Source: Octopus sinensis
Lineage: Eukaryota
Length of the DNA stretch: 64,000 bases
Assembly (NCBI RefSeq): GCF_006345805.1
Contig: NC_043005.1
Coordinates: 620,001-684,000, forward strand
Reading direction: 5' to 3'
Positions 1 to 64,000 of the stretch are shown in pieces. Made by a program: the position numbers and the translations under genes. Position 1 is the stretch's first letter, and the number at the start of each line of letters is the position of its first letter. Under the pieces are notes generated by a model, which saw only the letters and a program-made list of their open reading frames with translations, made no database searches and was not told the origin of the DNA.

Positions 1-375
1 GAAGAGGAAGAAGAAGAAGAAGAAAAAACAGAGAAGGGAGAATAGTAATGGGTGTAAATATAGCTATGAAGGGGCTGATTAGTAATGGATTCTATGGAGT
101 GTAGTATTTGTGTGTGTATATATATATATATATTTTTTTCTTTTATTCTAAAGTTGAGGTATATTAATTGTTTGTCGTAGACCCCTTCTTAACGGGTCTA
201 CGACAAACAATTAATATACCTCAACTTTAGAATAAAAGAAAAAAATATATATATATATACACACACAAATACTACACTCCATAGAATCCATTACTAATCA
301 GCCCCTTCATAGCTATATTTACACCCATTACTATTCTCCCTTCTCTGTTTTTTCTTCTTCTTCTTCTTCCTCTTC
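1..375. repeat. Near-perfect inverted repeat (fold-back): arms 1-184 and 194-375, 9-nt spacer; the left arm may continue beyond the window
   Basis: GTAGACCC(177-184)-cttcttaac-GGGTCTAC(194-201). The arms match outward through unique sequence, (TA)n and (GAA)n; 1-10 is the reverse complement of 366-375. Confidence 0.95.
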
Positions 376-592
376 TTCTTCTTCCTCTTCTTCTTCATCA
401 TCATCGTTATCATCATCATCGGCATCATCATCATCGCCACCATCATCACCACCATCTTCTCCTTCTCCTCCTCCTTCTTCTTCTTCTTCTTCATCATCAT
501 CGTTATCATCATCATCGCCGTCATAATCATCACCACCATCACCATCATCGTCATCTTCTCCTTCTCCTTCTCCTTCTTCTTCTTCTTCTCCA
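341..592. repeat. (CTT)n/(CAT)n compound trinucleotide low-complexity tract
   Basis: Directly visible; it explains the spurious ORF 294..593. Confidence 0.95.
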
Positions 593-629
593 CCCCCTAC
601 CCCTTAAGTTTGTCACTAATGTTTTTTAG

Positions 630-1070
630 TATAACACCTACGCTAATTCTATAAACAAGCCTGTCAATATAAATATTATCCTGAATTGAACTGAGACTGC
701 CAGCCGCCACTGACCATTCAAAATACGACCATCAGGGCACTCCCAGATTCTCCCACCCACCCCCTTTCCTCACCAGCCTTCTCTCTACTACCCTACCAAG
801 AACTCACAACTACCTCGAACACACAAGTGCAAACAAGGGAGTCAGAGAAAGGCAGAATGCCACTTAAATCTGAACACTACTATAGAAATATTTTTTTAAA
901 AAAACTTTTCTTCTAATTTTTCTAAATTTAATTATTTAATCGTTACAGTTGAAAAGGTCTCAAAATGACCGAAACCGGTACTGAAATGTTCACTATAAAA
1001 TCATTTTAGCATTTTCTATTTTTTACTTGTTTTTTCATATATATCAACTCGTGTGTTCCTTTTCACCCTT

Positions 1071-1073
<3 letters not shown>
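630..1073 (+). mobile_element. Penelope-like element 3' end (remnant endonuclease C-terminus plus pseudo-LTR with a decayed hammerhead), ending at (TA)n
   Basis: KYYPELN* near 670-715 resembles the KYHPELN end at ~5040-5070. Hammerhead-like ttacag-TTGAAAA-GGTC..GACC-GAAA-CCGG-TA-ctgaaa at ~944-986. Confidence 0.6.
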
Positions 1074-1127
<54 letters not shown>

Positions 1128-1130
<3 letters not shown>

Positions 1131-4100
1131 GAAATAGGTTTCAAAGAGAAAAGAAACTACACTTTGTATAAATATGTAAAAACTAAAAATAAAAGAGAAA
1201 ATGCACATTGTATATGAAAAAATATAGGCTTTTTATGAACAGCAATGATAAATATATACAATTAAATGACCTGAGGTAGAATTAAGAGGTATAAAAGTCA
1301 TTATTTTGTTAAAGAGATTCAATGTCATACCGGTATTGTCAAAAGCTGTTCACTGTCTTTGAATGAGCACCGATTTCCAAACGGTGTCGGGTCTACTCTT
1401 TGTCGGAGTGACATTCCTGTTTGCCCATCAGTACCCGCCAAAAGGTGGGGGCATGTGCCACAGTTAGGCCACCCGTATTTTTCACTTTTGGTTCCTTTGT
1501 TAATAGATATAGTCTTGTGTTGGTTAATATTATTTTTAATGATTTCGGTTGCATTTTGCTCTTGATAATTTTGTGTGAGCCTAAAATTTTGTTCATTGTT
1601 TTATCTCCTGTGAGAATGGATAGATTTTGTATGATGATGTTGAAGGCCTCATTGTTTCTATGGTTGTGTGTGAAGAAGTATGGGAGTATTTTAAAGTCTG
1701 GTTTGGTATTTCGGTTGACTTCCCTTAATGTTCGTATGTCTATTTCCTTTTCTCGTTTAATCCCATCATTTATTAATGATGCTGGGTAATGTCTCTTGAT
1801 TAGTATTGATCTGAGTTCAAGGAGTCTTCGTTCACGAGTATAGGTGTCCGAAACTATAGTACAGATTATTTTCGCTAGATTATAAGTATATTAATTTTTA
1901 TGTGTTTGGGATGGCATGAGTTGAATAATAGGCATTGTTTAGAATCTGTGGGTTCATAGAAGATGTCTGTTTCGATATGGTTATTAACTATTTTAATTAG
2001 GATGTCAAGAAAAGGAAGTTGTTTATTGCTGTGGTCCATGCTGAATTGTATGTTGCTATTGATATCGTTGTGCATTATTTTGAAGTCAAGGAGTTTGCCC
2101 ATGCTGTCTTTCCAAAGTATAAAGCAATCGTCCAAATACCTCTTCCAGTCTTCCTTTAAATAGCGATGAAATGAGGTGCCATATTTTTGTAGTTAGGATT
2201 GGTATATTTTAAGTGCTAGGTAACCCATTACAAGGTTCGCAATCACTGGAGCAGCTCGAGTTCCCATTGCAATTCCACATTTTTGTCGATACTAAACTGT
2301 ATCGAACATTAATTAGCTGTTCAGTAGGATGAATTTGAGTGCTGCAATTATGAATCTGTGGTTGATGCATCCTGGGATCTCTTCCGGGTATTTTTCTAGC
2401 CAGAAGGTGATTGCTTCTATACCATAATCGTGTGGGATATTAGTGTACAAATTCACCACATCGAATGATAATAACAGAGTTCCTTCATTTATTGTCTTCG
2501 GGAGGTGGTTAAGCATGTCTAAGTCTTCCCTGATGAAGATTTTCACATATTTTAGAAACGGTTTGAGTAAGCTGTCGAGAAAGTTGCTCAAACGGTGGGT
2601 TTCACAAGCAGGGCTAGCAATGATGGGTCTGAAGTCAGTAGTGGGAGGTACATTAATGCATACGCTAGAAGTTTTGCAAGATTTACAAATATGTAGATTT
2701 TTGTGTATTTTAGGTACTCCGCAGAATAGAGTAGATCTGTATTTAAAATTGAATAAATAGTTAATTTCATGTTTAGTGAGGCCCTTTCCATGTATTTGAA
2801 GTAAGGAGGATAAGCTTTTAAGTGTCTTCTGTGGGTTGTATTGTACTATCTTCTCATAGTAAATATTATTTTCCAATTTGGAGAGTATAACATTTTTGTA
2901 GTATTCTGTGTCCATCACCACTGCCGCACTTCCTTTGTTGGCTTCTGTAATGGTGAGGTTTATATCATTTTTTAACTCGATTAGGTCGTTCCATTCATTT
3001 ACATTAAGGCTGGATTTAATTCGTTGTTTTTGTAGGGTATTAAAAGGAAAACTGGTAACGTGCTCACAAAAAGCATCAAGTGCTTTATTTCTGCCTTTTG
3101 TAGGACAGTATTCACTTTTGTTTTTTACTATTGAGTCATCTTCACTGGTGTAGTTGTGAAGTGCTTCTGTGAGGCGTAATTTTCGGCAGAAAGCCATAGT
3201 GTTATCGTTAATTTCATTCGGGTTCGATCAGCGGGGGGTTGGAGTAAATTTTAAACCTCTTGCTAGAATTTTAGTTTGTGTAGTACTTATGATTTTCTTT
3301 GATAAGTTGATTATTTACAGTTGTTCATGTATATTTTGTTCCATTTCACATCTCTGTTTCTCTGATTTAGGTCTAAAAAATGGTTGTAGGAAGTGGATTG
3401 ATGTGGAAGGTCTGTATAGGAGAAAATGGTTGCACAGTGTGACTGTGGTAGTATGTCTGTGGTGGGGTGACTCTGTAGTGGACTAAGTTATGGTTGTACT
3501 GGGAGTTGTTATATTGTCTATGGTTGATGTGGCTTGGGTTAAATTTATTCTTAATTTTGTAATGTGGGTGGAGGGAGAAGTTCTGTTGTCTAGTTAGGCT
3601 GTGTCTAGTTGAATGCTTGAAGTATCCATGTTGAGGCTAGATGTCAGAAGCAAATTTGTCCATTATCTGAGAGATGATGGGGGTAGATTGGTAGGTAGTG
3701 GTTCTCGAATGTTTGGGTTAGTCTGGAGGCTTGGGTGGATCTTTTGATTTGTATGTTGGGAGCCTTGAAAATTACGTCCGGATTTTCTACTACGAGCGGA
3801 TTCCCTGTTTGTTGTTTGTAAGTTATTTGTAGGTAGAAGTGAGGTGAGGTTGGTTGAGTTGTGTCCCCTAGATTGTCTGTGGTTTGAGCCAGAGAAATGT
3901 AAGGTCATTTTTGCGTGGGTTTTTGGTTTATCTTTCTTCAGGAAGGGGTTATCTGATATGTTTTCTATGTTGAACGGTGTTTCGTAGTATTGGAAACAAA
4001 ATTAGCTTCTCTTTCCCAGCGTTGTTGGCAATTGATTTCTTCAGTTTCACAAGTTGTTTTCCATAGTTTAAAAACACTCTCCAACAGTTGACCATCTCAA

Positions 4101-5456
4101 TGTTTCCTTAATATGGAATATATCTCCTCATCTATGCTTTTAAATTTATGTTCATTTCTTAACGCTTACGTTTAAGGAGTTCGATTTCCGTTTTCCTTTT
4201 CTTCCAATGCTAGTTTCTCCCTTAATTGTCTTTGTTGGTCCTGTTCGTTTGGTATTAGTTTAATTTGAAATTTACGAGGTAAGATTACTGGAGTTGAATT
4301 TAACCAGCGTTCATAACTTTCTGCCGTGTAGTTGTTTTTAATAATATTCCAGAAAGAAAGTTTTCTGGCTTTAAGTTCCTCCTTCCAAATATGGATAATA
4401 CGGTTTTTAATTGATTGCATTAACGTAGAGGAGGTTCTATCGTGTGTATCGTCTGTAGGGGATTTTCATTTATGCAACAATTATGAGGTAACGATTGTAG
4501 AGTGGTGCATAATTCGGTCAAATGTTGATTGAATTGTTCCAGAGATTGCCCTTTCTCTTCTTGTGTAAATCGTTTATGTTCATCAATCTTATTAATTATG
4601 AGTCTCAAATTCGAGCTAATCTTTCTTAGTTCCGTTAGAGTATCTTCGTTGAAAGTTTTAACTGAGAAGTTTGGTATCTGTGGCATTTTAAATTTCACGT
4701 GTAGTAAAACACAATAGAAATAGGTTTCAAAGAGAAAAGAAACTACACGCGGTATGAATAAGGGAAAAGAAAAAAGAGAAAATGCATGTTGGATATAAAA
4801 AATAAAGACCTTTTTATGGGTGCAGTAATCAATATATTGGGCAAACAGGAATGTCTCTCCGACGAAGAACAACTCTTCACAAAGAACAAATCCGTTATCC
4901 ACAATACAGACAGATACAGGCCAGTGAACACAGAAAAATGTGCTAGGAACCTTAAACCAAACTTCCTAATTTTCCCTTTCTATCAATGTTCACAGTACAC
5001 CTAAGTACAGCAAAGAATGAATAAAGAGGCGACGTTCATTAATAAATATCATCCAGAACTCAATATGAACACATAACATAATACAGGACACTACTAACCT
5101 TACCAACAATACCACTAATTTCCATGCATCCTATACACCAATCATATTACAATATATATATCTACCCTAATTGCACCACTTCCAGAACTGCTTTCTTCCT
5201 TTGCATATAATCTTTTTACTCAGGGACTAGTAGACCCGACACCGTTTGGAAGTCAGTGCTCGTTCAAAGCCAGTGAATATCTTTTGACGATACCGGAATG
5301 ATTTGGAATCTCTTTAACAATTCAAAATAATGACTTTTATACCTCTTAATTCTACCTCAGTTCATCTAATTGTGTATATATATATATCGTTACTGTTCAT
5401 AAAAAAGCCATTATTTTTATATGCAATGTGCAGCTTCTCTTTTTATTTTTACTCCC

Positions 5457-5457
<1 letters not shown>
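1128..5457 (-). mobile_element. Near full-length degenerate Penelope-like retroelement with an inverted 5' segment, flanked by (TA)n on both sides
   Basis: Minus-strand ORF remnants from ~4686: EANKGSAAVVMD, CGVPKIHK..FRPII, LSFDVVNLYTNIPH, MDDCFILW, LPFLDI, YEPTDSKQ (PLE RT). Plus-strand GCSNQYIGQTGMSLRRR..INKYHPELN at ~4818-5070. 5230-5455 is an inverted homolog of ~1185-1395. Confidence 0.85.
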
Positions 5458-5459
<2 letters not shown>

Positions 5460-5526
<67 letters not shown>

Positions 5527-5680
5527 GTATGTATGAATATATGTATGTATGTATGTATGTGTGTATGTGTGTGTGTATGTATGTATGTATGTATGTATGT
5601 ATGTATGAATGTATGTATGAATGAATGTATGTATGTATGTGTGTATGTATGTATGAATGTATGTATGTATGTGTGTATAT
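5460..5680. repeat. (TA)n followed by (TATG)n microsatellite
   Basis: Directly visible. Confidence 0.95.
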
Positions 5681-5750
5681 GTTTCATTATGTGTGTTCCT
5701 CCTAAAATTCATGAGGTATTTTCAAAAATAAAACTATTCTAAGCACATAC

Positions 5751-5879
5751 CTTCGGTTCCGGAAGAGAGCTGTCGCTGTAAATCAAGTTTAAGTCATCTA
5801 GCTTCTCCAATGTCCATATTGTCCATCTAGCATACAACTCTTCAAAGTAGATTTCCGCTGCGTCCAATGCGATTCTTAT
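5751..5879 (-). CDS. Internal coding exon (129 bp, phase 0/0), probable lipoxygenase-family gene
   Basis: Acceptor ttttatttcag and donor gtatgt. Open frame IRIALDAAEIYFEELYARWTIWTLEKLDDLNLIYSDSSLPEPK resembles the W..LDD..IY...LP segment just before the LOX W..D..FG.Q..NG.NP motif. Confidence 0.55.
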
Positions 5880-6449
5880 CTGAAATAAAATGTTACGTTT
5901 TATTTAAGGGTTGAAAAGGGCAAGTTTGCATGGGAGCAAAGAGACGCGACTGATACGGACAGTACATATATTCAATACATGTTTTCTATATTTTCTATGG
6001 ATACCTACTCATACATACAAATATAAGCACAAAAAATAGATGTATATTTATCGCGCTCCTCCCACTCTCTCTATTTCTTCTTCATCTTCTTCATCATCAT
6101 CATCATCATCATCATCATCTTCTTTTTCTTCTTCTTCTTCTTCTTCTTCCCCCCTCTCTCTCTCACACACACACACACTTAAACGTAGCATTTGGTGCTG
6201 TTAATTGATACAGAACACTACTATTAGTAGATTCAACATTTTATTCATCATTTTCAGTTGATTGGAACTTCAAATTTTGCCTTAACAGACTGTTCAACTA
6301 GTTAGATTCACGCTGATATACTCAATTCAACATTATGCGTGATTCCATTATTTCACTCACTGATGGTTGAACTGTTATAAAAATTAGACTAATATATTAA
6401 GTTCTTCCTGTTGACTCTATTTATTCAATTTATATACACACACGTGCAC

Positions 6450-6517
<68 letters not shown>

Positions 6518-6618
6518 AATTCGAGGATGTCAGGTCTTCATTAAGAATTAAGGAATACAAAAACCTTTCAACCTCATTATATCATACAAATAAATTATTA
6601 ATATATCCATAAGTCTCC

Positions 6619-6665
<47 letters not shown>

Positions 6666-6725
6666 TATACATACATTCATACATACACACGCACACTCAC
6701 ACACACACACGTATATATATGTATG

Positions 6726-8321
<1,596 letters not shown>

Positions 8322-8325
8322 TATG

Positions 8326-8364
<39 letters not shown>

Positions 8365-8369
<5 letters not shown>

Positions 8370-9850
8370 AAATAAAAAAAGGAAAATACGCACACTTACA
8401 TTGTTATAGTATAATTTTTAATGTATCGACCGATTTCGCAATCGCTATTCATGATATAATGTTTAATTTATATGAAAATATATTTTTTCTTAAGAAGAAA
8501 TATGGTCCATGTTATTTGTAATGAAATTCACGAGTGAATGATTTTACAAGTTGACAAGTAAAGGGAGGTAATTGGTTGTTATTATTGTTATTGTTGTGTG
8601 TAAGTGAGATAACTGTTTAAGTTTTGGGTAGGGAATAAATGTGTACAGAAAGGAGACAGGTTTTTAAAAAGGGCCTTGTTTAGTAGGGGATTTATGTACA
8701 GTGATGTAGTATGTAAAAATATAAAAATATAAAAGTTGGTTATGCGTGCTTATTAAGATGCATTTTGTATTTTTCAATGAAAACAGTTTCTTTATTTAAG
8801 CGTTCTATTTGAGAGATTGTGTCTTTGCACTGGTAGAAAGGGAAGACTGTGACATTTGGTTTGATGTTACCTGCACATTTTTCTATGTGTTCACTAAGAG
8901 GAATTTGTCTGTATTGCGGGAAACGGATTTGCTCCTTATGCAGAGTGATTCTCTTCCTTAAAGTTAAAGTTGTCCAATGTACTGATGACTGCAACCCGAG
9001 CAGGTTATTACATAAATTAGGTTCTCAGAGGCACAGGTGAAACTAGTTTTAATTGTGAACCTCTGTCTCGTTTGAAAAGGAAATCCGAGCCTTCAAGCAG
9101 GTGGGGGCAGGTTCCACAGTTCGGGCGTCCACATTTTTCAACCGTTGGTTGTCGTGGTTGTTTTGTAAAGCTTCGCGTTTGTTAGTAGTCTCTTTAGCGA
9201 TTTGTCTTGTTTTTTGCATTTGATGAGTTTGTGTGTTTTCAGGATGTCGTTCATTTTTGGATCTCTAGTTAGTAAAAGGAGAGTTTGCACAATAGTGTTG
9301 AATGCCTCACTGTTTCTGGGGTTGTGTGTTGATATAAAAATAATGTTTTGGTTTGAGGTGTGGTGCTATGTTTTTTGTTCTTAGTGTTTTTGTGTCTAAT
9401 TGTTTGGCACGTTTAATTCCCTCGTCGATAAGAGAGGGTGGATATTGTCTTTCAATAAGTGTTGTTTTGAGGTCTTGAAGACGAAGGTCCCGAGTTGTTC
9501 TATCAGACACTATTGTGCAGATCCTTTTTGCTAAGTTAAAAGGGATGTTTATTTTTATGTGTTTCGGGTGGCATGAGTTAAAAAGAAGATATTGTTTGGA
9601 GCCAGTTGGTTTATAATAAATGTCAGTTATGATTTCATTGTTAACTTTTTTTATATTTTTATATTTCTTCTTAAGAAAAAATATATTTTCATAAAAATTA
9701 AACATTATATCATGAATAGCGATTGCGAAACCGGTCGATACATTAAAAATTATACTATAACAATGTAAGTGTGCGTATTTTCTTTTTTTAATTTCTTATA
9801 TACATAACAATCTATCACGTGGGGACAACCGAAATCCCTTTTTACTGTTA

Positions 9851-9857
<7 letters not shown>
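8365..9857 (-). mobile_element. 5'-truncated Penelope-like element (RT C-terminus plus GIY-YIG) with an inverted copy of its 3' end, between (TA)n tracts
   Basis: YYKPTGSKQYLLFNSCHP..NIPFNLAKRICTIVSD (RT thumb); CASENLIYVITCSGCSHQYIG (GIY-YIG). 8365-8503 is the reverse complement of 9661-9798. Confidence 0.88.
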
Positions 9858-9902
<45 letters not shown>

Positions 9903-10204
9903 TGCATATATGTGTAAACATAGATATAACATAAACATTCATTCTTACCGTGTATATCAAATCTTTTTCGTTGCGCGGCAATGTTTCCAACTGTCCAGGT
10001 AGAAACAGAAAATGGTTAAAATCAATTATATTATTTAACTTATGAGCATCCTTCCAATTGAAATTGTGTTATTTAATTATGTTTCCTTGCGTCTTTACAT
10101 CAAATGTCACCACGATCCAGTTTAACTTTCCTAATTCCAGAGGAGGAGATCGATAATATAAAGAAGCAATCAATATCGGTACTGTTAAGTTCACCTGAAA
10201 ATAA

Positions 10205-10420
10205 TCTTTTCTACTCTACGCACAAGGCCTGAAATATTGGGGGAGGGGACTAGTCGATTACATCGACCCCAGCGTTTCAGTAGTACTTAATTTATCGACC
10301 TCGAAAGGATGAAAAGCAAAGTCGACCTCAGAAGAACTTGAACTCAGGACGTAGTGACAGGCGAGATACCGTTACGCATTTCGTCCAGTGCGCTAACGAT
10401 TCTGCCAGCTCGCCGCCTTC
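10205..10420 (-). mobile_element. tRNA-derived SINE (full length, tail type 2)
   Basis: Head ggcggcgagctggcagaatcgttagc, B-box-like gagttcaagttc, central ctttgcttttcatcctttcgaggtcgataaattaagtac; homologous to 30440-30833. Confidence 0.85.
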
Positions 10421-11479
10421 AACCAATAATGTGTGTATCCTTGTGGGCATTTGAAAAATCTTTATGAATTATTACACAAAGATGAAAGGTTAGAAATAGC
10501 AGCCAAAATTACCCTTAAATAACACAATCCAGTGCTGTGGAGCACGTCGTTCAATGGGACATCTGGACGGCTTCCGATTAGCTGAGGTTCTACATATCGT
10601 TTATAGTACTGTGTAGATTCGTACCCGTGGTAAAAAAAATAATTTGGACTCCATAGTTACTGGTCTCAACCGATCGAGTTATAAAATATGCAAACAGAGG
10701 AACACTTTCTGATTAACGAATGTTTCTTTCCGTTTGCAACGATGATATGATATCGTTCTACCTGCTGGAAATAGCAGTTAAATACCACGCTACCACTGCT
10801 TAAAAATCATTTTATTCTGTAATACCATGTATACGATCATACAAGAAAGGTAAGACAAGGCTAGAATATTTATGATCACATATCTGCCAGATTGACTAGA
10901 ATTTAAGTTTATTTCGAGAGGGAAAAACCAAAGAAAGTCTCTATGCAGCGACATGACCTGCTAGAAATAGCTGCCCCATACCTCTCAAATCACAGGTTAT
11001 CCCCTTTAAAAGTGGGACACATTGGAAAGTGTAATTATAGACACTGATGTGAAAATACGACAGGAGAGGTGGTCACAACTGGAACACCGTGATTATGCAC
11101 TTAGCAACCAGTGATATTGATGCTTTATATCGCTTCTACTTACTATTTTATATAGCTTTCTGTAAAGTGTTATACGCAGGTGTTTCTAGCTTTATATTTT
11201 ATACACTGCTCTTTCTGCTATTGACATGTCATATACAGGAAGAGCTTATATACAACCTTACTTTTTGATTATTGCTTATCTTTTATTTACAATGCTATAC
11301 TTTATATAAAGAGTCATCAGTGGCATGCCCAGAGTGTTCAAGTTAAATTTGACGATTTTTTTATGTGTCCTGTTTTCAAGAATAGCTTGATCTATTGATG
11401 AACACTCAACGGCGTTGGAGAGTATAATGATTACAGTTGTAACTGAAAAACAGTTAGGTGACCGGAAGTCATCTGAATA

Positions 11480-13010
11480 TTGGGAAAGATTTATTTGTAT
11501 CATGAGGATTCTCATCAGGTATCGAAATGCCGACTTCATCACTGCTGCTCAACTTACTAAGAACACTGTAAAGGATGTAAGACCTGACATGGACAGCTAG
11601 AACGGAGACTACGAAGCTGTGCTCAGCAGGAAGGGACACACCAAGCGTTCTGATTGCGTCCGTACGCTGTAATATATCCAACAACTGCAGAACAAGGTGA
11701 TGGCAGATCCAAGCAAAATAATCTGAGCCTTGGCGAAAGAGATGGGCGTTAGAGTGAAGTTGGCTCTGAATGAGGACCTTTGTACTACTACTTACCACTA
11801 GTACAGGAGGCACAAGGGACAAATTCTGGTCAAGGACAGCCACTTGACAAAAGAAAATAGGCTTTTGAACAAGATGAGGCACCGTGTCGAGCCGAGGATA
11901 AGCTGGTTATTCTCAGAAGAATAGAACTTCTGCCGGAACCAGTTGCATAACACCTAGAATAACAAGTGGCTTGCCGGTAATCCCCGTGGTGTCCCATTTA
12001 TCATGAACACCAAGTTTCCCAACCTGCAATGGCCTTTGTGTGTGTCTCTAGTCAGGTTGACGTCATACAGCCCCATATCTTTGAACAGGGCCTTAGGCTC
12101 GAATCAGACGACTATGCGAAGCTGCAGGAAACTATGGTCAAATCCTGCTGGAAGGCCATAAGTTAAAGAACAGGATTTATCTCCTTGCCATACTCCAGGA
12201 AAGAGTTAGAAGTGATTGTCAGAGAATTTCTACAACTTTATCAGCCCCAATTTCTAGCCTTCTCAGTCCCCCAATTTTGTGTGCAGTTTAAGGGCAATTT
12301 AACTGCTATGTTTAGCACATCTAAATATCACCTGATATACTTCATGTTTCTACGTTACTCTGACGTATTGATGCTCTTCTATATTTCCCCCCCATAAACA
12401 CACTTAATGGTCCCTTGCTGGAATTTAAGCAAAAAATTCGGACTGTCCATATTTTAAATTCTGATTAAAAATAACATTCAAAAAATTCAGAAAATTTTTT
12501 TATTTATATTATTTACAATTAACCGATATTTGTCCTCATCTTATTTGTTGTTAACACGTTTCAGCTGATATACCCTCCAGCCTTCATCAGGTGTCTTGGG
12601 GAAATTTCAAATTTAGGTTCTCATTCCTAAGGTATCTTCCGATGTTGTTATTATTATTATTATTATTACTATTATTATTCAGGTCACTGCCTGGAATCGA
12701 ACTCGGAATCTTGGGGTTAGTAGCCCGCGCTCTTAAACACTACACCATATGCACGTGGGCAAAAAAAAATTGCTTAAAAATTCGGAAAATTAAAAAAAAA
12801 GAATTACCAAAATCATATGAATTCCTTTGTGTAGAACTCAAATTTGCAAAATATTTTTGACAATTTAAAAAAATAAAAGGTTATAGGGTGCTTAAAGCAA
12901 AATTCCGCTGAAGATTTTGCCAGTAACACAGTGAGGAACGCACGTGCCAGGTTGCAGAGCCGTCTTGAGACCGTGATGGGAGCTGTGGGTGGCTATTTTG
13001 AATAAACTGC
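11480..13010 (+). pseudogene. Decayed Tc1/mariner-superfamily (maT/DD37D-like) transposase, interrupted
   Basis: FSEE*NF..QLHN..N..WLA....VP....TKFP..GLRL...DYA at ~11900-12130; NTVRNA.ARLQSRLETVMGAVGGYFE* at ~12925-13006. Confidence 0.6.
12518..12760 (-). mobile_element. Composite SINE-like element: tRNA-like Pol III head, (AAT)n, hammerhead-containing 3' part
   Basis: A box TGGTGTAGTG (12747-12738), B box GTTCGATTCC (12702-12693), (AAT)n, then gacac-CTGATGA-a-GGCTG-gagggtatat-CAGCT-GAAAC-gtgtt (12595-12553). Confidence 0.7.
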
Positions 13011-13615
13011 CATCTTTATATTTTTATTTTTATATGAGATGTTATTTTCATTTCTTTTTAAGCAGACTGTCAAATTTAACCTGAACATCCTTTATGTGAT
13101 AACTCCATAGCAATTAGATTATAAAAATCCTTGAGAAATGTATTTTGTCGTTGACCACTGGGTCAGTCCTGGACAAGAAAAACTATGGTTTTTTAAAATT
13201 AGATATTTGAACAATAGGAATGACGTATGTTGAGGGGAAATTTGGCTACTATTTCTAGCAGATTGAAGGGTTACATAATGTAGTTTCTTGGTTGCTCTAA
13301 GTCTACGATGTAGGTTTGATTCATGGCCAGAGAAATTTAACTGTAATGGGAAATTCAATTGCTAATAACAACTACCAAAGTAGGAAGTCTAAAATTATTT
13401 CATAAACAACATTATTATAAAATATTCTCCTGAATTTTGTTTACAAAACACATAGCCGATCCCATTCGCACTAATCGGTAGTATGGTTACCAGGCAAGCG
13501 ATAAATTCATGGCTGGACTCAGCCATATAATTCTTACCATTTTGGGCTTAATCATAAATAGAAAACAAAACAATTAAAAATCATCTTTTTATTACAATAC
13601 CAGATATATACTCAC

Positions 13616-14136
13616 CTTAAGAGGGAAGCCCTCTACGTATTTTAACTTATAGAGGTCACGATACTTCTGCATTTCATTTATTCGTTCGGCTTTACATGGA
13701 TCTGCCTCTCGCGTTAATGGATAAACATGGATGGGATGACGTGATCCTGGCCAGAGCCAGCGAGAAACACCAATTTTGGTTAAGTTTTCAATAGAATCAC
13801 CGATAGACATTGTATGTATGAAACCGACTTCTGATCCGTTTACAAACTCGCCGGCAGGTTCTTTAATTTCTTCCAGGCTTTTATATAATTTCGAAAGCTC
13901 AACTTCAACGGGGCCGGTTTCAAATTTATCTCCCCTATACACCTTAAAGTTGGTAATAAGGCTTTGAGTGTAATTACTGTGGGTGTATCCTGTTGTTGCG
14001 AGCTGGCTCAGTCCGGGCTGGCTTTCACCACCTCGCTTCAAATCTGATTTCTTTGAAGAATTATATATTTTAACATGAAAGGTGACTTTAATTGGTGCAG
14101 CTCCCCGGTGGGAGCTTGCCATCAGATCATCCATTT
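13616..14136 (-). CDS. Coding exon (521 bp), divergent PLAT-like region plus start of a lipoxygenase catalytic domain
   Basis: Acceptor tttctaaaaacag (14137) and donor AAG|gtgagt (13615); 173 open codons. SRWL..; ERINEMQKYRDLYKLKYVEGFPLK resembles ALOX5 [24 protein letters not shown] (recalled, not searched). Confidence 0.6.
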
Positions 14137-14216
14137 CTGTTTTTAGAAAATAGAGAATGAAAGACTTGTGTCATATTACAGCAATAACCCAAACAGTTTT
14201 AGTTTTCTCAATATAT

Positions 14217-14362
<146 letters not shown>

Positions 14363-15317
14363 ACCATATTTAAGTCACAATATATGGCTTCAAGTAATCC
14401 GGGAATATTCATAAAAAAGCTACTTAATGTATCATTCTACGAAACAGAATACAAAGGAAAATGATAAGGAGTGTATAACAATATAAATGACGGGAGTAAA
14501 TATAATGATAAAGTTTATTTAACTATAAGAAAATTCAAATATCACAACACATTGTTTTGTAATTTAAGGCATGTTAACATAATTTATTTTGTTATATTTA
14601 ATAAATAAATTACTTATCTTCAAAAATCGTTCTAAACAATGCAGAAATTAAGCTACGTCCTTAGATGAAAGAAAACTCTTTCTTTAATACTAAATACTTT
14701 AGAATCTAACAAAGATTTTTCTTTTCACCTGAGAATTTAGTTAAAATTTCTGCTTTGTTTTAAACGATTTTTTGTATTAATGCAGACATGTAAGTCACTC
14801 ATATCGCTTGACCGTCGTGTCTTGTCCCAGACATTGGTCTGATTACGCTGGAGCTTATACTCTTCCGCTTCTTATGGAGGGGATGCGTCCCGGTGGTCAG
14901 GCGGTCTATCTGCTGTCAACACCCGCTGCGTGGTGGACTGAGCATGGTGGTTGATGATGTGCAGTTATGCACTGAGGCTACGAGAACTCCAGTGCTTCCT
15001 TGACGGTGGACAGGTGTGATTGGCATTCGCCAGACACGTATTTCCGCAGTTAGTTTCTTTAGCGGAGATGCAATCCTTGGTAAAACAGAGATCGAAGGGG
15101 TGCATTTGGAAAGTGGAATGTCTTCAAGTGCTTCCCTCAGCTAATAGGGAACTGCTTAGGTGGAACATCCACTTTAGTATTTTATAGAGGATTAGTGGAG
15201 GAAAAGTGCGACAATGTTATTGGGGTGGCCTTGGGCATCGAGGGAGATCTGCTAGTCGCTCTTTTCCGGAGAACTTTCGGGCTGTGACCAATGGATAATT
15301 TCTAAAAATCTCTGACC

Positions 15318-16030
15318 TGGAAGTGCTACTGGGTAGCTTTGCCTGTTCGGGATAAACTTTACAGGCACGGAAGTGTCGTCAGCCGAGCATGTCCGAGATG
15401 CATGCAGGACGACGAGAAAGTCCTGCATGCACTCGTCCAGTGTCCGAGCATTGCTGTCCTCTGGGTTTATGTCGGACACCTGCTGTCGCGTGTGGGACGG
15501 ATCCGGCTGTCAACTGAATCCATTGCGAAGATCACCCTGCCGCCTTCCCTTAGCCGGGAAGGAAAGGCTGTTTTTATATGTCCGGTGGCCATGGCGAAAG
15601 AGGTTGTATGGTGGACGAGATTGAAGGGACTGAAGACAAACACTTTTCTCTTGGCCAATCCCTGTTGAACTTTTTCAAGTTTCACTTTTAGCCAGTTTGC
15701 TAAAAGGTGGATGAAAGAGGCGAGAATGGTGTGAGTGAACGAGCCTGCCCTGAGCATTCGCCTGTAGTTGGAAAAAAGGAAAGGAAAATAGGCACCTACC
15801 CCAAAAGTCAGGGTACCCATGGTTTTTTTACGGGCTTTTTCCATGAGCATCCCTCGAACGTCTCCTCCCTACTGAGGATTACACAGCGTTGATTTCTCTC
15901 TCATTGAAAAAAATTTGTTAGACTTGCTTACACACAAAATCCTTACAACACACTCTCACACATATACACGAGATTTTGTTTTGTCCTGAGCTGTCCATAA
16001 TGATTTTCTAACGTAAACCTTTGTGGTAAA
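15318..16030 (+). mobile_element. 5'-truncated Tx1-like LINE (ORF2 C-terminal Zn finger plus 3' UTR)
   Basis: LPVRDKLYRHG..CPRC..DEKVLHALVQCP..LSTESI..AKEVVWWTRLKGL is homologous to the 43247-46642 ORF2 C-terminus. Ends ccttTGTGGTAAATAAAGAAAT next to (ATC/ATT)n. Confidence 0.85.
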
Positions 16031-16049
16031 TAAAGAAATCATCATCGTT

Positions 16050-16094
<45 letters not shown>

Positions 16095-17009
16095 TAAAAC
16101 AGTTTGCTTCAACCCCATGTGATGTAACGTTTTGTAGCAGAAGTTCGTCTCTTTCATTAGATTACCAAATGGAGAAACACAGGAACTTGTATCCAGGTAT
16201 GGGTGGCGTATCTGGTATTCCTTGAAGAAAATTGTCCGTTTAAAGTGATGGGATCCTTTTTCCTTTTTTATCAGTTTTGGGACAATGTTAAATAGGGGAG
16301 AGCCTGTTGAGGAAAAGTTGTGTCGCAGTGTACCTATATGTTATGATCCTGAATTGTGCCGGGTACGTATGGCCTGTGGTCCCAGCCTTGGATGAACCTT
16401 GAAACTAATGCCCAGGTCGTTTGGGCAATGCAGAATGTATTTTCTTCACATTGTGCAATTGATGTACCGCTCGCGGCGGCGCTGGAGAGAGTAGAGTTTC
16501 AAGGCTTTAAGGGGGGCCCAGTAATCGAGATCAGTCATGCCTTCAATTCGTTTAGTGAGTGCCCTCTGGGGTGATTCAATATATATAGAAGGGGTGTATT
16601 TCCACGCGGGAAAAAGTATAGAGAATTTGTTTTTGAATATGCACCTGACTTTGAAAAACTTGCTTTTAAATAAATTAATTTACATACATACCAATAATTT
16701 TCAATATTTTTTGTCAATAGTATAAACGTATATAAAACAATGCGAAGAAGAAAACTAGTTTAAATGATTAAATGTTCACAAAATTCAATAACAGGGGTAG
16801 ATAATATCAAAAATGATCGGCGAAGAATATAAAAAATAGTGGATTACTAGAAGTTCAGTGAAACTGAGTTATTATAGAATATTTGGACAAGAGAGAGAAA
16901 AGAAAAAAAATCTTGCGTGTTATTCTTTTTCCGTCGCGTACAGGGCTTTTCGCTTTTAACGGAATGTTTTGGAATTAGTGTATGTATGTATATATATATA
17001 TATATACAT

Positions 17010-17212
17010 GAGATCTCGTGAGCACCGCCAGCAATTTTTTTCCTCTGTCTTCCCTTCTCGGGATCTTTCCTTCTCCTTTGTTTCCGACGAAGAGCTCCGC
17101 TCGAAACGTTGAACCCTCCTTCTTCCCTTCTTTCCTGGGCTTCCAATAATACTTTAATTGTTCCACGTCCTCGCGTTGCTGTGTTTTTTTTTCTGTGTTT
17201 TCTTGTTTGGAT

Positions 17213-17218
<6 letters not shown>
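17010..17218 (+). mobile_element. Short (TA)n-flanked insert with a hammerhead-like motif (variant or decayed core)
   Basis: tttc-CGACGAA-GAGC-tcc-GCTC-GAAA-CGTTG at 17081-17111. Confidence 0.45.
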
Positions 17219-17260
<42 letters not shown>

Positions 17261-17674
17261 TCTTCCTCCGCGGACGGATCTACTTTTTGATTCGTTATAA
17301 TTCTGATCGCGTCTTATTCTTTCTGATGGTCAAGTTTAGCGTTTCTGCTTGGTTGACCCGGTTGGTTGATTCTCATAAAGGGTCAGTTTGTTTTCCTGAG
17401 GGTCCGGTTCTGATTGGAAGTAAAATTCCATTCGTCTAGTGATTGTAAGGTCAGCAACTGGTGTTTGAGAGGGTGTATGGTGTTATTGGATAGTATAGGT
17501 GTGTAGTTATTGTATAGAGTTGCAGTTTCGAAACCCAGGTGGAAGACTGTTACTAAAGTTTTCGAATTATGTCTGTTGTATCTGGTTGTTTTTTTGTGAG
17601 AAATTGAGCCTCTTCTACTTTCTGGTGTTGATGTTGTCAGCAAAACCAACATCTTCAGGTATTCAGCGATCTAA

Positions 17675-18790
17675 GAATGAGGCGTCATATCATATGCCTT
17701 CTTAAAGTCAATCCAAGCCACAGACATTTTTGTATGATGTTTCTTACAATGCCTCAAAACTGTTTTATCGATGACCAGGTGATCTTTGGTACCCTGAGAA
17801 CTCTTCCTACATCCTTTTTGTACACTTTGTAGTATTTCTTCTTGTGCTAGGAAAGTGTATGTAGTTTCTCAAAATATTACCCTTTCTTCTATCTTTCATT
17901 ACAAGTGTTTCCTCCCAGTCACCATCCACGCGGGGACTGTACCTTTCTGGTCACACTCATTCAATTGGGCTGCTAGTCTTTCATGCGCCGAGTGGCATCT
18001 CTTCAGCCAGAAGCCACGAATCCCATCTGGTCTGGGGACTTTCAAGTTAGGCACTTTAACCACTTGTTCTTTCACATCACCCGTCCTTATGACAATATTC
18101 CTTTATTTCTTACCTCCTTGTAATTTTGTCTTGATAGTTCCTATCCACATCGCATCCCTTTTATGCACCACCTTGTTTCCCTATAATCCACTCAAGAACT
18201 CCTGGCTTGATTACATCAGGAGCAACATTTTCCCCATTGTCTCTTTGTAACGGGCGGAAGAATTGCTTCGGGTTTTTTGAACAATCAGTTCTCCTCGAAC
18301 TGCTTATTTCTGTTCACAAATCTTCTGATCTTCTGGCTTTTTGCTATGATCCTCTGTTTTAACTGCTCTATTACTGTATCAAACCCGCTCTTCCGTATTT
18401 TATACTTCTTCCTAATTTTTCTGTCGGTCTTTTTCCCATTTTTCCAGTTTCCTCTTAACTATTGCTCAGTTTTTTCCTAGATCTTGCCTTACCCGTATTA
18501 TGTCCCGTTTCAATGCGTTCTTTCCACCATGTTCTTTTGCTCCACCATTTTTGTTCCCTTAAGTTGTAATTTCTCCTCAACAAGTAGCGCAATAGCTCGG
18601 AGATTCCTTGTTTGTGTTATGTCCTCCGACTGGATGTATGGTATAACAGTATTTATCTTTCGTGTTACTTTATTTATCATACTCCTATCTTTATCATATT
18701 CATGGGTATTTTTTTCTGAAGTCGGTGAGTCGTCTTTGAATTTCAAGCAATTCAATATGTAGTTGGTTCATTTCCCCTGCATGTCCACCC
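17675..18790 (-). mobile_element. Degenerate R4/Dong-like non-LTR RT fragment
   Basis: KVPRPDGIRGFWLKRCHSAHERLA; GTKDHLVIDKTVL..MSVAWIDFKKAYDMTPH. Confidence 0.7.
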
Positions 18791-18984
18791 ACCACAGTAT
18801 CAGGGTTATCAAAGACCTAATCAACAGCATGGAGTTCTTCTCTGCACGACAACGCCTGCCCTCATATCGCCAATATGACCAAGAAAACCATTCAAACGCA
18901 TGGCTGGGAAGTGCTGCCACACCTGCCGTACTCTTCTGATTTGGCATCAACGAATTTCCATTCCTTTCGACCTCCATCAAATGC

Positions 18985-19228
18985 TATACGCGGAGTTTCG
19001 TTCAATACTGATGCGGAATTGAGAGCTTGGTTGGATTAATTTTTCGAGTCGAAATCGGGTGATTTCTACCAACGAGGTATTGAAAATCTTGTTGAACGTT
19101 GGGGAAGAAGTTGTAAACAACACGGGTGAATACATTGGTTGATATTTAGTTGTTATTTTTTATTAAAACTTTTAAAAATCTAAATTACAAAAAAAAAAAC
19201 GGTGGTAACTTAGTTGGCAACCCAATAT
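18985..19228 (+). mobile_element. Mariner 3' fragment with TIR
   Basis: FNTDAELRAWLD..DFYQRGIENLVERW; terminal aacttagttggcaacccaata. Confidence 0.7.
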
Positions 19229-19939
19229 ATATTAAGCACTGTTCACGTTAAGTTATCAAATATTCACTTATTTTTCATACATAACGAAATAAGATGGACT
19301 TAGTTTATCGCATTAGAATTAAATGTGAAAGAATAGAAGTGAAACAATATTATATCACACATCACAATATAGATCTCATTCTTTCACTTTGACACTTAAT
19401 ACCGAACCAGTGCCAATGTTATATTTTCTAAAATCCAAATTAAAAAAAATTACATGTTGACACTCAAGTATCCTAAATGTTGGAATCAGCACCGGTAGGG
19501 CAAATGCATTGTGGGATATTGTCTTGTAAGAGGAGAGGTTCGGACTAATATTTTTCTTAGTCTGTGTAATAGTCCTAGGGTCACTCTATCTTTATCCACA
19601 GTACCTTGGTATGATATATGTTCATCATTGCCAAGGTACCTGTAGCATTCTTTGTATGTTACAGGTGAGATAGTGAAACCATTGATGCACAGGTTTTGTG
19701 TCTGGGAGACTGATTTTCCGCTTTTAAAAATTAGATTGTTTATATAATTAATAATTTTATCTTAACAAAATTTTACTACAAACACACACACACAATACAT
19801 ATGTTTATAATTATATGATTAAAATGCTTATTTAATAATATTTTACATACACACATATGTACTAAAGAAAGACGGATATGTATGTAGTTAATATCATGAC
19901 TGATAAGCAGGCAGATACTAAACAGACAGACGGATGGAC

Positions 19940-19980
19940 AGACAGACAGGCAGCAAGACCAGACAAAGAGACAGGCGGCA

Positions 19981-20014
<34 letters not shown>

Positions 20015-20082
20015 CGACAGACACACAGACAGACAGACAGACAGACCAGACAGACAGACAGACAGACAACAGACAGACAGAC

Positions 20083-20177
<95 letters not shown>

Positions 20178-20190
20178 ATATAGATAGATA
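19940..20190. repeat. (GACA)n/(GATA)n microsatellite
   Basis: Directly visible. Confidence 0.95.
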
Positions 20191-20475
20191 CAAACATAAA
20201 CAGTAAATATGCAAGTAGATAGTTATGAAAAGCGGGAAAATATTCCATTTAATTCCTATATGCAATCTTATCGAAAACGTCCATACCTGGTAGAAGAGTG
20301 TGGATGAAACAAATAATCTTGATTCTTGTATGTTCCAGAAAAAAAATTCTTATCCTACGATGTCGATTGGATGTTTCTTTAGAAGTTATGAATTGCTGAA
20401 ATAGAAAAGAAAAAATTAAATATGAGGAAAATTATATACATACATACATACATACATACATACGTGTTTGTATAT

Positions 20476-20514
<39 letters not shown>

Positions 20515-20591
20515 CATCAATATATATATTATATATATATAAATTCCTCTATTTTACTTAACATCGAGGTCTCATTCATTCTTTTGTTATC

Positions 20592-20625
<34 letters not shown>

Positions 20626-20829
20626 AAAATAATACTAATAATAATAATAATAAAATAATAAAATAATAATAATAAAGATAGTAAAACACGAAGACGAACG
20701 TAACATTTCCATAAAACTATGTAAACAAAAAACAACAAACCCAGACCGTAAGGATGCATAATAATGCACGACAAGCAGCAAGCCAAAATACGACAGGCAG
20801 ACATACGAACGCGAAATAAAGCAACACAA

Positions 20830-22960
20830 CTCTAAAACCTGGAAACAAGGAAGGGGAGCCTAAAGATTATGATACTATAAAAAGTAGAATAATCAAAGAA
20901 CTGAAAAACACAGATCTCAAAATGGACCACCGACCATACCTCCCAAAAATCAAAATAGACAAAAATCAACATCAATTATAACTAGCATAAACCTAGCCGT
21001 CACAGAACTAATAGCCACTAAAACAAATAGCGATATCACTGAGCTAAATGACATAATATATGCAGCAGCCACTGCAGCCACAATAGAAGCTGGATACTCC
21101 CTCAAACCCATCCAAACAGGAGTACCACCAAACAAACCCTGTAGATAAATAACATCTCCAAAAAATACAAAAAATGAGAAAAGATCTGTCGATTCTTAAT
21201 GAAATCAGTAGACAATCAACGCTACTAGAGAAACAAAAAGAAAAAAAAGTACTGTGCAAATACAACATCACAGAAAAGATTTACCTGAGATAAAAGAAAA
21301 GCTAAAGCAAGATCCTTGCCAAAGCACAAAGGATCCGCCGGTATGAGAAACGCCAACGTTTCTTTGACAAACAAACAGTTCAACTCCAACCCAAAAAGTT
21401 CTACCAAAAACTTGGCAAAAAATAAAAATAGACATCACTGCAGCACCAACGGCAGAAGAAGTGGAAGAATTCTGTTAAGAAACATGGTCGGCGAATGAAC
21501 AACCCCAAAAAAGGAGTATTAAAACAACAAACATAGCATCTGAGCAACTTTGGACCCCCATAACAACTGAAAGCTCACCCAGGCACTGCAAAGACTAAGC
21601 AACTGGAAAGCACCAGGGCATGACAAGATCCCCAGCTTCTGGTTGAAATATCTAACAGGAATACACAAAAAGCTGGCTGAAAACTTTAACGACATACTAG
21701 CAGAGCCAGAGACAATGCCTGAATGGCTCACGAAGGGGAAAACCATCTTAATTCCCAAATTCAATGAGACAGCAAAACCAGAAAACTACAGACCTTTAAC
21801 CTGTCTCCCTACAATGTACAAAGCATTCACTGCAGTAATATCACAAAGATTGAACAAGCACCTGGACGAAAACAACCTGTTTCCAGAAGAGCAGAAAGGA
21901 TGCCGCAAAGGCTCCTATGGCTGTAAAGATCAACTATTGATTAATAAAGCAATAACTGAAGACAGCCACAAAAAGAAGAAAGGCCTCAGTATGGCCTGGA
22001 TCGACTACAGAAAGGCGTTTGATAGCATCCCCCACACATGGATCCTCGAAACACTAGCCATTAACAAAGTAGCACCAACAATAATAAAATACATAGGACA
22101 TTCTATGAATAAATGGCAAACAGTGCTACAGCTCCAAACAAAAGAGGGACTCGTGAAAACCAAAGCCATCCCCATTAGAAGAGGAATATCCAGGGAGACA
22201 AGCTCTCTCCACTCCTTTTCTGCTTGGCACTGTCACCTCTATATGATATGCTAGATAGAACTGGATGCAGATATAAATGTTACGGCAAAACGATCAGTCA
22301 CCTTTTATATATGGATGACCTAAAACTGTACGCTGCAAATTACAATCAGCTAGAAACACAATTAAAGACAGTTCGTGGAATCACCAAAGAAATAGATATG
22401 AAATTTGGATTAGAAAAATGCGCCAAAGTAACCATGAAAAGAGGAAAACTAGTTAAGAGTAGCAACATCACACTAGATAAAGCCAATGAAATAAAAGAAC
22501 TAGACCAAAGCCAAACTTACAAATATTTAGGAATCCATGAACTAGATACGATGCAACACACACAAATGAAAGAGAAAATAAATAAAGAATACTATAGACG
22601 AGTTAGATCAATACTAAAAGCAGAGCTCAATGCTAAAAACAAGATAATAGGTATTAACACTTTAGCCGTCCCAGTTATAAGTTACAGCCAGAATATCCTT
22701 AACTGGACACTAATGAACTAAGCAAAATAGATAGGAAAACAAGAAAAATAATGACAGGATCTAGGATGCACCACCCAAAATCTGACATAGAGAGGCTATA
22801 TATACAACGTATAGAAGGTGGTAGAGGCCTTATAAAGCTGGAAAACTATTATAAAATAACCACCATAGGACTATAGCTATAAAACAAATGAACAAAAGCT
22901 ATAAAACAAATGAAATCCAAACTAAAACTAGAACAGCAACGGACCATGATAAAACGATGG
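20830..22960 (+). mobile_element. R4/Dong-like non-LTR retrotransposon RT pseudogene between (TAA)n-rich tracts
   Basis: NWKAPGHDKIP.FWLK, NYRPLTCLPTMYK, EQKGCRKGSYGCKDQLLINKAI, AWIDYRKAFDSIPH, LLYMDDLKLYA, FGLEKC, YKYLGI; frameshifted. Confidence 0.88.
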
Positions 22961-23199
22961 CAAGAAAAACTAAATGCAAATGAAATAGATAGAGAAAAAT
23001 CCCAGGATTGGTTGAGAAACTTTTTTTTTGTTTATTTTTTATTTTTATGCATTAGACATTCACTAGTACAACACCCAAAAAAAAAAGAAAATAAAAAACC
23101 CCAAATATATGGCACAGAACTTCTAACCTGTTTTCTCTTGAGGTCTCTGGGTGAGACTTGGAACCAACTTGTACAGACATAAAGCAAAAGTCAAACATA

Positions 23200-23277
<78 letters not shown>

Positions 23278-23279
<2 letters not shown>

Positions 23280-23832
23280 CCCTGATGCAGTACCAGGCAG
23301 TGGCTCTCATGGCTTCTGATCTTAACTGATTGGAAGTGTTATCATGTACATTGTTTTGTCTTGGTATAAAAGATGGGCTACAGCAAATATTCTGCTCAAT
23401 ACCACAGATTTGCTTGTCAGTTGTTTGACCGTAACCAGTTGAGCATGTCCCTTGGTGGCTGACGATATGTGCATCTCTGATCACGAGCAGAAGTAGTGGG
23501 GGAGCATCAAAGCCATGTGTTGAGAGGGATTCTTTGGGGTTTGAATAATTCACCTCTGGAAACATGGGTGGTTCTTTCAACTCCTTAAACAACCCTTATT
23601 CAGGGACCTTTTGAGCGGGATGGGCTACTCAACCTGAAGAAAATTCTAACTGGGCCCCACCTGCAAGGTCATGTGCTGTTTATTGATATGAGATCACCAT
23701 GTCGCGCACATATGGTTGTGATGCCTGTGCCTGGTGTACCTTTATCAGAAGGGTAGTCATGATGGGTATATTGGGCTTCGTATATTTTACCCCAGTGTCA
23801 CTCTGATGGCATGCACTGCTCTCTCACTCAAT
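23278..23832. repeat. Unclassified ~550-bp non-coding segment bounded by (TAA)n on both sides, probably an interspersed repeat
   Basis: Sharp compositional boundaries at the (AAT)n tracts; no credible ORF. Confidence 0.45.
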
Positions 23833-24919
23833 AATAATAATAATGATAAATACAAAATTTACCAAATTTATGAAAGGAGATAAATTCTACCACATATCTT
23901 GAAGTAAATTACGTAATAGCTTCTGGGTAAACAGCATTCATTGTTTTCTGGTTTGGAGCAGAGATAAATAAGTTTTGCAAATTACCAACCCAGGCGCATG
24001 TACATAGCCACCCAAACCCAAACCCATAGACACACTCAAATACTCACACGCTCACACACATACATACGCACACACACATATATATGCACACACACATATA
24101 TACGCACACACACATATATGCGCACACACACAACACACAAATATGCACACACTCGCACTCGCATACATATATACACACACACGTACATACATACATACAT
24201 ACAGACAGACATATATACATACGTGTGTATGCACATGCACACTGACGCACGCACATGCGCACAACCAACCAAACAAAAAGAACGCAGCTTCAATAACGGA
24301 CAGAGTCAACAACTATTGGGGAGGTTACAAGAAGCAGCGAAAATTTTAGATGGAAAATTTTAGATGGTGAATTCCAACTCTGCTATTCACGTTTTATTTA
24401 TATTCTTATATAGGATATAAAATAATATAGTAAAAATAAATGAAATGAAGTATTGTCTGTTCTTATTGAACAAATGAAATATTAAGTATTAAATATATGT
24501 TGTGACTGGGGAGGGTCATATTGTCTATGCCTTGATATCCATCACACTCACCGGTTTCATTTCTGATCATTCATTATCGATATTTCTTCTTCCAAAATTC
24601 TCGTTGCTTTTGCAAGCTTGTCGATGGATATTGACTCTGTCCGTTATTGGAGATGCGTTCTTCGTTGCCTGTTTGTGAGCATATGTGTGCGTCAGTGTGC
24701 ATGTGTGCAAATGTGCTTGTGTATGCACATGCATGCAATTATGCATATATGTATGAAAGTATGTATGCATGTATGTATACATATATACATGTATACACAT
24801 ATACATACACATTTGCGGTGTGTGTGTGTGTTCTTGCTTGTCCGTATTACCTATGTACCTATCTATTTCTACTTAACTATGTATCTATCTGTTTATTTAC
24901 ATATCCATTTATCTACCTA

Positions 24920-24966
<47 letters not shown>

Positions 24967-25267
24967 CAAAGTGGAGTTGTAAGGTATATATATACGCACA
25001 TATAATGGTATTTTCTATATAAGTTTAAGTTTATGGCGATCACTGTGCAATGACTAAGGAAGATATTCTAATAAAGGGGCATATATACCCTCGACAGAAA
25101 AAAAGGGGAGCTTTTCTATCCGCGTAGGAGTCTAACCTATATCTCTTTGTTAACGCGACAAAGTGTGTTACCTTTGCACAAGTGAATCAGCCTCCCCATT
25201 TAAGTCAAATTTACCATTATTATTATTTACAGGATTGTAAAAACGGCGCGTATAAAAAAACATTCGC

Positions 25268-25697
25268 ATTAAGTTGGAAACTAAGTTCCCGCCGTTTATT
25301 CAAATTTTGGAATCTATTTTTTTTTTCGTGAATTCTATTTTTAAATCATTTTGGAATCTATTTTGTTTTTTTTTCTTTCTAGTTAATTTTAGTTACTTTT
25401 TGTTTATTTTCAGATCATTAAAATGGAATGTCAAGTTAAGAAAAACGAGCATTTTCGACACCTCCTTCTTTTTGCATTTAATCAAGATTCTAAGGCTGCA
25501 GAAGCTGCTCGCGCCATTTATGCTGTGTATGGAGAGGGTGCCATCGCCGAAAGTACCGCTCGTGATTGGTATGCCAAGTTCAAAAATAGAAATTTTAACT
25601 TCAAAGACGCACCTCATTCTGGCCGTCCAGTTGAGTTCGATGAAGAGCGATTAAAGCAACTTTTGCACGAAAATTCTCGTCAAACGACAAGGGAACT
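25268..25697 (+). mobile_element. Mariner 5' fragment (TIR plus HTH region of the transposase)
   Basis: MECQVKKNEHFRHLLLFAFN..KAAEAARAI..VYGEGAI..TARDWYAKFK..SGRPVEFDEE; truncated after RQTTREL. Confidence 0.85.
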
Positions 25698-26620
25698 CCA
25701 GCGCTTTGTTTCTTCCCTGCGAGGGGATGGTGAGTGCTCTTCCCCTCTGTGACCTGGTGGGCAGAATCTACTAAGGTCATGGTTGTCTAGATAGTTACAG
25801 TCATAGCTTAATTTAAGGAGGAAGCGCAGTTCCCTCTTGTTGACTTCACGGAACTCTACTTAACTCTCACAGATAGTCTCAATGCGTTTCTCCACAGCAA
25901 AATCTATGTCTATAGATGGGTAGAGTGAAATTACATCCACACTACCCACTACACAACCTGTCGTTGGAGTGGTTGCAACTACTGATTCTATTGAGGAGAT
26001 CCTCCGGCTCATACAGGCATCTAGGAACATTTCAGTGAGTGGTCGTAACATCTGTGAGAGGAAGTAAGATAGCCTATAATTGCTGGAGATATTCGCTCCG
26101 CAAACTGGCTGGGTTGGCGGCCCCAAAATAGGGTTTAGGTAGGGTTTATGGTCTATTCATAACCCGACATCGTTATTGAATGCTTGGAAATTTTGTGCAG
26201 TCTTTTTCCAGGGTGAAAGTGTGTTGCACCACATTCCCATGTGTGCATTGAGGAGTTTTTCCACTCTTTCATGTTCCTGTGGTGCAACTTCTCTCATGCT
26301 ATTGATGAGTTGTTGCATGGTTTGGACATAGTTCTGTGAGATGTCTATTGACAGTCTGCCAGGCTTGTCCGTAGGGAGGCACACTAATTCCCTGTTCATA
26401 ATTCGCTGTTTCAGCTTTTGTAGGCCTTTGGCGACTATTGAACTGAGTTGGTGGGCCACCCCCTCATTATGCTTTTTAGTGGTTTTGTTGTATCGGTCCA
26501 AGATGAATCGGAGTTTATTTCTAGCTAAAGAAATGTTTGCCTCTGTCTCGCTGTCATTCAACCCTTTTGTTGAAGGGTAAGTCTGTGGGGTAGATCCTCG
26601 TCGTTTCGTACGATTTGGCG
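25698..26620 (-). mobile_element. Degenerate Penelope-like RT fragment of a different lineage
   Basis: LVCLPTDKPGRLSI; YGL..PILGPPTQPVCGA; VGSVDVISLYPSID. Confidence 0.65.
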
Positions 26621-26816
26621 TTGGAGTTATAGAAGGCAGAGTCAAGGGTGCTACCGCTATCACTACTGTTGCAGCAGTTATTGTTGTTGTTGCTGGTGTT
26701 GTGTTCATTGTCGATGTTGTTATTGATGTTGTTGTTGAGGTTGTTGTTGCTGGTGGTGTTGATAGTGACAGGCACATAGACTGATAGATAGAGATTAGAT
26801 GTGTGTATGTGTGTGC

Positions 26817-26860
<44 letters not shown>

Positions 26861-27288
26861 ACAATCAAGGAACGGCCATAATAGGCCATTCACCCACTAG
26901 AAATAACAGCCAAAGCTGTTTTTTAAATTTTCTCCTGGTTTACGGAATTAATTTTTATTTGCGGTTGAAGCTTTGGCTGTTATTTCTAGTGGGTGAATGG
27001 CCTATTATGGCCGTTCCTTGATTGTTGATGTTGAACTTAAAAATGGTCTATGACTATTTAATTTTTTCCCACTAGGCGCTGGTGGCAAAAGAATTCTACA
27101 AAATTTTTTTGCCACCCTATATTGATTAATTATGAATTTTCTGGTTAATTCCGTAATGGATCGACGGCTTATATTTATTTGCTGCCGATAAATTTGGCGC
27201 GAGTGCGACGATTTGAAAATTTTTAGGTCAGATATAACCTTGGCAAGGTCGGATTTGCCTCGTGAAAATATCTGTTCCGACTTGGGCT

Positions 27289-27395
27289 ATTTCTTACTGA
27301 AGAATCTGAGGGCCTTTGGAAGATTGGCTTGATTTAATTTAATCAGGTTAGTTTACCATTAATCAGCAGATGAAACGGTATATCGTATAAGAAAT
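27289..27395 (+). ncRNA. Type I hammerhead ribozyme, apparently intact (copy 1)
   Basis: Stem I ATTTCTTA/TAAGAAAT, core CTGAAGA, stem II ATCTG/CAGAT, GAAA, near-palindromic stem III ACGGTATATCGT, GUA triplet (cut after 27387). Confidence 0.88.
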
Positions 27396-27780
27396 TACAA
27401 GGTAAATGTTTTTTAAATTTTCTCCTGGTTTACGGAATTAATTTTTATTTGCGGTTGAAGCTTTGGCTGTTATTTCTAGTGGGTGAATGGCCTATTATGG
27501 CCGTTCCTTGATTGTTGATGTTGAACTTAAAAATGGTCTATGACTATTTAATTTTTTCCCACTAGGCCGCTGGTGGCAAAAGAATTCTACAAAATTTTTT
27601 TTGCCACCCTATATTGATTAATTATGAATTTTCTGGTTAATTCCGTAATGGAATCGACGGCTTATATTTATTTGCTGCCGATAAATTTGGCGCGAGTGCG
27701 ACGATTTGAAAATTTTAGGTCAGATATAACCTTGGCAAGGTCGGATTTGCCTCGTGAAAATATCTGTTCCGACTTGGGCT

Positions 27781-27887
27781 ATTTCTTACTGAAGAATCTG
27801 AGGGCCTTTGGAAGATTGGCTTGATTTAATTTAATCAGGTTAGTTTACCATTAATCAGCAGATGAAACGGTATATCGTATAAGAAAT
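27781..27887 (+). ncRNA. Type I hammerhead ribozyme, apparently intact (copy 2)
   Basis: Same motif as copy 1; predicted cut after 27879, 492 nt from the first. Confidence 0.88.
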
Positions 27888-28111
27888 TACAAGGTAAATG
27901 TTTTTTAAATTTTCTCCTGGTTTACGGAATTAATTTTTATTTGCGGTTGAAGCTTTGGCTGTTATTTCTAGTGGGTGAATGGCCTATTATGGCCGTTCCT
28001 TGATTGTTGATGTTGAACTTAAAAATGGTCTATGACTATTTAATTTTTTCCCACTAGGCCGCTGGTGGCAAAAGAATTCTACAAAATTTTTTTTTGCCAC
28101 CCTATATTGAT

Positions 28112-28188
<77 letters not shown>

Positions 28189-28763
28189 ATACGCATATAC
28201 GTATTATATATATATATATATATACACCTACACACACATATGTATAAGTACATATATACAAACAGACAAACACAAATATATACGCACATACGTATGTACG
28301 TAATATATACATACATAAATACATACATGCATGCATACATACATCGTAAATGCATGCAGGTATACATACACAAATGGGGGCTTGGGATATGTAACACACT
28401 GCCTAAATACCGATCTTGAGAAATTAGGCTTCTCAAAACCATAAGACTAAAGTTCCAATCCATCACTGGAACTGTAAAAATCTGTAAAACATTCCAGAAG
28501 TTTATCATTTAAATATATATGAGCATGTTTATGTATGCAACTATATGCATGAGAATACACAGATAAAGCAAAACATAAAAATCTGCACATATACATACAT
28601 ACAAACAAAAATACCCCGTTAATGATGTTCAAATTCCAATGAAGGAGGCTTGAATCTAGGTCAGAAACCAGCTCTTTCTCTATTGGCAAGAAATATTGAA
28701 ATAAAACTGAACACTGGCATACATACATACATACATACATACATACATACATACATACATACA

Positions 28764-28794
<31 letters not shown>

Positions 28795-29065
28795 GCTCTG
28801 GTGTTGAAATCAGCTGCCCTCTGGACACCAATGTGCTCAGAAAAAACATAAGAGAAAGAGGATATTTATGGACAATAGTTACGCAGGTTACAAATCCAGT
28901 ACCCAAGATACACTTTCAGTTTCATACGTATTATTGTTCGAACAACAGGATTCATACTATCTCCTCTTAACTTGGGTTCTTAAAGAGAGAACGCAAATTC
29001 TTAATTCATACTCTATAAATAATCTCGATATCCGGGGCTTAAACAATTCTGCAAGACCTTAGCAA
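28795..29065 (+). mobile_element. R4/Dong-like 3' fragment (restriction-like endonuclease remnant)
   Basis: GVEISCPLDTNVLRK..EK; homologous to 31310-31560. Confidence 0.55.
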
Positions 29066-29980
29066 TTAAAGTATGATGGTTAAAACCAGATACATTCCTT
29101 CACAAACTTGCTTCTTTTATAGCTGGTTTGGTTACTGCTTGTAGCCGCGTTTCCTTATCCTTTGTGTAACGCTACATGTATATGTTTCCTATTTGGAATT
29201 AGATAATAAATATATTTTACTTTTGAAGTAGGAATATATATTGATAAACACGTCACTTATAGCTTACTTATAAGTGTTATCCTTATAGATAAATCCTGAC
29301 TCCAGCTACATAAATACCATAGCGAGAAATATATACTCTGAAACGCTAACGAACATTTTATGTGTGCATGTATGTTGAAGATAAACAAATTGGTGTTCTT
29401 TTAACTGCTATAAAAAAACAGTTTTACAATTGCAGTAATAAATTTCATTAACTAGTTGAAGAACGTGAAGAAAGAGAAAATAATTACTACATTATTTAAT
29501 TAATGTGCTTTTAGCATTTATAGTACAATTGGAAAGTAAAGTCATTTTGTCGCAAAGAATTACGACTTAAAATTCACACTAGCTAATCCTTCATACTAAC
29601 TGCTAGAGTTTACAACAATTTACATAAGTCTTGTTGGATCTTTATCATAGACATGGCATAAAGAATAGCCAATATCTCAAGGAGTGAGTGTCGTGGAGTT
29701 TAGCAATATTCCTACGAACACTGAGTAGTCTCCCAAAAATCAGGGTTTTTATAACTGCTCATATCCGAATTCTAAGATCCGAACCGGTATTTCGTGAAAG
29801 ATTTCTTTGACGAAAGTTTAGAATTCGTATATGGGAAATAATTTTAACCAATGGGATTACCAACAATTAGGCTTGTTCGGGCAAACGACCATCACATCAT
29901 ATTGCTGCCTTTTATAACTTGCTACACGACTAAGGAGGTGGTCGGTCAAAGTTTACTTTGAATTAAAAGTGAAAAAGAAA

Positions 29981-30020
<40 letters not shown>

Positions 30021-30122
30021 ACATACATACATACACACATACATACATGCATACATGCATACATACATACATGCATACATAAATACATACACACATACGT
30101 ACATGCATACATACATACATAT

Positions 30123-30153
<31 letters not shown>

Positions 30154-30439
30154 TACATACATACATACATACGTACATAATCTCGGCTCTTTAGGGAAAG
30201 CTGTAAATATCTAGGTTATACTTCCCACACAAGGAAGTATTGATGCCATGTGAGGCTCGTATTGTGACACCGAAGCATCGGTTACAGTAGATGAAAGTGA
30301 TCCGTGACCATGAGATTTGAGACCATGAAATCAATAACATGATTAGAATTGCTAATGAACTTGAGGAGAGCTATGAATTAAGGACATTAGTAAAATCTAT
30401 TTATCAGAAAAGCAAAATGAAAGAATGGACATATTCGTT

Positions 30440-30833
30440 TTTACTCTAGACACAAGGCCCGAAATTTTGATGGAGGGGGGCCAATCGATTAGACCGACCC
30501 CAGTACGCAACTGGTACTTAATTTATCGACCCCGAAAGGATGAAAGGCAAAGTCAACCTCGGCGGAATTTGAACTCAGAACGTAAAGACAGGCGACATAC
30601 CCATTTCTTTATTACCCACAAGGGGCTAAACACAGAGGGGACAAACAAGGACAGACATAGGTATTAAGTCGATTACATCGACCCCAGTGCGTAACTGGTA
30701 CTGAATTTATCGACCCAGAAAGGATGAAAGGCAAAGTCGACCTCGGCGGAATTCGAACTCACAACGTAAAGACAGGCGACATACCGCTAAGCATTTCGCC
30801 CGGCGTGCTAACGTTCCTGCCAGCTCGCCGCCT
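30440..30833 (-). mobile_element. Nested/dimeric tRNA-derived SINE: body with a Tx1-like tail (type 1), followed by a headless body with tail type 2
   Basis: Head at 30833; tail ttgtttgtcccctctgtgtttagccccttgtgggtaataaagaaat ends at 30603; the sequence then restarts at ggtatgtcgcctgtctttacg and ends with the tail seen at 10205. Confidence 0.85.
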
Positions 30834-30849
30834 TAAGAATGGATATATT

Positions 30850-31590
30850 TACTGAGAAGGTAGTACATTTGTATTTGGCACGTAAAACACAAACCATAGA
30901 AAGGATTGATCATGTCAAAAGCTCGGTATGGTGTACCGACAAGTTTATGACATCTCACTTTGAAGGCTGCTTCCATTGTAATTCAAGAACAAAAGATCCC
31001 CACCAAGTATCTACTGAGTAAAGGGCGGAAAGCATTGACAGACAATAAATGTGAGCTGTGCAAAACCAAGACTGAAGACATCAACCACATTATTGTCAAC
31101 TGTGAGAGAATGTCTTCGTATGCGGCATGATATGATGGAGAGAAAAATCTGGAAGAAGATAAGAAAAGAAAACACCCACAGACGAAATTGACAATATTAA
31201 GGTGGATGGGTGAAAAGAATATTAGTGGAACTTATAAATTCTAACAGCCACCAACTTACAATACAATCAACCAGATATTGTCGCGTGAGACCATAAAGAA
31301 AAGATATGTTCTGTTGTAGAAATCAGCTGCACCCTGGACACCGATGTGGTTAGAAAAATACAAGAGAAAGAGGACATCTATGGATCATAGATAAAGAATT
31401 TGCAAATATAGTACCCAATACAGACTTTTAGCTTCATGCTCATTATTATTGTAATAACAGGATACACACCAACCCATCTGGAGCAAAGCATGCCTGAACT
31501 TGAGATCTCGGGGAGAGAGCGTAAATCCTTACTTCACATCCTACAAATGATCACGACGTGTGAAACTAAATGAAATTTGCAAAATCCTTC
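30850..31590 (+). mobile_element. R4/Dong-like 3' fragment: CCHC finger plus PD-(D/E)xK-type endonuclease remnant
   Basis: NKCELCKTKTEDINHIIVNC; YNQPDIV..ICSVVEISCTLDTDVVRKIQEKEDIY. Confidence 0.65.
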
Positions 31591-31928
31591 TTAAGATTTA
31601 ACAGATGACGAGCAAAACAAGATGCTTTCCGTTATTAAGAGGGTGGCCGGTCAAAACTTAAAAAGGGTGAAACAAAACATACATCCATACACACAAACGC
31701 AAACGAAACAAACTTACCTTCTGAGTTGCTGAACCACAACGAATTGCGAAGCTGTCTGCAAATGCGCTCAGGATGTAAAGCGCACGACTTTTATATACGC
31801 TGTTACTGCAACCACTACTACTACTACTACTACCTCCACCACCAACAGCACTTCCAACAATACCATTAACACCACCACCACCTCTTTTACGACGACTACT
31901 ACTACTACTACTACTAATACTGCTGCTG

Positions 31929-31959
<31 letters not shown>

Positions 31960-32280
31960 CTCATTTCACGCGTACACCGACACGCGGTCGTACAATGAAA
32001 TACATACATGTGTAGGTGTCAGTTGTGTCTTTGCATGTTAACCATAATATGCATATATATGTATGCATGTTTGTATGTGTCTAAGCATATATATATATAT
32101 ATATATATATACATTCCTTCTTCTTCTTCTTATTATTATTATTATTATTATTATGTTTATATCAATAATAACAATATAATTATACTTATAGTAATCTTCA
32201 CTAGACCATACATATTATAATAGATTCTAACATATCAGAAAATTACGAAACAAGATTAAGCATATATTTGTATATATATA

Positions 32281-32710
32281 TATATAAAACTGAGAGTGTG
32301 TGTCTGTCTGACTGTCTGTCTGTGTGCTTCCCTAAAACTTGAGAACTACACAACCAATTTCATTCAAATTTTACACATGCCTTACTTAGGGTCCATGTAG
32401 TTTCATAGGCAAAAAAATGTTCAACTTCTTGCCTAGAGCGAGCCCATAGCAATATTATATTTTCTCCACTATTTCAGTATTATGTGTTAAAAAGTGAAAC
32501 AAAAATATTTCTCTATTTTATGTCAGATACTTTCACTTTAACAATAAAAATTATAATAACAATTGAATTATATGTAGTAAGTGATAATTAAAATCATATT
32601 AAAGTATAATATAAGTAAAAATAGCAATTAGTATAAAATTGCATCAATGATTTGAAATTGAATAAGAAAAGACTATTGTCTATAAAGTATACAATGTGGA
32701 GAAAAAAGAG
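32281..32710 (+). mobile_element. Non-autonomous Helitron-like element copy A, 5' part
   Basis: Starts tatataaaactgag..(GTCT)n..; 32400-32710 is homologous to the reverse complement of 63259-63660. Confidence 0.6.
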
Positions 32711-32855
32711 GATTCGAACTGGTGTCGGAAATCTATGCGTGTTGTTATCTGTGACTAGACAGTGAAATTTTATTGTGTAAATTGATTATTATCGCGCGAG
32801 GCGTTTGCCTCCACGTGTGGAAACCTTCCGAAGAAGGTGAATTGACCCTCTAGTC

Positions 32856-34263
32856 ATGGCGACTTACGCGGGGGTCACGGGAAAGAAAAATAATGATTCG
32901 TCGATAATCGTGAAGGATGTTTTCTTTGAGAAGAGTAAACTCAAAGAATATGAAAAGCTATTCAAAAGGGAGGGTGATAGCGTGAAGCTAATCTCCCCCG
33001 CGAAAGCAAAAGAGGACAAAGAAAACAAGACTGTAACATATAGAACCCAAGACAAAAATACAAAGAAACTGGCAAGAGTGGAGATAGCAGAAATCGAAAA
33101 ATGTCTGGGAGACATAATGGGGAAATCGACCTACGTGAGTAGAGGCAAGAAATTTGGTAAGGTGGAGGTGAGATGTGCAACGGAAGAAATTGCAGCCTCA
33201 CTGGCTACCACTGTACTAAGAGCGGAAACATTTATAATGTGGCCCTCATACAAGGGAAGAAGAGGGGTCCGGGTTAAAATCCCGAATATACCCCCAGAAG
33301 TAAAAACAGAATGGCTGGCAACAGCTATTCTAGGAGCAGCAGAAGAGGAAGTGGAGGTGGAATCCTTTAAGGAGTCCAACGCGATAAACTGGAGAGGATA
33401 TGGGGTAGAACTGTGTTTGATGGCCACAAAAGAGGACATTGAAAGGTTCCCCTACAGAATAGAAATTGAAGATGAGAAAACCCTCAGTGTAATTGTAGAG
33501 GGAAGAAAGCCAAACTGCTACTTGTGCGGGACAAGGGGGCACATTAAAAAAGAGTGCCCGTTATACGAATTCGTAGCGGAGTGCGAGCAGGAACTCGAAG
33601 AAAAGAAGAATACGGTAAATGAAAAAGAAAACATAGAAAAGGAAACAAAACAACAAGAGAAAGGAAATAATAAGTCAATGAAGGAAAAAGAAATAAAAGA
33701 AAAGAAAGAAATAGAACCAAAACAGAGTCAGGAAAAATAAAAGGAAAAAGAAGCAACAGGAAAAAAACAAGAGAGAGATCAGAATCAAACGAAAAGAAAA
33801 GACGGCACACAAAAAGAAAAAGAAAAGGAACATAAAACACGAGAGAAAGAGAGAACAGACAAAGAACCAAAAAGACAAGAGAAGGAAGGAGAAAGAAAAG
33901 AAGGCAAAAAGAGAGAAAGAGAGAAACAAAGAGAGGAGAACAAGGAAGAAAATAAGCCCGAAAAGAAAAATGAAGGAAAACGTAGGACGGAAACAAGATT
34001 ACTGCTTCTACAAGTTAATAACCTTCCATTTCTGCCCTGAAATGAAGGATTTGACAAGTAATACGGAGGGACATGTGTGGGTCAACAGGATGACCGATCA
34101 GTGGCAGGAGACTGCTCTAATCCCCGAAGAAAGAGTCGCTGAGTTCCTCAGAGCTGCCGGTGAGAGTGTAACATTTTACACGAGTGTTCGAGTGAGAGAG
34201 CGGCTGCCTGAGGGCTCAGTGATAGACTTTAGAGAATTGAAAACTATCATGGAATATGTATAG
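32856..34263 (+). CDS. ORF1/Gag-like protein, unit 1 (consensus ~468 aa; here one stop and one 1-nt insertion in A-runs)
   Basis: MATYAGV, RGKKFGKVEVR, IPNIPPE, VEGRKPNCYLCGTRGHIKKEC (CX2CX4HX4C), K/E-rich tract, C-terminal DYCFYKL..EYV*. Confidence 0.8.
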
Positions 34264-34638
34264 AACTGTGAGAAGAGAGAGAAGAAAGAGAGAAAAAAGA
34301 AAATATTGTGAAATATATGTGACGAAAATGTAACCTCTCGATTCCGGGGATCGAGTGGGCATTTACATCTCATTGTAAATATTCTTTCATATGTCATTTT
34401 TTACTTTTATTTTTTCCTTTTCTTGTCATTCGCTTTCTTATTTTAAGTTCCCCGATTGTATTGTCCCCTCTATGTTCGCCCCTTGTGGGTAATAATAAAA
34501 TATGGTGTCGGAAATCTATGCGTGTTGTTATCTGTGACTAGACAGTGAAATTTTGTTGTGTAAATTGATTATTATCGCGCGAGGCGTTTGCCTCCACGTG
34601 TGGAAACCTTCCGAAGAAGGTGAATTGACCCTCTAGTC

Positions 34639-36043
34639 ATGGCGACTTACGCGGGGGTCACGGGAAAGAAAAATAATGATTCGTCGATAATCGTGAAGGA
34701 TGTTTTCTTTGAGAAGAGTAAACTCAAAGAATATGAAAAGCTATTCAAAAGGGAGGGTGATAGCGTGAAGCTAATCCCCCCCGCGAAAGCAAAAGAGGAC
34801 AAAGAAAACAAGACTGTAACATATAGAACCCAAGACAAAAATACAAAGAAACTGGCAAGAGTGGAGATAGCAGAAATCGAAAAATGTCTGGGAGACATAA
34901 TGGGGAAATCGACCTACGTGAGTAGAGGCAAGAAATTTGGTACGGTGGAGGTGAGATGTGCAACGGAAGAAATTGCAGCCTCACTGGCTACCACTGTACT
35001 AAGAGCGGAAACATTTATAATGTGGCCCTCATACAAGGGAAGAAGAGGGGTCCGGGTTAAAATCCCGAATATACCCCCAGAAGTAAAACAGAATGGCTGG
35101 CAACAGCTATTCTAGGAGCAGCAGAAGAGGAAGTGGAGGTGGAATCCTTTAAGGAGTCCAACGCGATAAACTGGAGAGGATATGGGGTAGAACTGTGTTT
35201 GATGGCCACAAAAGAGGACATTGAAAGGTTCCCCTACAGAATAGAAATCGAAGATGAGAAAACCCTCAGTGTAATTGTAGAGGGAAGAAAGCCAAACTGC
35301 TACTTGTGCGGGACAAGGGGGCACATTAAAAAAGAGTGCCCGTTATACGAATTCGTAGCGGAGTGCGAGCAGGAACTCGAAGAAAAGAAGAATACGGTAA
35401 CTGAAAAAGAAAACATAGAAAAGGAAACAAAACAACAAGAGAAAGGAAATAATAAGTCAATGAAGGAAAAAGAAATAAAAGAAAAGAAAGAAATAGAACC
35501 AAAACAGAGTCAGGAAAAAAAAAGGAAAAAGAAACAACAGGAAAAAAACAAGAGAGAGATCAGAATCAAACGAAAAGAAAAGACGGCACACAAAAAGAAA
35601 AAGAAAAGGAACATAAAACACGAGAGAAAGAGAGAACAGACAAAGAACCAAAAAGACAAGAGAAGGAAGGAGAAAGAAAAGAAGGCAAAAAGAGAGAAAG
35701 AGAGAAACAAAGAGAGGAGAACAAGGAAGAAATAAGCCCGAAAAGAAAAATGAAGGAAAACGTAGGACGGAAACAAGATTACTGCTTCTACAAGTTAATA
35801 ACCTTCCATTTCTGCCCTGAAATGAAGGATTTGACAAGTAATACGGAGGGACATGTGTGGGTCAACAGGATGACCGATCAGTGGCAGGAGACTGCTCTAA
35901 TCCCCGAAGAAAGAGTCGCTGAGTTCCTCAGAGCTGCCGGTGAGAGTGTAACATTTTACACGAGTGTTCGAGTGAGAGAGCGGCTGCCTGAGGGCTCAGT
36001 GATAGACTTTAGAGAATTGAAAACTATCATGGAATATGTATAG
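34639..36043 (+). CDS. ORF1/Gag-like protein, unit 2 (frameshifted in A-runs)
   Basis: Same protein split over ORFs 34639, 35133 and 35750. Confidence 0.7.
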
Positions 36044-36419
36044 AACTGTGAGAAGAGAGAGAAGAAAGAAGAGAAAAAAGAAAATATTGTGAAATATATG
36101 TGACGAAAATGTAACCTCTCGATTCCGGGGATCGAGTGGGCATTTACATCTCATTGTAAATATTCTTTCATATGTCATTTTTTACTTTTATTTTTTCCTT
36201 TTCTTGTCATTCGCTTTCTTATTTTAAGTTCCCCGATTGTATTGTCCCCTCTATGTTCGCCCCTTGTGGGTAATAATAAAATATGGTGTCGGAAATCTAT
36301 GCGTGTTGTTATCTGTGACTAGACAGTGAAATTTTGTTGTGTAAATTGATTATTATCGCGCGAGGCGTTTGCCTCCACGTGTGGAAACCTTCCGAAGAAG
36401 GTGAATTGACCCTCTAGTC

Positions 36420-37828
36420 ATGGCGACTTACGCGGGGGTCACGGGAAAGAAAAATAATGATTCGTCGATAATCGTGAAGGATGTTTTCTTTGAGAAGAGT
36501 AAACTCAAAGAATATGAAAAGCTATTCAAAAGGGAGGGTGATAGCGTGAAGCTAATCCCCCCCGCGAAAGCAAAAGAGGACAAAGAAAACAAGACTGTAA
36601 CATATAGAACCCAAGACAAAAATACAAAGAAACTGGCAAGAGTGGAGATAGCAGAAATCGAAAAATGTCTGGGAGACATAATGGGGAAATCGACCTACGT
36701 GAGTAGAGGCAAGAAATTTGGTACGGTGGAGGTGAGATGTGCAACGGAAGAAATTGCAGCCTCACTGGCTACCACTGTACTAAGAGCGGAAACATTTATA
36801 ATGTGGCCCTCATACAAGGGAAGAAGAGGGGTCCGGGTTAAAATCCCGAATATACCCCCAGAAGTAAAACAGAATGGCTGGCAACAGCTATTCTAGGAGC
36901 AGCAGAAGAGGAAGTGGAGGTGGAATCCTTTAAGGAGTCCAACGCAATAAACTGGAGAGGATATGGGGTAGAACTGTGTTTGATGGCCACAAAAGAGGAC
37001 ATTGAAAGGTTCCCCTACAGAATAGAAATTGAAGATGAGAAAACCCTCAGTGTAATTGTAGAGGGAAGAAAGCCAAACTGCTACTTGTGCGGGACAAGGG
37101 GGCACATTAAAAAAGAGTGCCCGTTATACGAATTCGTAGCGGAGTGCGAGCAGGAACTCGAAGAAAAGGAGAATACGGTAAATGAAAAAGAAAACATAGA
37201 AAAGGAAACAAAACAACAAGAGAAAGGAAATAATAAGTCAATGAAGGAAAAAGAAATAAAAGAAAAGAAAGAAATAGAACCAAAACAGAGTCAGGAAAAA
37301 AAAAAGGAAAAAGAAACAACAGGAAAAAAACAAGAGAGAGATCAGAATCAAACGAAAAGAAAAGACGGCACACAAAAAGAAAAAGAAAAGGAACATAAAA
37401 CACGAGAGAAAGAGAGAACAGACAAAGAACCAAAAAGACAAGAGAAGGAAGGAGAGAAGAAAAGAAGGCAAAAAGAGAGAAAGAGAGAAACAAAGAGAGG
37501 AGAACAAGGAAGAAATAAGCCCGAAAAGAAAAATGAAGGAAAACGTAGGACGGAAACAAGATTACTGCTTCTACAAGTTAATAACCTTCCATTTCTGCCC
37601 TGAAATGAAGGATTTGACATGTAATACGGAGGGACATGTGTGGGTCAACAGGATGACCGATCAGTGGCAGGAGACTGCTCTAATCCCCGAAGAAAGAGTC
37701 GCTGAGTTCCTCAGAGCTGCCGGTGAGAGAGTGTAACATTTTACACGAGTGTTCGAGTGAGAGAGCGGCTGCCTGAGGGCTCAGTGATAGACTTTAGAGA
37801 ATTGAAAACTATCATGGAATATGTATAG
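36420..37828 (+). CDS. ORF1/Gag-like protein, unit 3 (frameshifted)
   Basis: Same protein split over ORFs 36420, 36914 and 37533. Confidence 0.7.
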
Positions 37829-38204
37829 AACTGTGAGAAGAGAGAGAAGAAAGAAGAGAAAAAAGAAAATATTGTGAAATATATGTGACGAAAATGTAAC
37901 CTCTCGATTCCGGGGATCGAGTGGGCATTTACATCTCATTGTAAATATTCTTTCATATGTCATTTTTTACTTTTATTTTTTCCTTTTCTTGTCATTCGCT
38001 TTCTTATTTTAAGTTCCCCGATTGTATTGTCCCCTCTATGTTCGCCCCTTGTGGGTAATAATAAAATATGGTGTCGGAAATCTATGCGTGTTGTTATCTG
38101 TGACTAGACAGTGAAATTTTGTTGTGTAAATTGATTATTATCGCGCGAGGCGTTTGCCTCCACGTGTGGAAACCTTCCGAAGAAGGTGAATTGACCCTCT
38201 AGTC

Positions 38205-39609
38205 ATGGCGACTTACGCGGGGGTCACGGGAAAGAAAAATAATGATTCGTCGATAATCGTGAAGGATGTTTTCTTTGAGAAGAGTAAAATCAAGGAATAT
38301 GAAAAGCTATTCAAAAGGGAGGGTGATAGCGTGAAGCTAAGCCCCCCGCGAAAGCAAAAGAGGACAAAGAAAACAAGACTGTAACATATAGAACCCAAGA
38401 CAAAAATACAAAGAAACTGGCAAGAGTGGAGATAGCAGAAATCGAAAAATGTCTGGGAGACATAATGGGGAAATCGACCTACGTGAGTAGAGGCAAGAAA
38501 TTTGGTACGGTGGAGGTGAGATGTGCAACGGAAGAAATTGCAGCCTCACTGGCTACCACTGTACTAAGAGCGGAAACATTTATAATGTGGCCCTCATACA
38601 AGGGAAGAAGAGGGGTCCGGGTTAAAATCCCGAATATACCCCCAGAAGTAAAAACAGAATGGCTGGCAACAGCTATTCTAGGAGCAGCAGAAGAGGAAGT
38701 GGAGGTGGAATCCTTTAAGGAGTCCAACGCGATAAACTGGAGAGGATATGGGGTAGAACTGTGTTTGATGGCCACAAAAGAGGACATTGAAAGGTTCCCC
38801 TACAGAATAGAAATTGAAGATGAGAAAACCCTCAGTGTAATTGTAGAGGGAAGAAAGCCAAACTGCTACTTGTGCGGGACAAGGGGGCACATTAAAAAAG
38901 AGTGCCCGTTATACGAATTCGTAGCGGAGTGCGAGCAGGAACTTGAAGAAAAGAAGAATACGGTAAATGAAAAAGAAAACATAGAAAAGGAAACAAAACA
39001 ACAAGAGAAAGGAAATAATAAGTCAATGAAGGAAAAAGAAATAAAAGAAAAGAAAGAAATAGAACCAAAACAGAGTCAGGAAAAAAAAAGGAAAAAGAAA
39101 CAACAGGAAAAAAACAAGAGAGAGATCAGAATCAAACGAAAAGAAAAGACGGCACACAAAAAGAAAAAGAAAAGGAACATAAAACACGAGAGAAAGAGAG
39201 AACAGACAAAGAACCAAAAAGACAAGAGAAGGAAGGAGAAAGAAAAGAAGGCAAAAAGAGAGAAAGAGAGAAACAAAGAGAGGAGAACAAGGAAGAAATA
39301 AGCCCGAAAAGAAAAATGAAGGAAAACGTAGGACGGAAACAAGATTACTGCTTCTACAAGTTAGTAACCTTCCATTTCTGCCCTGAAATGAAGGACTTGA
39401 CAAGTAATACGGAGGGACATGTGTGGGTCAACAGGATGACCGATCAGTGGCAGGAGACTGCTCTAATCCCCGAAGAAAGAGTCGCTGAGTTCCTCAGAGC
39501 TGCCGGAGAGAGTGTAACATTTTACACGAGTGTTCGAGTGAGAGAGCGGCTGCCTGAGGGCTCAGAGATGGACTTTAGAGAGTTGAAAACTATCATGGAA
39601 TATGTATAG
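38205..39609 (+). CDS. ORF1/Gag-like protein, unit 4 (frameshifted)
   Basis: ATG at 38205; ORFs 38426 and 39316. Confidence 0.7.
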
Positions 39610-39985
39610 AATTGTGAGAAGAGAGAGAAGAAAGAAGAGAAAAAAGAAAATATTGTGAAATATATGTGACGAAAATGTAACCTCTCGATTCCGGGGATCG
39701 AGTGGGCATTTACATCTCATTGTAAATATTCTTTCATATGTCATTTTTTACTTTTATTTTTTCCTTTTCTTGTCATTCGCTTTCTTATTTTAAGTTCCCC
39801 GATTGTATTGTCCCCTCTATGTTCGCCCCTTGTGGGTAATAATAAAATATGGTGTCGGAAATCTATGCGTGTTGTTATCTGTGACTAGACAGTGAAACTT
39901 TGTTGTGTAAATTGATTATTATCGCGCGAGGCGTTTGCCTCCACGTGTGGAAACCTTCCGAAGAAGGTGAATTGACCCTCTAGTC

Positions 39986-41392
39986 ATGGCGACTTACGCG
40001 GGGGTCACGGGAATGAAAAATAATGATTCGTCGATAATCGTGAAGGATGTTTTCTTTGAGAAGAGTAAACTCAAAGAATATGAAAAGCTATTCAAAAGGG
40101 AGGGTGATAGCGTGAAGCTAATCCCCCCCGCGAAAGCAAAAGAGGACAAAGAAAACAAGACTGTAACATATAGAACCCAAGACAAAAATACAAAGAAACT
40201 GGCAAGAGTGGAGATAGCAGAAATCGAAAAATGTCTGGGAGACATAATGGGGAAATCGACCTACGTGAGTAGAGGCAAGAAATTTGGTACGGTGGAGGTG
40301 AGATGTGCAACGGAAGAAATTGCAGCCTCACTGGCTACCACTGTACTAAGAGCGGAAACATTTATAATGTGGCCCTCATACAAGGGAAGAAGAGGGGTCC
40401 GGGTTAAAATCCCGAATATACCCCCAGAAGTGAAAACAGAATGGCTGGCAACAGCTATTCTAGGAGCAGCAGAAGAGGAAGTGGAGGTGGAATCCTTTAA
40501 GGAGTCCAACGCGATAAACTGGAGAGGATATGGGGTAGAACTGTGTTTGATGGCCACAAAAGAGGACATTGAAAGGTTCCCCTACAGAATAGAAATTGAA
40601 GATGAGAAAACCCTCAGTGTAATTGTAGAGGGAAGAAAGCCAAACTGCTACTTGTGCGGGACAAGGGGGCACATTAAAAAAGAGTGCCCGTTATACGAAT
40701 TCGTAGCGGAGTGCGAGCAGGAACTTGAAGAAAAGAAGAATACGGTAAATGAAAAAGAAAACATAGAAAAGGAAACAAAACAACAAGAGAAAGGAAATAA
40801 TAAGTCAATGAAGGAAAAAGAAATAAAAGAAAAGAAAGAAATAGAACCAAAACAGAGTCAGGAAAAAAAAAAGGAAAAAGAAACAACAGGAAAAAAACAA
40901 GAGAGAGATCAGAATCAAACGAAAAGAAAAGACGGCACACAAAAAGAAAAAGAAAAGGAACATAAAACACGAGAGAAAGAGAGAACAGACAAAGAACCAA
41001 AAAGACAAGAGAAGGAAGGAGAGAAAGAAAAGAAGGCAAAAAGAGAGAAAGAGAGAAACAAAGAGAGGAGAACAAGGAAGAAATAAGCCCGAAAAGAAAA
41101 ATGAAGGAAAACGTAGGACGGAAACAAGATTACTGCTTCTACAAGTTAGTAACCTTCCATTTCTGCCCTGAAATGAAGGATTGACATGTAATACGGAGGG
41201 ACATATATGGGTCAACAGGATGACCGATCAGTGGCAGGAGACTGCTCTAATCCCCGAAGAAAGAGTCGCTGAGTTCCTCAGAGCTGCCGGAGAGAGTGTA
41301 ACATTTTACACGAGTGTTCGAGTGAGAGAGCGGCTGCCTGAGGGCTCAGTGATAGACTTTAGAGAATTGAAAATATCATGGAATATGTATAG
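39986..41392 (+). CDS. ORF1/Gag-like protein, unit 5 (first 366 codons open, then frameshifts)
   Basis: ORF 39986..41086 plus 41181 fragment. Confidence 0.75.
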
Positions 41393-41857
41393 AACTGTGA
41401 GAAGAGAGAGAAGAAAGAAGAGAAAAAAGAAAATATTGTGAAATATATGTGACGAAAATGTAACCTCTCGATTCCGGGGATCGAGTGGGCATTTACATCT
41501 CATTGTAAATATTCTTTCATATGTCATTTTTACTTTTATTTTTTCCTTTTCTTGTCATTCGCTTTCTTATTTTAAGTTCCCCGATTGTATTGTCCCCTCT
41601 ATGTTCGCCCCTTGTGGGTAATAATAAAATATGGAGTCGGAAATCAATTTTTTGCGTTATTAGTAAGTTGATATATTTTTGCTCTCGTACTATTATCTCT
41701 GTTATTATATACTGTTGGTCTACCTGTTTTGTCTATTGTTGTCTAACTGACGAAGTCAGCCTTCGTGCGAAGACTTCGCGTTGGTGTTCCCCCTCCGTGG
41801 GGGAAAACTACAATTAATTTGGATTTACCAAAGGCTTGTTAAAGCCATTTGTTCAAG

Positions 41858-43238
41858 ATGGAGTCCCCCATCTCTTATTCGCCCGTGACGAGTGAGGATG
41901 AATACCCGGCGTTGTCGCCAGGAAAAAAAGAGGCGTTGTCGCCAAAAAAAAGAGGCGTTGTCGCCGAAGAAAAAAGAGGCGGCGTCGCCCAAGAAAATGG
42001 AAAAACCAGTACCAGCATCAACTCCAGCAAAAAAATTCGCTGAAGTGGCTGGGAAAAAGATCAAAAAAATAAATATAGAAAATTTTGGAAAATTTGCAGA
42101 CTGCGTAAAAAAAGAAGGCACAGAAGTGACTGTGGCCACAAACATACAAAAACATGACGAGATAGAAAAAAAAAAGAATATTATTTAAAACTTACGACAC
42201 AACGACAAGAATGATCCAAAAAATCGAAGAAAAAAAAATAGAGTATTGTCTAAAACCTTTTATGGATAAAATAACGTATATAATCAGAGGAAAAAGATAC
42301 GGCACAGTGGAGGTGCGTTTTACTACGGAGGAGATAGCGAAGAAACTATCGATGGAGCCGATCAAAGCGGAAAACATTGTCTTACTACCATTGTATAAAG
42401 GAAAAAGGACGTCGAAAATTTCAATGAACAACATACCGCCAGAGGCAGATGCTGAATGTCTGGTGGCAGCAGTGATGGTAGGTCTGGAGGAAAAAATAAA
42501 CATCCTCCAGGCCACAGTGGAGGAAGAGGAGTTTTGGAAAGGGCAGAAAATAGTGATAGCCATTCAGGCGGAGGTGCAAACACTGGAAGAAATTCCAGAA
42601 ACGGTAAAGATTAGTGAAGACGAGAAAATAACAGTTTTCGTGGAGGGCAGGAAGCCGAGGTGCTTCGGCTGCGGCAAGAAGGGTCATGTAAGGGCGGAAT
42701 GCCAACCCCAACCCAAACCGCAGGAAGCACCAAAGCCAAAAGAAAAAGAAGATAATGTCTCACCAGAAGCAGCGTCGGACGGCCCAGAAGGGAAGACTGA
42801 AGGTGTGGAGGTGACGGTGACAGCAGAACCAGCGGCGGAGGGGGAAAAAAAGAGCGAGGAAAAGATAAATGAGGAGGGGTGGGAAAAAATTACCGGAAAA
42901 AAAAAAAGAAAAACGGAAACCACCCCTCCCAGAGTAATTTTAAAAAAGAAAAAGAGTCAATGAACTCGTATATGGCCGTAAAGGCAGCAAATAGCAGACT
43001 CGGAAACGTGTTGGCAGCCATGGCCAAAGTGGAGAAAGTAGTGAAAAAAAACGACTTTGTAATTTACAGAATAGGCCGGAAGGATTACGGGCGGATAAAG
43101 TCAGAATTCTTCCATGACGTAGGCCCACTTAGATTGGATGTGACATCTCCACATATATTCGAGGGCCTACGTCAGACTCCCCCACGAGGCCCAGAAAAAG
43201 AGTTAGAAGAACAAGAGAAAACCGAACCACTGATATAA
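41858..43238 (+). CDS. LINE ORF1 (CCHC knuckle; frameshifts in A-runs)
   Basis: MESPISYSP.., KKFAEVAGKK, RGKRYGTVEVRF, NNIPPE, VEGRKPRCFGCGKKGHVRAEC, ..TEPLI*. Confidence 0.85.
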
Positions 43239-43246
43239 GGTAAGTA

Positions 43247-46200
43247 ATGGATTACATTTATGTTGGTTGTTTGAATGTGCGCGGCCTGGGAGCAGGCTGG
43301 AAGCAAGGTCGCTTCCTGCATGATATCAGGTCGCGTAATTTAGATGTTATTGTTGCTACAGAAACCCGGTTAGAGGGGCCAAGAGGTCTACTCCCGCTGT
43401 TTGACGGCTACGAGAGTTTTTTCTCTCCTGGCAGTCCTACAGGCGGGAGTGGGGTGTTGGTCCTATTAAAAAGAAACCGGGTTTCTGAGAAAAAGTTAAT
43501 TTTTGCAGATCCAGAAGGTAGGCTGGTCGTCATGGATTTGACGTTCAGTAATGGTAAAGTTATCAGACTGGTTGCAATTTACGCACCCAACCATACAGGG
43601 CAAAGTGATTATTTTCGTGAACTAGAAAACTTTCTTGGTACTTCGCATTCATTAGTGGTGCTAGGAGACTTTAACACAATTTGCAAAGCGGATGTAGATT
43701 GTGTTGGCTCGCGTCCAGATAGAAAAGGCAACAGTGGCTTCATGGAACTGCTAAGCCGCTTTGAGCTAGCAGATCCTTATAGGCTGGAATTTCCGAACGC
43801 TCCATTGTGGACATGGTCAAACAGCGACGGATCTTCCAGGTCATATTTAGATAGAATACTAATTAGAAAAGTAGACAGTAAAATAGCTAAGTGTCCACAG
43901 TTTTACCCGATCAGCTACAGTGATCATAAAATGGTCACTTGTAAGCTTGACATAGATAAGGTTAAAAATAGAGGATCCGGTTACTGGAAACTTAATACGT
44001 CCCTTTTGGCGATTAAGGAGTACAAAGACCGGATTAGGAATATAATTCAGAGGGCACTATCTGGTACCATCATTAATAACAAATGGTGGTACGCCCTCAA
44101 ACGAGCCATCAAGTTTGAGTCTATTAGATATAGCATAGGAGTAGTGGCTAGAGAGGCTAGAAGGGAAACTACTCTAGTTAAGGAATTAGAGGAAGCCATG
44201 AAAACTGGCTCTGCGGCTCAGGTGGCGTCCAAGAGACTGGTGTTAAACCAGCACCTCGAGGCCAAACACATGGGCTGCATTGTCAGGGCTAGAATCCGCC
44301 ATATGGGATGTGAAGGAATCAACGCCGTGAGATGGGCCCGAGTGGTGGAAGCTCAGCATGGTAACGATGCCACGATTCGATCTTTGACGAACCAACAAGG
44401 TGAGTTGATAAACGAACCCGAGGAGATGTGTGAGGCCTTTCAGGAGCACTTCGCTCAGCTTTTCGGTGAGTGCGGCGGACTGGATAGGAGGAGGGCCTTT
44501 ACGGACCTACTCGACGGGCTGCCGCGCTTATCGGGGCGAGATGCGGAGGGCTGTGAAGGGCCAATCACGCCTGAGGAGGTGGTTGAGGCAATGGCGGACT
44601 GCGGCGCGGGCAAGGCGCCGGGTTTGGATGGTCTACCCTATGAGTTATATAAGAGTATGCCAGACTTGTTCGGGCACCTACTGGCGGAGGTCTATGCGAA
44701 CTGGCAGCAGAACGGGCTTATACCCAGATCTGTGCGCCGGGGAGTAGTGACTCTCGTCAGAAAGGACCCGAGCAAGGGGGAGTGCATTGATAATTTCAGG
44801 CCCATCACTCTGCTAAACACAGAGTTGAAGATTTTGGCCAAAGTGTTATCGAAAAGATTGGCGCGTGTCGCGGATGGTCTGATCGGAGAGGCACAGACAT
44901 GTGCCGTTCCGGGCAGATCCATTCAGGATAATCTCCATCTAATGCGGTACACTATAGAGGGGTTTAATAGTGATTCTGGCAAGGGTGGGGCACTGGTCCA
45001 TTTAGACCAATCTAAAGCTTTTGATAGGGTCGACCATCGTTACCTGGTATCTGCCCTGGCACAGTTCGGGCTGAGCCTTGGCTTCCTCAGGTGGATTATC
45101 CAAATTTATGATAACATCGACTCGGTAGTTCGGGTGAACGGCTTCTTGTCGAAGCCGTTCAAAATCAAACGCTCGGTTCGTCAAGGGTGTCCGCTCTCCC
45201 CGCTTTTGTACGTGATGGCTCTTGAGCCATTACTGCGAAAACTGAGCGGCATCCCGAGACAGCCAGGTAATGGAAAATCAGTGTCAGCGTACGCGGATGA
45301 CATCACCATCATCGTAACCGAAATGGACCACCTATGTAAAGTAGGCAAGGCCATAGAGGTTTACGAGACGGTGACAGGAGCAAAAGTTAATCGCGAAAAG
45401 TCAGTCGGCTTGCAACTCGGCACCTGGAGAGGCAAGTCGATGCCTCCTGACAGCGTCGTGGGACGTTGGACGGAGGGTCCGATTAAACTGCTAGGGGTCT
45501 GGTTCGGTCCAGACCTCCAAATAGAGAAGAATTGGGGCGAGGTAACGAGCAAGGTGGCTGCAGTAGCCAAGACCTGGTCTTGGCGGTGGCTATCCCTGAA
45601 AGGGAGGGCGGAGGTGGCCAATGTGTTTATCGCATCGGTTATCACCTACCGCCTTTCCGTCGTTCCTTGCCCTGATTCGTGGTTGATCAAGTTGGAAAGA
45701 CAGCTCTTCTACTTCTTGTGGAAGGGCGGGAAACCACTTGTGAAACGCTCTACTTGCTGTCAACAACCGTTAAAGGGTGGGCTAGGGATGCCTTGGCTGA
45801 TGATGCGCAGACATGCGCTGAGGTTAAGACATCTGTGGCTCTACCTGGATGGTGAACGGGTGTGGTCTCCGCTAGCAAAACTGATGTTTCCCAAGTTCAC
45901 TAGTTTCGGTGGATGGGAAACCTGGCTGAATCGTAGATCGAAACTTGGTACTTGGTACACGGAGTGTCGCAAGGCTCTCCTGCTATTCCGTCGCTCGGGC
46001 AACGCCTGCGGTGGGGGTTCCACCACATTCTTCTATAGAGGGTTGGTAGAGGCGGAATGTGAAGATACCTTGGGGGAAACCCTAGGTCTCGACGATAATC
46101 AGCTGGCCAGTCTGTTCCGACGTACGTTCGAGCCGAGGACACTGGACAACTTCCAGAAGTCTCTGGCATGGCAATGCTACAGAGGAGCTCTACCTGTTCG

Positions 46201-46642
46201 GGATAAACTCGCAAGGCACGGTGGCCAAGACAGTCCGATATGTCCAAGATGCGGGCGGGATAGGGAAACCGTCCCGCACGCTATTGTTCATTGTCCGGAC
46301 GTGTCTGAGGTGTGGGTTTATGCCGAACAGCTGTTGTCAGGTACACGAAGAGTACAGCTGTCGACTGAGTCGATTACAAAAATTGACCCACCGGATTTCC
46401 TCGTGAATGAAGGTAAGTTTCGTTTTCTCGTTGTAGTAGCAATTGCGAAAGAGGTGATATGGAAGACGAGAATGAAAGGTTTACAGTCAGGCAAGTTCAT
46501 CTCCGGCCCTGGTTTGATGAATTATTTCATCTTTCACCTGAAAAGGAAGATAGGGCTGGAGAGAATATGCCTGACTAGGAGAGTGTATGAAGAACGATGG
46601 AAGGATGTAGCACGAAAGTTGCGAGTGAAAGATACAACATAA
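43247..46642 (+). CDS. LINE ORF2: APE endonuclease, reverse transcriptase, C-terminal CCHC; intact 1131 aa
   Basis: LNVRGL, VATETR, VLGDFN, SYLDRIL, YSDHK, SGYWKLN, KAPGLDGLP, NFRPITLLN, DQSKAFDRVDH, RQGCPLSP, AYADD, CPRC..ETVPHAIVHC. Confidence 0.97.
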   Translation: MDYIYVGCLNVRGLGAGWKQGRFLHDIRSRNLDVIVATETRLEGPRGLLPLFDGYESFFSPGSPTGGSGVLVLLKRNRVSEKKLIFADPEGRLVVMDLTFSNGKVIRLVAIYAPNHTGQSDYFRELENFLGTSHSLVVLGDFNTICKADVDCVGSRPDRKGNSGFMELLSRFELADPYRLEFPNAPLWTWSNSDGSSRSYLDRILIRKVDSKIAKCPQFYPISYSDHKMVTCKLDIDKVKNRGSGYWKLNTSLLAIKEYKDRIRNIIQRALSGTIINNKWWYALKRAIKFESIRYSIGVVAREARRETTLVKELEEAMKTGSAAQVASKRLVLNQHLEAKHMGCIVRARIRHMGCEGINAVRWARVVEAQHGNDATIRSLTNQQGELINEPEEMCEAFQEHFAQLFGECGGLDRRRAFTDLLDGLPRLSGRDAEGCEGPITPEEVVEAMADCGAGKAPGLDGLPYELYKSMPDLFGHLLAEVYANWQQNGLIPRSVRRGVVTLVRKDPSKGECIDNFRPITLLNTELKILAKVLSKRLARVADGLIGEAQTCAVPGRSIQDNLHLMRYTIEGFNSDSGKGGALVHLDQSKAFDRVDHRYLVSALAQFGLSLGFLRWIIQIYDNIDSVVRVNGFLSKPFKIKRSVRQGCPLSPLLYVMALEPLLRKLSGIPRQPGNGKSVSAYADDITIIVTEMDHLCKVGKAIEVYETVTGAKVNREKSVGLQLGTWRGKSMPPDSVVGRWTEGPIKLLGVWFGPDLQIEKNWGEVTSKVAAVAKTWSWRWLSLKGRAEVANVFIASVITYRLSVVPCPDSWLIKLERQLFYFLWKGGKPLVKRSTCCQQPLKGGLGMPWLMMRRHALRLRHLWLYLDGERVWSPLAKLMFPKFTSFGGWETWLNRRSKLGTWYTECRKALLLFRRSGNACGGGSTTFFYRGLVEAECEDTLGETLGLDDNQLASLFRRTFEPRTLDNFQKSLAWQCYRGALPVRDKLARHGGQDSPICPRCGRDRETVPHAIVHCPDVSEVWVYAEQLLSGTRRVQLSTESITKIDPPDFLVNEGKFRFLVVVAIAKEVIWKTRMKGLQSGKFISGPGLMNYFIFHLKRKIGLERICLTRRVYEERWKDVARKLRVKDTT

Positions 46643-46890
46643 ATGTAATACCAAGCGCAACCAAAAGTATCAGTGGGGAGGCGGGGCTCGTGGGGTCCGA
46701 GCTAAACCCGCACCCACTCCACCCGTAATGTCTTCCGGTCTGTCCCATCATTCGATTTCTGTCCATTTATTGTAATTCATGAAAATTTTTAAATTCGATT
46801 GATTGTAAAAACCCATTCGTGTGTCTGACCCCATCATCAGATTGTATTGTCCCATCTATGTTCGCCCCTTGTGGGTAATAATAAAACAAC

Positions 46891-47170
46891 ATGGAGGAAA
46901 GCACCTTCGAAAAGTGTCTTGGTGCGACTATGAAAGTTATCTAATCAGAGGCGGTAAATTCGCCACAATAGAAGCAAGATTCGAGGGAGTACTCGACTCG
47001 AACTTGCAAAGTGGAAATGTTTTATTTTTACCTTTATATTTGAGACGTAGGACGTCCCTAAAAAAAATTTTTAATCCCCCCCCCCCCGAAGTAGAGGTAG
47101 GCTGGATTGTAGCCACACTTCTATACAAGAGGAAGGACAAGATACAATTGATCGAAATTATAAGAGACGG
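46891..47170 (+). pseudogene. Fragment of a third, more diverged ORF1 paralog directly behind the LINE tail
   Basis: MEESTFEKCLGA..LIRGGKFATIEARF..LQSGNVLFLPLYLRRRTS..NPPPPEVEVGWIVATLL aligns with IRGKRYGTVEVRF..AENIVLLPLYKGKRTS..NIPPEADAECLVAAVM. Confidence 0.7.
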
Positions 47171-47363
47171 GCTAACAATTCCAGTCTGTTATATATTTTG
47201 AGTATTGTTATCACTAGCGATATCAAGATATAACTTTGTATTTTGTATTTTATGTGTAGATGTATATATATATAGATGTACATGTAATATGTACATATAT
47301 ATACATACACATATATACATGCACTAGCACTATGACCCGGCAACGACGGGTCGTTAATGCAAG
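47171..47363 (+). mobile_element. Helitron-like element copy A, 3' part with terminal hairpin
   Basis: GACCCG-gcaacga-CGGGTC (47334-47352) followed by gttaatgCAAG; the same end in copy B reads CTAG. Confidence 0.7.
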
Positions 47364-47425
47364 TTTATATCTATATATTCATACATATAATATATGTATA
47401 CAAATATAAATGAATATAAACATAT

Positions 47426-47426
<1 letters not shown>

Positions 47427-47461
<35 letters not shown>

Positions 47462-48470
47462 ATTTGGCTCAAAAGCAAATAGCAAGGCCATGTAGGGGGA
47501 GTTGGAGTTGAGTACAGGGTGGTGTTCATGTAAAGAGTTCAGGCCACTTGAGGTCAAGGGAGGCTTTGTACAAAGCGGTCGTCGGCATCTTCACCATCTC
47601 GTCTGGCACCATCTCGTCTTGTTCCACGGATCCGCAACCCGGACGGAGAAAGCTCCTCTGCTTCGATTGAGATGAAATCGTCGCAGGTAGAGCTTTTCGG
47701 AATGACCCCGCAGCCGACGCTCTGGAGCAGGAGTGAAGAACAGCTCTTTCGAGAGGTTACACTTTCCGCTTATGATGTTGTGGGCGAGAATGAGATCACC
47801 ACGGCGGCGGCGTTTTTCTAGAGAATAAAGGTCGAGCGTCCTCAGCCTTTCTTCATAGGAAAAACTTTTGAGACCATGAACCATGCGGGTAGCCAGCTTG
47901 TGGAATCTTTCGAGATGCTGTATGTCTTTGAGGAGATAAGGAGAAGAGGCTTGAATCCCGTACTCCAATATGGGTCTCACCAGCGTGACATAGAGTGGTA
48001 GGAATATGACTGCTGTGAGCATTCCGAATGACCGTCGAATCAAGAACAGAATTCCGCGTGCTTTGTTGGCAGCATGGACGCACTGGGCCGAAGGCGAAAA
48101 GGAGGAATCCACCAAGATACCCAGGTCCTTTACCTGATCGGTCCTCTCCAGCAGCAGACGACCCGGCTCGAAATCAAGTTGAGTTGCAGGAGGAGAGCCA
48201 ACAGGCAGATGACAGCACTTTGACACGTTCAGACACAGGTCCCATTCGTTAGACCACCTCTAAATTTGGTGGAGGCATCGACGAAGATCCTCTATATCAC
48301 CGCGAGGAACGACCAGTTTGACATCGTCGGCAAATAGAAGGGTGTGTTGCGTGAGGTCGTCGGGCAAGTCATTTATGAAGACTAAGAACAATAAGGGCCC
48401 AAGCACTGAACCTTGAGGCACGCCACTGCTCGCACTGGAGACGTCGGATCGCGAACCATTAACTTGGACT
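47427..48470 (-). mobile_element. 5'-truncated CR1-clade LINE with (TAAC)n tail
   Basis: [17 protein letters not shown]..; LYVTLVRPILEYG..LERF..ATRMV.GL..SYEERL..L.LYSLEKRRRRGDLI..RGH..FSVRV..PWN. Confidence 0.9.
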
Positions 48471-48542
48471 TGGAAGGAGCGATCTGAGTGTTATTATTAT
48501 TATTATGATTATTTATTGTAGTGAACTGGCAGAACTGCTTCC

Positions 48543-48889
48543 ATGTTGGACAATATACCGTTATACGATGGGTACCAATATACGATGGGTACCAAGGCTG
48601 CACCAGTCCTTGCGAACCTCATAATGGGCTTCTTCGAACTATCACTCTATGAGATATCACGCCAGAAATTTGGACACGTTTTCCACATCTACCTAAAGGA
48701 AAACTGGAAAAGGTATTTGGATGATTGTTTCATCATATGGAAAGAATCTTATGAAAAGCTTCTGGAATTCAAAACCATACTGAACAACATACATCTCAAC
48801 ATCCAATTCACTATCGAATTCAGCAAACATCATCTCCCTTTCCTTGATCTCCTAATTATAAAAACACCTAAGAACCAAATCATAACAGA

Positions 48890-48890
<1 letters not shown>
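48543..48890 (+). mobile_element. Penelope-like RT fragment
   Basis: MGTKAAPVLANLIMG, WKRYLDDCFIIW, IQFTIE..LPFLDL. Confidence 0.85.
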
Positions 48891-48947
<57 letters not shown>

Positions 48948-49940
48948 GACATAACAATCTGAAATGAAATTACAAATTGGTTTATGTAAATTAATATAAT
49001 TAGAAAACAATATAAATAAAGTGTTAAGATCTGAATGTCAAGTTAGCAAACAATTATATATAAAAAGATAATGCAAATGAAGCTAAAATGATAATTTTAT
49101 AATTAAAGGTTTATTAACATCCTATCTTACAAAAAATTGATAACCCCAATTGAAGAGCAAAAAATCCACAGAGTTGTCTCCCCTTACTCACAGGAACTGG
49201 ATAACTCCTACCCCATTTCCTGTTTTGACATTCATTTAACAAACATCCTAAATTAAACACCACATGGATTTAATCACGTGGATCTCAATCCTCCAAGGTA
49301 ATTTTTCCAAGAACTATCATTGAACTCAAGATACACAAACACTTTACAATGTATCGGTGTACCTATTTTTTAATTTTTGTATATGTTTATTGTTTTTTTG
49401 CAAAAACAATGTAATTTTCTTTTTTCCCCCTCCTCAATCATAAAAAAATTTCTTTTCACCTCACAATTCTTGAAAAGTCGCATTGCGACGACAACCGGTT
49501 GGAGTTTATATATTTAAAAAAAAAGAATTTTTTAATTTTCCATACACCCATTTTCACTAAAATTTACCTTCAATTCTGCCTCTTTATAATTCTGCCTTTT
49601 TATAATTTTTCGTTGCCTATCATTTCTCCACGTGCGGTCAACACCACCCCACCATTTATTGTTATATATATAGTTATTATTATCTGAGGGAATATTATTC
49701 CTAACTTAGAGGAAAAATTCAATTTAGAAATACTAAATCAAATTTCACAAAATATAATATATATATATATATATAAAAATTAAGATAAAAACACCTTTTA
49801 TCGATTCAAAATGAACAATTAAATTACAACATCTAGAAAATTACATATAATAGAAATATTAAAATTAAAATAACAATAATATACTGAATATTAAGTAAAT
49901 TGCAAAAAAATAATAATGATAACGTATATATTAGGTAGAA

Positions 49941-50028
49941 TAACGTCACGTGTTTCGTGGCTATATTTAAGAAATGATTATAGAAGTAGTAAAATCATAT
50001 CGATATAAATATAGCTACTCATCAGGTT
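49941..50028 (-). ncRNA. Type I hammerhead with an intact core but GAC in place of the NUH triplet (probably inactive)
   Basis: TAAC-CTGATGA-GTAGCTATATTT..AAATATAGCCAC-GAAAC-ACGT-GAC-GTTA. Confidence 0.7.
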
Positions 50029-50078
50029 AAAAATAAACTAGAATAATAAAATAATTAATTAATAAATATGCTTTAAAA

Positions 50079-51058
<980 letters not shown>

Positions 51059-51303
51059 AGAAAATAGTAAAGAGTGAAAAAACGACAGAAGGCTTAGATG
51101 TTAAAGAATATATATATTTGCGTCAATATGTCTGGAGAATATTGGAAAAAATTTTTTCCCCTTCTTATAATGACATAATTTTATAATTTTTAAAGAAAGA
51201 CCGGTTTCGCATTTAGCTCTCCAAATTTCTTGCGACGTAATGTTTATCTTTAATAGTGTTATCCTTGTTTTTTGCTACGAAGAGTTCTAAATAAGGGAAG
51301 GTA

Positions 51304-51358
<55 letters not shown>

Positions 51359-51899
51359 ACACTAAATATACATTAAAATTAATTAATATACACAATGTTT
51401 GTACAAACAATTAATATTGCAATCAAAATAAGAAATGGTTCAAATATCGACAAACTCATTAAATAAGCTAACTATATAACCAACAAATAATTTTCTTCAT
51501 TTTGTTTAAAATATTAATATAACATATAATAGAATAGTAAAATATACTCTAATACTATTAAATAATATCTACAATAAATAAATAAACCACATAAGATTGA
51601 ATAAGGTTTAATATATACTAAAGATAAGTTAAATGTAATATATAGGTACATAGAATTATTATAGCATTAAATTTAAATGACTATTTACTATAAATTTCAA
51701 GTCTATATAATAAGTAATTAAATCAAATATATATTATTATGTTGGAATTGATTTATATTATTATAATAAATATTTTAAAATAATATAATTATTTATTTAT
51801 TAGCTAAATCTATTGTAAAGGTACTTTAATTATTATTTACATTTAATTTTCGTTCGTCCAAACTCTACCAACGCATAATTGTTATTAAATAATATTTCC

Positions 51900-52450
51900 T
51901 TAATTTCGTTATTACAACGAGAACAATTATTACTCCTTATAGTATATGATTTATACCCAACAAATAATATCCCAATTTAATTTATATTTAATAGATCTTG
52001 ATTTAAGGTCCCAAATATATTTACTGAGACTTGTTGAATTTATAAGATTTTTATTCCTAAAAGAATACATATATTGAGAAATACTAGATTTCATTTTATT
52101 CGAAGTGGATCCTATATAAATAGTATTTAAATAGCGATTATTCAAATTCTTATCATCTATTATAGTTACCATTCACCTATAGACTACATTATCTAAATTA
52201 CATAATTATTAAATTTACATATAAACTTATTCCTACATGTGCAATAAATTAAATCTTGGTCTTTATTATTAATATTGGAATAAATATTTAATCCATATCT
52301 ATAGAATTTTTTTAATTTAAAAATATTACATGAAGAAATAATATTGCCAATATTATTAGTAGTTGAATAACCAACATCAAAATTATCTTTAGAAAAATAT
52401 TATAATATTTTTTATTATCCCTAATAAATACATCAATTATATTTACAATC
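51900..52450 (-). mobile_element. Highly decayed Penelope-like GIY-YIG fragment in very AT-rich DNA
   Basis: IYIGSTSNKMK..SF.N..NSTSLSKYIWDLK..Y..NWDII. Confidence 0.6.
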
Positions 52451-52529
52451 TCTTTAATGAGATTTTTTTAACCTGAGCCTCAAAAGCAATGATTAACAAA
52501 ATTTTATTTTTATTTAAATCTTTTATATT

Positions 52530-52560
<31 letters not shown>

Positions 52561-52962
52561 TTATTATCATTATTATTATTATGTTATTATAATTATTATT
52601 ACTATCATTATCATTATCATTATAATTATTATAACTATCATTATTATAACTATAATTATTTGTGATAGTAATAAATTTATTATCTTCATTAATTGAATTA
52701 AATTATATTTTATTTTTATTTTTATTACTATTATTTTATTTTTTATTTTAATACTAAATTTAGGCTTTACATCATCAAAATTCCTACTATTATTAAGACG
52801 ATAAATAACTAAATAAAATTTATCATAATTCAGATAATTAGGTTTATCATTATAAAAATCATTAAAACTATAATCTTTTAGGTTATAATTATGTTTAGAA
52901 ATGTTAAATATAAATATATATATATCTGGGGATGGGGTGCCTGTCTATCTGTCTTTGTATGT

Positions 52963-53165
52963 CTGTCTTTGTGTTTGTCCCCCACCTTCACTTCAGAACC
53001 GGTGTTGGTGTTTCTACTTCCCCATAACTTAGCGGTTCGGCTAAACAGATCGAGAGAATAAGAACTAGGCCTACGGAGAAAAAGTTCTGGGGTCTATTTC
53101 TTCGTCCAAAAGCAGTGCTCCTGCATGGCCGCAGTCCGTGATTGTAATAACTGAAACACATAAAA
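52963..53165 (+). mobile_element. SINE 3' portion with a CR1-like tail
   Basis: ..ccccataacttagcggttcggc..gcagtgctcctgcatggccgcag..ctgaaac; tail homologous to 57728-57775. Confidence 0.65.
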
Positions 53166-53167
53166 CA

Positions 53168-53297
53168 TTGCACACACACACACAATGGCGTCATTGTTAC
53201 TGAAATCTTTATATTGATAAATAGGTAAGGAATGTGTGCATACACACACCCACATACAATGGCTTCGTTGTTACGGAGATCTTTATATTGATAGATC
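53168..53297 (-). repeat. Two ~80-bp tandem copies of a Helitron-like 5' start
   Basis: Minus strand (t)ctatcaatataaagat..gtaacaa.ga.gccattgt(gt)n occurs twice. Confidence 0.45.
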
Positions 53298-55199
53298 TAA
53301 AGATCTCGTTGCATTTGCAAACAGTATAGCTTTCACTAATCAGGAAGGCTAAACTCTGGAGCTTGACGTTCTGATTGGACCAAGTGGTGTCCTGGTTGTG
53401 CATCAAGCATCAGGTTTAAATTTTATTCATGCTTTATTATTTTTGTTTGTTTGTTACTTTGGTCTACGTGTTTTTCAAATCTGGGCTTCGTTTCCGGCCT
53501 AGGGTTATACAATTTCAGCATATTTTCTTTATGAAACTTTACTGCTTTTATTCTTTCCTTTTTTCTTTTTTTTTTTCGTTTTGCTCTCTTCTGTTTTCTA
53601 TTTTTTCTTTTTAAGTCTCTTATTCTCTTTGTTTTTTGTTTTTTTGTTTTTTTTGTTTTTACCTGACACACACTTAATCGGTTGAATGGCACTTCTCACA
53701 GCATCTTCCGTTTCACTTTCCGTACCAACTTTCATTCCTGCATTTTATACTATTTCCAGATTAACGTTCTGCTAGAAAACAAAGATGATTTCTCAGAAAT
53801 TCATTGTCTTCAGCTCCCTATTTTCTCAGATTCTCAAACATAAACTGCACTGAACTTTAGATATTTTCCATTGGCTTTCGTAATTCTATTCACAGTTCTT
53901 ATTCACATGAAACCTCTTATGATTCTACCAATAAATATTTATGAAAACCCCTTTTTCGTAACGGATGGTTTCGGTCAGCTAAATGTCGTAATCTCTCCGT
54001 TTTGTAATCAAATAGAGGAGATTCAATTCAAGGGAGACATGTTTTAGTTTCAAATTGTTTTGACTTGCAAATTGTTGCATGGGATCCCTTCTCGATGACG
54101 CGTACCCTAAAACGCATGAGTTAAATCGACTCTTCCGTCTTCTTCACTAAGTCTTTCACATAACTAAATCTTTCTTGGTGGAATTTGAATATTTAAACTA
54201 AATATAGGACTAGATATTCATATGAGACGCTTGATAGCTTTCCTCTTTGTAGACAGCGTTGTATAATTAACGAGCGCAGAATAACTCGGGCAATACTCCA
54301 TTCCGTGTGTCCTCCTCTCGTAATAGAAGCGTCGGGTGGCTGTCATGATACACGGATAGTCTTGGACATTCAAACCATGCTGGTTCTTGTGTTTCACGTG
54401 CTCTGACAGAAACAGAATCCTTGCAGTGAGGAAGAAAAGGAGGCAGAGAGATGAGAATCGGCACAAAGAAGGGAATTAGTAATTTATCGATAATGAAACA
54501 ACGAAAGGCATAAGTGGCCTGAGAGATGAGATTCGGACAAGAATGTAGAGAAAAGGAAAGACTACACAAGAAATTCTGTTGCATGCCAATCCGATGCCAA
54601 TGTTTGCTAATAGTAATGGTGCAATGGAACATACCAGGGTCACTAGCATAGCTGGCGTAGGGAGGTAGGTGTGGTCCGCCAGGGCGGCACTTTTAAAGGG
54701 GTCTGGATGCGGAAAACGTAGGGGCCACCCCGGGCGGCACACATTCTAGCTCCGTTAGTGAGCATGGTGTATACGTTTCTTTTATATAATAGTAATCGAA
54801 GCACTTGAGTGGAGAAAGTATCCCGTGCTCCGTGTGGCAGAACTGATCCAAATAAAGCGGTAATTACGAAAGGTCTGTATTTCTAGGAACAATGGAGGCA
54901 GTTCTGAGAAACTGGCTCCGAAAAATCGTTTGCCGTGTGTTGGGAGAAACTGTTGGAAAGTTTCGACTCACTCGCATAGGAAAGAATTTATGTGAGAGAA
55001 GCGCAACTATTTGTATAGACCTAAAAATCAATAATAATTTATAAGCTAGGCAAAGAATGCCTACAGAAATAAACACACATGGGGAGCGCCCTGTATTGAG
55101 CCTCTTTATGTTGAAGCATCTGCAGACGTATGACAAGTGGTGAAACATCATTTCACTATGGCAATATGAAATGGAAATATTTATCGACCTCCTACACAC

Positions 55200-57775
55200 A
55201 CAGAAGTAAGACTCATGCTCTCAGGAACGACTCATTGCAAACAAACACAGGTGGAGTCAACTGCTCTACCTCACCAATGCCCTAGTCATGGAACAAGTTG
55301 TACTCAGACCAACTAGGGAAAATAACATTTTGGATCTCTGCTTCACAAACAATATAGACATTATTCATGATGTGAAAGTAACGCCGACATTAGTCTCGGA
55401 TCACAACATAATAGAGCTTTCTATGTTTGGGCCGAAAGTAGCCAGAGGCATACAGCCAAAAGGAAGCACCCGAAATCTCTCCAATCGGAACTTCCACAAA
55501 GTAGACTGGAAACCGATCCAAAAAGAGATCCGCAGACAGGACTGTCCGAAATATCTCTCCACACAATACATTGGCATGAAACTAGAATATTTCATGTCTG
55601 TTATGCAAGCCATATGCCAGAAATATGTTCCAGAGCACAAGGCCACAACAAATAAGAACAAGATTCCAAAGGAGAAGGAGATTCTCATGCGACGACGGAC
55701 GAAGGTTGCAAATCGCCTCAACCTACATGCCGCATCCAGACCCCTTTAAAAAGTAGTGAAAGATCCCGCCTAAAAACAACACTGATGTAGATTGGAAAAA
55801 GCTTGCAACAATTTTATGAGAGGGATAGAGCAGACAAAGAAGCCTGGGTTAGTAAAAACATTAAGTCAAATCCAAACGCCTTCTTTCATTACGCCACAGA
55901 AACAGCATCAATACACCGCAAGATAGGATCCCTGTTCCAAAAGGATGGCTCCCTCACAGAAAGTCCAACCAGGATCAGTGAGGTACTGAATGACCAATCC
56001 AAAAATGTCTTTATTACTCCGTTGGAACACAGACAAGTGAATCAACCGGTGGACTTTGTTTGCCGCCTCACCTATAACCAGCGAGGCAATTACGATGGAA
56101 TACATCGACATTAGCGAAGATTTACTAACCATAGATGAAGTGGACGCAAACTCAACTGATGGTCCTGATGGTTTACCAGCAATCCTCCTCAAATCGTGTA
56201 AGCATGCCCTGGCAAAACCCCTCCAGATTTTCTTCCGGAGCTTTCTTGCAAATGGCAGACTGCCAAGCAAGCTGAAGGAGGTAATAATATGCCCAGTCAA
56301 TAAAGGAAGCAGAGCAGATGCCAAAAACTATAGGCATATCTCTCTGACTTCACACATCAGCAAAGTCATGGAACGGATCGTCAGAGGGAAACCAATTGCA
56401 TACCTTGAAGAAAATCATTTATTGAGTGATACCCAGCATGACTTTCGAACAGGTAGGAGCTGCCTGACCCAGCTCTTACAACATTATGACTTGGTGTTGA
56501 GGCAGTTACTCAACAACTCAAATGTGGACGTAACATAACATGATTTCGCAAAAGCTGTTTATTAGGGTATGATATGCCACAAACTGCGATTTCTCGGCAT
56601 AGCTGGAAAACTTGTAGAGTGGTTACATGACTTTCTGAAAGATAGAAGTCAGGAAGTAGTGGCCAATAGCGCCTCCTCAACGAAAACACAAATAGTGAGC
56701 GGTGTTCCACAGGGCACTGTCTTGGCACCGCTGCTTTTCATAGTGGCCCTCTTAGATATGCCCTCAACTGCCCGGATAGCTACCCTTGCAAGGTACGCAG
56801 ACGATACGAATGTCTCGTAGAAAATACAGAAGCCCAGCAATGTTGCGCACCTGCAGCAGGAGATGACCTCAATTTACAGATGGGCTGAGGATAATAATAT
56901 GCAGTTAAATGCTGAAAACTTCCAAGCCCTGCGCTACAAACGTCCAAAACTGAATATTGAACTTACAGGGTACACTGGTCCACAGGGAATTTCAATCCCA
57001 GAGCCTAAGTCAATGAAGGACCTGGGTATCGACATGTGTTATGATACCGCTTTTCAAGTGCACATTACCAGAATGGTAACAAAGTGCAGACGACAAACTC
57101 GATGGATCCTGAGAATATTCAGAACGAGCGAGAAGGAAACCATGATGGTCCTCTGGGGGACATTCTTCTCCAGCCGCATGGATTCCTGCTTCCAGCTATG
57201 GTCACCCAACAGTGTAAAATTAACAGCGGACCTTGAAGCAATCCAGCGAAGCTTCATGAAGAAGATCGTCTCTTTGCAACAGCTCAGCTACTTGGAAAGG
57301 CTGCAACAGCTAAGACTCTACTCCCTGAAGCGACGGCGGGAGAGGTATGCAGTAATATATACATCTGGAAGATCCTGGAAGGAATTGTGCCAAATTTTGG
57401 CATTGGAAGCTACATCAATGCAAGGAACGGATCGACAATGTACAGTGCCAAATATCCCAGCAATGCCATCGGGCTTCAGGACCAGTTACTGCAACAACCT
57501 GTGTTTCGGGAGCCCACATCTTGTTTAATATTCTCCCAAAGAATCTGAGGAATCTGCACAAAGTAGATGTAGGCGTTTTTCAATCAAAGCTGGACGTCTT
57601 CCTGTCGAGAGTCCCAAATGAACGTACCTCAAAGCAAGAGGTGCAAATAAGGGTAGCTATATCAAACTCCATTCTAAACCAAGTGGCATGTATTACAGGA
57701 GGGTCTCAGTAATCAGTATAGCAAAACAGCGGTGCTCCAACATGGCCACAGCAATGAGCTGAAACTATAAAAAAT
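55200..57775 (+). mobile_element. Degenerate CR1/L2-group LINE (EN C-terminus, RT, 3' tail)
   Basis: PTRENNILDLCFTN, SDHNII, GPDGLP, NYRHISLTSHISKVMER, QHDFRTGRSCLTQL, GVPQGTVLAPLLF, YADDT, LYSLKRRRERY. Confidence 0.9.
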
Positions 57776-57818
57776 GTATGTACATATTTTATATATATAT
57801 GTATATATATACATACAG

Positions 57819-57859
<41 letters not shown>

Positions 57860-57888
57860 TATGTATATATAATATATATTTATATATA

Positions 57889-58075
57889 CTAGCATTAAAG
57901 ACCCGTCGTTGCCGGGTCATTGAGCTAGTGCATGTATATATGTGTATATATATATATGTACATATTACATGTACATCTATATATATACATCTACACATAA
58001 AATGCAAAATACAAAGTTATATCTTGATACCACTAGTGATAACAATACTCAAAATATATAACAGACAGGAATTGT
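57889..58075 (-). mobile_element. Helitron-like element copy B, 3' part (hairpin plus CTAG)
   Basis: Minus strand GACCCG-gcaacga-CGGGTC-tttaatg-CTAG; homologous to 47176-47363. Confidence 0.72.
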
Positions 58076-61000
58076 TTTATTATTACCCACAAGGGGCGAA
58101 CATAGAGCGGACAATACAACCTGATGTGGGATCAGATATACGAATTGGGTTACACAAAGATGAGTTTAAAAATTCAATGAAATACAAATATAAAATCGAA
58201 TGGGGAACAGCCCGGAAGACATTACGGATGGAGTGGGAGCGGGTTTAGCTCGGACCCCACGAGCCCCGCCTCCCCACTGATACTTTGGTTTCATCTAGTT
58301 TTATATTAATGTGGTATCATCCACTCGCAACTTTCGTGCTACATCTTTCCATCGTTCTTCATACACTCTCTTAGTCAGGCATTTTCTCTCCAGCCCTATC
58401 TTCCTTTTCAGGTGAAAGATGAAGTAATTCATCAAACCAGGGCCGGAGGTGAACTTGCCTGACCGTAAACCTTTCATTCTCGTCTTCCATATCACCTCTT
58501 TCGCAATTGCTTCTACAACGAGAAAACAATTCTTACCTTCTTTCGTGAGGAAATCTGGTGACTCAATTTTTGTAATAGACTCAGTCGACAGATGTACTCT
58601 TCGTGTGCATGACAACAGCTGTTCGGCATAAACCCACACCTCAGACACGACCGAACAATGAACAATAGCGTGCGGGACGGTTTCCCTATCCCGCTCGCGT
58701 CTTGGACATATCGGACTGTCTTGGCCACCGTGCCTTGCGAGTTTATCCCGAACAGGTAGAGCTCCTCTGTAGCATTGCCATGCCAGAGACTTCTGGAAGT
58801 TGTCCAGTGTCTTCGGCTTGAACGTACGTCGGAACAGACTGGCAAGCCGATTATCGTCGAGACCTAGGGTTTCCCCCAAGGTATCTTCACATTCCGCCTC
58901 TACCAACCCTCTATAGAAGAATGTGGTGGAATCCCCACCGCAGGCGTTGCCCGAGCGACGGAATAGCAGGAGAGCCTTGCGACACTCCGTGTACCATGTG
59001 CCCAGTTTCGATCTACGATTCAGCCAGGTTTCCCATCCACCGAAACTAGTGAACTTGGGAAACATCAGTTTTGCTAGCGGAGACCACACCCGTTCACCAT
59101 CCAGGTAGAGCCACAGATGTCTTAACCTCAGCGCATGTCTGCGCATCACCAGCCAAGGCATCCCTAGCCCACCCTTTAACGGTTGTTGACAGCAAGTAGA
59201 GCGTTTCACAAGTGGTTTCCCGCCCTTCCATAAGAAGTAGAAGAGCTGTCTTTCCAACTTGATCAACCACGAATCAGGGCAAGGAACGACGGAAAGGCGG
59301 TAGGTGACAACCGATGCGATAAACACATTGGCTACCTCCGCCCTCCCTTTCAGGGATAGCCAACGCAAAGACCAGGTCTTGGTTACTGCAGCAATCCTGC
59401 TCGATACCTCGCCCCAATTGCTCTCTATTTGGAGGTCTGGACCGAACCAAACCCCTAGCAACTTAATCGGACCCTCCGTCCAACGTCCCACGACGCTGTC
59501 AGGAGGCATCCACTTGGCTCTCCAGGTGCCGAGTTGCAAGTCGACTGACTTTTCACGATTAACTTTTGCTCCTGTCACCGTCTCGTAAACCTCTATGGCC
59601 TTGCCTACTTTACGTCGGTGATCCATTTCGGTTACGATGATTGTGATGTCATCCGCGTACGCTGACACCGATTTTCCACAACCTGGCTGTCTCGGGATGC
59701 CACTCAGTTTTCGCAGTAGTGGCTCAAGATCCATCACGTACAAAAGCGGGGAGAGCGAACACCCTTGACGAACCGAGCACTTGATGTTGAACGGCTTCGA
59801 CAAGAAGCCGTTCACCCGAACCACCGAGTCGATGTCGTCGTAAATTTGGATAATCCACCTGAGGAAGCCAAGGCCCAGCCCGAATTGTGCCAGGGCAGAT
59901 ACCATGTAGCGATGGTCGACCCTTCGAATGCTTTAGATTGGTCTAAATGGACCAGTGTCCCACCCTTGCCAGAATCACTATTAAACCCCTCTATAGTGTA
60001 TTGCATGAGATGGAAATTATCCTGAATGGTTCTGCCGGAAACGGCACATGTCTGTGCCTCCCCGACCAGACCATCCGCGACACGCGCCAATCCTTTCGAT
60101 AACACTTTAGCGAAAATCTTCAACTCTGTGTTTAGCAGAGTGATGGGACTGAAATTATCAATGCACTTCCCCTTGCTCGGGTCCTTTCTGACGAGTGTCA
60201 CTACTCCCCAGCGCACAGATCAGGGTATGAACCCGTTCTGGTGCCAGTTCGCATAGACCTCCGCCAGTAGGTGCCCGAACAAGTCTGGCACACTCTTATA
60301 TAACTCATAGGGTAGACCATATAAACCCGGCGCCTTGCCCGCGCCGCAGTCCGCCATCGCCTCAACCACCTCACCAAGCGTGATTGGCCCTTCACAGCCA
60401 TCCGAATCTTGCCCCGATAAGCGCGGCAGCCCGTCGAGGAGGTCCGTAAAGGCTCTCCCCCTATCCAGTCCGCCGCACTCGCCGAAAAGCTGAGCGAAGT
60501 GATCCTGAAGGGCCTCACACATCTCCTCGGGCTCGTTTATCAACTCACCTTGTTGGTTCGTCATAGATCGAATCGTGGCGTCGTTACCACGCTGAGCTTC
60601 CACCACTCGGGCCCATCACACGGCGTTGATTCCTTCACAACACATTGCGCGGATCCTAGCCCTGACAATGCAGCCCATATGTTTGTTCTCGAGGTGCTGG
60701 TTTAACGCCAGTCTCTTGGCCGCCACCTGAACCACAGAGCCAGATTTCAAGGCTTCCTCTAATTCCTTAACTTGAGTAGATTCCTTCCTAGCCTCTTTTG
60801 CCACTAATCCTATGCTATATCTAATAGACTCGAATTTGATGGCTCGCTTGAGGGCATACCACCATTTGTTATTAATGATGGCACCAGATAGCGCCCTCTG
60901 AATTATAGTCCTAATCCGGTCTCTGTACTCCTTAATCGCCAAAAGGAACGTATTAAGTTTCCAGTAACCGGAGCCTCTATTTTTAACCTTATCTATATCA

Positions 61001-63245
61001 AGCTTACAGGTGACCATGTTATGATCACTGTAGCTGACCAGGTATAACTGTGGACACTTAGCTATTTTTCTGTCTACTTTTCTAATTAGTATCCTATCTA
61101 AATATGACCTGGAAGATCCGTCGCTGTTTGACCATGTCCACAATGGAGCGTTCGGAAATTCCAACCTATAAGGATCTGCCAGCTCAAAGCGGCTTAGCAG
61201 TTCCAGGAAGCCAATGTTACATTTTCTATCTGGACGCAAGCCAACACAATCTACATCCGCTTTGCAAATTGTGTTAAAGTCTCCTAGCACAACTAATGAA
61301 TGCGAAGTAGCAAGAAAGTTTTCCAGTTCTCGAAAATAATCACTTTGCCCTTTTTGGTTGGGTGCGTAAATTGCAACCAGTCTGATAACTTTACCATTAC
61401 TGAACGTCAAATCCATGACGACCAGCCTACCTTCTGGGTCTGAAAAAATTAACTTTTTCTCAAAAACCCGGTTTCTTTTTAATAGGACCTATACCCCACC
61501 CCCGCCTGTAGGACTGGCCGGAGAGAAAAATCTCTCGTAGCCGTCAAACAGCGGGATAAGACCTCTTGGCCCCTCTAACCGGGTTTCTGTAGCAACAATA
61601 ACATCCAAATTACGCGACCTGATATCATTAAGGAAGCTACCTTGCTTCCCGCTTGATCCCAGGCCGCGCACATTTAAACAACCAACATAAATGTAATCCA
61701 TGACTTACCTTATATCAGTGGTTCGACTTTTCCTTTCTCTTCTTCATTTTTTTCCCTCTTTTTCTGGGCCTCGTGGGCGAGTCTGACGCAGGCCCTCGAA
61801 TATATATGGTGATGATATATCCATTCTGAGAGGGCCCACGTCATGAAAAAATTCGGACTTTATCCGTCCGTAATCCTTCCGGCCTATTCTATACAATATG
61901 TAATCATTTTTTCTTCCAATTTTTTCTACCTTGGCCATAGCTGCCAACACATTACCGAGTCTATTATTTGATGCCTTAATGGCCATAAATGAGTTCAATG
62001 TTTTTTTTTTCTTTTGGCTCACTTTCAAAGGGGTGGATTCAGTTTTTCTTTTTTTCCTAGTGATTTTTGACCACCCCTCCTCATTTTTCGTTTCCTCGCT
62101 CTTTGTTTCCTCCGCCGCCGGTTCCGCTGCCTCTGTCACCTCCACACCTTCAGGCGTCCCTTCTGGGCCGCCCGACGCTGCTTCTGGTGACACCTCTTCT
62201 GTTCTTCCACCTGGCTGAGCTGCTTCCTGCGGTTTGGGTTGGCATTCTGCTCTTACATGCCCTTTCTTACCGCAGCCGAAGCACCTCGGCTTTCTGCCCT
62301 CTACAAAGACTGTGACTCGTTCCTCCTCACTGATTTTCAGTGTCTCCGGAATCTCTTCCAGGGTTTGTATCTCTGCCTGGATGGCTATCGTTATACGCTG
62401 CCCTTTCCAATTTTCTTCCTCCTCTACTGTGGCCTGGAGGATGTTTATTTTTTCCTCCAGGCCTACCATAACTGCTACCACCAGACATATGGCGTCCGCT
62501 TCTGGCGGAATATTGTTCATTGTTATCCTTGAGGTTCTTTTGCCTCTATACAGGGGGAGGAGAACAATATTCTCCGCTTTCATGGGTTCCATGGATAGCT
62601 TTTTGGCTACCTCCTCCGTTGCAAATCTCACCTCCACCGTGCCGTATTTCTTCCCGCGATTGATGTACGTAATCTTATCCCTTATCGGCTTTAGGCAGTT
62701 TTCTATTTTTTTCTCCTCTATTCTTTGTATAGACTTACTTGGGATGTTGAAAGTCTTGTATATTATTCTTTTTTTATCAATCTCTTCTTGCTTTTGGGCA
62801 TTCGTAACCACCGTTACTTCTGTGCCCTCTTTTATCAAACAGTCTGCGTATTTCTGCAGGTTTTCAGTGTTAATTTTTTTTTATTTTCTTTCCAGCTACT
62901 TCAGAAAATTTTCTAGCTGGTGCTGGGATTTCTCCTTTCTTCGGCGACACCGCCGGTGATCCTGCATCACTTGACACGGGTGAATAGGAGATGGGGGCGT
63001 CCATCTCCGAAAACTCGCTTAACAAGCCTTTAGCACAACCGCGACAAAAAGATTTTGGTTTTGCAAGCCTCAAGTGCAGCAATAATGATATTTTTTCCCC
63101 CACGGAGGAGGAACACCAACACGAAGCCCTCGCACGAAGGCTGATTACAATAATTGCACACCAACAGACAATACAGACAAAGTCAATCAGAAACACAGTA
63201 GAATATAACGGAAGAAAATATAATGACTCACTACACACTCAATGA
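58076..63245 (-). mobile_element. Full-length Tx1/L1-clade LINE (copy B, diverged lineage, ORF2 frameshifted)
   Basis: ORF1 ~63004-61710, ORF2 61701-58301 in five pieces. Imperfect 13-bp TSD agacaggaattgt (58063-58075) / agactggaggtgt (63246-63258). Confidence 0.93.
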
Positions 63246-63258
63246 AGACTGGAGGTGT

Positions 63259-63660
63259 TAGCTCTTCTTTTTTCTCTACATTGTATACTTTATAGATAAT
63301 AGTCTTTTCTTTAATTTAAGTTTTTATTATCCATCTGGACTATTCCATTTCTGCACGCTAATTTTATTTTTAATTTATTCCCATTCATGTGAAACCACTT
63401 ATTCAATTTCAAATCATTGATGCAATTTTATACCAATTGCTATTTTTACTTATATTATACATTAGTTTGATTTTAATTATTACTTACTACATATAATTCA
63501 ATTGTTATTATTATTTTTATTGTTAAAGTGAAAGCATCTGACAAAAAATAGAGAAATATTTTTGTTTCACTTTTAACACGTAATACTGAAATAGTAGAGA
63601 AGATATAATATTGCTATGGGCTCGCTCTAGGCAAGAAGTTGAACATTTCTTTTGCCCATG
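63259..63660 (-). mobile_element. Helitron-like element copy B, 5' part (truncated)
   Basis: Reverse-complement homology to 32400-32710, with an extra ~85 bp absent from copy A. Confidence 0.65.
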
Positions 63661-64000
63661 AAACTGTGCGGTAAGAAGCTTTATTCTCAAACTCGTGGTT
63701 GCGGTGTTCAATCCCACTACAAGGAACCATGGGCATATGTCATCTAACATAGCTTCAAGCGATTCAAAACTGTGAATGGGACTATTATGAGAAGTCCGTC
63801 ATATATATACATATATATAACAATAATATTAAGGAATGGCCTTGATAGGCCATTCAACTCACTAAAACGAGCAGCCAAACTCAAACCGCTAAACAGTAGT
63901 AATTCAGAAATCAAAGGAAAATTAAAAACATTTACCCTTATCATCTTTGGACTATGTATAGTTTTGACGTACTTTTGCAAACCATCTCAATTAAATTAAA

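What the first reader, a model, noticed from the sequence alone, without database searches (positions are those of the whole stretch)
32720..41631. ORF1-only non-autonomous retroelement forming a head-to-tail array with its autonomous Tx1 partner (HAL1- or HeT-A/TART-like system)
Each 1.78-kb unit has a structured 5' UTR and a single consensus ~468-aa ORF1 paralog. That paralog has a TYA.V start, RGK.(F/Y)GTVEVR, NIPPE, VEGRKP-CCHC, a K/E-rich tract, and a C-terminal R..EF...G..TS segment weakly echoing the LINE ORF1 end. There is no EN or RT. The unit is far from LINE ORF1 in sequence yet shares the last 46 nt (34455-34500 vs 46841-46886) and the first ~14 nt (tgg(t/a)gtcggaaatc) with the adjacent LINE. 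This suggests an old, independently maintained Gag-only lineage that uses the LINE RT and inserts at the LINE 5' end. HAL1 and HeT-A are established analogues; this pairing is not one I recognise.
Basis: partly seen in the sequence, partly recalled or inferred. Interest (0 to 1): 0.9.

Follow-up and report, generated by a model that had tools for sequence, protein, structure and literature searches.

The report
Octopus ORF1-only retroelements stacked beside LINE
Five tandem 1.78-kb repeats in this octopus window are copies of a mobile element that keeps only the RNA-binding "ORF1" gene, almost certainly borrows the copying enzyme of the neighbouring LINE, and piles up head-to-tail at one specific target site found at many places in the genome.

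Summary
Window 32720-41631 has five head-to-tail 1781-1785-bp units. Their consensus encodes a 468-aa ORF1 paralog with no EN or RT. A 5.26-kb L1/Tx1-type LINE with intact ORF2 follows.

In the Octopus vulgaris assembly the same units occur at 9 further loci on 8 chromosomes. Subfamilies cut across loci, dN/dS is 0.20 (p=5e-9), and one copy has an intact 467-aa ORF.

All these loci lie at one site in an older ~1.1-kb repeat ("T"), in the order T-left | n units | one LINE | T-right. The unit and LINE share a 47-nt 3' tail. The shared "first 14 nt" is mainly a 12-14-nt target-site duplication that recreates the target.

Arrays therefore grow by successive insertions at the T-left end. The same young subfamily is 5'-most in four arrays. 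At least five other ORF1-only families behave alike.

Both ingredients are known: ORF1-only partners (HAL1, HeT-A) and Tx1 partners stacking at a shared target (Tx1-Mar/SINEU). This combination in a cephalopod appears undescribed, so it is a new variant of a known kind.

Unexplained: each T locus holds exactly one LINE, always 3'-most.

The parts
32286..32719 (+). T-left: left arm of the older ~1.1-kb repeat 'T' that carries the insertion site. It ends ...gagaaaaaagaggattcgaac.
   Evidence: Homologous (4-7% substitutions) to the sequence directly upstream of the arrays in L001, L002, L004 and window locus B. The same arm also lies upstream in L005, L009, L010 and L011.
32720..34502 (+). ORF1-only unit 1 (1783 bp): 14-nt junction motif, 5' UTR, ORF from ATG 32856 (broken after 294 aa), 3' UTR, 47-nt LINE-type tail 34454-34500.
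34503..36283 (+). ORF1-only unit 2 (1781 bp); ORF split by a frameshift.
36284..38068 (+). ORF1-only unit 3 (1785 bp); ORF split by frameshifts.
38069..39849 (+). ORF1-only unit 4 (1781 bp); shares subfamily-informative variants with unit 5.
39850..41631 (+). ORF1-only unit 5 (1782 bp); ORF from ATG 39986 is open for 366 aa.
41632..46886 (+). Autonomous partner LINE A (5.26 kb). 12-14-nt junction motif 41632-41645. ORF1 about 41859-43238, RRM-like + CCHC, frameshifted in A-runs. ORF2 43247-46642, 1131 aa and intact (APE endonuclease, RT with YADD, zf-RVT). 3' tail 46840-46886.
46887..47365 (+). T-right: right arm of target repeat T. It starts with the target 12-mer (CA)ACATGGAGGAAAGC. Bases 46887-47169 are a degenerate ORF1-like fragment ('frag3'). 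It ends in a hairpin, gacccggcaacgacgggtc, followed by (TA)n.
58075..63262 (-). LINE B: a second, 89% identical copy of the LINE with broken ORFs. It sits in another T copy with no ORF1-only units, at a second site 283 bp further into T (target ACAATTCC(A/T)GTCT).
63263..63665 (-). T-left arm of locus B (5'-shortened T copy).
57819..58074 (-). T-right arm of locus B. It begins at T-right position ~284, so frag3 is absent.
30603..30835 (-). SINE-like short retroposon whose 3' end (ttgtcccctctgtgtttagccccttgtgggtaataaagaaa) is a variant of the LINE/unit tail. It belongs to the same tail-sharing guild.

Best explanation
The 1.78-kb unit is a non-autonomous non-LTR retrotransposon that keeps only an ORF1-type gene: an RNA-binding core with a CCHC knuckle, a K/E tract and its own C-terminal domain.

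Proposed mechanism (inferred):
- The unit is mobilised in trans by the ORF2 protein (endonuclease + RT) of the adjacent L1/Tx1-group LINE.
- The ORF2 protein recognises the shared 47-nt 3' tail and nicks a specific site, ...GAAC|ACATGGAGGAAA..., inside an older dispersed repeat (T).
- Each insertion duplicates about 12-14 nt of target, so the site is rebuilt at the T-left edge.
- The next element inserts there, giving head-to-tail arrays in which the oldest element lies next to T-right and the youngest next to T-left.
- Some local duplication or recombination probably also adjusts copy number.

Shown: the structure, dispersal, the shared tail, target and TSD, subfamily stratigraphy, and purifying selection on the ORF.

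Inferred: trans-mobilisation by this LINE's ORF2p, the direction of array growth, and the function of the ORF1-like protein in forming the element's RNP.
For: Structure: five units plus the LINE. The unit ORF matches LINE ORF1 at 38% over 147 aa, E=7e-37.

LINE: ORF2 matches human L1 ORF2p over residues 3-867, E=9e-66, with APE, RT and zf-RVT domains.

Same architecture elsewhere: T-left | n units | LINE | T-right recurs at L001 (n=8), L002 (1), L003 (at least 7 complete copies plus one cut off), L004, L005 (4), L009 (3), L010 and L011. T' variants occur in L007 and window locus B.

Units move independently of their array:
- Alpha units of the window are 0.8-1.5% from L001_u8 and L002_u1.
- Beta units of L001, L003, L005 and L009 are 0.5-2% from each other, but 4.5-5.5% from alpha units in the same array.
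- The LINE subfamily and the adjacent unit subfamily do not co-vary.

T is older than its inserts: T flanks differ 4.5-6.7% where the LINEs differ 1.1-1.2% and the units about 1.2%.

The TSD is real:
- In L002 the unit is bracketed by the locus-specific variant ACATGGCTCCAAGC, while T-right keeps ACATGGAGGAAAGC.
- L007 shows a 13-19-nt TSD at every junction.
- L006 has two ORF1-only elements in a SINE head with ~14-nt TSDs and no LINE nearby.

Growth at the 5' side:
- The beta block is 5'-most in 4 of 4 mixed arrays (P~3e-5).
- Nested right-to-left changes appear in the L003 junction 12-mers.

Selection: dN/dS 0.20 with 33 synonymous and 29 non-synonymous differences, p=5e-9. L001_u5 has an intact 467-aa ORF.

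Precedent: Tx1-Mar LINEs and SINEU stack in tandem 'sandwiching a TSD' at one site of a Mariner element (PMC4494074).
Against: - No experiment or expression data. Trans-mobilisation rests on the shared tail, target and TSD only.
- No empty T site was seen in about 330 kb examined. The loci were ascertained through unit proteins, so target-site specificity is inferred from occupied sites.
- Every T or T' locus (11 of 11) has exactly one LINE and it is always 3'-most (P~4e-6 for random order). A simple 'any element inserts at the rebuilt site' model does not predict this.
- Junction 12-mers vary more than the units around them in L003 and L005, so 5' joining is not a clean duplication.
- All five window copies and most others are frameshifted.
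- No LINE copy seen has a complete ORF1.
Confidence: 0.8

Rival explanations
1. The array is a purely local tandem duplication (satellite-like amplification by unequal crossing-over) of an internally deleted LINE. It has no mobility of its own.
For: Window units are 99.2-99.8% alike and have identical junctions. Adjacent near-identical units also occur elsewhere: L001_u6 and u7 differ by 0.2%, L009_u2 and u3 by 0.6%. Unequal exchange probably does contribute to copy number.
Against: The unit occurs at 9 other loci on 8 chromosomes, with subfamilies shared between loci. The unit ORF is only 38% identical to LINE ORF1, so it is not a recent deletion derivative. dN/dS is 0.20. Junctions differ unit by unit in L003 and L005. 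Window units 1-3 and 4-5 differ at sites that are polymorphic between subfamilies genome-wide.
Confidence: 0.03
2. Units and LINE form one composite element. Either a read-through transcript [units-LINE] is retrotransposed as a block, or ORF2p starts on its own LINE RNA in cis and then template-jumps onto unit RNAs. In either case each array would be laid down in a single event, with the LINE necessarily 3'-most.
For: There is exactly one LINE, always 3'-most, in 11 of 11 T and T' loci. Junction sequences are variable, as expected at template jumps. End-to-end template jumping is a known property of non-LTR RTs (background knowledge).
Against: The LINE subfamily and adjacent-unit subfamily do not co-vary: L001 and L003 LINEs differ 0.5%, but their adjacent units differ 4.1%. 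The same young subfamily forms the 5'-most block in four arrays, which suggests layers of different age. In L002 a locus-specific TSD variant brackets the unit. Arrays start with full-length units, not random 5' truncations. ORF1-only elements occur without a LINE in L006 and downstream of a LINE in L008.
Confidence: 0.1
3. The units are a host tandem gene family, a domesticated gag/ORF1-like gene, that merely lies next to a LINE.
For: Genome annotations list the ORFs as 'uncharacterized protein LOC...'. There is purifying selection on the ORF.
Against: Every copy ends in the LINE 3' tail and is bracketed by TSDs inside another repeat. Most copies are frameshifted. Copy number varies from 0 to at least 8 between loci. 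Several diverged families behave the same way at other target sites.
Confidence: 0.03

Closest known systems
HAL1 (half-L1) of mammals
   Same: A non-autonomous LINE-type element that encodes only ORF1p and relies on a LINE for EN and RT (PMC5753468). It has arisen more than once.
   Different: HAL1s are recent deletion derivatives of L1, end in poly(A) and insert dispersedly. Here the ORF is only 38% identical to the partner's ORF1. The 3' end is a specific 47-nt tail. Insertion is site-specific and tandem. At least five diverged ORF1-only families coexist.
HeT-A / TART / TAHRE and other Drosophilid telomeric Jockey-clade elements
   Same: Target-specialised LINEs form head-to-tail arrays in which ORF1-only lineages depend on ORF2 of co-resident autonomous elements. 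Loss of ORF2 is recurrent, and ORF1-only lineages give rise to new ORF1-only lineages (PMC13534243).
   Different: Those are Jockey-clade elements added to chromosome ends. Here the elements are L1/Tx1-group and internal to chromosomes: loci at 24-157 Mb of 73-226-Mb chromosomes, bounded on both sides by repeat T, with TSDs showing endonuclease-type insertion.
Tx1-Mar LINEs with SINEU partners in crocodilians (also Tx1L in Tx1D of Xenopus)
   Same: An L1/Tx1-type LINE and its non-autonomous partner share one target site inside another transposon. They accumulate in tandem, 'sandwiching a TSD' (16 bp), by sequential insertion (PMC4494074).
   Different: The partners there are short non-coding SINEs with snRNA-derived heads. 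Here the partners are 1.6-2.0-kb protein-coding ORF1-only elements under purifying selection. A SINE sharing the same tail also exists.

Membership tests
L1/Tx1-group non-LTR retrotransposon (the LINE at 41632-46886) | ORF2 with an N-terminal APE-type endonuclease, an RT domain and a C-terminal zinc-binding motif | tested here: met
   Pfam Exo_endo_phos (2e-13), RVT_1 (2.5e-31) and zf-RVT (1.4e-8). Human L1 ORF2p matches at E=9e-66 over residues 3-867. The YADD motif is present.
Tx1 clade proper | The RT domain groups with Tx1 reference elements in a phylogeny (RTclass1/Repbase) | not testable with these tools
   No Repbase references are available. Database names were uninformative.
Tx1 clade proper | Sequence-specific insertion, often into another repeat | tested here: met
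   The LINE 3' end abuts the same T-right base in 7 loci, and abuts a second fixed site in 2 loci.
Tx1 clade proper | ORF1 with RRM plus CCHC knuckle | tested here: inconclusive
   The CCHC is found. The RRM fold was not confirmed: the AlphaFold model had pLDDT 35.6 and there was no PDB sequence hit.
ORF1-only non-autonomous LINE partner (HAL1 / HeT-A type) | Encodes an ORF1 homologue and no EN or RT | tested here: met
ORF1-only non-autonomous LINE partner (HAL1 / HeT-A type) | Shares the 3' end recognised by the partner's RT | tested here: met
   The 47-nt tail is 97.9% identical in the unit and the LINE.
ORF1-only non-autonomous LINE partner (HAL1 / HeT-A type) | Dispersed copies with insertion hallmarks (TSDs) | tested here: met
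   9 further loci on 8 chromosomes. TSDs of 12-19 nt.
ORF1-only non-autonomous LINE partner (HAL1 / HeT-A type) | ORF maintained by selection in the propagating lineage | tested here: met
   dN/dS 0.20, p=5e-9. One intact copy, L001_u5.
ORF1-only non-autonomous LINE partner (HAL1 / HeT-A type) | Mobilised in trans by the partner's ORF2p | not testable with these tools
   Needs a retrotransposition assay.
HAL1 specifically | Recent deletion derivative of the partner LINE, with ORF1 closely similar to the partner's | tested here: not met
   Only 38% identity, limited to the core. The N- and C-terminal parts are unrelated.
Telomeric retrotransposon arrays (HeT-A/TART) | Located at chromosome ends, added to termini | tested here: not met
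   All loci are internal to chromosomes and flanked on both sides by T.
Shared-target stacking of a Tx1 LINE and its partner (Tx1-Mar/SINEU type) | LINE and partner use the same site in another repeat. Tandem copies are separated by a TSD. | tested here: met
   precedent in PMC4494074

The most novel reading that the evidence does not exclude
Octopus genomes may host a guild of at least five independently evolving ORF1-only retroelement families, a SINE, and several site-specific L1/Tx1-type LINEs. These build self-renewing 'landing pads', and the first and later insertions at a pad appear to differ in kind. An empty T site seems to be founded only by a LINE, and an occupied site is then extended only by ORF1-only elements (11 of 11 loci). 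This would imply either a cis-acting coupling between a resident LINE and incoming ORF1-only RNAs, or a recombinational 'reset' that collapses LINE...LINE arrays. It would make loss of ORF2 a predictable outcome of target-specialised, array-forming LINE life-styles, convergent with Drosophila telomeric elements.
Probability: 0.25. Interest if true: 0.8.

Novelty: new variant of a known kind. Interest (0 to 1): 0.62.

Why it matters
ORF1-only LINE parasites are well documented in only two settings: mammalian HAL1 and Drosophila telomeric HeT-A-like elements. The Drosophila work notes that ORF2 loss seems confined to the telomere-specialised, array-forming lineages (PMC13534243).

This finding is an independent case in a mollusc, in a different LINE group, at internal chromosomal sites. 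It again occurs among target-specific elements that stack head-to-tail, and again with several ORF1-only lineages under purifying selection. That supports a general rule: when LINEs share a renewable landing site, cheaters that keep only the RNA-packaging gene evolve readily.

The arrays also act as dated layers, with the same subfamily order in different loci. This gives a direct record of subfamily succession.

A practical point follows for annotation. These ORFs are currently listed as ordinary 'uncharacterized protein' genes in Octopus genomes.

Tried and rejected
- Rfam scan of 30000-48000 at permissive E-values. No ribozyme (for example HDV-like) or other RNA family was found in the unit or LINE 5' ends, only microsatellite 'miRNA' noise.
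- AlphaFold2 of P0001 with an 11-sequence alignment. Mean pLDDT was 35.6, so no fold search was run.
- PDB sequence search with the unit ORF. Only marginal CCHC hits.
- BLASTP of the unit C-terminus against the LINE ORF1 C-terminus. Not significant.
- RNA folding of the 3' tails. No stability beyond shuffles, z between -0.8 and 0.1. The 5' UTR gave z=-1.9 only.
- Protein-database search with ORF2, meant to obtain an unbiased sample of LINE loci. No near-identical ORF2 is annotated; the best hit is 58% identical. The sample of loci is therefore ascertained through unit ORFs.
- ARAGORN found no tRNA-like head in the tail-sharing SINE.
- No empty T site in the window plus 11 loci.
- Rejected idea: T-left + LINE + T-right as one long LINE targeting (TA)n. 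The T arms are 4-6 times more diverged than the LINE in the same locus pairs, and the LINE/T-right boundary carries the same 3' tail that ends units and SINEs elsewhere.
- Rejected idea: the 14-mer as simply the element's own 5' end. In L002 a locus-specific variant brackets the unit, and T' loci show a different duplicated sequence.
- Literature searches found no description of this system in cephalopods.

Full report
**1. What is in the window**

Repeat finding shows five head-to-tail copies of a 1781-1785-bp unit over 32720-41631. Each is 99.2-99.8% identical to their consensus. Differences are about 25 substitutions and a dozen small indels, mostly in homopolymer runs.

The majority consensus has one long ORF of 468 aa, MATYAGV...MEYV. 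It contains:
- a core with RGKKFGTVEVR and NIPPE;
- a CCHC knuckle (Pfam zf-CCHC, 22.9 bits against a cut-off of 20.8);
- a ~150-aa K/E tract;
- an ~85-aa C-terminal region.

No endonuclease or RT similarity is present. None of the five window copies is intact; the longest ORFs are 294 and 366 aa.

A 5.26-kb LINE follows directly at 41632-46886.
- ORF1 spans about 41859-43238 and is frameshifted in A-runs.
- ORF2 is intact at 1131 aa, with Exo_endo_phos, RVT_1 (YADD) and zf-RVT domains.
- ORF2 matches human L1 ORF2p over residues 3-867 at E=9e-66, far better than it matches R2 proteins.

The element therefore belongs to the L1/Tx1 group. The Tx1 clade proper could not be tested without reference RT sequences.

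The unit ORF and LINE ORF1 are homologous only in the core: 38% identity over 147 aa, E=7e-37. The C-terminal 'echo' is not significant (E=0.3).

The last 47 nt of the unit and the LINE are 97.9% identical. The first 14 nt differ at one base.

**2. Surroundings in the window**

A second LINE copy lies on the minus strand at 58075-63262. It is 89% identical and its ORFs are broken.

Its flanks are homologous to the flanks of the array+LINE locus:
- 32399-32712 matches 63665-63263 at 94-95%;
- 47174-47427 matches 58076-57819 at 88%.

This second locus has no ORF1-only units. It also lacks the 283-bp segment (46887-47169, 'frag3') that follows LINE A. Frag3 is itself a degenerate ORF1-like fragment.

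At 30603-30835 (minus strand) there is a SINE-like retroposon. Its 3' end is a variant of the same tail.

**3. Related loci**

The unit protein finds only Octopus proteins, annotated as uncharacterised genes. All are from the O. vulgaris chromosome-level assembly, and family members lie on at least 11 chromosomes. Eleven loci were fetched. None is the window locus itself.

Nine loci repeat the window's architecture:

| Locus | Order of elements |
|---|---|
| L001 | T-left, 8 units, LINE |
| L002 | T-left, 1 unit, LINE, T-right |
| L003 | at least 7 complete units plus one cut off by the locus end, LINE, T-right |
| L004 | T-left, gamma-like element, unit, epsilon unit, LINE, T-right |
| L005 | T-left, 4 units, LINE, T-right |
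| L009 | T-left, 3 units, LINE |
| L010, L011 | T-left, several gamma-like elements, 1 unit, LINE, T-right |
| L007 | T'-left, 2 epsilon units, LINE, T'-right |

The flanking arms define an older repeat, T. It has roughly 430-600 bp on the left and 480 bp on the right. It is bounded by (TA)n, has a 3' hairpin, and shows variable 5' shortening between copies.

**4. Independent insertion rather than duplication of a composite**

(a) Unit subfamilies cut across loci.
- Window units are 0.8-1.5% from L001_u8 and L002_u1.
- Beta units of L001, L003, L005 and L009 are 0.5-2% from each other.
- Those beta units are 4.5-5.5% from the alpha-type units in the same array.

(b) The LINE subfamily and the neighbouring unit subfamily do not co-vary. 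The L001 and L003 LINEs differ by 0.5%, but their adjacent units differ by 4.1%. The window and L001 LINEs differ by 7.6%, but their adjacent units differ by about 1%.

(c) T arms differ by 4.5-6.7% in locus pairs whose LINEs differ by 1.1-1.2% and whose units differ by about 1.2%. T is therefore older than its inserts.

(d) Within the window array, units 1-3 and 4-5 differ at sites that are polymorphic between subfamilies genome-wide. This points to at least two source lineages.

Local duplication probably adds copies as well. Evidence is the identical junctions in the window and near-identical neighbours elsewhere.

**5. Target site and TSD**

In all seven site-1 loci the LINE tail ...GGGTAATAATAAAA is followed by CA-ACATGGAGGAAAGCACC of T-right. 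Every element's 5' side carries a copy or variant of ACATGGAGGAAA, preceded at the array edge by T-left ...GATTTGAAC.

Three observations show the duplication is real.
- In L002 both sides of the unit carry the locus-specific variant ACATGGCTCCAAGC, while T-right keeps the canonical 12-mer. This is what a TSD made by inserting the unit upstream of an already resident LINE would look like.
- In T' loci (L007, window locus B) a different sequence, ACAATTCCAGTCT(GTTATA), is duplicated at each junction.
- In L006 two other ORF1-only families sit in tandem inside a SINE head. Each is bracketed by ~14 nt of AGAAACGTyAGCAC, with no LINE nearby.

L008 holds an array at a third target, ATCATCGATACTC. 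It mixes a related LINE with three ORF1-only elements downstream of it.

The few bases after it, TC(A/T)AT..GCG, also resemble each other in the unit and the LINE.

**6. Direction of growth**

In the four arrays that mix beta with other subfamilies, the beta units always form the 5'-most block (P~3e-5 for random order). Gamma-like elements are 5'-most in L004, L010 and L011.

The L003 junction 12-mers show nested changes from the LINE outward: ACATGG, then ACATCG, then ACAGCG.

This fits successive insertions at the T-left copy of the rebuilt target, so the oldest element is next to T-right. It argues against single-event concatenation by template jumping.

**7. Selection and coding status**

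Between the alpha and beta consensus sequences there are 33 synonymous and 29 non-synonymous differences. dN/dS is 0.20 overall and 0.13 in the N-terminal, core and CCHC part. The binomial p is 5e-9 against neutrality.

L001_u5 has an intact 467-aa ORF.

A C6/C7 run at about unit nt 275 toggles the frame. C7 gives the full ORF. C6 leaves a 380-aa ORF from an internal Met, which is the form annotated in databases.

LINE A and the L002 LINE have intact ORF2. No LINE copy seen has a complete ~447-aa ORF1.

**8. Diversity**

At least five further ORF1-only families exist: epsilon, delta, the L008_c/e types, gamma and L008_d. They are 21-55% diverged in DNA, and all end in variants of the same tail.

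**9. Comparison with known systems**

- ORF1-only partners are known as HAL1 (PMC5753468) and as HeT-A-like telomeric elements. In the latter, ORF2 loss is recurrent and apparently confined to the array-forming telomeric lineages (PMC13534243).
- Stacking of a Tx1-type LINE and its non-autonomous partner at one site of another transposon, 'sandwiching a TSD', is described for Tx1-Mar/SINEU (PMC4494074).

The octopus system combines the two. Its partners are protein-coding ORF1-only elements, anciently separated from the LINE's ORF1, that stack site-specifically at internal chromosomal sites.

No description of this in cephalopods was found. I class it as a new variant of a known kind.

**10. 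Open problem**

In all 11 T and T' loci there is exactly one LINE and it is 3'-most, which implies it arrived first (P~4e-6 for the eight arrays with units). All later arrivals are ORF1-only elements. A simple shared-target model does not predict this.

Possible explanations, none of them tested:
- All T copies were saturated early by LINEs.
- Recombination between a newly inserted upstream LINE and the resident LINE collapses the array. Chimeric LINEs in L005 and L007 are compatible with this.
- Ascertainment through unit proteins biased the sample.
- There is a real cis-coupling between a resident LINE and incoming ORF1-only RNAs.

L008 shows the rule is not universal at other targets.

**Limits**

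- All loci except window locus B were ascertained through unit ORFs.
- No empty target was seen.
- No expression or functional data were available.
- The RRM fold is unconfirmed, because the AlphaFold model was of low confidence.

Noticed in passing
window 30603-30835 (-), partial copy 30485-30601 (-), related copy 10201-10419 (+): SINE-like retroposon with a box-B-like GTTCAAATTCC. Its 3' end (…tgtcccctctgtgtttagccccttgtgggtaataaagaaa) is a variant of the LINE/unit tail. One copy sits directly against a 5'-shortened second copy. In L006 the head of this SINE is itself the target of two ORF1-only elements. ARAGORN does not call a tRNA.
   Followed up: partly
unit nt ~275, e.g. window 32991-32997, 34774-34780: A C6/C7 homopolymer toggles the reading frame. 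C7 gives the 468-aa ORF. C6 leaves a 380-aa ORF from an internal Met. C7 occurs in 3 of 5 window copies but only 5 of 20 family-1 O. vulgaris copies (window unit 1 has CTCCCCC, same length). This could be a slippage hotspot, sequencing error, or two protein forms.
   Followed up: partly
window 46887-47169 and T-right of L002-L005, L010, L011: The target repeat T contains a degenerate ORF1-like fragment (…YLIRGGKFATIEARF…NPPPPEVEVGW…), closest to the unit's ORF. A T' variant lacks exactly this 283-290-bp segment (window locus B, L007), and the LINE then uses a second site at its far edge. T may itself descend from an old ORF1-bearing retroelement.
   Followed up: partly
L005 14857-19777; L007 11556-16223: Chimeric LINE copies. 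L005 is 95% (5' 1.2 kb) then 99.7% (3' 3.7 kb) identical to LINE A, with a ~320-bp internal deletion. L007 is 80% (B-like 5' half) then 95% (A-like 3' half). This is compatible with recombination between tandem LINEs or with RT template switching.
   Followed up: no
L008 (OX597818.1, 96.86-96.90 Mb): A mixed array (gamma-like element, LINE-C, and three ORF1-only elements) at a third target, ATCATCGATACTC. It lies between two large haemocyanin genes, and here the LINE is not 3'-most.
   Followed up: partly
window 26917-28118; also 63828-63936: 492-bp tandem repeat, 2.4 copies, 99% matches. A related ~110-bp stretch lies just outside T-left of locus B.
   Followed up: no
window 14799-15650 (+), 21571-22134 (+), 56068-56814 (+): Fragments of other LINE ORF2s. 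The first is 40-62% identical in protein to the C-terminal part of LINE A ORF2. The other two are distant RT fragments at 23-24%.
   Followed up: no
window 31800-31978 and 32109-32184; 48883-48967: Trinucleotide-rich low-complexity tracts, (CTA/CTG)n-like with a 9-nt period and (TTA)n. Long tetranucleotide microsatellites also occur at 5460-5678, 19922-20190 and 29985-30179.
   Followed up: no
all ~60 ORF1-only copies seen in window and loci: No 5'-truncated copy was seen. Every element within view starts at its full-length 5' end. This is unusual for LINE-mobilised sequences and suggests homology-guided or otherwise precise 5' joining.
   Followed up: partly
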